From Promethearchaeota archaeon (GTDB taxonomy: Archaea > Asgardarchaeota > Lokiarchaeia > Sigyniarchaeales > SOKP01), in assembly GCA_048941265.1 (NCBI GenBank), contig JBHLNT010000020.1, positions 1 through 42,016 of the forward strand: a DNA stretch of 42,016 nucleotides. The letters are read 5' to 3'. The notes beneath the pieces were generated by a model that worked only from the letters and a program-made list of their open reading frames with translations, had not been told where the DNA came from and ran no database searches. Positions 1 to 42,016 of the stretch are shown here, piece after piece (position 1 is the first letter of the stretch; each line of letters opens with the position of its first letter). The position numbers and the translations under genes were made by a program.

Positions 1-578
1 CCTATTATCCTCAGAATGCTTCCAATAAAGACAAGTATAATTGTTATATTCATTATTCCACCTATTTTCAAAAGAGTAGAACCGCTTTTTCCCGATTTGG
101 CAATAGAAGGGGGAAAAGATGATATATTCTCTCCAAAAAATATCTCTAAACGATCCCAAGCTTGGTATTCGATAAATCCTGAAATAAATATGAGAATAAT
201 ACCAATGATCAAACAAATTACGAGTGGAAATGTCTGATAAAAGGTTGCCGAACTTTGAGCTAATAGAGCAGCGAAACCTAAAAAACCTATCATGAAAAAA
301 AAATTCCCGATAAAAAAGAGTATTGTAGATGAGATGATTTTACTTTTACACTGATCCAATCGAACATTATTGATCACTTTATTTGCTTTCTTAAGAATTC
401 CCGCGAATAAAAATCTAAAAACCATTATAACGATTAGCAGAATTATGATGAAAATCGCCATAAATAATAACCCAAATAAGAGAAGCATGAATAACAGAAA
501 GAAAATCTCCAATATAGCTAATATCAACGCTTTACTTCCTAATGAAGAGAATTCCTTATTTACATTGATTTCTGACAA
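1..578 (-). CDS. Multi-pass membrane protein, 3'-truncated by the window edge
   Basis: Not in the ORF track because it has no stop in the window. Manual translation from TTG at 578 gives LSEINVNKEFSSLGSKALILAILEIFF...LLKIGGIMNITIILVFIGSILRII with several hydrophobic helices; GGCGG lies upstream. The + strand ORFs 16..237 and 370..630 are its antisense shadows. Confidence 0.7.
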   Translation of the reverse strand, partial: MSEINVNKEFSSLGSKALILAILEIFFLLFMLLLFGLLFMAIFIIILLIVIMVFRFLFAGILKKANKVINNVRLDQCKSKIISSTILFFIGNFFFMIGFLGFAALLAQSSATFYQTFPLVICLIIGIILIFISGFIEYQAWDRLEIFFGENISSFPPSIAKSGKSGSTLLKIGGIMNITIILVFIGSILRII

Positions 579-937
579 TTTATTTCCGCCTTTATTTTTT
601 TTAAAAATTTTTGTAAACATGTTAAATTAATCAAAGATATATATAAGTTTTATGGAAAGAATTAAGTTCTGAATCCTTGAATAAAAAATCTCGCATACTA
701 TCAAAGGAAACAGTGTTTTGTAGCTTTAATTTATTATATATTAAAAATATTTTAATCATTTATCAAACTAAATATTACTCTTTTTAAAGTATTCCGTAAT
801 TGAGTCATATTAATAGCTTCTAAAGATGGATTTGTTTAGGAACTTATGTTTTTTATAAATTTCTCTCTAATAATTTGACTTATTGTTTGTTAAAAACTTG
901 TTTGCTAGAAACTCGGTTAATCATAGTACCGATATAA

Positions 938-1333
938 TTAATAATTTGATATGATACTGATAACGAAGATTAAAACAATAATTCCAAAAATTATATCAAT
1001 TGCCCCTACTATTATACCTAAAATCGCCATAGATTTATCCTCCTCTCTTCTAATCCCCGTAATACCAAAGATTATTGCTAAGATGCCGAAGATAATCCCA
1101 ACTCCAGTAACCACTCCTCCAAATAATCCTATATTAGCAAATATTAACGCTAATGCACTATGTTTATGTGATTTCCCGCTAGACGGCTGTTGGGCTGCTT
1201 GGGTATATTTTGGGGTATAATATTGAGGAGTAGGTTGTGAAGTATAACCCCCTCCCAAAGCTGTACCGCATTGGGGACAGACATTCCAAGATGGATCCAC
1301 ACTTGTTCCGCAGTTAGAACAAAAATTTGCCAT
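938..1333 (-). CDS. Zinc-ribbon domain + 2-TM (DUF4190-like) membrane protein
   Basis: MANFCSNCG...CPQCG (two CxxC), a Q/P/Y-rich linker, then two Gly-rich TM helices. The likely start is ATG at 1333 rather than 1381. Confidence 0.8.
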   Translation of the reverse strand: MANFCSNCGTSVDPSWNVCPQCGTALGGGYTSQPTPQYYTPKYTQAAQQPSSGKSHKHSALALIFANIGLFGGVVTGVGIIFGILAIIFGITGIRREEDKSMAILGIIVGAIDIIFGIIVLIFVISIISNY

Positions 1334-1491
1334 AAGTATAATATATCTTTTTATCTTAAAAAAGTAATTCAGATTAATCACAAATTCTTATAATTAATCA
1401 TTATTAACTTATACTAAGAGATCTCTAAAATTTCACCTTTAGAGTAAGGCTAAAATAAGCAATCGATATATATATTAATTTTATAATTTTG

Positions 1492-2958
1492 TCAAACATT
1501 TTCTGGATTCCATATAGAATTAATTCCATGGAATTCTTTAAAATTCTTCATATTGTGTTTAAAAAATCTACTCACAGATAATAATCGATAAGCACTTATA
1601 AAATTTCTAAAAGTTTCTTTTATTATATATTTAGGATTTGTAAAAAACTGGTATAACATTTCTGAAATCAAATTTGAAATCTTTCTTGTTGGAACACCAT
1701 TGGGATCTATGTCTGAGATATGTACTCCTTGTTCCCAATATTTATCTTCATCTAAGATATTTTTTTCCACCATTTCATCCCAAATATCGGTTCCTGGCAT
1801 TGTTCCAAGAAGATTATAGATTGGAACATCAATATCTAATTTCTGAGCAAATTTCAAAGTGTTATAAATCTCTCGAAGAGTTTCCCCTGGAGCACCAACC
1901 ACAAATGAAGCAGTAATAAAGGGGATTTTTGCTTTTCTCGCTTTTTTTATTGCGAGTATTGATTGATCCGGTGTAATTGCTTTTTTATAGTAATCAAGAA
2001 TTCTCTGATTTGCACTTTCAACACCAAAACAAAGAAATCTACAATTTGATCTCCGCATCTCCCTTAACATTTCATCTGATACCTGGTTAACTCTTCCTTC
2101 ACACATCCAATCCATATCAACGTTATGTTTCCGTAATAATTGACAAAGTTTTATTACTCTTTTTTGTGAAACAGTAAAATTATCATCTACAAAATTGATG
2201 AATTTGTACCCCTCACTATCTAAATAGAGAATTTCTTCCAAAATGTTTTCTACTGAGCGAGTCCTAAATCCGATAGATCTTTTTCCATAACAAAATGTAC
2301 AATGATAAGGGCAACCACGAGATGAAACCATCGATGTAAAACCCTCTGGAACTAGTTTTAAACTGCCGAAGCTTGCTGGATACTCTATCTTTAATGCTTT
2401 TCGATCGGGAAAAGGTAATGCATCAAGGTTCTTTATTAATTCACGATTTTCATTTTTTTGTATTTTTCCATTATCTCTATAAGTTATTCCTTTAATATCT
2501 TTTAATGAATGGCCTTTTTCAAGGGCATTGACTAACTCCAAAAAAGTGTATTCTCCCTCGTCTCTCACACATACATCTACTTGAGAATATCTGTTTAAAA
2601 TTCTATAATCATTGACGGTTGCATGGCGGTTTCCAAATACTATCTTAATGTTAGGATTCCAATTTTTAACTTCTATCGCAGTCTTTGCCGCACTTATCCC
2701 TGAACCGGACGCTGTTAAAGTAGAAAATCCTAAAATTTCTGGATCTCTTTTTTTTACCCACTTTACAATCTGTTCTAAACTAAAACCAACCGCGGCTTGG
2801 TCAATTATTTCCACATCATAATTCTCTTTCTTTAACACGGCACTCAAATAGCAAATTCCTAAAGGAGGATAAACATGATCCGCACTCGCTACGATTCTGC
2901 CTTTTTCCAAAATTTCTCCAGGTCCAGGATTGATCAAAGCAATCTTAATTACTTTCAC
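1492..2958 (-). CDS. Cobalamin-binding radical SAM protein (class B methyltransferase-like)
   Basis: N-terminal B12-binding domain (YPPLGICYLSAVLK, GNRHAT, DEGEYT), then SRGCPYHCTFC, FVDDNF, FGVES, GAPGET. Confidence 0.9.
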   Translation of the reverse strand: MKVIKIALINPGPGEILEKGRIVASADHVYPPLGICYLSAVLKKENYDVEIIDQAAVGFSLEQIVKWVKKRDPEILGFSTLTASGSGISAAKTAIEVKNWNPNIKIVFGNRHATVNDYRILNRYSQVDVCVRDEGEYTFLELVNALEKGHSLKDIKGITYRDNGKIQKNENRELIKNLDALPFPDRKALKIEYPASFGSLKLVPEGFTSMVSSRGCPYHCTFCYGKRSIGFRTRSVENILEEILYLDSEGYKFINFVDDNFTVSQKRVIKLCQLLRKHNVDMDWMCEGRVNQVSDEMLREMRRSNCRFLCFGVESANQRILDYYKKAITPDQSILAIKKARKAKIPFITASFVVGAPGETLREIYNTLKFAQKLDIDVPIYNLLGTMPGTDIWDEMVEKNILDEDKYWEQGVHISDIDPNGVPTRKISNLISEMLYQFFTNPKYIIKETFRNFISAYRLLSVSRFFKHNMKNFKEFHGINSIWNPENV

Positions 2959-3020
2959 CCTTCATTAAATATTTGCTTAATGTATATTCATTAGCAATAA
3001 TATTAATTTCCAATGAATAA

Positions 3021-4520
3021 TCACCCCCAAAAAGGTTTCCAGTTATTCCATATATCCCATTGTTTGACATTTTTAAAATTGTGTAGGAAACCTCTTATTC
3101 TATATCCACTCTTTAATGTCTTTAATATCTGCCGAGAGATATAACTAGGGCGCTGCATGAACTTGATGTGAGTTAGTCTTATTCGTGTCATTAGTTCACT
3201 TAAAGGAACAGGAAGCACGGCTGTACCAACTTCCCAACTTTCATCAGGATTAATTCTTTTTTCCTTAACCATTTGATCCCAAATCCAATTCCCGGGTATC
3301 ACGCCCAAAATATGGAATTGTGGAAAATCAATGTCTAATTTTAGTGATAAATTTAAGGTTTCAACTATTTCGTCACGTGTTTCAATGGGTGCTCCTAAAA
3401 TGAAGTTTCCTATAATAAAATCAATTCCAACTTTTTTAGTATTCTTTATTGCCTCATAAATCTGATTTAGAGTAATCTTCTTGTTATACCAGTCTAACAT
3501 TCTTTGTGAGCCACTTTCAATACCATAACTTAGGACTTTACAGCCCATCAGTTTCATCGCGGTTAATAATTCTCTTGAACTTTGTGTTACCCGACCATCG
3601 GCCATCCATTTTAAATCTATCTTCTCTTTTCTTATTAAATTGGACAACTTTAGTAATCTTTTTTTATTTAACGTAAAGTTATCATCAACCCAAAGTAAAC
3701 TTTCATAACCATTTTCTTCAAGAATTGATAACTCCTCCACTATATTTTCTGGAGATCTTGGACGCCACTTATTCCAAAATTTAGCACTTGAACAAAATGA
3801 GCATTTAAATGCACATCCTCTTGAAGATGCCGCAGAAGTAAATTTTCCTAGCGCGATATCTAGCCCTTCAACTTTGCTCTTATATTTAACATTCCCTAAT
3901 AATTTTCTATTTGGAAAAGGTAACTCATCTATATTTTCAATTAGTGGTCTATCATCATTTCTAATAACTCTGCCATTATCTCGATATGTTAACCCTCTAA
4001 TATCTTCAAATCCCCTTCCTTTTTCCACTTTTTTGGCAATTTCAAAAAGAGTTTTCTCGCCCTCACCCCTTACACAAGCATCTATAAATGGATATTTGTT
4101 TAAGATTCTATAATCATTAAAAGTTGCATGATAATTTCCAAATAAGATTTTAATGTTTGGATTAATCTCCTCTTTTACCCGTTTTGCTATACGGGCGGAT
4201 ATAACGCCGGTACCCGCTGTTGTAATAGTTGAAAATCCCAAAATATCAGGATCCTCTTGCTTTATCCAGTTTAACGTTTTTTCAATGGAATAACCTCTCG
4301 CAAATTGATCTAATATAGATACATCAAAATAGTTTTGTAGATATGTAGCAAGATATAGTATTCCAATGGGAGGAAAGCCATAAAATTCAATTTTTTCTTT
4401 ATTGTATCTCTCGGCTCCTCTGACTGTGCCGCAAAAAGTCCCTTTATCGGGGGGACGAGGAAAAATTAAAGATATTTTCAAATATTTCACATTAAGTCTT
4501 GTGTTAAAAATATAAGCCAT
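3021..4520 (-). CDS. Cobalamin-binding radical SAM protein, tandem paralog of 1492..2958
   Basis: PPIGILYLA, GNYHAT, RGEGE, SRGCAFKCSFC, VDDNF, YGIESGS. Shares 'NDYRILN' and 'TYRDNG' with its neighbour. The true start may be about 30 nt downstream. Confidence 0.9.
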   Translation of the reverse strand: MAYIFNTRLNVKYLKISLIFPRPPDKGTFCGTVRGAERYNKEKIEFYGFPPIGILYLATYLQNYFDVSILDQFARGYSIEKTLNWIKQEDPDILGFSTITTAGTGVISARIAKRVKEEINPNIKILFGNYHATFNDYRILNKYPFIDACVRGEGEKTLFEIAKKVEKGRGFEDIRGLTYRDNGRVIRNDDRPLIENIDELPFPNRKLLGNVKYKSKVEGLDIALGKFTSAASSRGCAFKCSFCSSAKFWNKWRPRSPENIVEELSILEENGYESLLWVDDNFTLNKKRLLKLSNLIRKEKIDLKWMADGRVTQSSRELLTAMKLMGCKVLSYGIESGSQRMLDWYNKKITLNQIYEAIKNTKKVGIDFIIGNFILGAPIETRDEIVETLNLSLKLDIDFPQFHILGVIPGNWIWDQMVKEKRINPDESWEVGTAVLPVPLSELMTRIRLTHIKFMQRPSYISRQILKTLKSGYRIRGFLHNFKNVKQWDIWNNWKPFWG

Positions 4521-4790
4521 TAAAACAATTTAAAATTATCCTTAAAAATAAAACTCCATTATTCCAGTTCTTCAGAATTAATATTTTGATTTCAATCTTT
4601 AAATAAATTTGTCGATTGATTCTACTAAATCAACAAATTCAGATTAAACCATTTTCAATTTTTATATTTTTGAAGTAAAATCTTTAAAAACAGTGTTACT
4701 TTACGAATAACAAATACTCTTATTATTAAATAAGACTATTTAAGTAATATAAGCAAATTTTCTTATATATTTAAAAAATGAACGGGATAG

Positions 4791-5969
4791 TTGTTATTAT
4801 ATACAAAGAAAAATGTCATGTTAAAATATAAACAGAAAAGTCAGGACTTAACCGAGTTTCCCATGTACGGTTATGCATGGGGATATATTATCTCTAAATT
4901 TTTTGACTCGTTTAAGTCTTTCTCATATTTACTTGATAAATGTGAGACTAGGATGTTAAATAATGATATATCTAAATTTTACAGCGAGAAACCAATTTAT
5001 ATTACTGGACTTACTCGTGCCGGAACGACAATCATTTTAGAAATGTTACATAAACATCCAGATTTAGCATCGCACCGATATAAGCACTTTATTATACCAT
5101 ACACTCCACATTGGATTGGAACGATGTTTAATAAGAAAACAATATCCGCAAAATCCTTTCATCGACTCCATAAGGATGGAATACTTGTCACATACGAGAG
5201 TCCTGAGGCGATAGAAGAAATATTTTGGCAGAAGTTCTTTAAAGGTATCCATAATGAAAATACTTCGAACATACTTTCGGCAAATGTTAGCAATCCCGAC
5301 TTTGAAAAGTTTTATATAAACCATACTCGAAAGCTTATTTTTAGTCAACAAGCTTCCCGTTATTTAGCTAAAAATAATTACAATATTACGAGAATGGAAT
5401 ATTTGCTTCGATTATTTCCTTATTCTAAATTTTTGGTGATTATCCGCAATCCTGTAGATCAAATTGCTTCTTTAATCAAACAGACAAGGCTTTTTAAAGA
5501 GATGGAACGTGAAAATCCTTTTTTAAAAGATTGGCTAAGAATTATCGGTCATCATGAGTTCGGTCATAATCAAGTTTGTATAAACGTGGGAAATATGGAT
5601 CTAATATATAAAATTCGTAACTTATGGAGAAATAAAAAAACCTATGTGAAGGGCTGGGCTTATTATTGGAGTTCTATATACGATTTTGTAGCCAATCTTT
5701 TAGATAAAAATGAAGAACTTAAAAAGGCAACCCTTATTGTCAGTTATGATGAATTATGCGAGACACCTGGGAAAATTATTGATCAAATCCTTGAACATAC
5801 TAAACTGCCTACAGAAAAATTTGAGAAAGCCAGAGAATATTATCTTGAGCATTTACATAAACCTACTTATTATACTCCGGATTTTTCAAAACAGGAACTT
5901 ACCTACATTTCTGAAGTTACAAAAACAACAGTTGCACGATACGGGCTAAATATGCCAAAATTTAAATAA
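4791..5969 (+). CDS. Sulfotransferase family protein
   Basis: 5'-PSB loop PIYITGLTRAGTTILE-type motif followed by HP; KN; IIRNPVDQIAS (3'-PB motif); SYDELCETP. Confidence 0.85.
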   Translation: MLLYTKKNVMLKYKQKSQDLTEFPMYGYAWGYIISKFFDSFKSFSYLLDKCETRMLNNDISKFYSEKPIYITGLTRAGTTIILEMLHKHPDLASHRYKHFIIPYTPHWIGTMFNKKTISAKSFHRLHKDGILVTYESPEAIEEIFWQKFFKGIHNENTSNILSANVSNPDFEKFYINHTRKLIFSQQASRYLAKNNYNITRMEYLLRLFPYSKFLVIIRNPVDQIASLIKQTRLFKEMERENPFLKDWLRIIGHHEFGHNQVCINVGNMDLIYKIRNLWRNKKTYVKGWAYYWSSIYDFVANLLDKNEELKKATLIVSYDELCETPGKIIDQILEHTKLPTEKFEKAREYYLEHLHKPTYYTPDFSKQELTYISEVTKTTVARYGLNMPKFK

Positions 5970-5984
5970 GATTCTTTTGATAAA

Positions 5985-6755
5985 TTAAACTAATTTTTCT
6001 CTTTCAATTAATAATTGTTTTAAATTAGAGAACTTAGCTTTATTAGAAATTGCTTCTCTTATAAAATTAATTATTCTAGCAGTAAATTTATTTCCAGTAT
6101 TTACCCAACGATCAGGTCTGAATTGTACATTTTTAAGAAAACTAAAAACATTAGTTTGATTCAAAACTAAATTTTTCATATTTACTGCTTCCCATGGATG
6201 AAAATATAAGATTACTAGGTTTTCTTTAAAAATTTTTTTTCGCAACAAGTAATAACTTAAAGGGACCCTAAAAAAAATACTATATTCAGATGGATGAAAT
6301 TCTTGGATTTGATAATTATTTATATGATAATTTTTTAACTGTTTAGCAGATTTAATCGATGAATCATATTTAAAACCTAAATTATTCAATATTTTGAATA
6401 AATATTTTGGAGGTCTTAAATAGGGAGCCCGAAACCCAGTAATTTCCGATTTTTGACATATTCTTTCTATTAATCTCTTACTTTGTTGAATAGTTTCATA
6501 ACATGTTTGATAAGTGAGGTTTGTAAGTCGTTCATGATTTAAGCCATGACAAGCAATTTCGTGTCCTCTGCACTCAATTAATCTTATAGACTCTGGTAAC
6601 TGCTCAGCAACCCTCCCTGTACAAAAAAAAGTCCCTTTAATTTTAAAAGTATCTAAGATTTTCAAGATTTTCAATAATCCAACTTTCACTCCAAAGTATG
6701 TATCTAAAAAGTTAGGATTATCACTTTCAATATCAAAAGTTAGAGCAACTTTCAT
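5985..6755 (-). CDS. Polysaccharide deacetylase (CE4/NodB-like)
   Basis: LTFDIE, GHEIACHGLNH, GFRAP, YDSS, YFHPWE motifs. Confidence 0.9.
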   Translation of the reverse strand: MKVALTFDIESDNPNFLDTYFGVKVGLLKILKILDTFKIKGTFFCTGRVAEQLPESIRLIECRGHEIACHGLNHERLTNLTYQTCYETIQQSKRLIERICQKSEITGFRAPYLRPPKYLFKILNNLGFKYDSSIKSAKQLKNYHINNYQIQEFHPSEYSIFFRVPLSYYLLRKKIFKENLVILYFHPWEAVNMKNLVLNQTNVFSFLKNVQFRPDRWVNTGNKFTARIINFIREAISNKAKFSNLKQLLIEREKLV

Positions 6756-7001
6756 TATATAAGTATGAGCATTAAGATATGGTATAAACTAATTCATTTT
6801 TATTAAATTTTATGAGCAGTCTAATACGATCTTCTTTAATAAGTCTAAATTATTAGTATATAAGAGTTGAATATGAATTTAATAATAGAATAAGAGGGGA
6901 GTAGATTATTATAAGAAGATGTATTAAATCATAAATATGACTCTTCAGTAAATTTGTCATTTCAATTATTAAAAGAATAAATTAATTTAGGTGAATTTGA
7001 C

Positions 7002-7772
7002 ATGTTCTTTAAAACTAAAGACGGCACAATCTTACATGGTCGTATGGCAGGATGCGGAAGGACTTTAGTTATATGGTCTCCTGGTGCGGGAGGAAATACT
7101 GTTGATGCAGAAAAATGGTGTGAACCACTCGAAGACCTGTATGGCTATTCCACATTTTCATATGATTTGAGGGGACAAGGTAAAAGTAAAGGTCTTCTAT
7201 TTGATCTTGAAAATCAAATTCGAGATATTGAATTTGCCATTGATGCTGCTATAAGTAAAATGAAAGAAAGAGGGAAAGGTCCTGACCGAGTTATTCTAAT
7301 CGGTCATAGTTTAGGAGCAGTGGCATCTTTAACACTTGGTATTCAAGATCCTAGACTGGATCTAGTCTTTGCTATATCTTCATTATATTCGATTGAAGAT
7401 TTCATGGTTGCCGATAAGGTATATAACAAAGAAGAACAAGATAAATCATTATTCGCCATCGGAAAACGGATTTTAAACAAATTAAAAAAACCAATTAGTT
7501 CACCGTGGTGGTTTAAACAATTTATTAACATTGTTTCAGGAGGAAAGACACTTCTTATGCCTAAATATCATTTAACTGATGAATTAATAAAAAAAGTCTA
7601 TCTTATCCATGGTACGGAAGACGAATATGTACCTTTCGAAAAAAGTGCCAAACATATTATAGAAAAATATAACCTTAGTAAGGATAGATATTTATTGATT
7701 GATGCGGGGCATTCATTTCAAGATCCAGAGAAAGTAAAAGAAATTATAGCCTGGATCCATAGCAAAATTTGA
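7002..7772 (+). CDS. Alpha/beta hydrolase
   Basis: DLRGQGKS, nucleophile elbow GHSLG, IHGTEDEYVP, AGH. Confidence 0.9.
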   Translation: MFFKTKDGTILHGRMAGCGRTLVIWSPGAGGNTVDAEKWCEPLEDLYGYSTFSYDLRGQGKSKGLLFDLENQIRDIEFAIDAAISKMKERGKGPDRVILIGHSLGAVASLTLGIQDPRLDLVFAISSLYSIEDFMVADKVYNKEEQDKSLFAIGKRILNKLKKPISSPWWFKQFINIVSGGKTLLMPKYHLTDELIKKVYLIHGTEDEYVPFEKSAKHIIEKYNLSKDRYLLIDAGHSFQDPEKVKEIIAWIHSKI

Positions 7773-7813
7773 ATGGATAATAATTATTACTGATTATTAG
7801 AAATGATTCTTAT

Positions 7814-8584
7814 TTAATCATCCAATTTCTTTGCTAATTCATAGTAAATATCTTTCATAGAAAAATATTGCCAAATGCGTTTAGCACTGCGTTTAACGGA
7901 TAAATTTCTTCCACTAGTCAATACAGATATTAAATTAAGAGTCTTGATTTTACCTTTTTTTATTTTTCGAATTAAATATATTAAGGAATCGGAAAAAACT
8001 TTATCGGCTCCTAATCCACTTGGGGGTTCTTTGAACCCACCAACTTTAAAGTATATCTTTCTCCTAACAATAGTATTACATCCGCAAAGTTCAGGATATC
8101 CGAATAAAGTTTTAAAAAAATACCAAGAATGCATCAAAAAATTTATAAAAAAATATTGTGTAATAGTACAGGATATCGAACCAATTTTAAATGAAAGAAT
8201 TTTTCCATCATAGTATTTAAATCGAGCGGCACACGCAAAAAGATTTTTATTTTTTTTAAACTTTTTATAAAGTGTTTGTAAGAAATACGGCTTTATGATT
8301 GTATCTCCATCCAAAAAAAGAATTAAATCTCCAATCGATTTTAAAGCACCGTAATTTAATTGAAAAACTCTACCTTTTTGAGGCGATATATATACCTTAG
8401 CATACTTATTAGCAATAGAAACGGTATTATCGGAGCTTTGGCCATCAACCACAATAACCTCATATGGGAAATCACAAACTTGCTTTTTTACAGCTATTAG
8501 TGTTTCTTGTATATAATTTTCCTCATTATAAACTGGAATAACAACTGAAATTTTAGGTTTATTTTTCGGGCTAATTAATTTCAT
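7814..8584 (-). CDS. Glycosyltransferase family 2
   Basis: ISVVIPVYNEE, VVDGQSSDNT, FLDGD, VGGF. Confidence 0.9.
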   Translation of the reverse strand: MKLISPKNKPKISVVIPVYNEENYIQETLIAVKKQVCDFPYEVIVVDGQSSDNTVSIANKYAKVYISPQKGRVFQLNYGALKSIGDLILFLDGDTIIKPYFLQTLYKKFKKNKNLFACAARFKYYDGKILSFKIGSISCTITQYFFINFLMHSWYFFKTLFGYPELCGCNTIVRRKIYFKVGGFKEPPSGLGADKVFSDSLIYLIRKIKKGKIKTLNLISVLTSGRNLSVKRSAKRIWQYFSMKDIYYELAKKLDD

Positions 8585-8709
8585 TCTTTTTCCTATAAAT
8601 AGAATGATTTTTGGTCTTATATTTAATTTATATCAACATAAAAAAAGTATTTATTATTAAAAGATGTTTTTTTATTATTTCATAAAGGTTTGGAATTTGA
8701 ATTGTAAAA

Positions 8710-9807
8710 ATGAAAAAAAGATTTCTAGTTTTATCTATTTTATTTATCTTTCAAACTATTTTTATGATTATATTTGTATTTAGCCGCATATTTTATTCAA
8801 ATCTTTATATAGACACAATTTATAATTATTTTACATATTGGTCAAGTATTATTTTCTATGAATATAGCATGTATTTCTATGGAGCTCTTTTGGTTTCTTT
8901 TGTTATTTTATTATTTTTATTTATCTTAGGATATAACTTAGCAAAATCAATGCAGTTAGCAGGGTCGATAATTTATATTTCTAGTATTCTAGGATTTGTA
9001 ATAGTAATTTTAATAGGATTGCTGTACACTTATATTAGCATTTTATTTAACGAAAATCTTTCACTAAATACGAGATTAATGCTATTTTTTCTTTTTTTAC
9101 CTTTTATTTTTGTATTTGGTTTAATTCTATTTTTAGTAAATATTGATTTCTATATTTTTCTTAAAGATTTGATTAAAGCCCGAAAAATTTGGAAACATAA
9201 AAGACCTAAATTTGAAATTGAACTTAAAGGAAAAATAACATATATTAATATAGAGACTAATGAACATATTTTCACTCCTATACCAATTTTGATTATAGCA
9301 AAGTATCTTCGAAGCCAAGGATTCTCTATTTCGTGGTTTGTAAAGGGTGCTTTTAATCATTTATTCTCTCTTATAATTACATATCTAATTGGGTGGCCTA
9401 GAGCTAGGAATGCTCTATTTCGATTTATCGGAATGAAAATAGGGAAGAATTGCCATATTTCTTCGAGGTCAATACCAGACCCACTTTTACCCGAATTAAT
9501 TGAATTTGAGGACGGTAGTGGTTGCGGGATTGGAGTACAATTATTAACCCATAACGTTATGAATATAAAACATGCAAGTTTCAGTTTTGCCCCGATTAAG
9601 ATATGTGAAAATGCGAGAATAGGAGCATTCTCAATCATATTACCTGGCGTTACTATTGGTAAAGGATCGATAATTGGAGCAAGCTCCGTTGTAACAGAAG
9701 ATATTCCCCCTTATTCTATTGCAATTGGTTCTCCTGCAAAGGTTGTGCGGCAATTAACTGATTCAGAAAAAGAAGAAGTAAATAAAAAATACTATTCTAT
9801 TTCGTAA
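8710..9807 (+). CDS. Membrane-anchored hexapeptide-repeat (LbH) O-acyltransferase
   Basis: About 4 N-terminal TM helices; C-terminal GMKIGKNCHI...RIGAFSIILPGVTIGKGSIIGASSVVTEDIPPYSIAIGSPAK. Confidence 0.85.
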   Translation: MKKRFLVLSILFIFQTIFMIIFVFSRIFYSNLYIDTIYNYFTYWSSIIFYEYSMYFYGALLVSFVILLFLFILGYNLAKSMQLAGSIIYISSILGFVIVILIGLLYTYISILFNENLSLNTRLMLFFLFLPFIFVFGLILFLVNIDFYIFLKDLIKARKIWKHKRPKFEIELKGKITYINIETNEHIFTPIPILIIAKYLRSQGFSISWFVKGAFNHLFSLIITYLIGWPRARNALFRFIGMKIGKNCHISSRSIPDPLLPELIEFEDGSGCGIGVQLLTHNVMNIKHASFSFAPIKICENARIGAFSIILPGVTIGKGSIIGASSVVTEDIPPYSIAIGSPAKVVRQLTDSEKEEVNKKYYSIS

Positions 9808-10579
9808 TGAAATTCTCAATCAGTTTGTTAATTTTTATATGGTTCTCGACCATTACTCTATGTGTACAATTCTTAATAACAGCGATCTCTGAACTAGGAA
9901 TTAAATTATCCATTTCATTAGTTTGCGATTTATTGATAATCGGATCTTTATCACCATAAATAATAAGGGTTGGTGGAAATATCTTGATTAAGTCTTTATT
10001 CAAACAAAATTTAGATGTCATTGTTTTAAACGTACTTAATACAATTGATTTGGGTATTTTCAATGAATTATTATAAAGTTTTCTAAAGTCTCTATTTTCT
10101 CTTTCTATTGAAAGAATTCTTCTGATAATCATTTTCAAGATAATCTTATATATTAATTTAAAAATGAGAGTAAAAAATAATAACCTTATTTTTTCTTTTT
10201 TTGATTGAATAAATGAGGTTGGAGTACTTATTAAAATGAGTTTTTTTACTGAAATTTGGTTTTGAAGAATTATGTTTTGAGCTATCAATCCTCCCAGAGA
10301 ATGCCCGATAAGAATAATCTCATTATATTTAAGTAATTTAAGAAAATCTAATATATGGTTTGTAAAAAATTCAACAGAATATTTTATTTTTGGTTTATCA
10401 GATTTTCCATAACCTGGTAAGTCTAACATAATAATATGCTCTTTGGAATTAAAATAGCAAAATTGATGAATCCATTCGAATGAGCTTCCTAACCATCCAT
10501 GAATAAATACCAGAGGTGTTCCTCTAATTTTATTTTCAATATAGAAAACTTTTGATTGATTTACTAAAATGAATGGCAA
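9797..10579 (-). CDS. Alpha/beta hydrolase
   Basis: FIHGW, DLPGYGKSD, GHSLGG, PTLIIYGDKD, H near the C-terminus. Confidence 0.9.
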   Translation of the reverse strand: MPFILVNQSKVFYIENKIRGTPLVFIHGWLGSSFEWIHQFCYFNSKEHIIMLDLPGYGKSDKPKIKYSVEFFTNHILDFLKLLKYNEIILIGHSLGGLIAQNIILQNQISVKKLILISTPTSFIQSKKEKIRLLFFTLIFKLIYKIILKMIIRRILSIERENRDFRKLYNNSLKIPKSIVLSTFKTMTSKFCLNKDLIKIFPPTLIIYGDKDPIINKSQTNEMDNLIPSSEIAVIKNCTHRVMVENHIKINKLIENFITK

Positions 10580-10596
10580 TTTTCAATTAAATGAGT

Positions 10597-11628
10597 TTAT
10601 TTGAATCTAAAATTTGATAAGAAGGTTCTAATTGGATGCCTCACGAAACTTGAAGGATTCCAATAACATGGTTTAAAACAATCGCAATATTCAAATTTAA
10701 AATTTTTGATATGTTTTACTCTTTTTTTATGGGGCATTTTGATAAAATCATTAAATGGTAAATTTGTATTAACATCTTCACATAGCATTACAGTTCCATC
10801 ATTGTCAATTGCATAATATAAATCACCTGCATCACACTTCCAAAAATATTTTTTTTGATACCATTTATTCATATAATAATAGTAAATATTAGGTGACCAG
10901 ATTTTGATACCATGTCTTTTTAAATTTCGAATTACTTCTCCTAATTTCTTCATAACTCTCTTATTTAATAATAATTCTGGGCAAAAACTTCTAAATTGAT
11001 ATTTTTCTTCCAAACTCAGAGAAGAATGTACAGGATCTATCGAGAAACGACAATCTAATTTATTATTTATTATACTTATGTTTTGTATAAGTTCCATTAT
11101 ATTTTGGTTATTGGTTAAAACATGGATACAATAATCGATGTTATCAGGATATTTTTTTTTCATATTTGAAAGTAATCTTATTAATTCTGGTCGATATTTT
11201 TTTGGACTGAATTTGGCATCTGAATAACTATCAATACCTACGCCCAAAAGAAAATAACCATATGAAGTAAATTTCTCAAGTAAATCTTCATTTAAAAGAG
11301 AACCGTTGGTTACAACGTGTGTGAAGATGTTTAACTCTATACAATGCTTTAATAATTCTCCAAGATCCGATCGTAGTGTTGGCTCTCCACCGTAGATAGT
11401 TATAAATCTACACCCATGATTATATAATTGATTTATGATGTTTTTCCACTGTTTTAAGGAAATATCCGATTTATTTTGATTTTTTGAGGCTGCACAATAA
11501 TAACAATTAAAATTACATTTTCTTGTAAAAAATACGCTGACAAATACAGGGCCATCTGTTACTTTTAGAATTCTATTTAAATAACTAACTCCTAAATTTC
11601 TTAATATTTTGTTTTTTGTACTAAGCAT
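10597..11628 (-). CDS. Radical SAM protein with twitch/SPASM-like C-terminus
   Basis: CNFNCYYC, YGGEPTLR, VTNG; C-terminal CDAG...DNDGTVMLC...CDCFKPC. Confidence 0.85.
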   Translation of the reverse strand: MLSTKNKILRNLGVSYLNRILKVTDGPVFVSVFFTRKCNFNCYYCAASKNQNKSDISLKQWKNIINQLYNHGCRFITIYGGEPTLRSDLGELLKHCIELNIFTHVVTNGSLLNEDLLEKFTSYGYFLLGVGIDSYSDAKFSPKKYRPELIRLLSNMKKKYPDNIDYCIHVLTNNQNIMELIQNISIINNKLDCRFSIDPVHSSLSLEEKYQFRSFCPELLLNKRVMKKLGEVIRNLKRHGIKIWSPNIYYYYMNKWYQKKYFWKCDAGDLYYAIDNDGTVMLCEDVNTNLPFNDFIKMPHKKRVKHIKNFKFEYCDCFKPCYWNPSSFVRHPIRTFLSNFRFK

Positions 11629-11704
11629 TTTTTATGTGAATTTCTTTAACCAGAATATTAAGATTCAAAAGGATTTAAAATATTTAATTTTATATTTAGA
11701 AGTA

Positions 11705-12664
11705 ATGATGATTCCATCCTTAAAGCCAGTGTCTATTGTTATTCCTATAAAGAATAGAGGCAAATTTTTGCCTAGTTTAATTAAAAATCTTTCAGATTTA
11801 AATTATCCAAATTATGAAATAATAATAGTTGATGATTCTTCAACAGACAATACGACAGACCTATTGCAACAATTTGCGATTAAATCTATCTTATTAAAAA
11901 AATCAGTTGGTTCTGCACAAGCTAGAAATATAGGGATTAAACAAGCAAAACATGATATTATTGCCCTAACTGATTCTGATTGCTTAGTCTCAAAAAATTG
12001 GTTAAAAGATTTAGTCCCATATTTGGAAAATTATGATGCTGTTGGAGGAAATGTTATATATTCCGACAAAGCAGAAATGAAATTAAATCCGTTATGTATG
12101 AAAAATGAAACTATTATAACTAAAGAATCTTCCATTAATTTTCTCAATTTTAGTAATATAATTTTTAAAAAAAATTTATTGACTTTAACTGGTGGCTTTT
12201 TAGATTATAGAATTGAAGACTTAGATTTTTCATGGAGGTTATTGAAAAAGGGATTCAATCTGATTTATGTACCAAAGGGTACAATTATTCATTATGCTAA
12301 CAGAACTCCCATTCAAAACATTAAAAAATATTTACAATACGGGAAATCATATACAGAATTAATCTTTGTTCATCAAATGAACCTAGGTTTTAAACCAGAA
12401 CCAGTATTTAGTAGAAATTCAATTTTGAATTATTCTCAGTTAATAATATATCCTATAGTTTTATTATTCTTATTATTTATTTGTAATCTCATGAATTTTA
12501 ATTATATTTTCTGTTTCTCTTTGTCCACTCTTTTAATCTTCCTTTTTGGCTATTTAATGATTCGATTGATTAAAAAAATTGAATTCTTTTACAAATTATA
12601 TAAAATTTGTATAATTTCCAGTATAGTAATTTACTCTATGATTTATTTGTTAAAAAAGAAATGA
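11705..12664 (+). CDS. Glycosyltransferase family 2 with C-terminal TM helices
   Basis: VSIVIP, VDDSSTD, ARNIG, TDSDC, GGF...EDLDFSWRL. The likely start is ATG at 11705 (the track start of 11609 overlaps the divergent gene). Confidence 0.88.
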   Translation: MMIPSLKPVSIVIPIKNRGKFLPSLIKNLSDLNYPNYEIIIVDDSSTDNTTDLLQQFAIKSILLKKSVGSAQARNIGIKQAKHDIIALTDSDCLVSKNWLKDLVPYLENYDAVGGNVIYSDKAEMKLNPLCMKNETIITKESSINFLNFSNIIFKKNLLTLTGGFLDYRIEDLDFSWRLLKKGFNLIYVPKGTIIHYANRTPIQNIKKYLQYGKSYTELIFVHQMNLGFKPEPVFSRNSILNYSQLIIYPIVLLFLLFICNLMNFNYIFCFSLSTLLIFLFGYLMIRLIKKIEFFYKLYKICIISSIVIYSMIYLLKKK

Positions 12665-12754
12665 AGGATAATAAAAGTTTAAATTGTCTTATTTAATATT
12701 AGTAAATAGAACCTTATTAGATTATATAGAATAGCTCTTAAAGGAAGGAAAATC

Positions 12755-13252
12755 ATGTTTTGCTCAAATTGTGGAAAAGAAATAATAGACTCAAACCAAA
12801 AGTTTTGTCAATACTGTGGAAATAGGATTCAATCCCCATCTGAAGCTGTGAGTGTACAACAAACACCCGTATATACCTATTCTGCAACTACATCGCATAC
12901 GTTTTTTGAAAAAGGAAGACCCGGACCACATTCAAAAAAATGTTTAGCCTTTTCAATAATATCTATTGCTATGGCAGCGGTGACGTTGGAGATTGGGGGC
13001 TCACTTCGATTTTTTTATGTTTTGGGTATGCCATTGCCGCTTTTTATTATGGGGGTGATAATAAACATTGTAATTAATATCGTAGGATTAATTCTTGGAA
13101 TCCTTGCTAGATTAAATGGTAAGAAAGCCGTAAATTTGGAGTCAGATAATGCTGTTGAAAAGGTTGGAAGCATCTTTGCGATCTTTGGAATTATTGGGAA
13201 CATAATACTTCTAATAATAGGCTTTATAATTATGGCTATATTTCTTGTATAA
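12755..13252 (+). CDS. Zinc-ribbon domain membrane protein
   Basis: MFCSNCG...FCQYCG followed by 3 TM helices; same architecture as 938..1333. Confidence 0.8.
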   Translation: MFCSNCGKEIIDSNQKFCQYCGNRIQSPSEAVSVQQTPVYTYSATTSHTFFEKGRPGPHSKKCLAFSIISIAMAAVTLEIGGSLRFFYVLGMPLPLFIMGVIINIVINIVGLILGILARLNGKKAVNLESDNAVEKVGSIFAIFGIIGNIILLIIGFIIMAIFLV

Positions 13253-13284
13253 TTATCGATGATATTAGATAAGAAGATCACCAT

Positions 13285-14592
13285 TTAATAAACCCAATTA
13301 ATTAAAGAAGAACAGCTTTTCCCTTGCACATTGCTTAATCGTCCTAATATTCGAAAAGTAGCTCCTTGATAACCACACTCTGGACACTTATCTTCTGATA
13401 TTAATTCGACAATATCATCAACCAGTACTGCTTGATTTATTGAACCGTTAACACCATATGGAGTAATTACTTCTAATAAACCTTCTCCGCCCGAACTGAC
13501 AGGTTTTAATTTATTCAGATCTCTTACAATTAGTCGAGCTGTATCAGGACAATGTAATAAAAAATCTTGGTAATTTTCTGACCAATGTCCACCGAATAAA
13601 ATTGGTGACTCTGTAAATGCGTAAATATCTGCAATATCTTTTGGTTTAATATTGAAGACTCTTTCATAATTTTCAATGAAATCAATTTTTTTTACGGCAT
13701 CCATCTTTGCCTCGCCTTTTATTCCCTCCCATCCCCCTCCACCACAACCAACAAAAGAAATTCCATCTAGATCATAAAATATCTTTTCTTCTAATAATCG
13801 CTTCTTAAATAAATTATTCATTAAAAGAGGACTTCCACCAAATATGATTTTACCTACATCTACTTCTTTCCAATATCCTGTTTTTAAAATTGTTCTAATC
13901 ATTTTCAACATTCTACTTGCGTCTAAAATAAACCCTCCTTTTACCGAAAGAGTTGAAAGTAGTGCCCAGATAGTTTTTAAGGGTTTAAATTTTATAAGAT
14001 ATTCCACATATGCATAATATTCCCAGGGTTTATTCATGCATGCAGTAAAATAACGAGTTTTCTTAACATATTGAAAACCTTTTGTATTTTTTCGTGCAAT
14101 AATCGACATCAAACCACGATCAGGAGCAAAATTAAAAGCAAGACTTTTTTTAAGACCTGGTTTATTTTCTTTCCATCTAAAAAACTCTGAAAAAACTTTA
14201 ATTGAATTATATTGTAGCTGGTCAAAATCTTCTAAAGTTCGAGCTACTATCGAAGGATCTCCAGTTGTAGAAGATGAACATGAAAAGAGTGCTATATCTT
14301 CAAGAGGGGATTTTAATAATTGTAAAGTTCGATTTTCTGATTTTTTATAAATATTAGTTGGAATAAAGGGAATTGCCTCAAGATCATCAATGGACAATTC
14401 ATTAGGAATGGTAAAATTGAATCTTTTACACAACTTTTCTTTATAATAGCTACAATTATTATAAGATAATTTTATTTGCTCTAATAAATCTCTACAAAAA
14501 TCTTTATTATGGTGATCTCGCGGTTTAAAATCAAAATACTTTGTGTTTAATTCTTCAGGCAAATATTCATGCATCACAAATTTGAGATCCAA
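13285..14592 (-). CDS. LuxE/PaaK-like acyl-protein synthetase (ANL-type ligase)
   Basis: IPFIP..YK, SSSTTGDPS (A3-like loop), GGGGWEG, DIYAFTE, GLLEVITPY, CPECG..GATFRILGR...KSCS; GGAGGT upstream of the TTG start. Confidence 0.8.
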   Translation of the reverse strand: MDLKFVMHEYLPEELNTKYFDFKPRDHHNKDFCRDLLEQIKLSYNNCSYYKEKLCKRFNFTIPNELSIDDLEAIPFIPTNIYKKSENRTLQLLKSPLEDIALFSCSSSTTGDPSIVARTLEDFDQLQYNSIKVFSEFFRWKENKPGLKKSLAFNFAPDRGLMSIIARKNTKGFQYVKKTRYFTACMNKPWEYYAYVEYLIKFKPLKTIWALLSTLSVKGGFILDASRMLKMIRTILKTGYWKEVDVGKIIFGGSPLLMNNLFKKRLLEEKIFYDLDGISFVGCGGGGWEGIKGEAKMDAVKKIDFIENYERVFNIKPKDIADIYAFTESPILFGGHWSENYQDFLLHCPDTARLIVRDLNKLKPVSSGGEGLLEVITPYGVNGSINQAVLVDDIVELISEDKCPECGYQGATFRILGRLSNVQGKSCSSLINWVY

Positions 14593-15377
14593 AATAATTA
14601 CCTCCCTTATTAACTATTTTATTATTTTTAAAGTTCAATATTAATAATTCTAAATTTTAAGAATTAAAACTTTACTCTCAATAAAGGTGTAGTTAACTTT
14701 TTTGGAAAAAATAAACATTTTTTTCTTAACAGATTAAATTGTTATTACTTCTTCAACTTTTTTCTTATTACTTAGAAATATTTTCTCCGCTAATCATTTT
14801 GAAAAATAATGGTGGCATAAAAACATAAAAAATTAAATTTATAGATTAGAAAGAGTAGAATCTAATTTAATGAAAGAGATTAACCAATTTAAAGAAAAAA
14901 TACTGTAAATCCGAATACAAAAAGTATTCATCCACTCTAATTTTCCATAATTGTCATCTTCAGTGTTAATCAATAAAAATTATTTAAAAATATTCCACTA
15001 CTCTTTATAGCTACTGGTTCTCCTGTTGAAGTTATAAGTCAATTTACTGCATTTGAAAAGAGATAGAAAATTAAATGTATATTTCAAACCTTTTTATAAC
15101 AGTTAATTAAGAGGAAATAAAAGTTTAAATAATAAAATAATTAATTTTTATTAAACAAGTCTATTTGAGAGAAACCAATAGAAGAAAAAAATATGTATTT
15201 TCCAAACTATAGGAATAGTATTAGGATCAATTGGATTACTTGTAACTATCGGGACTCTTGGAATTATTAGCTAAATCATTCTCTTAGCAATTTATATAAT
15301 AGGACTGCTATCATTTTTATAGCAATGTTTTTAATTATTTATAGTATCTAACCAGTTAAATAATAAAAATTGAGAAA

Positions 15378-16172
15378 ATGAATGAAAAAATAAAACGTTG
15401 GATCGTTTTTAGTATACAGGTTCAGTTTTTTACAATCTTGACAATTGTGATTATCTTTCTTGAATTTGTTTGGCTATTCGAAATTTATTATCATCCCTTA
15501 AATATCCCACCCTCATATCCACCATCTCGACCTAACGTATCATTAATCCTACATATTTTTATTTCAATTGTGTTTGTATCGTTTATAGTATTAAATCTTT
15601 GTATGGCAATTTTTTCCATTTATGCATTTATTTTTATACTTCACGTACTTGATTCAAATCCTGCAAAAACAGCACCAGTTTGTGCTCTAGCAATTGATTT
15701 TGCATTAATAAACTTCTTTTTCTATCAACACTCCCTCTATAAGGAGCGATATTGTGCATATTTTGCTAACTCTTTTCCAATGTCTATTTATTTTCACATT
15801 CCAAACTTAATTTCTCAAGTCTCGGAAATTCTAATGATTATTGCCTTTTTTAGTATTTTTATTAACTTTGAGTTCGGGATTGAGGGGATAATAAAGCGAC
15901 ATATAATCAATTCTAATAAAATGACTGATCTTATTCATTATATTTTAATTACTAACGGTATACTTGGATGTTTATTTATTTTTACCTATATGACCATTCT
16001 TAATATAAACTTAATAGGATTCATTATAAGCGTGATTTTTGCAATCTTTTTCATCTGCTTATTTAATTTTGTTATTCGCAAATTAAATTTAAATAATTAT
16101 CCAATTGAAGCACTTTCGCGCTGGAAATATGGTAGGGTTCTTACTAAAAAAGATATAAAACAAATTGATTAA
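15378..16172 (+). CDS. Hypothetical polytopic membrane protein (~6 TM)
   Basis: 264-aa ORF with alternating hydrophobic segments; no family recognised. Confidence 0.65.
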   Translation: MNEKIKRWIVFSIQVQFFTILTIVIIFLEFVWLFEIYYHPLNIPPSYPPSRPNVSLILHIFISIVFVSFIVLNLCMAIFSIYAFIFILHVLDSNPAKTAPVCALAIDFALINFFFYQHSLYKERYCAYFANSFPMSIYFHIPNLISQVSEILMIIAFFSIFINFEFGIEGIIKRHIINSNKMTDLIHYILITNGILGCLFIFTYMTILNINLIGFIISVIFAIFFICLFNFVIRKLNLNNYPIEALSRWKYGRVLTKKDIKQID

Positions 16173-16280
16173 ATATTAAACTGGAGTTTGCTAAACTGAT
16201 AATTTCAAGACAATATTTTACACTCGAGGTTAAATATTAATCAAAATTAAAGGAAAAATATTTCTATTCATCTTTTTTTT

Positions 16281-17762
16281 TTAATTTTTGAATTTTTTAT
16301 TTATATAGGTTTTAAGGTTAATGAGGGAAAGGAGTCCAGGAATTAAACTAATACCTTGAAAGATATTATTCAAGATTTTAATTATTCTTCGAGATAAATA
16401 GATTGTATTATAGGTAACGGGATCATCTAAAAAACTTTTTGAATATCGAAGATCTCTAAATAAGATATAAAAATCTTGGAAACTTTTGACTTTAATATCC
16501 ACTCCAAATTTCCTTTCATTTGAAAATGCGGGACTACTTGGACTTATTAAAATAGCTGTATTGATAAATAGAATTGCTTGTTTATATCTGAGTATATACT
16601 CATTGGTAATTTTTAGAATGTGTTTGAAATTTGTCATTACATCTTTAACCGTTTCATACGGATTGCCTACGGTTATCCATAAAACTAGGGGAAGGTATAG
16701 TTTCCTACATTTTTTAATTAAATTGTATACATCATTATTTAAAAAGCTAAATTTTGGATCTCCAAGCGTTACAAAGACTTTTCTTACTCGTTCTGAAAAA
16801 GAATGCACGGAAAAATTTAAAAACGACCTTTCAACATTGAAAGTTGTAACTGCTCTTTGTAAAAAAGAATCTTTTACTGGTAAATCCCATACTTCGAATA
16901 TTGCTCCCAGATCAAAATTTTCTTTTTTAATTAATTGTAATAAATTCATCCAAAATTGGTGTGTATTTGGATAATATCCGTGGGTTAAATCGATGACTTT
17001 TAATTTAGGATAGAGATTTTTCACGTGATGGATATCCTCAACAATCAATTTTGGATCCCTCAGAATCACATTGCTCCTTTTATGCAACTGATAATAAGCA
17101 TCTTTTCCACCTCCGCAATACCCACATTTAAACGGGCAAGAACGTCCCATCATAATACTGACAGAAGGTATCATTTTTGTATAATTTTTCCAATTTTCCA
17201 TTAATTCAAAGTGACTAAAACTTAAGAAATTAAGATTTTCTGCAATATATGTCATTGGGGTTTGATATATTGTCCCGTTCTTTTTATAGGTAATATTTGG
17301 GATCTCTCTCATTTGAGGACTTCCGTTTAGAAAATGACTTACTAGCTGTAAGAGTGGAATTTCCCCCTCTCCACATACAACAACATCTATTGAAGGATAT
17401 TTAATCACATCTTCATGGAAATAAGTAGCGCTAAATCCACCAATAACTATTTTGATATTTGGATTAAAATTTTTGACAATTTTTGCGGTTTGAATGGCAC
17501 CATACGCATTTAGAATCCAATGTAAATCAATAGCGCAAATTTTGACATCAATATTTCTTAAATATCTTGACAATCGGAAATTTTTATTAAAATGTATTTC
17601 CATAGGAATATTCAAAATATGGGTTGAATAGCCATGTTGTTTGAGGTAGTGTGCCAATGCAACAAGTCCCACTGGCAACATAGCAAAAGCACTTCTCACT
17701 TCATGATAATCTTTAGTAAAAATCCTAGGAGGATGTAAAAATAAAACATCAATGGGTTTCAA
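16281..17762 (-). CDS. Cobalamin-binding radical SAM protein (Ta0216/TIGR04190-like subgroup)
   Basis: DVLFLHPP, PVGLVALA, IDLHW...GAI, GGFSATYF, GEGE, GRSCPFKCGYCGGG. Confidence 0.85.
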   Translation of the reverse strand: MKPIDVLFLHPPRIFTKDYHEVRSAFAMLPVGLVALAHYLKQHGYSTHILNIPMEIHFNKNFRLSRYLRNIDVKICAIDLHWILNAYGAIQTAKIVKNFNPNIKIVIGGFSATYFHEDVIKYPSIDVVVCGEGEIPLLQLVSHFLNGSPQMREIPNITYKKNGTIYQTPMTYIAENLNFLSFSHFELMENWKNYTKMIPSVSIMMGRSCPFKCGYCGGGKDAYYQLHKRSNVILRDPKLIVEDIHHVKNLYPKLKVIDLTHGYYPNTHQFWMNLLQLIKKENFDLGAIFEVWDLPVKDSFLQRAVTTFNVERSFLNFSVHSFSERVRKVFVTLGDPKFSFLNNDVYNLIKKCRKLYLPLVLWITVGNPYETVKDVMTNFKHILKITNEYILRYKQAILFINTAILISPSSPAFSNERKFGVDIKVKSFQDFYILFRDLRYSKSFLDDPVTYNTIYLSRRIIKILNNIFQGISLIPGLLSLINLKTYINKKFKN

Positions 17763-17859
17763 TATGTTACCTTTACTTTATCGGAAGATTTGAAGGACAT
17801 TAATTTAAATAATAATTAAAAATTAAGGAATAAAAATATGCTTATGTTATTTATAATAA

Positions 17860-19179
17860 TTAATTATTAGATAATGCTTTTATTTCTGCTTCTTGTTTTT
17901 CTAAGATCATCGGAGTCTTTTCCCAACTTATTTCTTTAGGAAGACTAAACTGACGCATAAACATAAAAAGATGGATATAGCCACTTATCAAGAAAAATAA
18001 TAAAATACTATAATGACCATCCCCGTATTTACGTACAGCATTGAATAAAAAGCCAAATTGAAAGAATAAACAGAATAGTGTCCAAGTTAGTAAATAGTAT
18101 TCACCTATTATAAAATAAAATATAGCAAATCCAATTATGATAGGGATCCACGAATCCATATTTCCTATTACGGTCATCGTTAAATTTCTTGAAATAATTA
18201 TTGATTTCCCATTTCTTTTTTCACCTTTCATCGCCATTAATTGCGGCATATCAAAAGTATATCCAGCCATCCAGCGTGTGCGTTGTTTTACTAAAATTTC
18301 CCATTTGTTTGGGACATATTCATAAACCCTCGCTCTTGGAGAAAAATAAATTTTAACTCCATCTAAATTTAAAAGCACAGAGAGATAGAGATCCTCGGTC
18401 ATTGAATCTTCATTAAAACCTCCATATTTCCGAATATATTTCGTAGAAACTGCAAAATTTCTTCCAAATGAATAAGCGGATGCACCTAATCTATTTTTAT
18501 TTTCAAAAAGCTGACCACCACCAGAAAGATACGCGTAATCAAAAAAAATTCCTCTGGTTAAATTATTATCCTTCCAATTCTTGACTAATACCGGGCCAAT
18601 AACGGCATGAATTTTCTCTTCCTGAAATGGTGCTATTAAATTTTTTAATGTATCTGGTTCTAAAATACAGCCTGAATCATAAAGGACTATAATATCATTT
18701 TTTACGTATTTTAAACCATAATTTAAGGCAGGAGGCTTTCCTTTTTTAGGAAGATTCTCAGATAAAACTTCTATATCTAACGTATTATGTTCTCTTGCGA
18801 AATTTTTGCAAAATTCATTTGTATCATCTTTTGTTGATCCGCTTGTTATTATTATAACTTGAATTTTTTCCATAGGGTAATTCGATTCGACAATTGAATT
18901 TAAAGTTCTCTCTAATAATACTCTTTCATTTTTAGATGCAATTAATATGCTTATATCTGCATAATAAGGCATTTTGAATCGGATTCCGCTGCCAAACGAT
19001 GCTAAGAAATATATCCCATAATATATAACTAAACCCATCAAAATCATTAGACCAATAAATGGAAATATAAACCACCAGTAAGTTTTAGGATCAGCAAAAA
19101 AATTATCAATTGCCATTTTTGTTCCGGAAGACCAATAGGGCGGAAAATTTAAGTGTAAGAGAATAAAAAATATTACCAA
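17860..19179 (-). CDS. Processive-type membrane glycosyltransferase family 2
   Basis: GKPPALN, YDS, GGF..DSMTED, QRTRW (D,D,D,QxxRW signature), N- and C-terminal TM helices, WEKT. Confidence 0.9.
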   Translation of the reverse strand: MVIFFILLHLNFPPYWSSGTKMAIDNFFADPKTYWWFIFPFIGLMILMGLVIYYGIYFLASFGSGIRFKMPYYADISILIASKNERVLLERTLNSIVESNYPMEKIQVIIITSGSTKDDTNEFCKNFAREHNTLDIEVLSENLPKKGKPPALNYGLKYVKNDIIVLYDSGCILEPDTLKNLIAPFQEEKIHAVIGPVLVKNWKDNNLTRGIFFDYAYLSGGGQLFENKNRLGASAYSFGRNFAVSTKYIRKYGGFNEDSMTEDLYLSVLLNLDGVKIYFSPRARVYEYVPNKWEILVKQRTRWMAGYTFDMPQLMAMKGEKRNGKSIIISRNLTMTVIGNMDSWIPIIIGFAIFYFIIGEYYLLTWTLFCLFFQFGFLFNAVRKYGDGHYSILLFFLISGYIHLFMFMRQFSLPKEISWEKTPMILEKQEAEIKALSNN

Positions 19180-19298
19180 TATAATTCCGTAAAAAATACC
19201 CTTGATATTAATCCTGCAAAACCTCCTTTTTATTATTATTCTCGTTTTACTTGTTTATTATATAAATTTTCGAAGGGACACTTCTTTTAAAAACTGAA

Positions 19299-20237
19299 TC
19301 ATTTTTTGCTTTTATCATCCATTTTCTTTAGTTGTTTAAAACTATATCTGGCTAATTGGATTGATGAAACAGTCATAATACCTAATAAAATTACTTGGAA
19401 AATCAACATACACCAAGTAGTTGTGGTATAATGCGAAACAGTCCAGATTACTGTTGCAGAAGGATTGATCCAATCAGTTATCACGATCATAAAACTCGAA
19501 ATACCATAAATTAAAAAACAAGTACCAATTATTAGGATCCTCGTTACTCTCTCACCTGCATAAGGCTTTGTTTCAAGTAAACCTAAGCCCTCGTGTCGGG
19601 CTCTCATATATTCATAAATAAAGATTAAGAAAATATTTATCCAAACTATCCATGTAAAATCAAGTCCATAATTAGTAATAACTAAGAAGCTTCCGGGAAT
19701 TAAACATATCAATAATAATACATCACTGATCCTATCAATCACGTTATCTAACCAAGCACCACTTTTTGACTTTATATCCAATAACCTGGCTATTGCCCCA
19801 TCAATTCCATCGATAATTCCAGTAAACAATACCAGAAAACCGAGAGCTAAAAACCATATGCCATAGTAAGGTTGTTGATAACGTAAATCAAGATGATGAC
19901 CTTCACCCGCCATAATTACACCGTAAAATATGAGAAATGATAAAATTAGATTTAAATAAGATACCTTATTTGGAGTTAAACCCCACTTTATAAAGATTTT
20001 CGCCCCTTTATAAGTCAAGGGCATATAAAGTGCTCCGCTAGGATCCTTTTTCATTTTTGCAAATTGTTCCTCTACTTTATGAGCTTGTCCATGATCTTTA
20101 AGCCAATCTTTTACGAATTCATCAAAACTCATGATTGTGTGTTTTGGATTTTTATTAGAGAGCCCGCTAATGAAAATGATTATAATAAATCCAAGTAGAA
20201 CCAATGGGAATACTACTTTAAAAAATATATCTAACAT
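19299..20237 (-). CDS. CDP-alcohol phosphatidyltransferase
   Basis: GLTPN...; DGIDGAIAR...SGAWLDNVIDRISD (DxxDGxxAR...GxxxDxxxD); YMRAR.E; ER..R. Confidence 0.92.
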   Translation of the reverse strand: MLDIFFKVVFPLVLLGFIIIIFISGLSNKNPKHTIMSFDEFVKDWLKDHGQAHKVEEQFAKMKKDPSGALYMPLTYKGAKIFIKWGLTPNKVSYLNLILSFLIFYGVIMAGEGHHLDLRYQQPYYGIWFLALGFLVLFTGIIDGIDGAIARLLDIKSKSGAWLDNVIDRISDVLLLICLIPGSFLVITNYGLDFTWIVWINIFLIFIYEYMRARHEGLGLLETKPYAGERVTRILIIGTCFLIYGISSFMIVITDWINPSATVIWTVSHYTTTTWCMLIFQVILLGIMTVSSIQLARYSFKQLKKMDDKSKK

Positions 20238-20448
20238 ATAGTGCTGCTATATTATTTTTTTTAATAATTGATTACAGATTGATGATTTAAACTTTTGTTT
20301 CTAATATATTTAAATTTTATGCAATTTGGATTTCTTAACTTATTTGTTAAATGAAAAACTTAAATTGAATTATAATGATTAAGATTTTTATATTTTAAAC
20401 CTTATTTAAAATAACCCTTATTTTTAATTAAAATTTCTGGTACTCAGT

Positions 20449-21909
20449 TTGAAAAACTACGATGTATTGTTTATTCATCCACCTAGATCGTTAAAACCTT
20501 ATAGCAAAAATGAAAAATTTAAACGAGGTGCTTATATTTTCATTCCAATGGGTGTTTTTGCTATTGCCGATTTCCTTGAGAAAGAAGGGTTTGGAGTTAG
20601 AATTTTAAATTATCCTTTAGAGCAATATCTCAATCGTAGTTGGAATTTAACGAATTATATTAAAAAAATCAATTTTAAGATATGCGCGATTGATTTACAT
20701 TGGATTCATAATTCTCATGGAGCTATTGAAGTTGCTAGAATTATAAAAAAAGTAAAACCTAATGTCAAAGTGATTCTTGGAGGTTTTAGCGCTTCATATT
20801 ACCATGATCAAATTTTAAAATATTATAAAGAAATTGATGGTGTAATTCGAGGAGAAGGCGAAGTTCCACTTTTAAAATATGTTGAAGAGATGAATCATCA
20901 TCAATCATTAGATTCTGTGCCCAATTTGTCTTATCGAGATTCCTTAAACCATCTAAAAGTTAATTCGCTTTCCTATACAGCAAAAACATTGGATAATTTA
21001 ACATTTACCAATGTGTCACTCTTACAAAATGCGAAACAATATTTTGAATATAGCCGGAAAATTATGGGAATCTCTTATAATCTTTCTATTGCAAGAGGTT
21101 GTCCATTCAATTGCCCTTATTGTGGAGGAGGTCAGCGTGCTCAGCGAATTTTATGTAATCGAAATAGGGTCATTTTCAGAAGTCCAAAGAAGGTAGTTGA
21201 AGATATCAGTAATATAATCGAAAAATTTAAAGTTCAAAGTTTCTTTTTTGGACATGGTACTTATCCTGCTAATTTAAAATATTGGAAAACATTATTCGGG
21301 TTGATTCAAAAAGAAAAGTTTGAGATTAGCGCAGATTTAGAAATTTATCGGCTTCCATATCCTAAAGAAATGTGGAAACTCTTCCGTAAAACTTTTAATC
21401 CCAGTTATTCATCAATTAGTATTTCTCCTCGAACCTTATCATCTAAAGTTCATCAGCAAATAGCTAAAATATGTGATCCGACTTTTAAATTCCCTAAAAG
21501 TCAAATTAATGATTTAATAAAAAATGCCAATTTATTCAGAACGAAATTAAGAATTTGGTTAACAATTGGTTTTCCTTTCCAAACACATTCTGATGTACTT
21601 AAAGATTTTACCTTTGCAACTAAATGTCTTTTAAAATATGGGAGATCTAATCTCAAACCAATTACTATTATGAGTGAACCTTATCATATTTTCCCTGGTT
21701 CTCCTGCCCATGAATCTCCAAAGAACTTCGGAATAAAATTAAAATATAATTCTTTTTTAGAGGTTGTCGAAGCTTTTAAACGATCTAAAATATCATTTTT
21801 TTATAATGTAATAAATTATGACACAAAACATTTTTCTGAAGCTTCGATTCGACATATAAATATGCTATTCTTTTTAACAGTTGCACCCATGTTCTTTACA
21901 AGTGGTTAA
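20449..21909 (+). CDS. Cobalamin-binding radical SAM protein (Ta0216/TIGR04190-like), paralog of 16281..17762
   Basis: DVLFIHPP, IDLHWIHNSHGAIEVA, GGFSASYY, RGEGE, RGCPFNCPYCGGG. Confidence 0.85.
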   Translation: MKNYDVLFIHPPRSLKPYSKNEKFKRGAYIFIPMGVFAIADFLEKEGFGVRILNYPLEQYLNRSWNLTNYIKKINFKICAIDLHWIHNSHGAIEVARIIKKVKPNVKVILGGFSASYYHDQILKYYKEIDGVIRGEGEVPLLKYVEEMNHHQSLDSVPNLSYRDSLNHLKVNSLSYTAKTLDNLTFTNVSLLQNAKQYFEYSRKIMGISYNLSIARGCPFNCPYCGGGQRAQRILCNRNRVIFRSPKKVVEDISNIIEKFKVQSFFFGHGTYPANLKYWKTLFGLIQKEKFEISADLEIYRLPYPKEMWKLFRKTFNPSYSSISISPRTLSSKVHQQIAKICDPTFKFPKSQINDLIKNANLFRTKLRIWLTIGFPFQTHSDVLKDFTFATKCLLKYGRSNLKPITIMSEPYHIFPGSPAHESPKNFGIKLKYNSFLEVVEAFKRSKISFFYNVINYDTKHFSEASIRHINMLFFLTVAPMFFTSG

Positions 21910-22007
21910 AAATTCCCGATTAAGGGAAAATGAAGATGAAATTTACTCAAACTAAAAAGGATTTTGAATTTCTTTAATAAATTATTTCTTATTTGCTTAT
22001 ATGAAGG

Positions 22008-23414
22008 TTAATGGCAGAGATCTCTCATAATCTCAGCGGTCACCTTTATAAGTTCGAGGGGGCCCATTCGTGAAATGTGAAATTTTACCCCTCGTCTTTT
22101 AATTAGTCTTGTAACTCCTGATCGGGCTCTTTTAAAGGTCATTGTTTCTTTGTAAGCCTTGGCTAAATAATAAAGCAAGTCTTCGGATGATAAATATGGA
22201 TATTTGATAACAGGAATCGACAAGTTAAAATCACGCCAATCTTTGGAAATTAACAGGTTTTCTTTCATCATTTGTTCCATCAGTTTTGTTCCAGGAAGAG
22301 GAGTTAGCAAAGAAAACGAAGCGATATCTATGTCCAGATTTTTAGCGATATCGACGAGAGATTCTAGATCCTTTTTTGTATCTTCGAGGTCTGCACCTAT
22401 AATGATATTTCCCTGGATTATAAAACCGTAATCGTGTAGTATCTTCATTGCGGATTTAATTTCTTGGAATTTAAGACGTTTATTGAGTTTTTTCAAAATC
22501 CGATCGGAAAAGCTTTCCAATCCCAGAAAAAGGTAGACAAATCCAGCATCTGCCATCTTTTTGAAAACATCGGGATGATGGACAACCATATCAACACGAG
22601 CTTGCGCCATGAAATATTTTCTAATTCCGGCTTGAAGGATGGAATGGCATAAATCTACAACGAAATTCTGATCGACTACAAAATTATCGTCAATGATGAA
22701 AATATGACTGGCTCGATTACGTATCTCCTTCGAGTATATCTCTTCCATGACATGCTCAATTCTACGTTTACGATATGTATGTCTATAAAAATGATGGATG
22801 CAGCAAAAATTGCAAGAATATGGACAACCACGAGTGGTTTCAATGCATTCAACAGAAAATCCAAAGTATTTATACGTTTTTTGTGCTGCTGCTGACCGAA
22901 GGCAACGATCAGGAAAACGAATATGCTTTAAATCCATTAATTCGCGGTCTGGATTGTGAATCTGCTTTTGATTCCGCTTGTACGATAAACCGGGTATCCC
23001 AGTAGGATTATTGTTTTGGATCAACTCTCGAAAGGTCAATTCTCCCTCACCTCTGATTACAATATCAACAGAGGGATAATTAAGCGTGTCGTTCGGTACC
23101 AGCGTAGGGTGCCACCCACCAAGAATGGTTTGAGAGCCATGCTTCTTAGCTATACCCGCGATCCTTTGAGCAATATTAATTTGAGCTGTAAAATTGCAAC
23201 TAATCCCTGTGTAGTGTGGTTGAAATTCTTCAATTGTTTTTTCAATTGCCCCAAAATTTACAGTTTTTATTCGATTGTCGAGGATACGGACATCAGCTAT
23301 ATCCTTAATATAGGCTGCTATATATTCCAATCCTAATGGGGAAAACATAAGGCTATCCTGAGGTCCATGATTGTAGAACTCTGGATATCTTGGACATATA
23401 AGTAAAACCCGCAA
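22008..23414 (-). CDS. Cobalamin-binding radical SAM protein (class B)
   Basis: PLGLEYIAA, GGWHPT, RGEGE, TRGCPYSCNFC, IDDNF, LGLES, LTPLPGT. Confidence 0.9.
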   Translation of the reverse strand: MRVLLICPRYPEFYNHGPQDSLMFSPLGLEYIAAYIKDIADVRILDNRIKTVNFGAIEKTIEEFQPHYTGISCNFTAQINIAQRIAGIAKKHGSQTILGGWHPTLVPNDTLNYPSVDIVIRGEGELTFRELIQNNNPTGIPGLSYKRNQKQIHNPDRELMDLKHIRFPDRCLRSAAAQKTYKYFGFSVECIETTRGCPYSCNFCCIHHFYRHTYRKRRIEHVMEEIYSKEIRNRASHIFIIDDNFVVDQNFVVDLCHSILQAGIRKYFMAQARVDMVVHHPDVFKKMADAGFVYLFLGLESFSDRILKKLNKRLKFQEIKSAMKILHDYGFIIQGNIIIGADLEDTKKDLESLVDIAKNLDIDIASFSLLTPLPGTKLMEQMMKENLLISKDWRDFNLSIPVIKYPYLSSEDLLYYLAKAYKETMTFKRARSGVTRLIKRRGVKFHISRMGPLELIKVTAEIMRDLCH

Positions 23415-23691
23415 AACTAAGTAGTCACCTTACATATAACAATCGAAAGCAAATTAAGATTCCATTTCATAATTAATATAACATTTATTTTGTTTTATTC
23501 TTACACTTTTTATTGATTATTTCATTTTATTAAAATTATATATACAAAGAAGACAAATAAAGATGAAAAAATTCAAAAAGTAATAATACTAAATAGTTAT
23601 TTAATCATCAAATTAATAATTTAAATATTAGTAAAATCAATACCTAAAAACACAATTTCTGTAAATATTATTGGAACGGAGCATTTAACAC

Positions 23692-24486
23692 ATGGATAAA
23701 TGTAGCAAACTTAATAAATTGAAAATTATTTTGATTTTGATCTTTATTACATCATTTTTCTTAGTTTCATTAATATATGTGTTTTTAAGTGATATTCCCG
23801 TTTTAATTTCTTTATTAGATAAATATTTCTCCTCTGGAAAATCATTTTTTATTCCTTTTATACCCCCTATTAACGTTTTAAACTTTTTACCGGAAAAATA
23901 TCGAATAATCAGGTTAACCATTGGTCAGCTTATTGATATTTATATTATTTCCAATCTAATTGCTTATATCGATTCCAGTTTTTACCATTATCTTAAAAAT
24001 ATACGCCTGAATAGTGAGTCTTTAACTTTAACTTTAATTGACAATGACTCTTCTAAAGACGATAATGACTTCCGAATTCTACCTCAAAATCCCGGAATTA
24101 TCATTGGATCAGAGGATCAGTCAAAAAAAAAAATGAATTTTTCACATCTCGTATTTGGAAAAAAGAGGCAATATAATTTTAAGAATTATTTGCGTAAATG
24201 GATGGATAAAATAATTATTATAAAAAATAAAAAATTCAAAATTTTGTCTTTTAACCTTTATTACTTTTTGCGGGGTTTTTATAATTATTCTCTTTTTAAA
24301 GTACTTTCGTTTTTGCGTTTGAAAGATCATTATTCCCCTACCGAAATAAATTTTTCAGATACTTTATACCTTTTTTTCCAAGAAGAGGGGAATAACATGA
24401 AAAAAATATATCTATCCTTTGATTTTAAAAAGAAATTTAGAGTCAAACTAAAGGATATTAAAATTCTAAATAATTTCGAAAAATAG
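23692..24486 (+). CDS. Hypothetical protein with N-terminal TM/signal anchor
   Basis: 264-aa ORF in very AT-rich DNA ending 4 nt before the next gene; no family recognised. Confidence 0.55.
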   Translation: MDKCSKLNKLKIILILIFITSFFLVSLIYVFLSDIPVLISLLDKYFSSGKSFFIPFIPPINVLNFLPEKYRIIRLTIGQLIDIYIISNLIAYIDSSFYHYLKNIRLNSESLTLTLIDNDSSKDDNDFRILPQNPGIIIGSEDQSKKKMNFSHLVFGKKRQYNFKNYLRKWMDKIIIIKNKKFKILSFNLYYFLRGFYNYSLFKVLSFLRLKDHYSPTEINFSDTLYLFFQEEGNNMKKIYLSFDFKKKFRVKLKDIKILNNFEK

Positions 24487-24490
24487 GAAT

Positions 24491-25870
24491 ATGGTGAATA
24501 ATATGGAATGGAGTAATGAAATAAATGAATTGTTTAATAAAATTATGGCACTGACACCTGAAATGTTTCGCAAGTCTATAAAACCAATGTGGCGAGAAGC
24601 TGCTGAAAAGACAGCAAGGCTTAGAAATTCCGGTTATATAAGTAAAGATGATTTACTATCTTCTTTATTTGAGATTACTCCCGAAGCATTCAAACCCACG
24701 GTGGCAAATGATTTAAACAAATTAGGAATTGATACACAACGATATATCAAATTGTCTGAAATTAGGAAAAATTATACTCGTACTTGGGAAGAAATTAGTG
24801 GGGCATTTTTACCAGGAGTATATCATTTCACTATATATCTCACAGATCGATGCAACCAAAATTGTCTTCATTGTGCTGCCGCAGTCATGGAGAAACGTCC
24901 AGAATTTCCCACGGAAACTTGGATTGAAATTATTGAGGATCTTGAACAAAGCTTACGAAAACGCGGGCGTCGAGGTTGTTATATATGGTTTGGAGGAGAA
25001 CCTACTATACGTAAAGATCTTAAAGATTTAATAAAATATTGCGGTGAAAAGGGCTATTACCAAGCACTAGCAACAAACGGAATTTTATTTAATGAAAAAC
25101 TGGCGAAATTATGCGCAGATTTTAAGATGAGCCATGTTTTTATTAGTTATGATAGTACAGATCCTAAACGGGCTGCGAAAATTAGAGGGCATCCAAAAGC
25201 ATACGAAGCAGCGGAAAAAGCCCTAAATTTGACTTCAAAATATGGGCTTTTTACTATTGCTAATGTAACTGCACAAAAAGAGAACTTCGATGAATTAGAA
25301 GACTTACAAAAATATTTTGATTCTAAGGGCGTAATTCCCTTTTACAGACCCCTGATCAAACAACGTTCAGCGGATTTAAATTGGGACGAAATCGGCTTAA
25401 GCATGGATGAATATCGACAATTCTATGATTTTAAATATAAAAATGCTATAGAAGCCATCAGAAAAGGAGAAGCATCGGCTCTTAATAAATTCTATACATG
25501 GGATATGGTGCCATTCATGGAGTGTCCTTTAAATGATGAGGAAAGGACTGCGATCGAATGGGGTACAGGATGTCAAGCCTGCCGCTCAATTTCCGGGATT
25601 GATACCAATGGAGATGTATTCCCTTGCGATTATCCCTCTGAATTAACTTTAGGCAACATTCTTGAGCAAAGTTGGGATGAGATTATGGAAACCGAAATGT
25701 TCAAAAAAATTCGAGATAGAAAAATAAAAGGGAAATGTTCAACTTGTCATCATCTTGATTTATGTGGTGGGGGTTGTAGGGTTCATGCTGAAAACGTAAC
25801 TGGAGATTTTTTAGCGGCTCTCCCGTTTTGTTGGCATAAAAACGATCATGAGCATGAAAATTGTAAATAA
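24491..25870 (+). CDS. Radical SAM/SPASM protein with N-terminal PCP_red/DUF2621-like module
   Basis: CNQNCLHC, GGEPT, ATNG; SPASM GCQAC...GDVFPC...CSTC....CGGGC...C. Confidence 0.9.
   Translation: MVNNMEWSNEINELFNKIMALTPEMFRKSIKPMWREAAEKTARLRNSGYISKDDLLSSLFEITPEAFKPTVANDLNKLGIDTQRYIKLSEIRKNYTRTWEEISGAFLPGVYHFTIYLTDRCNQNCLHCAAAVMEKRPEFPTETWIEIIEDLEQSLRKRGRRGCYIWFGGEPTIRKDLKDLIKYCGEKGYYQALATNGILFNEKLAKLCADFKMSHVFISYDSTDPKRAAKIRGHPKAYEAAEKALNLTSKYGLFTIANVTAQKENFDELEDLQKYFDSKGVIPFYRPLIKQRSADLNWDEIGLSMDEYRQFYDFKYKNAIEAIRKGEASALNKFYTWDMVPFMECPLNDEERTAIEWGTGCQACRSISGIDTNGDVFPCDYPSELTLGNILEQSWDEIMETEMFKKIRDRKIKGKCSTCHHLDLCGGGCRVHAENVTGDFLAALPFCWHKNDHEHENCK
24503..24745 (+). repeat. Shared ~80-aa protein module, copy 1 (N-terminus of rSAM/SPASM 1)
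   Basis: MEWSNEINELFNKIMALTPEMFRKSIKPMWREAAEKTARLRNSGYISKDDLLSSLFEITPEAFKPTVANDLNKLGIDTQRY. Confidence 0.85.
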
Positions 25871-25883
25871 TGGGTGGATCTTA

Positions 25884-26126
25884 ATGGAATGGGAACCAGA
25901 AACAGAAAAATTATTTGCAAGAATAGTAGAAAAAATGCCAGAAGGATTTCGTCCTTCCGTTAAACCCATGATTATAGAAGCTGCGGAAAAAAGATGCCTT
26001 GAAAGAAATGCTGCTTATATTAATGATGCGGATGTAGTCTTAGGGATTTTTGATATTATTCCTGAAGCATTTAAATCAATAATGGTTGAAGATTTGACAC
26101 ATTTGGGAATTGATGTTGAGCGTTAT
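25884..26126 (+). repeat. Shared module, copy 2 (N-terminus of rSAM/SPASM 2)
   Basis: MEWEPETEKLFARIVEKMPEGFRPSVKPMIIEAAEKRCLERNAAYINDADVVLGIFDIIPEAFKSIMVEDLTHLGIDVERY. Confidence 0.85.
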
Positions 26127-27299
26127 ATAGAACTTAAAGATATTAAGGATCGACTTAACGTTTCATGGCAAAAACTAGAAAGAGGATTTCATCCCGGAAA
26201 TATTCATTTTGCTATGTATCTCACGGACAAATGCAATCAAAGATGCGTTCATTGTGCTGCTGATGATCTTGTGCCAAGACCAGAATTATCCGCAGATCAA
26301 TGGTATCAGATCATAGAAAATGTTGAAACTGGATTAAGAAAACATGGAAGAAATGCATGTTTTGTTTGGTTCGGGGGAGAACCTACATTAAGAAAAGATA
26401 TTGATAAAATCATGAAATTTTGTAAAGAAAAAGACTATATTCATGCTCTTATTACGAACGGTGTGAAATTTGATGAGAAGTTCGCTAAGATGTGTAAGGA
26501 AAATAATATTAGCCATGTATTTGTAAGTTTTGACAGTGCAGATCCGAAGAAAAATGATTATATTCGCGGATTCTCTAATTCATTAGGCTATGCGAAAAAA
26601 GCTATAGATCTCTGTTTGAAATATGGAATTTTTGTATGTTCTTCAATCACAATCATGAAACAAAATATTGATGAATTGGATAAGCTTAAAGAATTATCAG
26701 AAAAATGGGGTTCCCAACCCTATTTTAGATGTGTAGTCAAACAAAATCGAGCTGCTGAATATTGGGGAGAAATTGGACTTAGTCAGGAAGAATATAAAAA
26801 AATGTACGATTTTAAGTATAAACATGCTATTGAAACGATAAGAAGAGGTAAAGCAGGTACTCTACCAGCATATGAAATTTATGATATGGTTCCCTTTATG
26901 GAACAACCCAAAGATGATAAAGAAATGGCGGCAATCGAATGGGGTGTTGGCTGCTTAGCTTGTAGAACAATGATGGGAATTGGAATAGATGGAACTATAT
27001 ATCCTGCGGGATATCCTACAAAGTTAACGCTTGGGAACGCATTAAAGGATAATTTTGAAGATGTTTTAAATTCTCAACTCTATAAAGATATTCGTGATAG
27101 AAAGAAGATTAAAGGAAAATGTTCATCTTGCCATCATCTTAAATATTGTGGCGGCGGATGCCGCGTAACGGCAGAATATATCACAGGGGATTTTTTCGGG
27201 TCATTTCCATTCTGCTGGCACGAAAATGATCATGAACATGAAACCGATATTTCTCAAATAAAAGAAACCAAATTAATTGAAAAGAAATCTAATTTATAA
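25884..27299 (+). CDS. Radical SAM/SPASM protein, paralog of the upstream gene, same N-terminal module
   Basis: CNQRCVHC, GGEPT, ITNG; GCLAC...CSSC....CGGGC...C. The likely start is ATG 25884 (GGTGG upstream; MEW aligns with paralogs). Confidence 0.9.
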   Translation: MEWEPETEKLFARIVEKMPEGFRPSVKPMIIEAAEKRCLERNAAYINDADVVLGIFDIIPEAFKSIMVEDLTHLGIDVERYIELKDIKDRLNVSWQKLERGFHPGNIHFAMYLTDKCNQRCVHCAADDLVPRPELSADQWYQIIENVETGLRKHGRNACFVWFGGEPTLRKDIDKIMKFCKEKDYIHALITNGVKFDEKFAKMCKENNISHVFVSFDSADPKKNDYIRGFSNSLGYAKKAIDLCLKYGIFVCSSITIMKQNIDELDKLKELSEKWGSQPYFRCVVKQNRAAEYWGEIGLSQEEYKKMYDFKYKHAIETIRRGKAGTLPAYEIYDMVPFMEQPKDDKEMAAIEWGVGCLACRTMMGIGIDGTIYPAGYPTKLTLGNALKDNFEDVLNSQLYKDIRDRKKIKGKCSSCHHLKYCGGGCRVTAEYITGDFFGSFPFCWHENDHEHETDISQIKETKLIEKKSNL

Positions 27300-27317
27300 A
27301 TTAAGAGAAAAGAGAGG

Positions 27318-28742
27318 GTGAGTGTTTTGCGTGTATTAATCTTTTCTGGCAGTCGGGAGATAGTCCATGTAATGGTCCCACCTATAGGAGAAGCATATCT
27401 CGCAGCTTATCTTATGAGTAAGGGACATGATGTAAAATTGCTCGATTTAACCCTCAGTAATGATATTAAAAGAGATATTCCGAAAGCTATTAATGATTTC
27501 AATCCTCATTTAATTGGAATTTCAATTAGGAATGTTGATTCAACAACCTACCCTGGTAATTTATTTTTTTATCTTCCTGTTAAAAATCTTATTCAATATA
27601 TCAAACAAATTGCAGAACCCGAAATTCCAATAATTTTAGGTGGAGCTGGTTTTTCAATTTTTTCAGAAGAAATCCTTAGAGATTTAAACCATCATATCGG
27701 AGTAGTAGGCGAAGGAGAATATGTTTTTGCTGAAATACTAAAAAATCTCAAATTAAATATTGATATAAGGAAGATTGAGAAGGGTATATGTTTTATTGAT
27801 GATAACGGGAACTACTATCAGAAACCACCCTGGCGGGTTGAGAATCTAGATGTCCTTCCTATCCCTATACGAGAATTGATTGATAATGATGCTTACCTTA
27901 TTGATCCATTGAATAAAACAGGAGCAACTTGGGGGAATATTCAAACGAAACGGGGTTGCCATATGAATTGTATCTATTGCAGTTATAGATATATTGAAGG
28001 GTCTACTGTTCGTTATAGATCTCCGGCGAACATCGCTGAGGAGCTTGATTTAATGGTAAATAATTATGGAATAAAAAATATTTTTATTGTAGACAGTGTT
28101 TTCAATTTAGATTATAACCATTTAAAAGAAACTTGTCAAGAGATTATAAATCATAAAATTGAATGTAATTGGGGGGCAAATTATGTTCCGAGTAAGGACT
28201 TCATTGAACTAATACCCCTCATGAAAGAAAGTGGTGCCACACATTTCGCAACAGGCATAGAATCATTTTCAGAGGAAATGTTAAGAAGTATGAAAAAAAG
28301 TCGAACCCCCGATGAGGCTATCCTGACTTCACAGAAATGTGTGGAATTAGAAATTGAACAATTGATTCATATTATAGTAGGTGGTCCTGGGGAAACCCTT
28401 GGAACAGTTCGAGCTTCTTTTAACCAGTTAGAAACTATAAAAAGTTTTAGGGGGAACTTATGGCAAGGAGATGGAGATGTGATAGTATTTATCGGAATGA
28501 GGATCTATCCTCATACTCCTCTCCAACTTATAGCTGAGCAAGAAGGCGTAATTCAAAAGGGTGAGAACCTGCTAAAACCTAAATTCTATCTCTCTCCAAA
28601 GATCAGAGAGATTGATCTGTTTCAAGTAGTAAGAGAATATGGTGAAAATAATCCTAGATGGATGATGCCTGGGCTTGGCTTTAATAATCCGGAAGGATTT
28701 GCTGAATTGAGTCAAATTCAATTTGCGAAATATCAGAATTAA
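27318..28742 (+). CDS. Cobalamin-binding radical SAM protein (resembles the lipid-biosynthesis-associated subgroup)
   Basis: PPIGEAYLAA, GISIRNVDS, LGGAGFSIF, GEGE, QTKRGCHMNCIYCSY, VDSVFN, GGPGET, GMRIYPHTPL, LLKPKFY. Confidence 0.88.
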   Translation: MSVLRVLIFSGSREIVHVMVPPIGEAYLAAYLMSKGHDVKLLDLTLSNDIKRDIPKAINDFNPHLIGISIRNVDSTTYPGNLFFYLPVKNLIQYIKQIAEPEIPIILGGAGFSIFSEEILRDLNHHIGVVGEGEYVFAEILKNLKLNIDIRKIEKGICFIDDNGNYYQKPPWRVENLDVLPIPIRELIDNDAYLIDPLNKTGATWGNIQTKRGCHMNCIYCSYRYIEGSTVRYRSPANIAEELDLMVNNYGIKNIFIVDSVFNLDYNHLKETCQEIINHKIECNWGANYVPSKDFIELIPLMKESGATHFATGIESFSEEMLRSMKKSRTPDEAILTSQKCVELEIEQLIHIIVGGPGETLGTVRASFNQLETIKSFRGNLWQGDGDVIVFIGMRIYPHTPLQLIAEQEGVIQKGENLLKPKFYLSPKIREIDLFQVVREYGENNPRWMMPGLGFNNPEGFAELSQIQFAKYQN

Positions 28743-28791
28743 AAAATTAAAAAAAATAATTAAAAAAATCTAAAAGAAGGTTAATATATAA

Positions 28792-29034
28792 ATGGAATGG
28801 CAACCAGAAGTTAAAAAGCTTTTTGATAAAGTGGTCTTAGGAGTTCCAGAAATGGTAAGACCCGCTGTAGAACCAGCTCTTTTTGAAGCTGCGGAAAAGA
28901 AATGTGTAGAACGAAATGGGAAAGCAGTAGCTGAGGTAGACCTCGTTGTTGCATTGTTTGAGGTAACCCCTCCAGCTTTCCAACCAGTAATGATTGAGGA
29001 TTTAAATACTTTTGGAGTTGATTATGATAGATAT
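28792..29034 (+). repeat. Shared module, copy 3 (N-terminus of the prenyltransferase)
   Basis: MEWQPEVKKLFDKVVLGVPEMVRPAVEPALFEAAEKKCVERNGKAVAEVDLVVALFEVTPPAFQPVMIEDLNTFGVDYDRY. Confidence 0.85.
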
Positions 29035-29964
29035 CTAGCTAAAGTAAAATCGGATTTCAAATGCAATACCGACCTTGTTCAAATGGTCAAAGATCTTTTT
29101 AAAATTGGTGAAATCGTTGGAGTGGAATGTAATGAAAACGCGATCTGGAAGGTGCTAAAAAATTATGAGAAATTTTTCGCGGGAGCTCCTGTATCAATTA
29201 GAACTACAACTAAACCTCTTGAAAATAGAGATGTTTCGGTAAGATATGTAGAATTTTTTGTCCCTCATAATCCCGATCCTTATATAACAGCTATCAATGA
29301 AGGATTAATTGAAAAGAATGGACATCCAATCCATAAAATGATACGAGAATCAATAGAGACCTTTCAGATCATGGGATATGGTGTTGATTTGGATGTGAGA
29401 AAAGGATTATCAAAGATCTGGCCTTTTGTGGTTCCAGTATCAATTGAATCAATCTTTATGATGAAGAATATTCCTCCAAGTCTCAAAAAATATGAAAATT
29501 ATTTCAAAAAACATAGTCTTAATGTTTTTAGTCTTTTTGCATTTGATTTCTTCCATAATACTACCAACATCTATTTCATGCTTAAACAACCGCCTAAAGC
29601 AAGTTATAAGAACTGTGCATCACTTATCGAAGAATTGGGATTTGAAATTCCATCTAAAGAAATAATGGAAGGTTGTCGTAAGGCAGCACACCTCAATTAT
29701 ACGTTTAGCTGGGATTCAAAGAATATTGAGCGTTTATGCTTTGGTATAGCTGTAGATGATTTTAGAGAGGTGCCAATTCATCTGCATCCAGTTATGAAGG
29801 ATTTTGTCGAAAAAACCCCGCTCCAAAGTGAGAAAAAGAAATTTATCTGGGGGGTGACATTTACGCCCAATGGAATTTATTATAAGATCGAAAACGATTA
29901 TAACGGAACTATGATAGATTTCTTGGGGATGGGTTGTAAAGCCGGATTGGATACATATAATTAA
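28792..29964 (+). CDS. ABBA-fold aromatic prenyltransferase (NphB/CloQ/PpzP-type, PTase_Orf2) with N-terminal PCP_red/DUF2621-like module
   Basis: DPYITAINEGLI...GHP, YGVDLDVRKGLSKIWPF, DFFHNTTNIYF, YTFSWDSKNIERLCF, YYKIENDY. These match the ordered NphB-family motifs (DPY...GL...GHP; G.F.K.(Y/W).F; DY....VNLYF; TL.W....I.RLCF; YYKL..Y). Confidence 0.88.
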   Translation: MEWQPEVKKLFDKVVLGVPEMVRPAVEPALFEAAEKKCVERNGKAVAEVDLVVALFEVTPPAFQPVMIEDLNTFGVDYDRYLAKVKSDFKCNTDLVQMVKDLFKIGEIVGVECNENAIWKVLKNYEKFFAGAPVSIRTTTKPLENRDVSVRYVEFFVPHNPDPYITAINEGLIEKNGHPIHKMIRESIETFQIMGYGVDLDVRKGLSKIWPFVVPVSIESIFMMKNIPPSLKKYENYFKKHSLNVFSLFAFDFFHNTTNIYFMLKQPPKASYKNCASLIEELGFEIPSKEIMEGCRKAAHLNYTFSWDSKNIERLCFGIAVDDFREVPIHLHPVMKDFVEKTPLQSEKKKFIWGVTFTPNGIYYKIENDYNGTMIDFLGMGCKAGLDTYN

Positions 29965-30013
29965 ATTTATTTTTTTTGGTTTCAAAAAAAATAGTACGAA
30001 GAATGGTTAAAGA

Positions 30014-31165
30014 ATGAAATTTATAATTGATGGAGATTATAATAGAGATTTAATTTCCTTTTTTGAAAGAGAAAAATTACCAGTTACACATATGATTGTT
30101 CACGTACCAGCCAATCCTATTGGTAATAGTTCAATTTTTTTACCAAAAATTCTTCCCACATTTGAGGAATTTGAAGATTATACCAAAATTATTCAAGATT
30201 ACGGCATAGTTCCGATTGCTGGCATCGATTCCACATGCCAAGGAAACTTTGAAGCTCATGCTAAACAAAATGATGCAATTAATAGCTTATTTAAAAAATT
30301 ATCAAATTTGGGATATAAAGACATCCTCGTGTCTTCTCCGAATAATATCGGGGTTATTACAGCTAAGTTCCCAAAGATGAAAATTTTTTTATCATATTCC
30401 CAATGTGTCACTTCTTTAAATCGAGGAAAGATCTTTTTCAATTTAGGTGCCGATTATATAATTATTCATCCTGATGTAGTTAGATACTTTCCCACCTTAA
30501 GAAATTTCATTAAATTAAAAAAAAAAGAATTTAAATTTCGAGATGTAGATTATATTTTACCTTTAAACCTTGGATGTAATTGGGGATGCATTCACTGGTA
30601 TCAGCACCATAATTTGCAAAGTCATAGAACTATAAATTCTCCACTTAGTTACAATCAAGAAAAGATTTCTGATATTGCAAATGCATTTGATTATCCATTA
30701 TTATATTGCTGGAAAAAACGCCTTGAAGATCCTTTAAACCTCCTCAAAGAAGGATGGGTTTCCCCCACTAACATCGAATTATATGAAAATTTAGGTTTTG
30801 AGAATTATTTATTATTTTCTAGTAGCTTTTCAAATGAAAAAATTATAGAAATTCTTCACTCATATATAGATAAAACACTCAAGACTAATTTCAATGAATA
30901 CTTGAATTTCCCTCAACCATACGGAGACTATTGGCCAGGTGATAAAATTAAAAAGTCATTAAATTTGCTTGACCCTAATGTTATTACAGAATTTTGTAGA
31001 ACCTTTCCTTATGAAAATCATTATCCTTTCGAGAAAGAAATGAACGAATACTGCAATATATACTTAAAAAACCTAGGAGATGGAAAAATAAAAGAAAGGG
31101 ATAAGATTATCGAATTAATCACTAAAAGAATGCATACAATTGAAAAGGGGGTTTTAGAGGAGTAA
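30014..31165 (+). CDS. Divergent U32-family (peptidase U32/Fe-S hydroxylase-like) protein
   Basis: V.SLNR..F..LG; LNLGCNWGC..WYQHH..QSH...YC...WVSP...YE.LG aligns with the two downstream U32 paralogs, but the GGGR and FKIxGR motifs are absent. Confidence 0.7.
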   Translation: MKFIIDGDYNRDLISFFEREKLPVTHMIVHVPANPIGNSSIFLPKILPTFEEFEDYTKIIQDYGIVPIAGIDSTCQGNFEAHAKQNDAINSLFKKLSNLGYKDILVSSPNNIGVITAKFPKMKIFLSYSQCVTSLNRGKIFFNLGADYIIIHPDVVRYFPTLRNFIKLKKKEFKFRDVDYILPLNLGCNWGCIHWYQHHNLQSHRTINSPLSYNQEKISDIANAFDYPLLYCWKKRLEDPLNLLKEGWVSPTNIELYENLGFENYLLFSSSFSNEKIIEILHSYIDKTLKTNFNEYLNFPQPYGDYWPGDKIKKSLNLLDPNVITEFCRTFPYENHYPFEKEMNEYCNIYLKNLGDGKIKERDKIIELITKRMHTIEKGVLEE

Positions 31166-31169
31166 TATT

Positions 31170-33221
31170 ATGCGTATCTCTCTGGCCTGTAATTGGAAAT
31201 TAGATTTATTAAACTATATAGAAAATGAATATTCTTTAAAACAAAATCTGCATGATTTATATGGTACGCGTGATTTCAGTTTCAGCGGTTCAGGACGCCC
31301 TTTTTTTTTGATGCCAAAGAAACAAGAAGAGGAGATTGAGTCCTACATACATAAAGTACACGAGTTAAATTTGCGTTTTACGTGGTTATGGAATGGAGGA
31401 TGTATAGGGTATTTTAAATTCAATTCAAATGAGCAAACAAAAGCCCTTAAAGAATTAGATTGGTTAGATGATATGAATGTAGAATTTCTTACTGTATCTG
31501 ATCCTTATTTGGCTGAGTTTGCTAAAACCTATCATCCTAAGTTAAAGTTAAAAGTATCTGTAATTTCTGAGGTCAATTCTCTAACACGTGCTTTAGAATG
31601 GGAAGAAATAATTGGTAAGGATGGTGTCTTAACTTTATCCATAATGCTAAATAGGAATTTCCCTCTTCTCAAGGAAATTCGAAACGCTGTAAAATGCGAT
31701 ATTGAATTATTGACAAATGATTGCTGTTTATACGAATGTCCATTTCGATTTTTCCATTACACAGAATGCTCTCACGCTAGCCAGATAAATGATATATTAG
31801 AAGGTTATTATAACGATTGGGCTACAATGGCCTGTCAAAATCAAAAATGTTTCAATCCCGAACAAATTATCATGTGCCGATGGATTCAACCGTCAGATCT
31901 TGATAGTTATATCGACATCGGAATTGATTATTTTAAAATTTCTGGAAGAAGATATGGAACGAATTGGTTATATAGAACCCTAAAGGCATATAGTAGTAAA
32001 TCATATAAGGAGAATCTTGGGGAAATCTTCAATGGTTATTCCTTTGTCTCAGATCCTTTAGAATTAGCAGGAGCTCAATTCTCTGAATTTGCTGCTAAGC
32101 AAGAAAAAATGGGAGGAATTCCCGATGACCAGGGCATTATGTTAAGCGTGCCGGATTTTAAAGCGATATTAGAAGAAAAAAAATTACATAATTTCATTCA
32201 AAATTTTCCATATCAAGGAGCAAGGTGTAATGAAAATTGTGGGGTTACGTGCTTTTATTGTTATGAAATAGCTGAAAAAGCATATTCAATCCCATCAAAA
32301 TCTAACGCCGAATCCTATAAAAATTATATGAAATATCTTTATGATTATCTCAATGCTGGCGAGATGTTTTTGCCTAAAGAAAAAAGAAAGCTCAAAAGCC
32401 CTGTTAAAGAAATAGAATCAAATTCTTATACTGGAATTCCCTGGGAAGATGATGCCCGAGAATTTTTCCAAGAAGCTTTGATTTTAGTTCCTGAAAACAT
32501 GCAAAATGCAGCCAAACAAGGAATTGGATTTACTGCGGAAAGAACTGCAGAAAAACAAGGATTAAATTATGTTAATAAAGATTTATTAATCTCAATTTTA
32601 ATTCAATTAGTACCTCAATCATTCAAACACGATATTGTTGATTACTTAATAGAAAAAAATATCGAACTAACTCGGTTTATGAATGAGGATGATATAAAAT
32701 ATGCTAAATCTCTGCCGTATGGTACCGAAATCATGGCAAAAAAATCACAAGAAATGGATTTAGCAATTAACAATTCAAATATAATAAAAAATAGAACAGA
32801 AATCAATAAAGAAAAAGAGGTGAAAGTGTTAATGAATAGTAAAGAAGAATGGGAGGCGTATTTAACCCGCTTCATGAAAGCTTATAATGAGCTGCCCGAT
32901 TTGGCAAAGTTATTGGATCCAATAGCACCGTTAGTATTCCAATACATAATAGCGGATAGACCAGAGATGAATTACTGGCAATTTATTGAAAAAGACAAAA
33001 TGAATTGGGGAATGGGGGAATACTCTGGTCCTAATGCTCCGAAAATTATTCATAAAACGGATTTTGATACAATTAAAAAGGTTAATTCGGGTGAGTCTGA
33101 TCCTATCCAAGCTACGATGTCTGGAACTTATGTTGTGGAAGGTGATGTAACAAAGCTCATGGCTTGCGCTCCCTTGTTGCCGCTCAATGCAAAAGCCCAT
33201 CTTAAGGCAATTGAAAAATAA
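31170..33221 (+). CDS. U32-family Fe-S protein fused to a PCP_red/DUF2621-like module and a C-terminal SCP2 lipid-binding domain
   Basis: GSGRP, NDCCLYECPFR..HY..CSH, WIQP.DL..Y, FKISGR, CNENCGVTCFYC; module at aa ~423-503; SCP2-like VFQY...DFDTIKKVNSGESDPIQATMSGTYVVEGDVTKLM. Confidence 0.85.
   Translation: MRISLACNWKLDLLNYIENEYSLKQNLHDLYGTRDFSFSGSGRPFFLMPKKQEEEIESYIHKVHELNLRFTWLWNGGCIGYFKFNSNEQTKALKELDWLDDMNVEFLTVSDPYLAEFAKTYHPKLKLKVSVISEVNSLTRALEWEEIIGKDGVLTLSIMLNRNFPLLKEIRNAVKCDIELLTNDCCLYECPFRFFHYTECSHASQINDILEGYYNDWATMACQNQKCFNPEQIIMCRWIQPSDLDSYIDIGIDYFKISGRRYGTNWLYRTLKAYSSKSYKENLGEIFNGYSFVSDPLELAGAQFSEFAAKQEKMGGIPDDQGIMLSVPDFKAILEEKKLHNFIQNFPYQGARCNENCGVTCFYCYEIAEKAYSIPSKSNAESYKNYMKYLYDYLNAGEMFLPKEKRKLKSPVKEIESNSYTGIPWEDDAREFFQEALILVPENMQNAAKQGIGFTAERTAEKQGLNYVNKDLLISILIQLVPQSFKHDIVDYLIEKNIELTRFMNEDDIKYAKSLPYGTEIMAKKSQEMDLAINNSNIIKNRTEINKEKEVKVLMNSKEEWEAYLTRFMKAYNELPDLAKLLDPIAPLVFQYIIADRPEMNYWQFIEKDKMNWGMGEYSGPNAPKIIHKTDFDTIKKVNSGESDPIQATMSGTYVVEGDVTKLMACAPLLPLNAKAHLKAIEK
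32436..32678 (+). repeat. Shared module, copy 4 (between the U32 and SCP2 domains)
   Basis: IPWEDDAREFFQEALILVPENMQNAAKQGIGFTAERTAEKQGLNYVNKDLLISILIQLVPQSFKHDIVDYLIEKNIELTRF. Confidence 0.75.
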
Positions 33222-33257
33222 TGAAATCAAAATGAGAATAATTAAAAATAGTAAAAG

Positions 33258-34673
33258 GTGGAAAAAATTCAATTTCATGTAGCAACTAATTGGGACTTTA
33301 ACCTTATTGATGAGCTTGCTAAATATCCCGTGGCAAGTTTGTATGGTGTCGCAGATCACACTCTTGTAGGTGGAGGCCGTCCCTCATTCTTATTACAAAA
33401 AATATCAGAAGAACAAATTGCAGAATACATTAGAAAGGTTCATCAGAAAAAAATGCAATTTTCTTATTTATTGAATGCTCCCTGCATGAATAATATGGAA
33501 TACAATTCAGATTATCATAAAGAGCTCCTCAAATATATTCAATGGATCAGTGATATTGGAACCGATAATGTAATAGTTACTATTCCATTTCTAATACAGC
33601 TTATTAAGGAACAATTTCCTAAATTAAAAATACGCATATCGACCATCGCACATGTTAACAGTGTAAATCGGGCAAAATTTTATGAAATGCTAGGGGCACA
33701 TGAGATAACTCCTGATGTAATGATAAACCGTGATTTCCAGACATTGGAAAGAATTCAAAAAGCTTCTAAATGTAAGATTGTGTTACTTTTAACTGATGGG
33801 TGCTTATATCAATGTCCTTTTAGATATTATCACTATAATATATTAGGACATGCTTCTCAAACCCACCAACAATCCGAGCGTAATTATATCGATACATGCA
33901 TCTTAAATTGCAGTGTTATCAAATTTTCCGATCCTAAGGAAGTTATAAAAGCACGTTGGATTCGTCCTGAAGATCTATCCCACTATGAAGCTATTGGAAT
34001 TGAAGACTTTAAAATAGCAGGACGACGCATGTCGACGCAATGGATTGTCAGGGCAGTGAAAGCATTTGCCTCACGTGAATATCAAGGAAACTTAGTAGAT
34101 ATTATTCAAGGGTTCTCAATGTCATTTGGAGGTCTGGAACAAAAGGATCCGAACGTTAAAATAGGCCAAACACTTGGAAAAGAATCTAAATCTAAATTAA
34201 TCATAGACAATACGAAACTTGATGGCTTTATAGATTTTTTTAAAAAACAAAATTGTATTGCTATGTGTAATGAGTGTTCTTATTGTGATGAGTGGGCAAA
34301 AAAAGCAGTATTTCTGGATAAAGAAGAAGCTCCAAGATACGTTGAATCTTTAAAAAATTATCTTAAAGATATTATTACAAGCCGAGAATTCGGAGTAGTT
34401 TCAGAAAAAACTAAGGATGAGAAAAAAATAGGTTTAATTTGGGACCCTGAGACCGAAAGTATCTTTAACGAGTTAATCAATTTATCACCCCCTCAATTTC
34501 AATCTATGGCGAGAATGGCAATATCATCATTAGCAGAAGAAAAAGCGAAAAAAAGAGCATCAGGAGAAATTAATAATCAAGACATTGTTCAAGCATTCAT
34601 AGAAGGGACTCCAGGTCCGTTTCAAGCTGATATGAGAGAAGGTCTCAAAAAATTTGGACTTTTAAATGATTAA
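33258..34673 (+). CDS. U32-family Fe-S protein with C-terminal PCP_red/DUF2621-like module
   Basis: GGGRPS, LLNAPC, INRDF, DGCLYQCPFR..HY...GH, WIRPEDL..Y, FKIAGR, CIAMCNECSYC; module from aa ~393. Confidence 0.88.
   Translation: MEKIQFHVATNWDFNLIDELAKYPVASLYGVADHTLVGGGRPSFLLQKISEEQIAEYIRKVHQKKMQFSYLLNAPCMNNMEYNSDYHKELLKYIQWISDIGTDNVIVTIPFLIQLIKEQFPKLKIRISTIAHVNSVNRAKFYEMLGAHEITPDVMINRDFQTLERIQKASKCKIVLLLTDGCLYQCPFRYYHYNILGHASQTHQQSERNYIDTCILNCSVIKFSDPKEVIKARWIRPEDLSHYEAIGIEDFKIAGRRMSTQWIVRAVKAFASREYQGNLVDIIQGFSMSFGGLEQKDPNVKIGQTLGKESKSKLIIDNTKLDGFIDFFKKQNCIAMCNECSYCDEWAKKAVFLDKEEAPRYVESLKNYLKDIITSREFGVVSEKTKDEKKIGLIWDPETESIFNELINLSPPQFQSMARMAISSLAEEKAKKRASGEINNQDIVQAFIEGTPGPFQADMREGLKKFGLLND
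34434..34664 (+). repeat. Shared module, copy 5 (C-terminus of the last U32 protein)
   Basis: LIWDPETESIFNELINLSPPQFQSMARMAISSLAEEKAKKRASGEINNQDIVQAFIEGTPGPFQADMREGLKKFGLL. Confidence 0.8.
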
Positions 34674-34700
34674 TTTGTTTTTTTATTTATTTTTTATTTA
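34674..34700 (+). terminator. T-rich tract, putative archaeal-type intrinsic terminator of the operon
   Basis: TTTGTTTTTTTATTTATTTTTTATTTA directly after the stop codon, between convergent genes. Confidence 0.4.
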
Positions 34701-36587
34701 TTTATTATTTGAGAAGGAAATCGTCCAAGTTTTAAAAAAATTTGATATCGTTTCACATGCTGGTTTACGTGTACCATCAAGTCGTACTAAACCGAATCCC
34801 TTTTCACCACGATCTCTCCATTTATGGATAATTAATCCGCTAATAAAGATATCCTTTTCCAATAGGTTAAATACTTCTTTAAATGCATGCGATTGTGCCT
34901 TTTCATCATAAGTAAATTGTTCGAAGTCCTCTTGAAATTGAATAGGAATTGGTCCTGCTCTTATGGTATCGGTAACTGTTTGGAAACCCAATTCTGATAC
35001 GATGACAGGTTTTTTAAAGGTTTTTAGATATTGAATATTTTGACGGAATAGATGGGAGGCTCTAACAGAGGGACTGCCTTTAGGTGATACGATTCTTAAC
35101 CCTGGTAAGACTTCGATATACTTTAAAAATAAATCGCTGAAATAGAGGTTACAGCATATAATATCAAAGTGCTTCCAAGGGACATTTCGAAGTTCCCATG
35201 AGCCGGCAGCATATGAAACCATTCCGTCATAGTGGTTCCTAACTTTTTTACATAAATTTTCCAAATATGGGGTCAGTTTAGGTTGCTTTCTTCCGAGTTT
35301 CCCTATCTTGGCAAGAGGGGTAGCACCCAAACCCGGGACCATCTCTAAGCTAGATGGTGCAAATTGCGCAAAAAATTCATCATTCAACCTTTCCAAATGA
35401 CCAGATTTATCATCACTCAGTTCCAGAGTGAGTTCATTTCCGATACAAAAAATATCAATCCCAGCATTTTGGGCCCTTTGGGCATGATCCAAGCAAAAAT
35501 CTTCAAATTCATCATAAGTGAAAGATTTATCTAGGTGAGGTTTATCAAGCCCCCCAGGATAAATATATCTTGGGGAGAGAATAACGTTCAATCCAAGTTC
35601 TTTCGCTACTGATGCAAACTCATATACTCTAGTTTCAGGTCGCATAGCATCAAGTCGGATTGTATTAATATTCATTGAATGAATAACTTGCTGCAATTCG
35701 TCTTTAAATTCTTGAAGTTCCCTCGGAAACCATCCCATAGATTCATGCTGGAAATGTATACCTTTATAAAGGCCATAGAGACCCGCAAATGCATCTATTC
35801 GTTTTAATCCCTTGTTTATAAAGAGATCCATAAATCCTGGTACCATTTGAAAAGGTCTAGTCACCCAACCACTCAGTTCAAGAACAGTAGTTTTTTGTTG
35901 ACTTACAGCTTTTAATATTTCATCATGATTATGGATATCATCAAGATCAGGACCGACTAAATTGAAAAACCTACCAATATGATGGATCGTATGTGCATCA
36001 TCTCCTCCCAAAATGAACATTTGTGGTCTTAATTTAACAAGGGCAGAACACATATTGTTAAGGAAGGGGGGAAGATCCGCATGAAAAAATTCAATTCCAT
36101 CAAAGTTGAATTTAGAGATTTTTGATATCTTCAGTCCACCGAATGGTCTGAAAATTCCTTCAATGGGGTGGAATGGATGGGCAATGACAGCTAACCCTCC
36201 TTGCTCATGAATATCCTTAATAACATTTTTGATTGAGGGTTTCTCTTCTCCTTCAATAAGAATTTCAGTTTGTAAACCATAAGCGAGAACGCAACCATAA
36301 CTGCTGTCAATTTCCTCAGAACATAAATAGCCACAATCTGGGTATTTATCCTTAATATAGGTTTTTGCATACTCCGCCACTCGCATATTATTATGGTCGG
36401 TTAGAGCTATGAGATTTACTCCAAATTTAACAAGAGTATCAATAACCTCACGAAAATCAACCCCATCTGAAAAATTAGTGTGATTATGAGAGGAAAAAAT
36501 AATGTAACCTTCATTTTTTAATTGATTTAGCTCTTTTTGGCTAACTCTTCTAACACTAATTCCAGAATTAGGGTAAAATGTCGCCAT
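34698..36587 (-). CDS. PHP phosphoesterase domain fused to a clan GH-A-like TIM-barrel glycoside hydrolase
   Basis: HNHTNFSDG, ALTDHN, EE, AHPF, GGDDAH (PHP); C-terminal INTIRL, IGNEL (acid/base), VSYAA..WE, DIICCNLY, KPVIVSELGF (nucleophile), FGLV..DGTRKPA. Confidence 0.8.
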   Translation of the reverse strand: MATFYPNSGISVRRVSQKELNQLKNEGYIIFSSHNHTNFSDGVDFREVIDTLVKFGVNLIALTDHNNMRVAEYAKTYIKDKYPDCGYLCSEEIDSSYGCVLAYGLQTEILIEGEEKPSIKNVIKDIHEQGGLAVIAHPFHPIEGIFRPFGGLKISKISKFNFDGIEFFHADLPPFLNNMCSALVKLRPQMFILGGDDAHTIHHIGRFFNLVGPDLDDIHNHDEILKAVSQQKTTVLELSGWVTRPFQMVPGFMDLFINKGLKRIDAFAGLYGLYKGIHFQHESMGWFPRELQEFKDELQQVIHSMNINTIRLDAMRPETRVYEFASVAKELGLNVILSPRYIYPGGLDKPHLDKSFTYDEFEDFCLDHAQRAQNAGIDIFCIGNELTLELSDDKSGHLERLNDEFFAQFAPSSLEMVPGLGATPLAKIGKLGRKQPKLTPYLENLCKKVRNHYDGMVSYAAGSWELRNVPWKHFDIICCNLYFSDLFLKYIEVLPGLRIVSPKGSPSVRASHLFRQNIQYLKTFKKPVIVSELGFQTVTDTIRAGPIPIQFQEDFEQFTYDEKAQSHAFKEVFNLLEKDIFISGLIIHKWRDRGEKGFGLVRLDGTRKPACETISNFFKTWTISFSNNK

Positions 36588-36688
36588 GACTAATAAATGA
36601 CTTTCTTTCTTTATAAATACAACTCACATCTAAATAATAAAATGAGCATAAATGAAGAATATAATGATACAAAATTTATCAATTAAGG

Positions 36689-37582
36689 CTAAAACAGGCT
36701 TTCTCGCGAGTCACTTTCATTCTCTTCTTTTATATCCATCTCATATTCATCAGGACAATACCTTATACCAATTGGTTCTAAAATGTGGATAATGGCTTCT
36801 TTAAACTCCTTTTTATTCAACTCTAATTTATTTTTTCCGTTTACTTCACGACTTTTCATATAATATCTTATTATATTAATACCATCTCGTACTGTATATG
36901 GTTCATCATGAATATGAGCATTTTGCAAAAAATCCACGCAATATTCTAATATCTCTTCGGAAGTGAAAGGAATATTATACGATATTATATTAATTTCATC
37001 AACTCTATTGGGAAATTCGACGAAAATTTTAGGTTGCAAGCGTGATGAAATATACTCCGGTATTTCATATGTACTACTATCACTATTCATTGTAACACAT
37101 AAACGAAAATCGGAATGCGCATAGATTCGAATACCCGCAATTATCGAATCAACATATCGCCTTTTATCCATTAGTGGTGCTAAAGAAGCCCAACTCTTTT
37201 CAGACATTCGATTTCCCTCATCTAAAAGACAAACTCCACCTTTAATCATTGCTGATACCAGAGAACTAGCAACATAGGCTATTTTATTATCAGAAGAAAT
37301 AACAGGGCTTATTAATAAATCTTCAGGGCGTGTATCCATAGTACATTGAAATATATATACAGATTTATTTAACCTTTTGCCAGTAGCATATGCCAATGTT
37401 GTCTTTCCAACTCCCGGCTTACCTAAAATTCTAGGATTTAAAGGAAGATCATTTTTATCTACAATCAACCAAGCCGCTTTTAATTCATTAATTATATCTT
37501 CATTACCAACCCATTGCATATCAACATCTGCAGGTTCTGAAAGAATTAATTCAACATCTGAAATTGTAACCTTCTCCGTCAT
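36689..37582 (-). CDS. MoxR-like/AAA_5 ATPase
   Basis: Walker A GKPGVGKT, Walker B LLDEGNR, FRLCVTMN, SRL. The likely start is ATG 37582 (MTEKV). Confidence 0.85.
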   Translation of the reverse strand: MTEKVTISDVELILSEPADVDMQWVGNEDIINELKAAWLIVDKNDLPLNPRILGKPGVGKTTLAYATGKRLNKSVYIFQCTMDTRPEDLLISPVISSDNKIAYVASSLVSAMIKGGVCLLDEGNRMSEKSWASLAPLMDKRRYVDSIIAGIRIYAHSDFRLCVTMNSDSSTYEIPEYISSRLQPKIFVEFPNRVDEINIISYNIPFTSEEILEYCVDFLQNAHIHDEPYTVRDGINIIRYYMKSREVNGKNKLELNKKEFKEAIIHILEPIGIRYCPDEYEMDIKEENESDSRESLF

Positions 37583-37776
37583 AAAAATCATTGGGCATTG
37601 ATTTATAAATAGTATATATTTAAATAATGAAAAATCGTCATAATATAGTTTTCTTTTCATGATAAAAGTCAAAATAATTGTGTGTAATGTTAACATGGAC
37701 ATTCTAGATTTACCTTAAATATAAAAATCTCAGCCACTAAATTAGTATATGAGAATATAAGACACTTTTAAGAAAA

Positions 37777-38316
37777 ATGTCAGAAGAAAAGGTACATGAA
37801 TACATTTTAAAGCTAGTTTTATTAGGTGATCCCGCAGTTGGAAAGACATCGTTAATCAATCAATATGTTGATCATACATTTAAAACAGATTATCAACCAA
37901 CATTAGGTGCTAATATCATAGCTAAAGAAATTAAAATGAATCAAATTAAAACTACCACTAAATTGATTATTTGGGATATTGCTGGTCAAAAAACTTATGA
38001 TTTATCACGTAAATTGTTTTTTCAAGGATGCTCTGGAGCCCTTTTTATATATGATATTACAAGAGCATCAACGTTTGAAAATATAAAAGATAAATGGTTG
38101 CAAGATTTCCAAAAATTCGGAAAAACTAAAGCGGCGTTCATTTTAATTGGAAACAAGACAGATTTAACGGAGATAAGATCCGTTAAAAAAGAAACTGGAG
38201 AAAAACTAGCAGATGATATAAATGCAATTGATTTTATTGAAACGAGTGCTAAATATGGAGAAAATGTTGAATTGGCTTTTAAAAAATTAATTAATCAGGT
38301 TATATCAGATGAATAA
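37777..38316 (+). CDS. Rab-like small GTPase
   Basis: G1 GDPAVGKTS, G2 YQPTLG, G3 WDIAGQ, G4 GNKTD, G5 ETSAK; no C-terminal Cys. Confidence 0.93.
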   Translation: MSEEKVHEYILKLVLLGDPAVGKTSLINQYVDHTFKTDYQPTLGANIIAKEIKMNQIKTTTKLIIWDIAGQKTYDLSRKLFFQGCSGALFIYDITRASTFENIKDKWLQDFQKFGKTKAAFILIGNKTDLTEIRSVKKETGEKLADDINAIDFIETSAKYGENVELAFKKLINQVISDE

Positions 38317-38514
38317 CAATGCTAAATGTGCTATCAACATTAGACAGAAAATATTTCTCTTTTCAGTTATCTTGTTTAATCATCATGCCGAAAAATAAAA
38401 ATAAAAAGGTTTGAAAAATTCTATAATTTTAAAAGCTTAACAACATAAGAAATTAACATATTTTATTATTTTTTCAAGCCATAAGATTGTGTTAAAAACA
38501 AAAAGAGGAAAACA

Positions 38515-38943
38515 TTGAAAAGTAAAGTAACAACAGTTGGGCGAGTAATTGTAGCTAAAATCGAACCAAATGAAGATTTATTTGATGCTATTAAAGAACT
38601 TATTAAAAAACATAACATAAAATCAGGATTACTAAATGTAATTGGTGCGTTAAAACAATTTACCATTGGTTATTTCAATGTTGATAAAAAAGAATATAAT
38701 TTCAATACTTTTGAAGAGGATATTGAATTAATATCATGCATGGGCAATATAGCATTTAAAGATAATGAACCAATTATTCATTTACATGTATCAGTCGGCA
38801 AAGATGACTATAGTATTATTGGAGGACATTTAAACCCACCAAGTATCGTTTCAATCACGGCTGAAGTTTATATCTATGAAATAACCGACACTATTACTCG
38901 AGCTAATGATGCTCGGTTTGATTTATCTTTGTTAGATTTATGA
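38515..38943 (+). CDS. PPC domain (DUF296) protein
   Basis: IGAL, ELISCMGNI, HLHVSVG, IGGHL, TAEV. Confidence 0.9.
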   Translation: MKSKVTTVGRVIVAKIEPNEDLFDAIKELIKKHNIKSGLLNVIGALKQFTIGYFNVDKKEYNFNTFEEDIELISCMGNIAFKDNEPIIHLHVSVGKDDYSIIGGHLNPPSIVSITAEVYIYEITDTITRANDARFDLSLLDL

Positions 38944-38958
38944 AATGGAGTAATTAAA

Positions 38959-39519
38959 ATGGCAGACGTAAAAATGAAGCAATGGACTTTTAAGATATTA
39001 GTATTAGGAGACATGGCAGTGGGAAAAACTTCGTTAATCAATCAATATATAGAGCATTCTTTTCTAGAAGACTATAGACCTACGCTTGGAGTAAATATCA
39101 TCTCGAAAGATATTGAAATTGAGCAGATTGGATCTTTAATTCGTTTAATTTTCTGGGATATCGCAGGTCAAAATAAATATGAAAATTGTAGACAAACATA
39201 CTATGAAGGTTGCTCCGGAGTGCTACTTGTATATGATATTACTCGACATGATACGTTTGTAAATGTTGAATCGAAATGGATGAGAGATCTTTTAAATAAT
39301 ATAAAGAGAAAATGTGATTTCCTCTTACTTGGAAATAAAATTGATCTAAAAAATAATAGAGTAGTGAGTTATGAAGAGGGTAAAAAATTGGCAGATAGAA
39401 TCAATGCAATTGATTTTATAGAGACAAGTGCTTTAAATGGTCAAAATGTGGAAAAAGCATTTTTAAGATTAATCCATCGAATCCTAAAACAATTTGGGCA
39501 GAATTTTGAAATCGATTAA
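38959..39519 (+). CDS. Rab-like small GTPase
   Basis: GDMAVGKTS, YRPTLG, WDIAGQ, GNKID, ETSAL. Confidence 0.93.
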   Translation: MADVKMKQWTFKILVLGDMAVGKTSLINQYIEHSFLEDYRPTLGVNIISKDIEIEQIGSLIRLIFWDIAGQNKYENCRQTYYEGCSGVLLVYDITRHDTFVNVESKWMRDLLNNIKRKCDFLLLGNKIDLKNNRVVSYEEGKKLADRINAIDFIETSALNGQNVEKAFLRLIHRILKQFGQNFEID

Positions 39520-39567
39520 AAAAGAATAATAACTCAAAAATCCAAAACTAAAGAAATAGGAGAAAAT

Positions 39568-40146
39568 ATGATTGGAGATTATAAAGGAGAAGTAAATAAT
39601 AAGGTTCTTACGGCGTTAATGCAAGCTTATCTCGATGTTTTAGATTATGACGGGCTCAAATCCATATTGAGAGAAGCTGAATTGTTAGAGTTGAAAGATG
39701 TAAGAGATATTGATTCAAATAAATTTATAGATTTCTTCTCCTTTAAGAAAATTATTTCTGCGCAAAACTGTTTGCTCTTTGGATGTTATAATTTATTATT
39801 TGAGATTGGAAAAAAGTTTTCATTTTATTTATTTCCCTATGGAAAAAATTTTGAAGAGATTATCATTGAACTTAATGACTTAATAAAGACCAACTGGAGG
39901 ATCGAAATTTTAGACAAGAGTGAAAATTACATGACTAAAGAATTAGAAACCATAACTCTAGAAATACAAAATTGTATATTCTGTTCTGAGGTGGGAGTAC
40001 CCTGTAATTTTATTGTTGGATTTTTAGTTCATAGTTTAGAGAAGTCACTACCCTCAAATAGAGAAATCACATTCTCAGGATTAAAAGATCCGCATAATCC
40101 TTCCCATAGTAATTTCATCTTAAAATTAATATCAAAAAAAAAGTAA
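39568..40146 (+). CDS. V4R-like (H-NOX/Bet3-related fold) protein
   Basis: Helical N-terminus (VL..DGLKSILREAEL), EIGK, then IQNCIFC...PCNFIVGFL, typical of V4R domains; the last canonical Cys is not evident. Confidence 0.6.
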   Translation: MIGDYKGEVNNKVLTALMQAYLDVLDYDGLKSILREAELLELKDVRDIDSNKFIDFFSFKKIISAQNCLLFGCYNLLFEIGKKFSFYLFPYGKNFEEIIIELNDLIKTNWRIEILDKSENYMTKELETITLEIQNCIFCSEVGVPCNFIVGFLVHSLEKSLPSNREITFSGLKDPHNPSHSNFILKLISKKK

Positions 40147-40202
40147 ATAATTAAATATAATATAAAATAATATTATAAATCACAAGCTTAGGAATATTAA
40201 AA

Positions 40203-40751
40203 ATGTCGAAAGATGTAAAAGAGTTTGTCTTTAAAATTGTAGTCCTTGGAGATGCTGCGGTAGGTAAAACCAGCTTAATTAATATGTACATTGAACAAAG
40301 TTTTTCAGAAGATTATAAGCCCACTCTTGGCGCAAACATAATTCGTAAGGATGTGCATGTAGATGAGATCAATGCAAGCGTTCGACTAATAATGTGGGAC
40401 CTAGCTGGTCAAGAAAAGTATAATGTCATAAGATCTATGTACTTTCAAGGATGTGTTGGTGCCCTTTTAGTTTATGATGTTACACGACATAATACTTTTG
40501 AGACTATAGATTCAAAATGGTTAAAGGATTTTAAGAAATATGTTAAAAAAGAGGGTACATATATATTAATTGGTAATAAAATTGATTTAAATGATGAGCG
40601 CGTTGTTTCTACTGAAGATGGTGAGAAATATGCAAAACAGATTGATGCCAGCGATTTTATAGAAACTAGTGCAAAATATGGTGAAAATGTAGAGCAAGCA
40701 TTTAGTAACTTAGTTACTCAAATCTTGAGAAAATTAGGTGAAATTGGGTAA
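40203..40751 (+). CDS. Rab-like small GTPase
   Basis: GDAAVGKTS, YKPTLG, WDLAGQEKY, YFQG, GNKID, ETSAK. Confidence 0.95.
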   Translation: MSKDVKEFVFKIVVLGDAAVGKTSLINMYIEQSFSEDYKPTLGANIIRKDVHVDEINASVRLIMWDLAGQEKYNVIRSMYFQGCVGALLVYDVTRHNTFETIDSKWLKDFKKYVKKEGTYILIGNKIDLNDERVVSTEDGEKYAKQIDASDFIETSAKYGENVEQAFSNLVTQILRKLGEIG

Positions 40752-40840
40752 AAATTCATTATAATATTATAAATATCTCATTTTTTACTACTATAATGAA
40801 AAAGCTTTTTAAATATAGGTAAGTTAATCTTATCTTAATT

Positions 40841-41992
40841 ATGAAAGAATTATCTCAAAAAGTGGCTCAAGCCCCTAAATCAAAAATTCGAGAGTTATTT
40901 GATTTGGCATCAGGTAGATCTGACGTTATTAGCCTTGGTATTGGACAGCCTGATTTTTTAACCCCTAAACCAGCTATACAAGGAAATATTGAGGCTTTAC
41001 ATAAAAATATCACTACATATGCCCCAACGAGAGGTGTTCCTGAATTATTAAAATTGATAGAAAGCAAAGTTGCTAAAGTTAATGACATTCAATCGAACTG
41101 GGAAGAAAATATAATCCTTACAAATGGCGGGTCAGGAGCAATAACTCTTGCATATGCTTCATTATTTAATCCTGGTGATGAATTGATAATTTCTTCCCCT
41201 AATTTTGTATCCTATTATTACTGCGGGATATTCTTTGGAGTGAAAGTAATTGAAGTAGAGAGAAATGCTGATTTTAGTCCTAATATTGAAAAAATAAGAA
41301 AGGCAGTAACCAATAAAACAAAAGCAATCCTCATTAACTCTCCAAATAATCCCACTGGTTATGCTTTAGAAAGGAAAGAATTGGAAGAACTTGTAAACAT
41401 TATTATTGAAAACGATTTATACCTGATAAGCGACGAGGTCTACGAGAATTATATATATGACGGACTGAAACAAGTTAGTCCTGCTTCTTTAAACGGAATG
41501 TTCGAGCGTACACTAACTTTGAATGCCATGTCTAAACTCTTTTCAGCGACTGGTTTTAGATTGGGTTATGTTGTTGCGAATAAGGAAATTATTGATTTGA
41601 TGTCAGTCTATACTACTTATACGGTAGCTGGAACGAACCACGCGGCTCAATACGGATTTATAGAGGCACTTAAAATGGATACCAGCTTTTTTCAAGATAT
41701 TTTAAAGCAATTCGATGAAAGAAGATTGCTTGTATACAACCGGTTAAAGGAGATTGGTTTTGATGTCGTTAAACCAAAAGGGTCTTTCTATATCATGCCT
41801 TCTGCTAAAAGCTTCAATATGACTGGTACAGAATTTTCGAGGGAGATTATAAAAAGTAAGGGAGTTGCTATTGTTCCAGGCGATATTTTCGGTTCTTACT
41901 CGGATGACAAGTTGAGGATCTCTTATGCGACTGAACTTGGAAAGCTTAAGGAAGCTATGGACAGAATTGAAGACTTCACTAAGACTATTTAA
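40841..41992 (+). CDS. PLP-dependent aminotransferase class I/II (aspartate aminotransferase-like)
   Basis: LGIGQPDF, NSPNNPTG, ISDEVY, SKLFSATGFRLGY, PKGSFY, LRISYA. Confidence 0.95.
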   Translation: MKELSQKVAQAPKSKIRELFDLASGRSDVISLGIGQPDFLTPKPAIQGNIEALHKNITTYAPTRGVPELLKLIESKVAKVNDIQSNWEENIILTNGGSGAITLAYASLFNPGDELIISSPNFVSYYYCGIFFGVKVIEVERNADFSPNIEKIRKAVTNKTKAILINSPNNPTGYALERKELEELVNIIIENDLYLISDEVYENYIYDGLKQVSPASLNGMFERTLTLNAMSKLFSATGFRLGYVVANKEIIDLMSVYTTYTVAGTNHAAQYGFIEALKMDTSFFQDILKQFDERRLLVYNRLKEIGFDVVKPKGSFYIMPSAKSFNMTGTEFSREIIKSKGVAIVPGDIFGSYSDDKLRISYATELGKLKEAMDRIEDFTKTI

Positions 41993-42016
41993 TTTACACT
42001 ATACCTTTTACCATGA

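Follow-up and report, generated by a model that had tools for sequence, protein, structure and literature searches.

A patchily conserved gene cluster of Asgard archaea with a putative role in O2-free tailoring of a water-insoluble small molecule

Gene content of the locus

The window, i.e. the whole stretch of DNA that was analysed (42,016 nt), carries eight co-oriented ORFs (g0 to g7) that follow one another on the plus strand at positions 23692-34673, as determined by ORF calling. A first-pass annotation had described a co-oriented run of seven tightly spaced genes. The common strand holds, but the run comprises eight ORFs with gaps between -23 and 49 nt (g1 to g7: -23, 18, 49, 49, 4 and 36 nt). 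The negative value is an overlap of g1 and g2 that stems from the longest-ORF call of g2; its true start is probably 25884, because orthologue alignments begin at residues 8-13. The genes of the operon and its flank are as follows.

13285..14592, minus strand: LuxE-like adenylate-forming enzyme (Pfam LuxE, 82.2 bits)
17860-19179, minus strand: GT2 glycosyltransferase (Pfam; weak NCBIfam match to PgaC/NodC)
19299-20237, minus strand: CDP-alcohol phosphatidyltransferase (Pfam; weak NCBIfam match to archaetidylinositol-phosphate synthase)
20449..21909, plus strand: B12-radical-SAM protein, TIGR04190-like (Pfam; TIGR04190 269 bits, cut-off 500)
22008..23414, minus strand: divergently transcribed B12-radical-SAM protein, HpnR/BchE-like (HpnR 166.8 and BchE 163.1 bits, both below cut-off)
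23692..24486, plus strand: g0, 264-aa protein of no known family (ORF), ending 4 nt before g1
24491..25870, plus strand: g1, adaptor module (residues 5-92), radical SAM and SPASM domains (Pfam, Cys motifs)
25848..27299, plus strand: g2, adaptor module, radical SAM and SPASM domains (Pfam; paralogue of g1)
27318..28742, plus strand: g3, class-B (B12-binding) radical SAM protein without adaptor module (Pfam, CHMNCIYC motif)
28792..29964, plus strand: g4, adaptor module (residues 1-88) and ABBA/PTase_Orf2 barrel (residues 95-378) (Pfam, structural model)
30014..31165, plus strand: g5, divergent U32-like protein without adaptor module (BLASTP paralogy, invariant Cys/His)
31170..33221, plus strand: g6, U32 domain, Cys-rich motif (residues 353-364), adaptor module (423-510) and SCP2 domain (555-683)
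33258..34673, plus strand: g7, U32 domain, Cys-rich motif (residues 333-343) and C-terminal adaptor module (393-471)

Pfam matches and paralogy recovered all families named in the first-pass annotation, namely two radical-SAM/SPASM enzymes, a B12-radical-SAM enzyme, PTase_Orf2, three U32 proteins and SCP2. In the HMM searches, PTase_Orf2, SPASM, B12-binding and the U32 domains of g6 and g7 were detected, but g5 had no Pfam match and the SCP2 domain of the window remained below the cut-off. The annotation did not include g0, the module of about 85 aa, the flanking B12-radical-SAM genes or the neighbours that recur beside the cluster, namely CDP-alcohol phosphatidyltransferase, GT2 and LuxE-like genes.

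The g0 protein is predicted to be membrane-anchored by a single N-terminal hydrophobic segment (about residues 6-43, hydropathy). It has no match in Pfam or NCBIfam and no usable match in the protein atlas. Counterparts with 31-41% identity occupy the same position in six other loci, and a partial one was found in another. Orthologues of the B12-radical-SAM gene at 20449..21909 (61-76% identity) adjoin the cluster in seven other loci; those of the divergently transcribed gene at 22008..23414 (58-70% identity) were found in two. The CDP-alcohol transferase is located beside the cluster, either upstream or downstream, in 10 of the 25 distinct loci that were fetched, in addition to the window. 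A LuxE-like gene is found beside the cluster in 7 of the 25 and, in two genomes that are more distant, directly adjoins the U32 gene; whether the one at 13285..14592 is a member of the system is uncertain.

The assignment to an Asgard-like archaeon is borne out by the archaeal labels on 12/12 related loci (9 Promethearchaeota, 1 Hermodarchaeota, 1 Hodarchaeota and 1 uncultured archaeon) and by two Ras-family GTPase genes in the window. Literature searches found no published description of the cluster, in line with the earlier view that the gene combination is undescribed.

Relatives of the encoded enzymes

Five of the seven enzymes (g1, g2, g4, g6 and g7) share a helical, DUF2621/PCP_red-like module of about 85 aa. 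The N-terminus of g4 matches g2 (E 6e-23), g1 (E 2e-17) and g7 (E 5e-5). The model of the module (pLDDT 93.7) consists of five helices, with no winged-helix or beta-strand element. The DUF2621 scores of the five copies range from 15.9 to 25.3 bits (g6, 21.2 bits) and are all below the gathering score of 27.7. No structural match was obtained at E ≤ 0.001; the fold weakly resembles that of 2kru, an NMR structure of PCP_red (TM 0.56 over 61 columns, E 0.68), and in the protein atlas the closest clusters (score 0.95) consist of bacterial DUF2621/PCP_red proteins that stand alone. PCP_red is known from the B subunit of protochlorophyllide reductase. Unlike DUF2621 (PF11084) and PCP_red (PF08369), the module of the window occurs joined to radical-SAM/SPASM, prenyltransferase and U32 enzymes. 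Its position is not fixed, as it is C-terminal to the prenyltransferase in two relatives (G060 and P0128), and it thus behaves as a movable element. The module probably marks its five carriers as one set and brings them to a common partner.

The prenyltransferase g4 belongs to the PTase_Orf2 family (177.2 bits, cut-off 22), and its AlphaFold model (pLDDT 93.3, 10 strands) agrees with the PT barrel expected from the first-pass annotation. The top Foldseek match is AmbP3 (5y7c, E 8.6e-28, TM 0.92), followed by FamD1, AmbP1, EpzP, NphB and CloQ; a g4 profile search of PDB sequences likewise matched AmbP1 (E 7.5e-58). AmbP1, AmbP3 and FamD1 are cyanobacterial indole prenyltransferases of hapalindole/ambiguine synthesis. 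The (N/D)DxxD motif was not found in g4, which shares the predicted fold of the AmbP-type enzymes at 29% identity but differs from them by its 88-aa N-terminal helical module. Its context is also different, consisting of anaerobic Fe-S enzymes and not of an isonitrile-, phenazine- or polyketide-type cluster. Among 125 relatives of g4, all those with a named source are from Asgard MAGs or sediment metagenomes.

The paralogues g1 and g2 share about 50% identity (tblastn cross-matches 49-54%). Radical_SAM and SPASM score 75.9 and 42.7 bits in g1, and 80.6 and 32.8 bits in g2. The g1 protein has a CNQNCLHC motif and complete SPASM Cys motifs; g2 has CNQRCVHC, and its first SPASM motif lacks the last Cys. 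AhbD, AhbC and NirJ are the top NCBIfam matches of both, the best for g1 being AhbD with 136 bits (cut-off 500). PqqE, MftC and many peptide maturases are also matched (E 1e-20 to 1e-30), and the solved structures nearest to g1 are PqqE (E 2.3e-12) and the tetraether synthase GDGT-MAS (E 1.8e-9). The g3 protein combines B12-binding (63.6 bits) and Radical_SAM (78.5 bits) domains. Its best NCBIfam matches are TIGR04072, 'lipid biosynthesis B12/rSAM' (261.7 bits, cut-off 360), and BzaD (198.3 bits, cut-off 450), and among solved structures it is closest to TsrM (E 1.4e-17). BzaD and TsrM are aromatic-ring C-methylases. With these proteins g3 shares both domains and the CxxxCxxC motif, but its NCBIfam matches are all under the equivalog cut-offs.

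Peptidase_U32 (Pfam cut-off 22.4) is matched by g6 (35.8 bits) and g7 (48.2 bits), in each case partially (profile positions 6-87 and 2-64 of 233, respectively). The g5 protein, which has no Pfam or NCBIfam match, is paralogous to g7 (BLASTP, 25% identity, E 1e-23); g6 and g7 share 33% identity (E 2e-88). Across 24 sequences of the three paralogue groups, C76, C182, C186, C218, H192 and H198 are invariant, and the joint profile matches the solved U32 protein 5d88 (E 2.5e-15). The g5 gene is always found beside a g6-type gene (seven loci, and another in which the g6-type gene is cut by the contig end). The SCP2 domain of g6 scores 16.8-21.0 bits, at 20.3-21.0 bits just short of the Pfam cut-off of 21.3. 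In an alignment of 11 copies (the g6 domain and 10 free-standing orthologues), every one matches SCP2 with E ≤ 0.01, the best value being 2.8e-7. The free proteins of 128-137 aa are encoded in 10 loci without the g6 fusion, where the gene has the prenyltransferase gene on one side and the U32 gene on the other, and are 67-86% identical to the corresponding part of g6.

This arrangement recalls the UbiT-UbiU-UbiV system of Proteobacteria. According to PMC6747719, UbiU and UbiV each use four conserved Cys to bind a 4Fe-4S cluster and have the SCP2 protein UbiT as partner; in Zymomonas, a ubiT-ubiU fusion is followed by ubiV downstream. The cluster likewise has side-by-side U32 genes, four conserved Cys and an SCP2 lipid-binding protein. 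The analogy, already drawn in the first-pass annotation, is fair at the family level because of the four invariant Cys, the SCP2-U32 fusion beside a partner U32 gene and the Zymomonas precedent. A UbiT/U/V-like reading, with a lipid carrier and O2-independent hydroxylases, is reasonable. It does not extend to closer kinship: the U32 proteins score 17.5 bits against UbiU (cut-off 440), and g7 32.7 bits against TrhP (cut-off 534). Their Cys spacing (C-x105-C-x3-C-x31-C) differs from the CX6CX15CX3/4C pattern that PMC6747719 gives for most U32 families, and g6 and g7 have an additional Cys-rich motif and the shared helical module. Moreover, the ubiquinone route prenylates via the membrane enzyme UbiA, whereas the cluster has a soluble ABBA barrel; the cluster is archaeal, lacks counterparts of UbiD/X, UbiE and UbiG, and, one divergent cytochrome-bd-like ORF apart, a search of seven marker families found no quinone-using enzymes in cluster-bearing genomes. 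The UbiJ-UbiK Ubi metabolon, as described in PMC6747719, is similar in concept, with one SCP2 protein retaining the hydrophobic intermediates on which several tailoring enzymes act. Both systems have a small helical accessory element and are likened by arrangement, but that of the cluster is fused to the enzymes themselves.

Distribution and core of the cluster family

In 61 related genomes, the U32 clade was found in 23, SCP2 in 18, and the prenyltransferase barrel and radical-SAM/SPASM enzymes in 14 each. These sets are nested, with U32 and SCP2 present in 14/14 prenyltransferase genomes, and 38 of the 61 genomes have none of the four markers. The synteny of the gene set is kept across 14 fetched loci. 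The cluster is thus conserved but patchy among related genomes, and recurrent synteny together with nested co-occurrence confirms that the gene set is assembled beyond chance. Because of the predicted PT barrel of g4 and the co-occurrence and synteny in relatives, the first-pass proposal stands on both of its bioinformatic points.

Prenylation as an obligatory entry step, in contrast, is contradicted by intact loci that lack the prenyltransferase. The 98% complete genome G005 has a contiguous g0-SCP2-U32-B12 arrangement directly flanked by a CDP-alcohol transferase and a GT2 gene, and G002 has a contiguous B12-g0-rSAM-SPASM-SCP2-U32 arrangement. The core therefore appears to consist of SCP2, U32 and B12-radical-SAM proteins with the prenyltransferase as an add-on; the SPASM enzymes, too, are an add-on present in the version of the window.

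Proposed function and alternatives

The region 23692-34673 is best read, with a rough probability of 0.55, as one operon of a patchily inherited Asgard cluster family for the O2-free tailoring of a water-insoluble small molecule. The families, predicted folds, conserved motifs, synteny and nested co-occurrence are direct results, whereas each chemical step, the sequence of steps, the acceptor, the length of the prenyl chain and what the module does are inferred. The soluble prenyltransferase g4 would attach a prenyl chain to an aromatic acceptor, and the greasy intermediates could then be held in the SCP2 pocket fused to g6, comparable to UbiJ/UbiT with ubiquinone intermediates. Ring hydroxylation would be carried out by the U32 iron-sulfur proteins, with g5 and g6 as a putative UbiV/UbiU-like pair and g7 acting alone. 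The oxygen donor would probably be prephenate, which PMC10990095 describes as the donor in O2-independent ubiquinone hydroxylation; chorismate mutase, a source of prephenate, was found in this genome and three others of the 5 cluster-bearing genomes searched. C-methylation may fall to the B12-radical-SAM enzyme g3, possibly together with its flanking paralogues, and g1 and g2 may catalyse further radical steps such as AhbD/NirJ-like oxidative decarboxylation or C-C bond formation. Against this reading, all equivalog-level scores (AhbD, TIGR04072, TrhP and UbiU) are far below cut-off and the U32 Cys spacing differs. In addition, the genes that recur as neighbours encode polar-lipid and glycan enzymes, and no gene for aromatic-acceptor synthesis is found in the operon.

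These neighbours bring in a tentative alternative, a membrane-lipid tailoring island. Here, the core (SCP2, U32, B12-radical-SAM proteins and g0) would hydroxylate and methylate a membrane lipid of isoprenoid type, or the head group of such a lipid, the SPASM enzymes would perform a Tes-like radical coupling, the CDP-alcohol phosphatidyltransferase and GT2 would finish the product, and the prenyltransferase would be a lineage-specific extra. The wider distribution of U32 and SCP2, the intact prenyltransferase-free loci, the lipid-enzyme genes beside the G005 core and the recurrence of the CDP-alcohol transferase are consistent with it, as are the TIGR04072 match of g3, the GDGT-MAS match of g1 and the six B12-radical-SAM genes within the 42-kb window. 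However, ABBA prenyltransferases, to our knowledge, require an aromatic acceptor throughout the family. The loci with the CDP-alcohol transferase are mostly from one genome family, so that common descent may account for some of the adjacency, and the NCBIfam matches of this enzyme and GT2 are weak. Characterised U32 systems, as covered in PMC10990095, hydroxylate aromatic or heteroaromatic rings.

The first-pass annotation pointed to a quinone/phenazine-like lipid from a soluble UbiA-independent route, either a membrane redox carrier or a meroterpenoid; as a third reading, such a lipid would be an electron carrier that serves energy metabolism. The toolkit, which combines a prenyltransferase, U32 hydroxylases, a C-methylating enzyme and SCP2 as carrier, matches quinone tailoring, and the cluster would not be redundant, because the MqnA/D-type menaquinone pathway was not found in 5/5 cluster-bearing genomes. 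Nevertheless, this role is unlikely and found no genomic support. In a search of seven respiratory and quinone Pfam families, the only match above the curated cut-off in cluster-bearing genomes is a divergent cytochrome-bd subunit-I-like ORF in this genome (73.9 bits), which was not found in the 4 others searched. NuoH occurs in 3 of the 61 relatives, none of them cluster-bearing and this genome not among them, and NrfD in 0/61; NarI/HdrE and cytochrome b were each found in none of the 5 cluster-bearing genomes, and Ni_hydr_CYTB had no match there over the cut-off of 30.1 bits, with one sub-threshold match (23.7 bits) in G024. The operon also lacks an O-methyltransferase and a decarboxylase. 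A product derived from a peptide, either a RiPP or a cofactor of the PQQ/mycofactocin type, is improbable. In that case the module would recognise a leader peptide, and SPASM, B12-radical-SAM and prenyltransferase enzymes would modify the precursor. The PqqE, MftC and peptide-maturase matches of g1 and g2 and the existence of stand-alone module copies fit, and RiPP recognition elements follow a similar logic, in which one small domain without catalytic activity is carried by enzymes whose folds are unrelated. Yet the sole conserved intergenic-ORF family (at least 28 aa; window stretch and 19 fetched loci) is SCP2, a lipid-binding protein of the core, and the module is all-helical. Least probable of all is the modification of a tetrapyrrole, in which AhbD/AhbC/NirJ-like radical SAM enzymes and the BchE-like B12 enzyme would act on a porphyrinoid bound by the PCP_red-like module. 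It draws on the top NCBIfam matches of g1 and g2 and on the atlas placement and weak 2kru likeness of the module, but those scores reach roughly a quarter of the cut-off values, the likeness to 2kru lacks significance and the window has no core-pathway genes. We know of no tetrapyrrole pathway with a prenyltransferase, U32 or SCP2 protein.

Under the preferred reading of O2-free tailoring, the operon of the window probably builds a greasy aromatic compound. Given the prenyltransferase-free loci, the substrate of the core need not come from a prenyltransferase, nor be a prenylated aromatic at all.

Gene content and enzyme families of the cluster

The plus strand at 23692-34673 carries eight ORFs with successive gaps of 4, -23, 18, 49, 49, 4 and 36 nt. 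The first-pass annotation had claimed seven co-oriented genes. These are found as described, namely g1 and g2 (radical-SAM/SPASM), g3 (B12-radical-SAM), g4 (prenyltransferase), g5 (divergent U32-like), g6 (U32, helical module and SCP2) and g7 (U32 and module), and the run is extended by an eighth gene:

23692-24486, plus strand: g0, ORF with one N-terminal hydrophobic segment; its stop lies 4 nt upstream of the first radical-SAM gene

No Pfam or NCBIfam family matches g0, and the protein atlas gives no usable match (the atlas's own model has a pLDDT of 0.40). Counterparts with 31-41% identity occupy the equivalent position in other genomes. Orthologues align with g2 only from residues 8-13 onwards; calling the longest ORF has therefore probably created the apparent overlap with g1. 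The operon ends at a convergent gene (34698-36587, minus strand), in which a PHP/CehA-McbA-type metallohydrolase domain is fused to a GH113-like glycoside hydrolase domain. Synteny of this gene is seen in G001 only (79% identity). All thirteen sequencing runs listed for 24700-34673 are of DNA.

The motif CxxxCxxC is present in each of g1, g2 and g3. Pfam scores above the Radical_SAM and SPASM cut-offs place g1 and g2 among the predicted radical-SAM/SPASM enzymes. All CxxxCxxC and SPASM cysteine motifs are complete in g1. In g2, CxxxCxxC and Cx2Cx5Cx3C are present and the last cysteine of the first SPASM element is missing; within residues 369-395, alanine is found where g1 has this cysteine. 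Because of this difference, one auxiliary cluster of g2 may have an open or altered ligand. The nearest NCBIfam families of g1 are AhbD, AhbC and NirJ, and its nearest solved structures are PqqE and GDGT-MAS. The product of g3 matches the B12-binding (63.6 bits) and Radical_SAM (78.5 bits) profiles and contains CHMNCIYC, as expected of a class-B (cobalamin) radical-SAM enzyme. TIGR04072 and BzaD are its nearest NCBIfam families and TsrM its nearest solved structure. Neither g1 nor g3 reaches an NCBIfam equivalog cut-off. Intergenic ORFs of at least 28 aa were searched in 20 sources (the window stretch and 19 fetched loci). No RiPP precursor gene was found among them in or beside the cluster; the sole conserved intergenic ORF family is an SCP2 protein, present in 10 loci.

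The prenyltransferase g4 scores 177.2 bits against PTase_Orf2 (PF11468, cut-off 22) in an alignment to profile positions 3-283 of 287, and 178 bits in the genome-wide search. A PT barrel consists of ten antiparallel strands in five alpha-beta-beta-alpha units, and members of the ABBA/PTase_Orf2 family are recognized by the absence of the (N/D)DxxD prenyl-diphosphate motif. A regular-expression search finds no (N/D)DxxD in g4. The claimed PT-barrel fold is recovered in the predicted model (pLDDT 93.3), with 10 strands within residues 134-369 and a TM score of 0.92 to AmbP3 (rmsd 2.2 over 290 columns). Foldseek ranks AmbP3, FamD1 and AmbP1 highest (TM up to 0.92) and EpzP, NphB and CloQ next; profile comparison with PDB sequences returns the same order. 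g4 can thus be classified as a PTase_Orf2 member with a predicted PT barrel and putative aromatic prenyl transfer activity. All relatives of g4 with a named source come from Asgard MAGs or sediment metagenomes, and no component of the cluster is less conserved than the prenyltransferase (43-75% identity). According to PMC7253389, soluble ABBA prenyltransferases have been characterized in bacteria and fungi only.

Most of the claimed families are confirmed by Pfam or NCBIfam. The supposed third U32 protein, g5, has no match in either collection and is recognized as a U32 paralogue by BLASTP (E 1e-23). g6 and g7 reach 35.8 and 48.2 bits against U32 (PF01136, cut-off 22.4), over just 60-85 of 233 profile positions. 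Across 24/24 sequences of the three U32 paralogue groups C76, C182, C186, C218, H192 and H198 are invariant, and the joint profile matches the solved U32 protein 5d88 (E 2.5e-15). An extra cysteine-rich motif occurs in g6 (residues 353-364) and g7 (333-343) and is absent from g5. The equivalog level is not reached by g7 for UbiU (17.5 vs 440 bits) or TrhP (32.7 vs 534 bits), and g5 and g6 have no match to the UbiU, UbiV or TrhP equivalogs of NCBIfam. To our knowledge, no more than three functions of U32 hydroxylases have been described, and none has been established in archaea.

As described in PMC6747719, UbiU and UbiV each hold a 4Fe-4S cluster via four cysteines, form a heterodimer and require the SCP2 protein UbiT; a ubiT-ubiU fusion adjoining ubiV also occurs. 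The U32 paralogues of the cluster have a cysteine spacing of their own that differs from the CX6CX15CX3/4C pattern reported there. g5 and g6 are separated by 4 nt, are always found together, and by analogy look like a UbiU/UbiV-like pair. The oxygen donor of UbiU/UbiV is prephenate, as stated in PMC10990095. Chorismate mutase is present in 4/5 cluster-bearing genomes.

The C-terminus of g6 scores 20.3-21.0 bits against SCP2 (PF02036), just below the cut-off of 21.3. All 11 aligned copies (the window domain and 10 free-standing orthologues) match SCP2 at E <= 0.01, with a best value of 2.8e-7. On these profile matches SCP2 is the probable assignment, with lipid binding as a putative function. 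The idea that SCP2 is an unusually conserved hub was dropped; its 67-86% per-genome identity is about that of g1, g2, g3 and g7. A second, partial copy of the cluster lies on the 3.3-kb contig C80 (locus L052) of the window's MAG:

L052:8-2035, plus strand: g6-like U32/module/SCP2 gene, 73.5% identity
L052:2202-3335, plus strand: g7-like U32 gene, 75% identity

This copy could be a paralogous cluster or stem from a second strain in the bin.

The shared helical module

A segment of about 85 residues recurs in five proteins of the operon. It is N-terminal in g1, g2 and g4, lies between U32 and SCP2 in g6, and is C-terminal in g7. W3, F11, P19, A34, E35, P60, F63 and L71 are invariant in alignment A1 of the module. 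With the g4 N-terminus as query, the genome search returns g2 (E 6e-23), g1 (2e-17) and g7 (5e-5). None of the five window copies (15.9-25.3 bits) reaches the DUF2621 (PF11084) cut-off of 27.7 bits, which is passed by some relatives (P0162, 29.2 bits; P0209, 28.5 bits). A model built from a 50-sequence alignment has five helices (pLDDT 93.7). Foldseek returns no solved relative at E <= 0.001; the best matches are histone-fold proteins (E 0.19) and the PCP_red structure 2kru (E 0.68, TM 0.56 over 61 columns, not significant), and the module profile finds nothing better than E 0.05 among PDB sequences.

Among 1.84 billion proteins, a search with the profile of the five copies returns 259 representatives at E <= 0.001. 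Free-standing proteins of 77-105 aa make up many of the matches, labelled at the source as DUF2621 family protein or hypothetical, and the atlas places the module beside free bacterial DUF2621/PCP_red proteins. Among 10 multi-domain matches, the module is fused to SCP2 in three, to PTase_Orf2 in three (N- or C-terminally), to U32 in two (of which one is among the SCP2 cases as well), to LuxC with radical-SAM/SPASM in one and to a repeat protein in one; one match has no further recognized domain. In a class-level relative (G060:C3:116113-117324) and in the metagenome protein P0128, the module is C-terminal, not N-terminal, of the prenyltransferase barrel, a swap that indicates domain shuffling. 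The varied fusion partners, positions and free forms point to a movable, non-catalytic unit.

The LuxC fusion is P0161, a 1027-aa ORF on the bacterial metagenome contig L044. Genes at L044:8793-16208 (plus strand) follow the order LuxE, LuxC, LuxC/module/radical-SAM-SPASM, LuxE and FMN reductase, and no prenyltransferase, U32 or SCP2 gene is found at this locus. All that this locus establishes is a use of the module in other pathways, here in an acyl-activating setting. Within the cluster, enzymes with three unrelated folds carry the module, a candidate tag for pathway assembly that can be tested.

Synteny and distribution among related genomes

Synteny was assessed by tblastn of the window proteins against 14 fetched loci and by a search for conserved intergenic ORFs. 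The proposed co-occurrence of the genes in relatives is confirmed, with a nested distribution across the 61 related genomes searched. The window comes from an Asgard archaeon; its related loci are annotated as archaeal in 12/12 cases and as Promethearchaeota in 9/12. Three layouts are found:

Full layout, rSAM-rSAM-B12-PT-U32d-U32/module/SCP2, with or without U32/module: window, G009, G024, G025, G023, G011, G017
Reduced layout, rSAM-rSAM-(B12)-PT-free SCP2-U32/module: G001, G010, G029, G006, G060 and five further loci
Second, paralogous layout: G024, G023

On contig C15 of G024, a pair of additional radical-SAM genes (L016:9563-12098, plus strand; 24% identical to g1) separates the B12 gene from the prenyltransferase, and another two ORFs, of 529 and 503 aa (G024:C15:16579-18511, plus strand), have SCP2-like ends at 48-50% identity.

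The U32 clade is present in 23/61 genomes, the SCP2 clade in 18, and the prenyltransferase barrel and radical-SAM/SPASM enzymes in 14 each; none of the four markers is found in 38. The prenyltransferase search matched 20 genomes, six of them through the module alone, so these were not counted. SCP2 and U32 accompany the prenyltransferase in each of its 14 genomes, and SPASM enzymes do in 12. As the 61 genomes are kin, these counts are descriptive and carry no statistical test. The U32 clade is absent from 14/24 high-quality genomes, and patchiness is therefore not due to incompleteness alone. Four closed genomes of the same order (G044, G045, G050, G055) have no match to any of the four markers with these queries. 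Lipidomics on these strains would miss the product because the cluster is absent from their genomes.

The cluster family was not founded on the prenyltransferase, which two contiguous loci lack:

G005 (98% complete): g0-SCP2-U32/module-B12, no prenyltransferase
G002: B12-g0-rSAM-SCP2-U32/module, no prenyltransferase

Because of these loci and the nested distribution, SCP2, U32 and the B12-radical-SAM enzyme would form the family core, with the prenyltransferase and SPASM enzymes as an addition. In the more distant G038 and G039, a U32/module gene is paired with a LuxE-like gene. The nested distribution guides the choice of genes for joint expression.

Nature of the product

There is good support for the genes working together in an O2-independent pathway that acts on a small lipophilic molecule. 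This part of the earlier interpretation stands; its other part, a quinone or membrane redox carrier, is not supported. Seven Pfam families of quinone users were searched, with control genomes positive in every search. NuoH is found in 3/61 genomes, none of them cluster-bearing, and NrfD in none of the 61. NarI/HdrE, cytochrome b and MqnA/D are each found in 0/5 good cluster-bearing genomes, and Ni_hydr_CYTB exceeds its cut-off in none of the five (one sub-threshold match in G024, 23.7 vs 30.1 bits). The only match above cut-off in the cluster-bearing genomes is a divergent ORF on the 7.3-kb contig C233 of the window's genome, of a family not found in the four others:

L040:5201-6817, minus strand: cytochrome-bd subunit-I-like ORF, 538 aa, PF01654 73.9 bits
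L040:2968-4428, minus strand: Usp + PCP_red protein, 486 aa, PCP_red 48.3 bits (above cut-off)

The two genes of C233 lie two genes apart and are followed by an ABC transporter pair and a rubrerythrin-like gene; the GC content of the contig (0.26-0.32) is like that of the window. Because the quinone-user families searched are absent from the cluster-bearing genomes save for this one ORF, a redox carrier is a possible reading to which genomic context lends no support.

The surroundings of the cluster bear on another explanation, namely that the whole island tailors membrane lipids. A CDP-alcohol phosphatidyltransferase and a GT2 gene adjoin the cluster in 10/25 distinct fetched loci and in the window, upstream or downstream of it depending on the locus. 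For a LuxE-like gene the figure is 7/25, again with the window in addition. Weak NCBIfam matches of these three neighbours are to archaetidylinositol-phosphate synthase, PgaC/NodC and PaaK/LuxE. The window itself has six B12-radical-SAM genes and a further radical-SAM gene:

1492-2958, minus strand: B12-radical-SAM gene
3021-4520, minus strand: B12-radical-SAM gene
10597-11628, minus strand: further radical-SAM gene
16281-17762, minus strand: B12-radical-SAM gene
20449-21909, plus strand: B12-radical-SAM gene, accompanying the cluster in seven other loci
22008-23414, minus strand: B12-radical-SAM gene
27318-28742, plus strand: B12-radical-SAM gene

The recurrent neighbours and the six B12-radical-SAM genes lend support to lipid tailoring by the island as a rival explanation. 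The B12-radical-SAM genes lie among glycosyltransferase, sulfotransferase, polysaccharide deacetylase and alpha/beta hydrolase genes. Elsewhere in the window, a PCC-domain gene lies between two genes for Ras-family small GTPases (37777-38316, 38515-38943 and 38959-39519, all plus strand); Ras-family GTPases belong to the eukaryote-like gene content usual in Asgard genomes.

The version of the cluster found in the window most likely makes a prenylated aromatic, with a probability of roughly 0.55. A far more elaborate proposal, to which we give little credence, would have this lineage of Asgard archaea make a new class of membrane compound wholly without O2. Its aromatic head, possibly indole- or phenol-derived, would be prenylated by the ABBA enzyme, held by SCP2, hydroxylated by prephenate-dependent U32 proteins and C-methylated by the cobalamin radical-SAM enzyme; the CDP-alcohol phosphatidyltransferase and GT2 would supply a phospho- or glyco-head, and the module would be a docking tag of a new kind for a soluble metabolon of three unrelated folds.

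The conserved archaeal operon unites an ABBA prenyltransferase, U32 with SCP2 and a cobalamin radical-SAM enzyme. A literature search of main article texts found no description of the cluster, and no published work was found on DUF2621 or joining Asgard archaea with an aromatic prenyltransferase. If the pathway is as proposed, prephenate-type anaerobic hydroxylation would gain both a new domain of life, the archaea, and a new product. An unrecognized lipid-soluble metabolite of Asgard archaea would be worth finding, because models of how eukaryotes arose are informed by the membranes and energy metabolism of these organisms.

What the first reader, a model, noticed from the sequence alone, without database searches (positions are those of the whole stretch)
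24503..34664. One ~80-aa module is grafted onto five enzymes of three unrelated families in the operon: putative metabolon docking or substrate-recognition domain
Seen: five copies (24503, 25884, 28792, 32436, 34434) align without gaps on W..E...F......P...(R/Q)..........AE.............D.........P..F.......L...G(I/V)D..RY. They are N-terminal on two rSAM/SPASM proteins and the prenyltransferase, internal on U32-SCP2 and C-terminal on the last U32. The P-x-x-F helix-turn occurs twice per copy, which suggests an internal duplication. It resembles PCP_red (BchB/ChlB C-terminal) and DUF2621 helical domains, which have no established function. Inference: position-independent reuse within one operon points to a homotypic/heterotypic assembly tag, or to a shared carrier- or leader-binding element analogous to the RiPP RRE.
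Basis: partly seen in the sequence, partly recalled or inferred. Interest (0 to 1): 0.9.

Follow-up and report, generated by a model that had tools for sequence, protein, structure and literature searches.

The report
Shared helical adaptor on pathway enzymes
Five enzymes of three unrelated folds in one Asgard-archaeal operon carry the same small non-catalytic helical domain, which marks an undescribed oxygen-free pathway to a greasy prenylated aromatic compound; what the domain binds is still unknown.

Summary
Five copies of an ~84-aa unit sit at the stated coordinates, and a sixth lies on another contig. The unit folds confidently as a five-helix bundle (pLDDT 94.5). It is a sub-threshold relative of the C-terminal half of DUF2621 and only weakly PCP_red-like.

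In 1.84 billion representative proteins only 257 match. Of the 70 long hits, 14 carry an ABBA prenyltransferase domain, 13 U32, 7 radical SAM and 6 SCP2. Rarer partners include an HpaB-type hydroxylase and a class-I methyltransferase.

The host cluster is conserved in 12 Asgard loci and found in 52 of 400 genomes of the phylum. Modules group by host enzyme and are about as conserved as the catalytic domains.

Best reading (confidence 0.4): a portable docking adaptor that gathers soluble enzymes around an SCP2-held intermediate. Main rival (0.3): a BchB-like substrate lid. An RRE-like leader binder is unlikely, since the fold differs and no precursor ORF exists. No binding partner is shown.

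The scan noted the same module earlier on other Asgard genomes.

The parts
20449..21909 (+). B12-binding radical SAM protein (Ta0216 family), no module; its orthologue precedes the cluster in related loci
   Evidence: Pfam B12-binding + Radical_SAM. NCBIfam TIGR04190, 269 bits, below the 500-bit cut-off. An orthologue sits upstream of the cluster in all 9 related loci that reach that far.
23692..24486 (+). Small membrane protein, first gene of the co-directional block
   Evidence: No Pfam family. The ~100-aa hydrophobic N-terminal part is conserved in 8 related loci; the tail is not.
24491..25870 (+). Radical SAM/SPASM enzyme 1 with N-terminal module
   Evidence: Pfam Radical_SAM 75.9 bits and SPASM 42.7 bits. 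Nearest NCBIfam models are AhbD/AhbC/NirJ, E 1e-39 to 1e-35, all below cut-off.
24503..24754 (+). Module copy 1
25848..27299 (+). Radical SAM/SPASM enzyme 2 with N-terminal module. The true start is probably the ATG at 25884 (MEW...), as in the orthologues.
   Evidence: Pfam, NCBIfam. Orthologues begin at the module.
25884..26135 (+). Module copy 2
   Evidence: AlphaFold model of this copy: pLDDT 94.5.
27318..28742 (+). B12-binding radical SAM enzyme, no module
   Evidence: Pfam. Nearest NCBIfam models are the ladderane-lipid B12-rSAM TIGR04072 (262 bits) and BzaD (198 bits), both below cut-off. No module hit. Present in 7 of the 9 related loci that span its position.
28792..29964 (+). ABBA (Orf2/NphB-type) aromatic prenyltransferase with N-terminal module
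   Evidence: Pfam PTase_Orf2 177 bits, residues 95-378. PDB relatives 5ynt, AmbP3, AmbP1, 4ee6 and 1zb6, E 1.7e-58 to 1.8e-37, all aligning from query residue ~91 onward. AlphaFold pLDDT 93.2, pTM 0.88.
28792..29043 (+). Module copy 3
30014..31165 (+). Divergent third U32-like protein, no module
   Evidence: No Pfam hit. 25 % identity to the last U32 over 290 aa, E 1e-23. It keeps the four core cysteines. Found only in the window, L008 and L011.
31170..33221 (+). U32 - module - SCP2 fusion protein
   Evidence: Pfam U32 35.8 bits; SCP2 16.8 bits, below cut-off. 33 % identity to the last U32 over ~500 aa including the module.
32436..32687 (+). Module copy 4 (internal)
32835..33218 (+). SCP2 lipid-carrier domain, a free-standing ~128-aa gene in most relatives
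   Evidence: It is the best-conserved product of the cluster: mean column identity 84 % over 13 sequences.
33258..34673 (+). U32 enzyme with C-terminal module
   Evidence: Pfam U32 48.2 bits. Weak match to NCBIfam TrhP. Four conserved cysteines plus a second CX3CX2CX2C motif.
34434..34670 (+). Module copy 5 (C-terminal, 79 aa)

Best explanation
The ~84-aa unit is an autonomously folding, non-catalytic five-helix domain. It is built from two strand-helix-Pro-helix half-units and is a divergent relative of the DUF2621 C-terminal half and of PCP_red. It acts as a portable adaptor that marks the enzymes of one pathway.

The pathway is an oxygen-independent route to a prenylated, hydroxylated and probably methylated aromatic lipid, possibly quinone-like. 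Its parts are a soluble ABBA prenyltransferase, two AhbD/NirJ-like rSAM/SPASM enzymes, B12-radical-SAM enzymes, UbiU/UbiV-like U32 iron-sulfur hydroxylases and a UbiT-like SCP2 lipid carrier.

Most likely mechanism: the module is tethered by linkers of roughly 10-55 residues and works in trans as a protein-protein docking unit. It would bind a common partner, either another module or the SCP2-centred hub. Soluble enzymes of unrelated fold would thereby be held around the carrier-bound greasy intermediate, as the E. coli Ubi enzymes are held around the SCP2 protein UbiJ.

Shown here: the domain, its fold confidence, its fusion partners, its age and its conservation. Inferred: the binding partner, the existence of an assembly, and the product.
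For: 1. The domain is real and compact. AlphaFold gives pLDDT 94.5 and pTM 0.84 from 66 sequences. It has no conserved Cys, Ser or Lys that could carry a cofactor.

2. It is portable. It is N-terminal on rSAM/SPASM enzymes, N- or C-terminal on prenyltransferases, C-terminal on U32, and lies before or after SCP2. The linkers in the U32 proteins are K/E-rich. The prenyltransferase linker has the lowest internal pLDDT of that model (82 for residues 81-90).

3. The fusion partners are the enzyme classes of a prenyl-quinone pathway plus its carrier. Among the 70 long hits: PTase_Orf2 14, U32 13, Radical_SAM 7, SCP2 6. Single cases are an HpaB-type aromatic hydroxylase (P0089), a class-I methyltransferase (P0113) and LuxC-module-rSAM (P0044). 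In E. coli, hydroxylases and methyltransferases assemble around the SCP2 protein UbiJ, and UbiT/U/V form the anaerobic counterpart; a UbiT-UbiU fusion followed by ubiV is known (PMC6747719, passages).

4. Tandem module-module proteins exist (P0037, P0092), and three NuoE-like [2Fe-2S] proteins each have two module-like stretches. A carrier and an electron-transfer protein bearing the tag fit an assembly tag better than a substrate lid.

5. The modules on rSAM1, rSAM2 and the prenyltransferase share many polar residues (43-50 % identity) although their catalytic folds are unrelated.

6. The modules are old and under selection. They group by host enzyme across 13 clusters. Their identity (58-76 %) is close to that of the catalytic parts (64-80 %).

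7. Copies are clustered. The listed hits usually show 4-5 per genome within about 10 kb.

8. SCP2 is the most conserved product (84 % mean column identity), as expected of a hub.
Against: - No interaction of any kind was shown.
- The only residues shared by all five module classes are W3, P19, E35, P60, F63 and L71 plus hydrophobic positions, which are essentially fold determinants. No common surface patch is evident between the U32-type and the rSAM/prenyltransferase-type modules.
- In most Asgard clusters the SCP2 carrier has no module, so it would need another way into an assembly.
- Most relatives are free-standing small proteins. One bacterial subfamily has neighbours unrelated to this chemistry: Wzy_C, an aminotransferase and a P-type ATPase.
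- The full-length prenyltransferase model has pTM 0.88. That hints that the module may pack on its own barrel rather than swing free.
- The only documented role near a PCP_red domain is covering a substrate cavity (PMC4071322, passage).
Confidence: 0.4

Rival explanations
1. Substrate- or carrier-recognition lid. The tethered module closes over the open barrel of its own or a partner enzyme and recognises the constant, greasy part of the shared intermediate, as the C-terminal helical region of BchB covers the protochlorophyllide cavity of DPOR.
For: - The N-terminal half is weakly PCP_red-like, and the free-standing PCP_red protein 2l09 aligns with Z 6.2, rmsd 3.3, 57 residues.
- The BchB C-terminal helix covers the substrate cavity (PMC4071322, passage).
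- All three main host folds are barrels, which are open-ended (general knowledge).
- The prenyltransferase model has pTM 0.88 with the module included.
- Class-specific surfaces on a shared core fit co-adaptation to each host.
Against: - It is portable to at least six unrelated catalytic folds and to either terminus.
- Fusions to SCP2 and to a NuoE-like ferredoxin domain are hard to read as lids.
- The rSAM and prenyltransferase modules keep the same polar residues despite unrelated hosts.
- An 84-aa bundle has no cavity of its own.
- The PCP_red match is far below Pfam's cut-off (12.9 against 32.5 bits).
Confidence: 0.3
2. Cis-acting structural or regulatory extension with no shared partner. 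The same stable fold was recruited several times to stabilise or solubilise each enzyme.
For: - Only fold-determining residues are shared by all classes.
- The fusions are ancient and class-specific.
- The prenyltransferase model has pTM 0.88.
Against: - A fold that is rare overall (257 hits in 1.84 billion proteins) is concentrated on the enzymes of one pathway, usually 4-5 per cluster. A generic stabiliser would not be expected to show this.
- Solved ABBA prenyltransferases do without it: their chains align from query residue ~91 onward.
Confidence: 0.12
3. Recruitment to a third party outside the pathway enzymes: either the membrane, where the lipid substrate lives (possibly through the small membrane protein at 23692), or a common electron donor.
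For: - A conserved small membrane protein opens the cluster.
- Full DUF2621 proteins have an extra N-terminal part, recalled to be a membrane helix (not tested here).
- NuoE-like [2Fe-2S] fusions exist.
Against: - The modules are acidic (mean net charge -2.6 to -7.1, pI 4.6-5.5), which is atypical of peripheral membrane binders.
- The prenyltransferase needs no electrons yet carries the module.
- The tail of the membrane protein is poorly conserved.
Confidence: 0.1
4. RRE-like leader-peptide binding domain of a RiPP-type pathway, in which rSAM/SPASM, B12-rSAM and prenyltransferase act as peptide-tailoring enzymes.
For: - The module sits N-terminal to the rSAM/SPASM core, where the RRE is recalled to sit in many RiPP maturases (not tested here).
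- NCBIfam lists MftC, PqqE and peptide maturases among the weaker rSAM matches.
Against: - The fold is five helices plus a two-residue bridge, not a PqqD-type winged helix with a three-stranded sheet.
- No conserved small ORF was found outside the known genes in 13 clusters; every conserved small ORF was an alternative frame of SCP2.
- The U32 and SCP2 partners point to a lipid, not a peptide.
Confidence: 0.03

Closest known systems
Pfam PF11084 (DUF2621), C-terminal half; free-standing 'DUF2621 domain-containing' small proteins
   Same: All five copies match profile positions ~55-137 of 139 (E 1.5e-5 to 0.013). 30 of the 70 long relatives match at E <= 1e-3. The nearest ESM-Atlas clusters are 78-89-aa bacterial proteins; two of the top three carry DUF2621 on a minority of members (scores 0.77-0.78, leads only).
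   Different: No copy reaches Pfam's cut-off (best 25.4-26.5 against 27.7 bits). The first ~54 profile positions have no counterpart. The family has no known function: zero papers hold the term. Here the unit is fused to enzymes.
PCP_red (PF08369): C-terminal domain of BchB/ChlB of dark-operative protochlorophyllide reductase; solved examples 2kru and 2l09
   Same: The N-terminal half follows the W..E...(L/F)......P.F.R motif. 2l09 aligns with Z 6.2, rmsd 3.3, 57 residues. The BchB C-terminal helix covers a hydrophobic substrate cavity (PMC4071322, passage). It is a tethered accessory element on an Fe-S enzyme.
   Different: Only copy 1 matches, at 12.9 bits against a 32.5-bit cut-off. Profile-to-PDB E-values are 0.4-0.5. 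PCP_red is 45 positions long, about half of the module. The genome's one true PCP_red (52 bits, in a tandem-Usp-like protein on contig C233) is not found by the module profile. No tetrapyrrole link: no ALAD gene was found in this 91 %-complete genome.
E. coli Ubi metabolon (UbiJ-centred) and the O2-independent UbiT/UbiU/UbiV system
   Same: It has an SCP2 carrier plus paired U32 Fe-S proteins with four conserved cysteines, and an SCP2-U32 fusion followed by a second U32, as reported for Zymomonas ubiT-ubiU + ubiV (PMC6747719, passage). The module-tagged enzyme classes (hydroxylases, methyltransferase, prenyltransferase) parallel those of ubiquinone synthesis. Chorismate mutase, the source of prephenate, is present. 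Prephenate is named as an O donor in the abstract of PMC10990095.
   Different: The Ubi proteins are not described as sharing a docking domain (recalled). The prenyltransferase here is a soluble ABBA type, not the membrane UbiA type. Extra rSAM/SPASM and B12-rSAM enzymes are present. Pelosi et al. found ubiTUV co-occurring only in Proteobacteria (passage). The product is unknown.
RiPP recognition element (PqqD-like RRE) and PKS/NRPS docking domains
   Same: All are small non-catalytic units attached to several enzymes of one pathway so that they engage a common partner. The module sits N-terminal to an rSAM/SPASM core.
   Different: The fold differs (all-helical). No precursor peptide gene exists. 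The hosts are stand-alone enzymes, not megasynthase modules.
AAA+ lid (alpha-helical) subdomain
   Same: These are the best structural matches: BchI 1g8p (Z 7.9, rmsd 3.0, 72 aligned), and MCM, Rpt3, RuvBL and FtsH lids (Z 6-7.8).
   Different: The Z values lie in the range the tool calls common for helical models. Sequence identity is 5-18 %. There is no adjacent ATPase domain. This is probably a shared helix arrangement only.

Membership tests
Pfam PF11084 DUF2621 | Profile match at or above the gathering score (27.7 bits) | tested here: not met
   The five copies score 14.5-26.5 bits (E 1.5e-5 to 0.09) and match only profile positions ~55-137. It is a significant but sub-threshold relative.
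Pfam PF11084 DUF2621 | N-terminal part of the profile (positions 1-54) | tested here: not met
   Four of the five copies match only from profile position ~53-57. The one match reaching position 12 runs through two stop codons upstream of the gene.
Pfam PF08369 PCP_red (BchB/ChlB C-terminal domain) | Profile match at or above the gathering score (32.5 bits) | tested here: not met
   Only copy 1 matches, at 12.9 bits, E 0.12. 2 of 70 relatives match at E <= 1e-3. A genuine PCP_red elsewhere in the genome scores 52 bits.
Pfam PF08369 PCP_red (BchB/ChlB C-terminal domain) | Shared fold with solved PCP_red domains (2l09, 2kru) | tested here: inconclusive
   2l09: Z 6.2, rmsd 3.3, 57 of 62 residues, within the range of unrelated helical matches. 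2kru was not listed.
RiPP recognition element (PqqD-like) | Winged helix-turn-helix with a three-stranded beta-sheet | tested here: not met
   The AlphaFold model has five helices and one two-residue strand pair.
RiPP recognition element (PqqD-like) | A precursor peptide gene in the cluster | tested here: not met
   No conserved small ORF lies outside the known genes in the window and 12 loci.
Peptidase_U32 / UbiU-UbiV-type O2-independent hydroxylases (host proteins) | U32 profile match above cut-off | tested here: met
   35.8 and 48.2 bits against a 22.4-bit cut-off. The 383-aa protein is related only by BLAST (E 1e-23).
Peptidase_U32 / UbiU-UbiV-type O2-independent hydroxylases (host proteins) | Four conserved cysteines for a [4Fe-4S] cluster (PMC6747719) | tested here: met
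   Cysteines near residues 77, 183, 187 and 219 are present in 26-27 of 28 aligned sequences. The spacing differs from the CX6CX15CX3/4C pattern quoted in the paper. Cluster binding itself was not tested.
Peptidase_U32 / UbiU-UbiV-type O2-independent hydroxylases (host proteins) | Heterodimer formation and prephenate-dependent hydroxylation | not testable with these tools
   This needs biochemistry. Only the presence of chorismate mutase in the genome was checked.
SCP2 (UbiT/UbiJ-like lipid carrier) | SCP2 profile match above cut-off (21.3 bits) | tested here: inconclusive
   The window protein scores 16.8 bits. Relatives reach 45-66 bits (P0147, P0022).
ABBA (Orf2/NphB) aromatic prenyltransferases (host protein) | PTase_Orf2 profile match, homology to solved ABBA enzymes, and an alpha-beta-beta-alpha barrel | tested here: met
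   177 bits against a 22-bit cut-off. E 1.7e-58 to 1.8e-37 to 5ynt, AmbP3, AmbP1, 4ee6 and 1zb6. The AlphaFold model shows ten strands alternating with helices, pLDDT 93.2.
Radical SAM / SPASM (host proteins) | Radical_SAM and SPASM profiles above cut-off; CX3CX2C motif | tested here: met
   The motifs CNQNCLHC and CNQRCVHC are read in the translations. No NCBIfam equivalog cut-off is reached (best AhbD, 136 bits against 500).
AAA+ lid subdomain | Follows a P-loop ATPase core | tested here: not met
   No ATPase domain is present in any of the five host proteins. Fold likeness is only Z <= 7.9.

The most novel reading that the evidence does not exclude
The module is a genetically encoded metabolon tag: a self- or hetero-associating docking domain. 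Wherever it is fused (prenyltransferase, radical-SAM enzymes, anaerobic or aerobic hydroxylases, methyltransferase, SCP2 carrier, ferredoxin-like protein), it recruits that protein into one soluble, carrier-centred assembly. In Asgard archaea and some Deltaproteobacteria this assembly would make an undescribed quinone-like prenylated aromatic without oxygen.
Probability: 0.25. Interest if true: 0.8.

Novelty: new variant of a known kind. Interest (0 to 1): 0.6.

Why it matters
Three things would follow if this holds.

First, the module would be a simple sequence marker for finding the enzymes of an undescribed oxygen-independent prenyl-aromatic pathway in Asgard archaea and some bacteria. It already pulls out prenyltransferases, U32 and HpaB-type hydroxylases, a methyltransferase, rSAM enzymes and SCP2 carriers.

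Second, it would give a function to the DUF2621/PCP_red-like fold, which has none at present.

Third, it would offer a tractable model for how soluble enzymes handle a greasy intermediate. How enzymes attach to the SCP2 hub of the ubiquinone metabolon is, to my knowledge (recalled), unresolved. A discrete docking domain would make that question testable by deletion and pull-down.

A quinone-like lipid made without oxygen in Loki-type Asgard archaea would also bear on their bioenergetics.

I found nothing in print on this. There were zero papers for 'DUF2621', for 'aromatic prenyltransferase' with 'Lokiarchaeota', and for 'peptidase U32' with 'Asgard'. The one paper holding four of the terms U32, SCP2, prenyltransferase, radical SAM and archaea was a coenzyme Q review.

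Tried and rejected
- Complex prediction of the SCP2 domain (alignment A7) with the module (A4) gave 'no answer': scores 0.10 and 0.01 against a mark of 0.32, and the controls were not run. This counts neither for nor against binding. Module-module, module-own-enzyme and module-membrane-protein pairs could not be run because the cap is one job.

- Tetrapyrrole substrate. This was suggested by the PCP_red likeness, the AhbD/NirJ-like rSAMs and BchI as the top fold hit. I set it aside: no ALAD (HemB) gene was found in this 91 %-complete genome, the rSAMs are far below every equivalog cut-off, and the BchI match is to its generic AAA+ lid.

- RiPP/RRE reading: no precursor ORF and the wrong fold.

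- Histone fold. The weak profile hit to 1f1e (E 0.074) and the H2B matches (Z 5.3-6.3) are no better than other helical matches.

- Foldseek against the PDB found nothing at E <= 1e-3. BchB/ChlB chains did not appear in the lists.

- Neighbours of a free-standing bacterial subfamily (P0148-like, 80 metagenome loci) were Wzy_C, a DUF3192-like protein, a class-III aminotransferase and a P-type ATPase. This gives no link to the pathway. The loci are close relatives, so it is one lineage only.

- The TPR/STAND giants among the hits (P0054, P0067, P0102, P0132; 7-10 short stretches each) are probably spurious helical-repeat matches.

Single proteins were used instead.

- Papers on DPOR (10.1101/2020.03.31.018135 and 10.1101/2025.02.17.634645, passages) said nothing useful about the BchB C-terminal domain. 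The original structure paper was not seen; its content is recalled only.

- Supplementary figures of PMC6747719 (the U32 cysteine alignments) were not consulted.

Full report
OBSERVATION. The block 23692-34673 holds eight co-directional ORFs separated by 4-49 bp or overlapping, which is consistent with an operon. Pfam assigns them as follows:
- two Radical_SAM + SPASM proteins (24491, 25848);
- a B12-binding radical SAM protein (27318);
- a PTase_Orf2 aromatic prenyltransferase (28792; 177 bits);
- a protein with no family (30014);
- a U32 protein with a weak SCP2 tail (31170);
- a U32 protein (33258).

Only the last copy needs a gap, because it ends 5 residues early at the protein's C-terminus. 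Identity to copy 1 is 50, 43, 27 and 28 %, and eight columns are invariant. Each copy on its own matches the C-terminal half of Pfam DUF2621 (E 1.5e-5 to 0.013), below the gathering score. Only copy 1 touches PCP_red (12.9 bits).

A profile of the five copies finds exactly those five in the window. It also finds a sixth on contig C80, in a paralogous U32-module-SCP2 gene followed by a U32 gene. It finds nothing in the B12-rSAM or the 383-aa protein.

The 383-aa protein is a divergent third U32 paralogue (25 % identity, E 1e-23). The U32-SCP2 protein is a paralogue of the last U32, module included (33 % over ~500 aa), joined to an SCP2 domain. That SCP2 domain is a free-standing ~128-aa gene in 10 of the 12 related loci. 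So there are three kinds of fusion rather than five, and the 'internal' position arises from a later gene fusion.

WHAT THE MODULE IS. AlphaFold, given 66 sequences, predicts a compact bundle with pLDDT 94.5 and pTM 0.84: strand-helix-Pro-helix twice, then a short fifth helix. Comparing the two halves as profiles gives a modest signal (probability 59 %, E 9.4e-5, P19 on P60, F22 on F63).

Foldseek finds nothing in the PDB at E <= 1e-3. Exhaustive structural alignment gives AAA+ lid subdomains at the top (BchI Z 7.9, MCM, Rpt3, RuvBL) and the free-standing PCP_red protein 2l09 at Z 6.2. All of these lie in the range the tool itself calls common for helical models. A profile search of PDB sequences gives only E 0.07-0.5 (a histone, 2kru, 2l09).

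The genome has one genuine PCP_red domain (52 bits), in a protein that from its sequence looks like a tandem universal-stress protein (my reading; no family search was run on it) on contig C233. The module profile does not detect it.

I therefore place the module as a divergent relative of the DUF2621 C-terminal half, with a PCP_red-like first half. It is not a formal member of either Pfam family.

WHERE ELSE IT OCCURS. Against 1.84 billion representative proteins the five-copy profile finds 257 proteins at E <= 1e-3 and 71 at E <= 1e-10. Of the best 150, 80 are 130 aa or shorter and 70 are longer.

A Pfam scan of the 70 longer ones gives PTase_Orf2 14, Peptidase_U32 13, Radical_SAM 7, SPASM 6, SCP2 6 and 2Fe-2S_thioredx (NuoE-like) 3. 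Three TPR/STAND giants are probably spurious.

A closer look at ten of them shows:
- an HpaB-type aromatic hydroxylase with a C-terminal module (P0089);
- a module plus class-I methyltransferase (P0113);
- LuxC-module-rSAM/SPASM (P0044);
- U32-module-module (P0037, P0092);
- U32-PCP_red-SCP2-SCP2-module (P0022).

The module is C-terminal on some prenyltransferases (P0009, P0013) and follows SCP2 in P0065 and P0083. Two module-bearing prenyltransferases come from Deltaproteobacteria MAGs, and the NuoE-like ones are named NADH-quinone oxidoreductase subunit E.

One free-standing bacterial subfamily (P0148-like, 80 metagenome loci) has neighbours unrelated to this chemistry.

THE CLUSTER. The organism is a Loki-type Asgard archaeon. 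It has about 30 % G+C and a Ras-family GTPase beside the cluster, and its closest relatives are titled Promethearchaeota, Hermodarchaeota and Hodarchaeota MAGs.

In the 9 related loci that span the cluster, the order is: B12-rSAM (Ta0216 family), small membrane protein, rSAM1 (module), rSAM2 (module), B12-rSAM (in 7 of 9), prenyltransferase (module; two copies in L010 and L011), SCP2, U32 (module). In L018 the last two are swapped, and the membrane-protein hit is missing in L014. A CDP-alcohol phosphatidyltransferase and a GT2 gene lie nearby in six of the nine. The extra U32-like gene and the U32 part of the U32-SCP2 fusion occur only in the window, L008, L011 and the C80 paralogue.

Across 400 genomes of the phylum, 52 have the module (15 of 90 high-quality genomes). 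39 of 134 are in the window's own family, and nearly all the rest are in the same class. The listed hits usually show 4-5 copies within about 10 kb on one contig.

A tree of 49 modules from 13 clusters separates cleanly into five clades by host enzyme. Module identity among orthologues is 58-76 %, close to the 64-80 % of the rest of each protein. The fusions are therefore old and the module is under purifying selection.

The SCP2 product is the most conserved of all, at 84 % mean column identity.

WHAT THE PATHWAY LOOKS LIKE.
- The prenyltransferase is a genuine ABBA enzyme. Its catalytic part (from residue ~91) matches 5ynt, AmbP3, AmbP1, 4ee6 and 1zb6 at E 1.7e-58 to 1.8e-37. EpzP and NphB, as I recall, are the names for 4ee6 and 1zb6. 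The solved chains begin where the module ends.
- The U32 proteins keep four cysteines in 26-27 of 28 sequences, plus a second CX3CX2CX2C motif about 50 residues before the module.
- U32 proteins UbiU and UbiV are [4Fe-4S] O2-independent hydroxylases that work with the SCP2 protein UbiT. A ubiT-ubiU fusion followed by ubiV is known. The SCP2 protein UbiJ organises a multi-enzyme Ubi complex (PMC6747719, passages). Prephenate is named as an organic O donor in the abstract of PMC10990095, and the genome has a chorismate mutase.
- The two rSAM/SPASM proteins are nearest to AhbD/AhbC/NirJ. The B12-rSAM is nearest to a ladderane-lipid enzyme and to BzaD. All are far below the equivalog cut-offs.
- No ALAD gene was found in this 91 %-complete genome, which argues against a home-made tetrapyrrole substrate.
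- No conserved small ORF exists in 13 clusters, which argues against a peptide substrate.

My inference is an oxygen-independent route to a prenylated, hydroxylated, probably methylated aromatic lipid carried by SCP2. The product is unknown.

HOW THE MODULE MOST LIKELY WORKS.

Shown:
- It is a stable, acidic domain (net charge -2.6 to -7.1) with no cysteine and no conserved nucleophile.
- It is portable to either terminus and to at least six unrelated catalytic folds, as well as to SCP2 and a ferredoxin-like domain.
- It is rare overall yet concentrated on one pathway's enzymes.

Inferred: it acts in trans on a common partner.

I favour protein-protein docking that gathers the enzymes around the carrier (confidence 0.4), for four reasons. 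The tagged enzyme classes mirror those of the Ubi complex. The carrier and an electron-transfer protein are sometimes tagged too. Tandem modules exist. The rSAM and prenyltransferase modules keep the same polar residues on unrelated hosts.

Four points count against it. The residues shared by all five classes are essentially fold determinants: W3, P19, E35, P60, F63 and L71. Most Asgard SCP2 genes carry no module. Free-standing relatives abound. The full-length prenyltransferase model has pTM 0.88, which hints at packing on its own barrel.

[quoted passage not shown] Lesser rivals are a purely structural extension (0.12), recruitment to the membrane or an electron donor (0.10), and an RRE-like leader binder (0.03).

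KNOWN OR NEW. I found no paper on DUF2621, none on aromatic prenyltransferases in Lokiarchaeota and none on U32 proteins in Asgard archaea. The single paper from the four-of-five-term search was a coenzyme Q review.

Earlier agents of this scan noted the same module and cluster on other Asgard genomes and reached the same open conclusion.
- the wider fusion repertoire (HpaB hydroxylase, methyltransferase, LuxC, tandem modules, SCP2-module);
- the class-wise tree and the conservation figures;
- the origin of the 'internal' copy by fusion, and the third U32 paralogue;
- the absence of a precursor ORF and of ALAD.

VERDICT. This is a new variant of a known kind of thing: a pathway-wide accessory domain, comparable in logic to docking domains and RREs but built on a DUF2621/PCP_red-like fold. 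Interest 0.6.

Noticed in passing
window 1492-23414: The cluster sits in a larger island rich in lipid or glycolipid-type genes. There are five more B12-binding radical SAM genes (1492, 3021, 16281, 20449, 22008), another radical SAM (10597), a sulfotransferase (4791), a polysaccharide deacetylase (5985), two alpha/beta hydrolases (7002, 9797), three GT2 glycosyltransferases (7814, 11609, 17860), a hexapeptide acyltransferase (8710), a LuxE-like acyl-protein synthetase (13285) and a CDP-alcohol phosphatidyltransferase (19299). A LuxC-module-rSAM fusion elsewhere (P0044) may tie LuxE/LuxC-type chemistry to the pathway.
   Followed up: partly
L006 (G000 contig C80, 1-3004): This is a second, partial copy of the cluster's end: U32-module-SCP2 (74 % identical to the window's) followed by a U32 (77 %). 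The contig starts inside the cluster, and the gene upstream is cut off. It could be a true paralogous cluster or a second strain in the bin (contamination 4.8 %).
   Followed up: partly
L020 (G000 contig C233), ORF 1216-2676 minus strand: The genome's only above-threshold PCP_red domain (52 bits) lies near the C-terminus of a 486-aa protein that, from its sequence, looks like a tandem universal-stress protein (my reading; no family search was run on it). An ABC-type ATPase-like gene is next to it. The module profile does not detect it.
   Followed up: no
L107 (G261 contig C13) 7534-9295: In another Asgard genome a free-standing 83-aa U32-type module (74 % identical to window copy 5) lies 38 bp downstream of a 68 %-identical paralogue of the Ta0216-family B12-rSAM (window 20449), away from that genome's main cluster. 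It is either a module acting in trans with a B12-rSAM or a remnant of a broken U32 gene.
   Followed up: partly
window 33258-34673 and 31170-33221: Besides the four core cysteines, the module-bearing U32 proteins have a second cysteine motif (CX3CX2CX2C, near residues 334-344 of the last U32) in 26 of 28 sequences. It lies about 50 residues upstream of the module, and only its last cysteine is kept in the module-less 383-aa paralogue. It may be a second Fe-S or zinc site.
   Followed up: partly
window 34698-36587 (minus strand): A 629-aa protein combines an N-terminal PHP domain with a C-terminal GH113-like glycoside hydrolase domain. It is convergent with the cluster and conserved next to it in L019 (79 % identity).
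   Followed up: no
window 36689-38316 and 38515-40751: An AAA_5 (MoxR/dynein-type) ATPase (36689, minus strand) is followed by a Ras-family small GTPase (37777; 164 bits). Several further ~140-190-aa ORFs lie downstream. L019 has two Ras-like genes at the same place. This is typical of Asgard genomes.
   Followed up: no
L010 8562-11170, L011 3-2341: Two related Asgard loci carry two tandem module-bearing prenyltransferase genes (58 % and 71-73 % identical to the window's). The prenylation step has been duplicated there.
   Followed up: no
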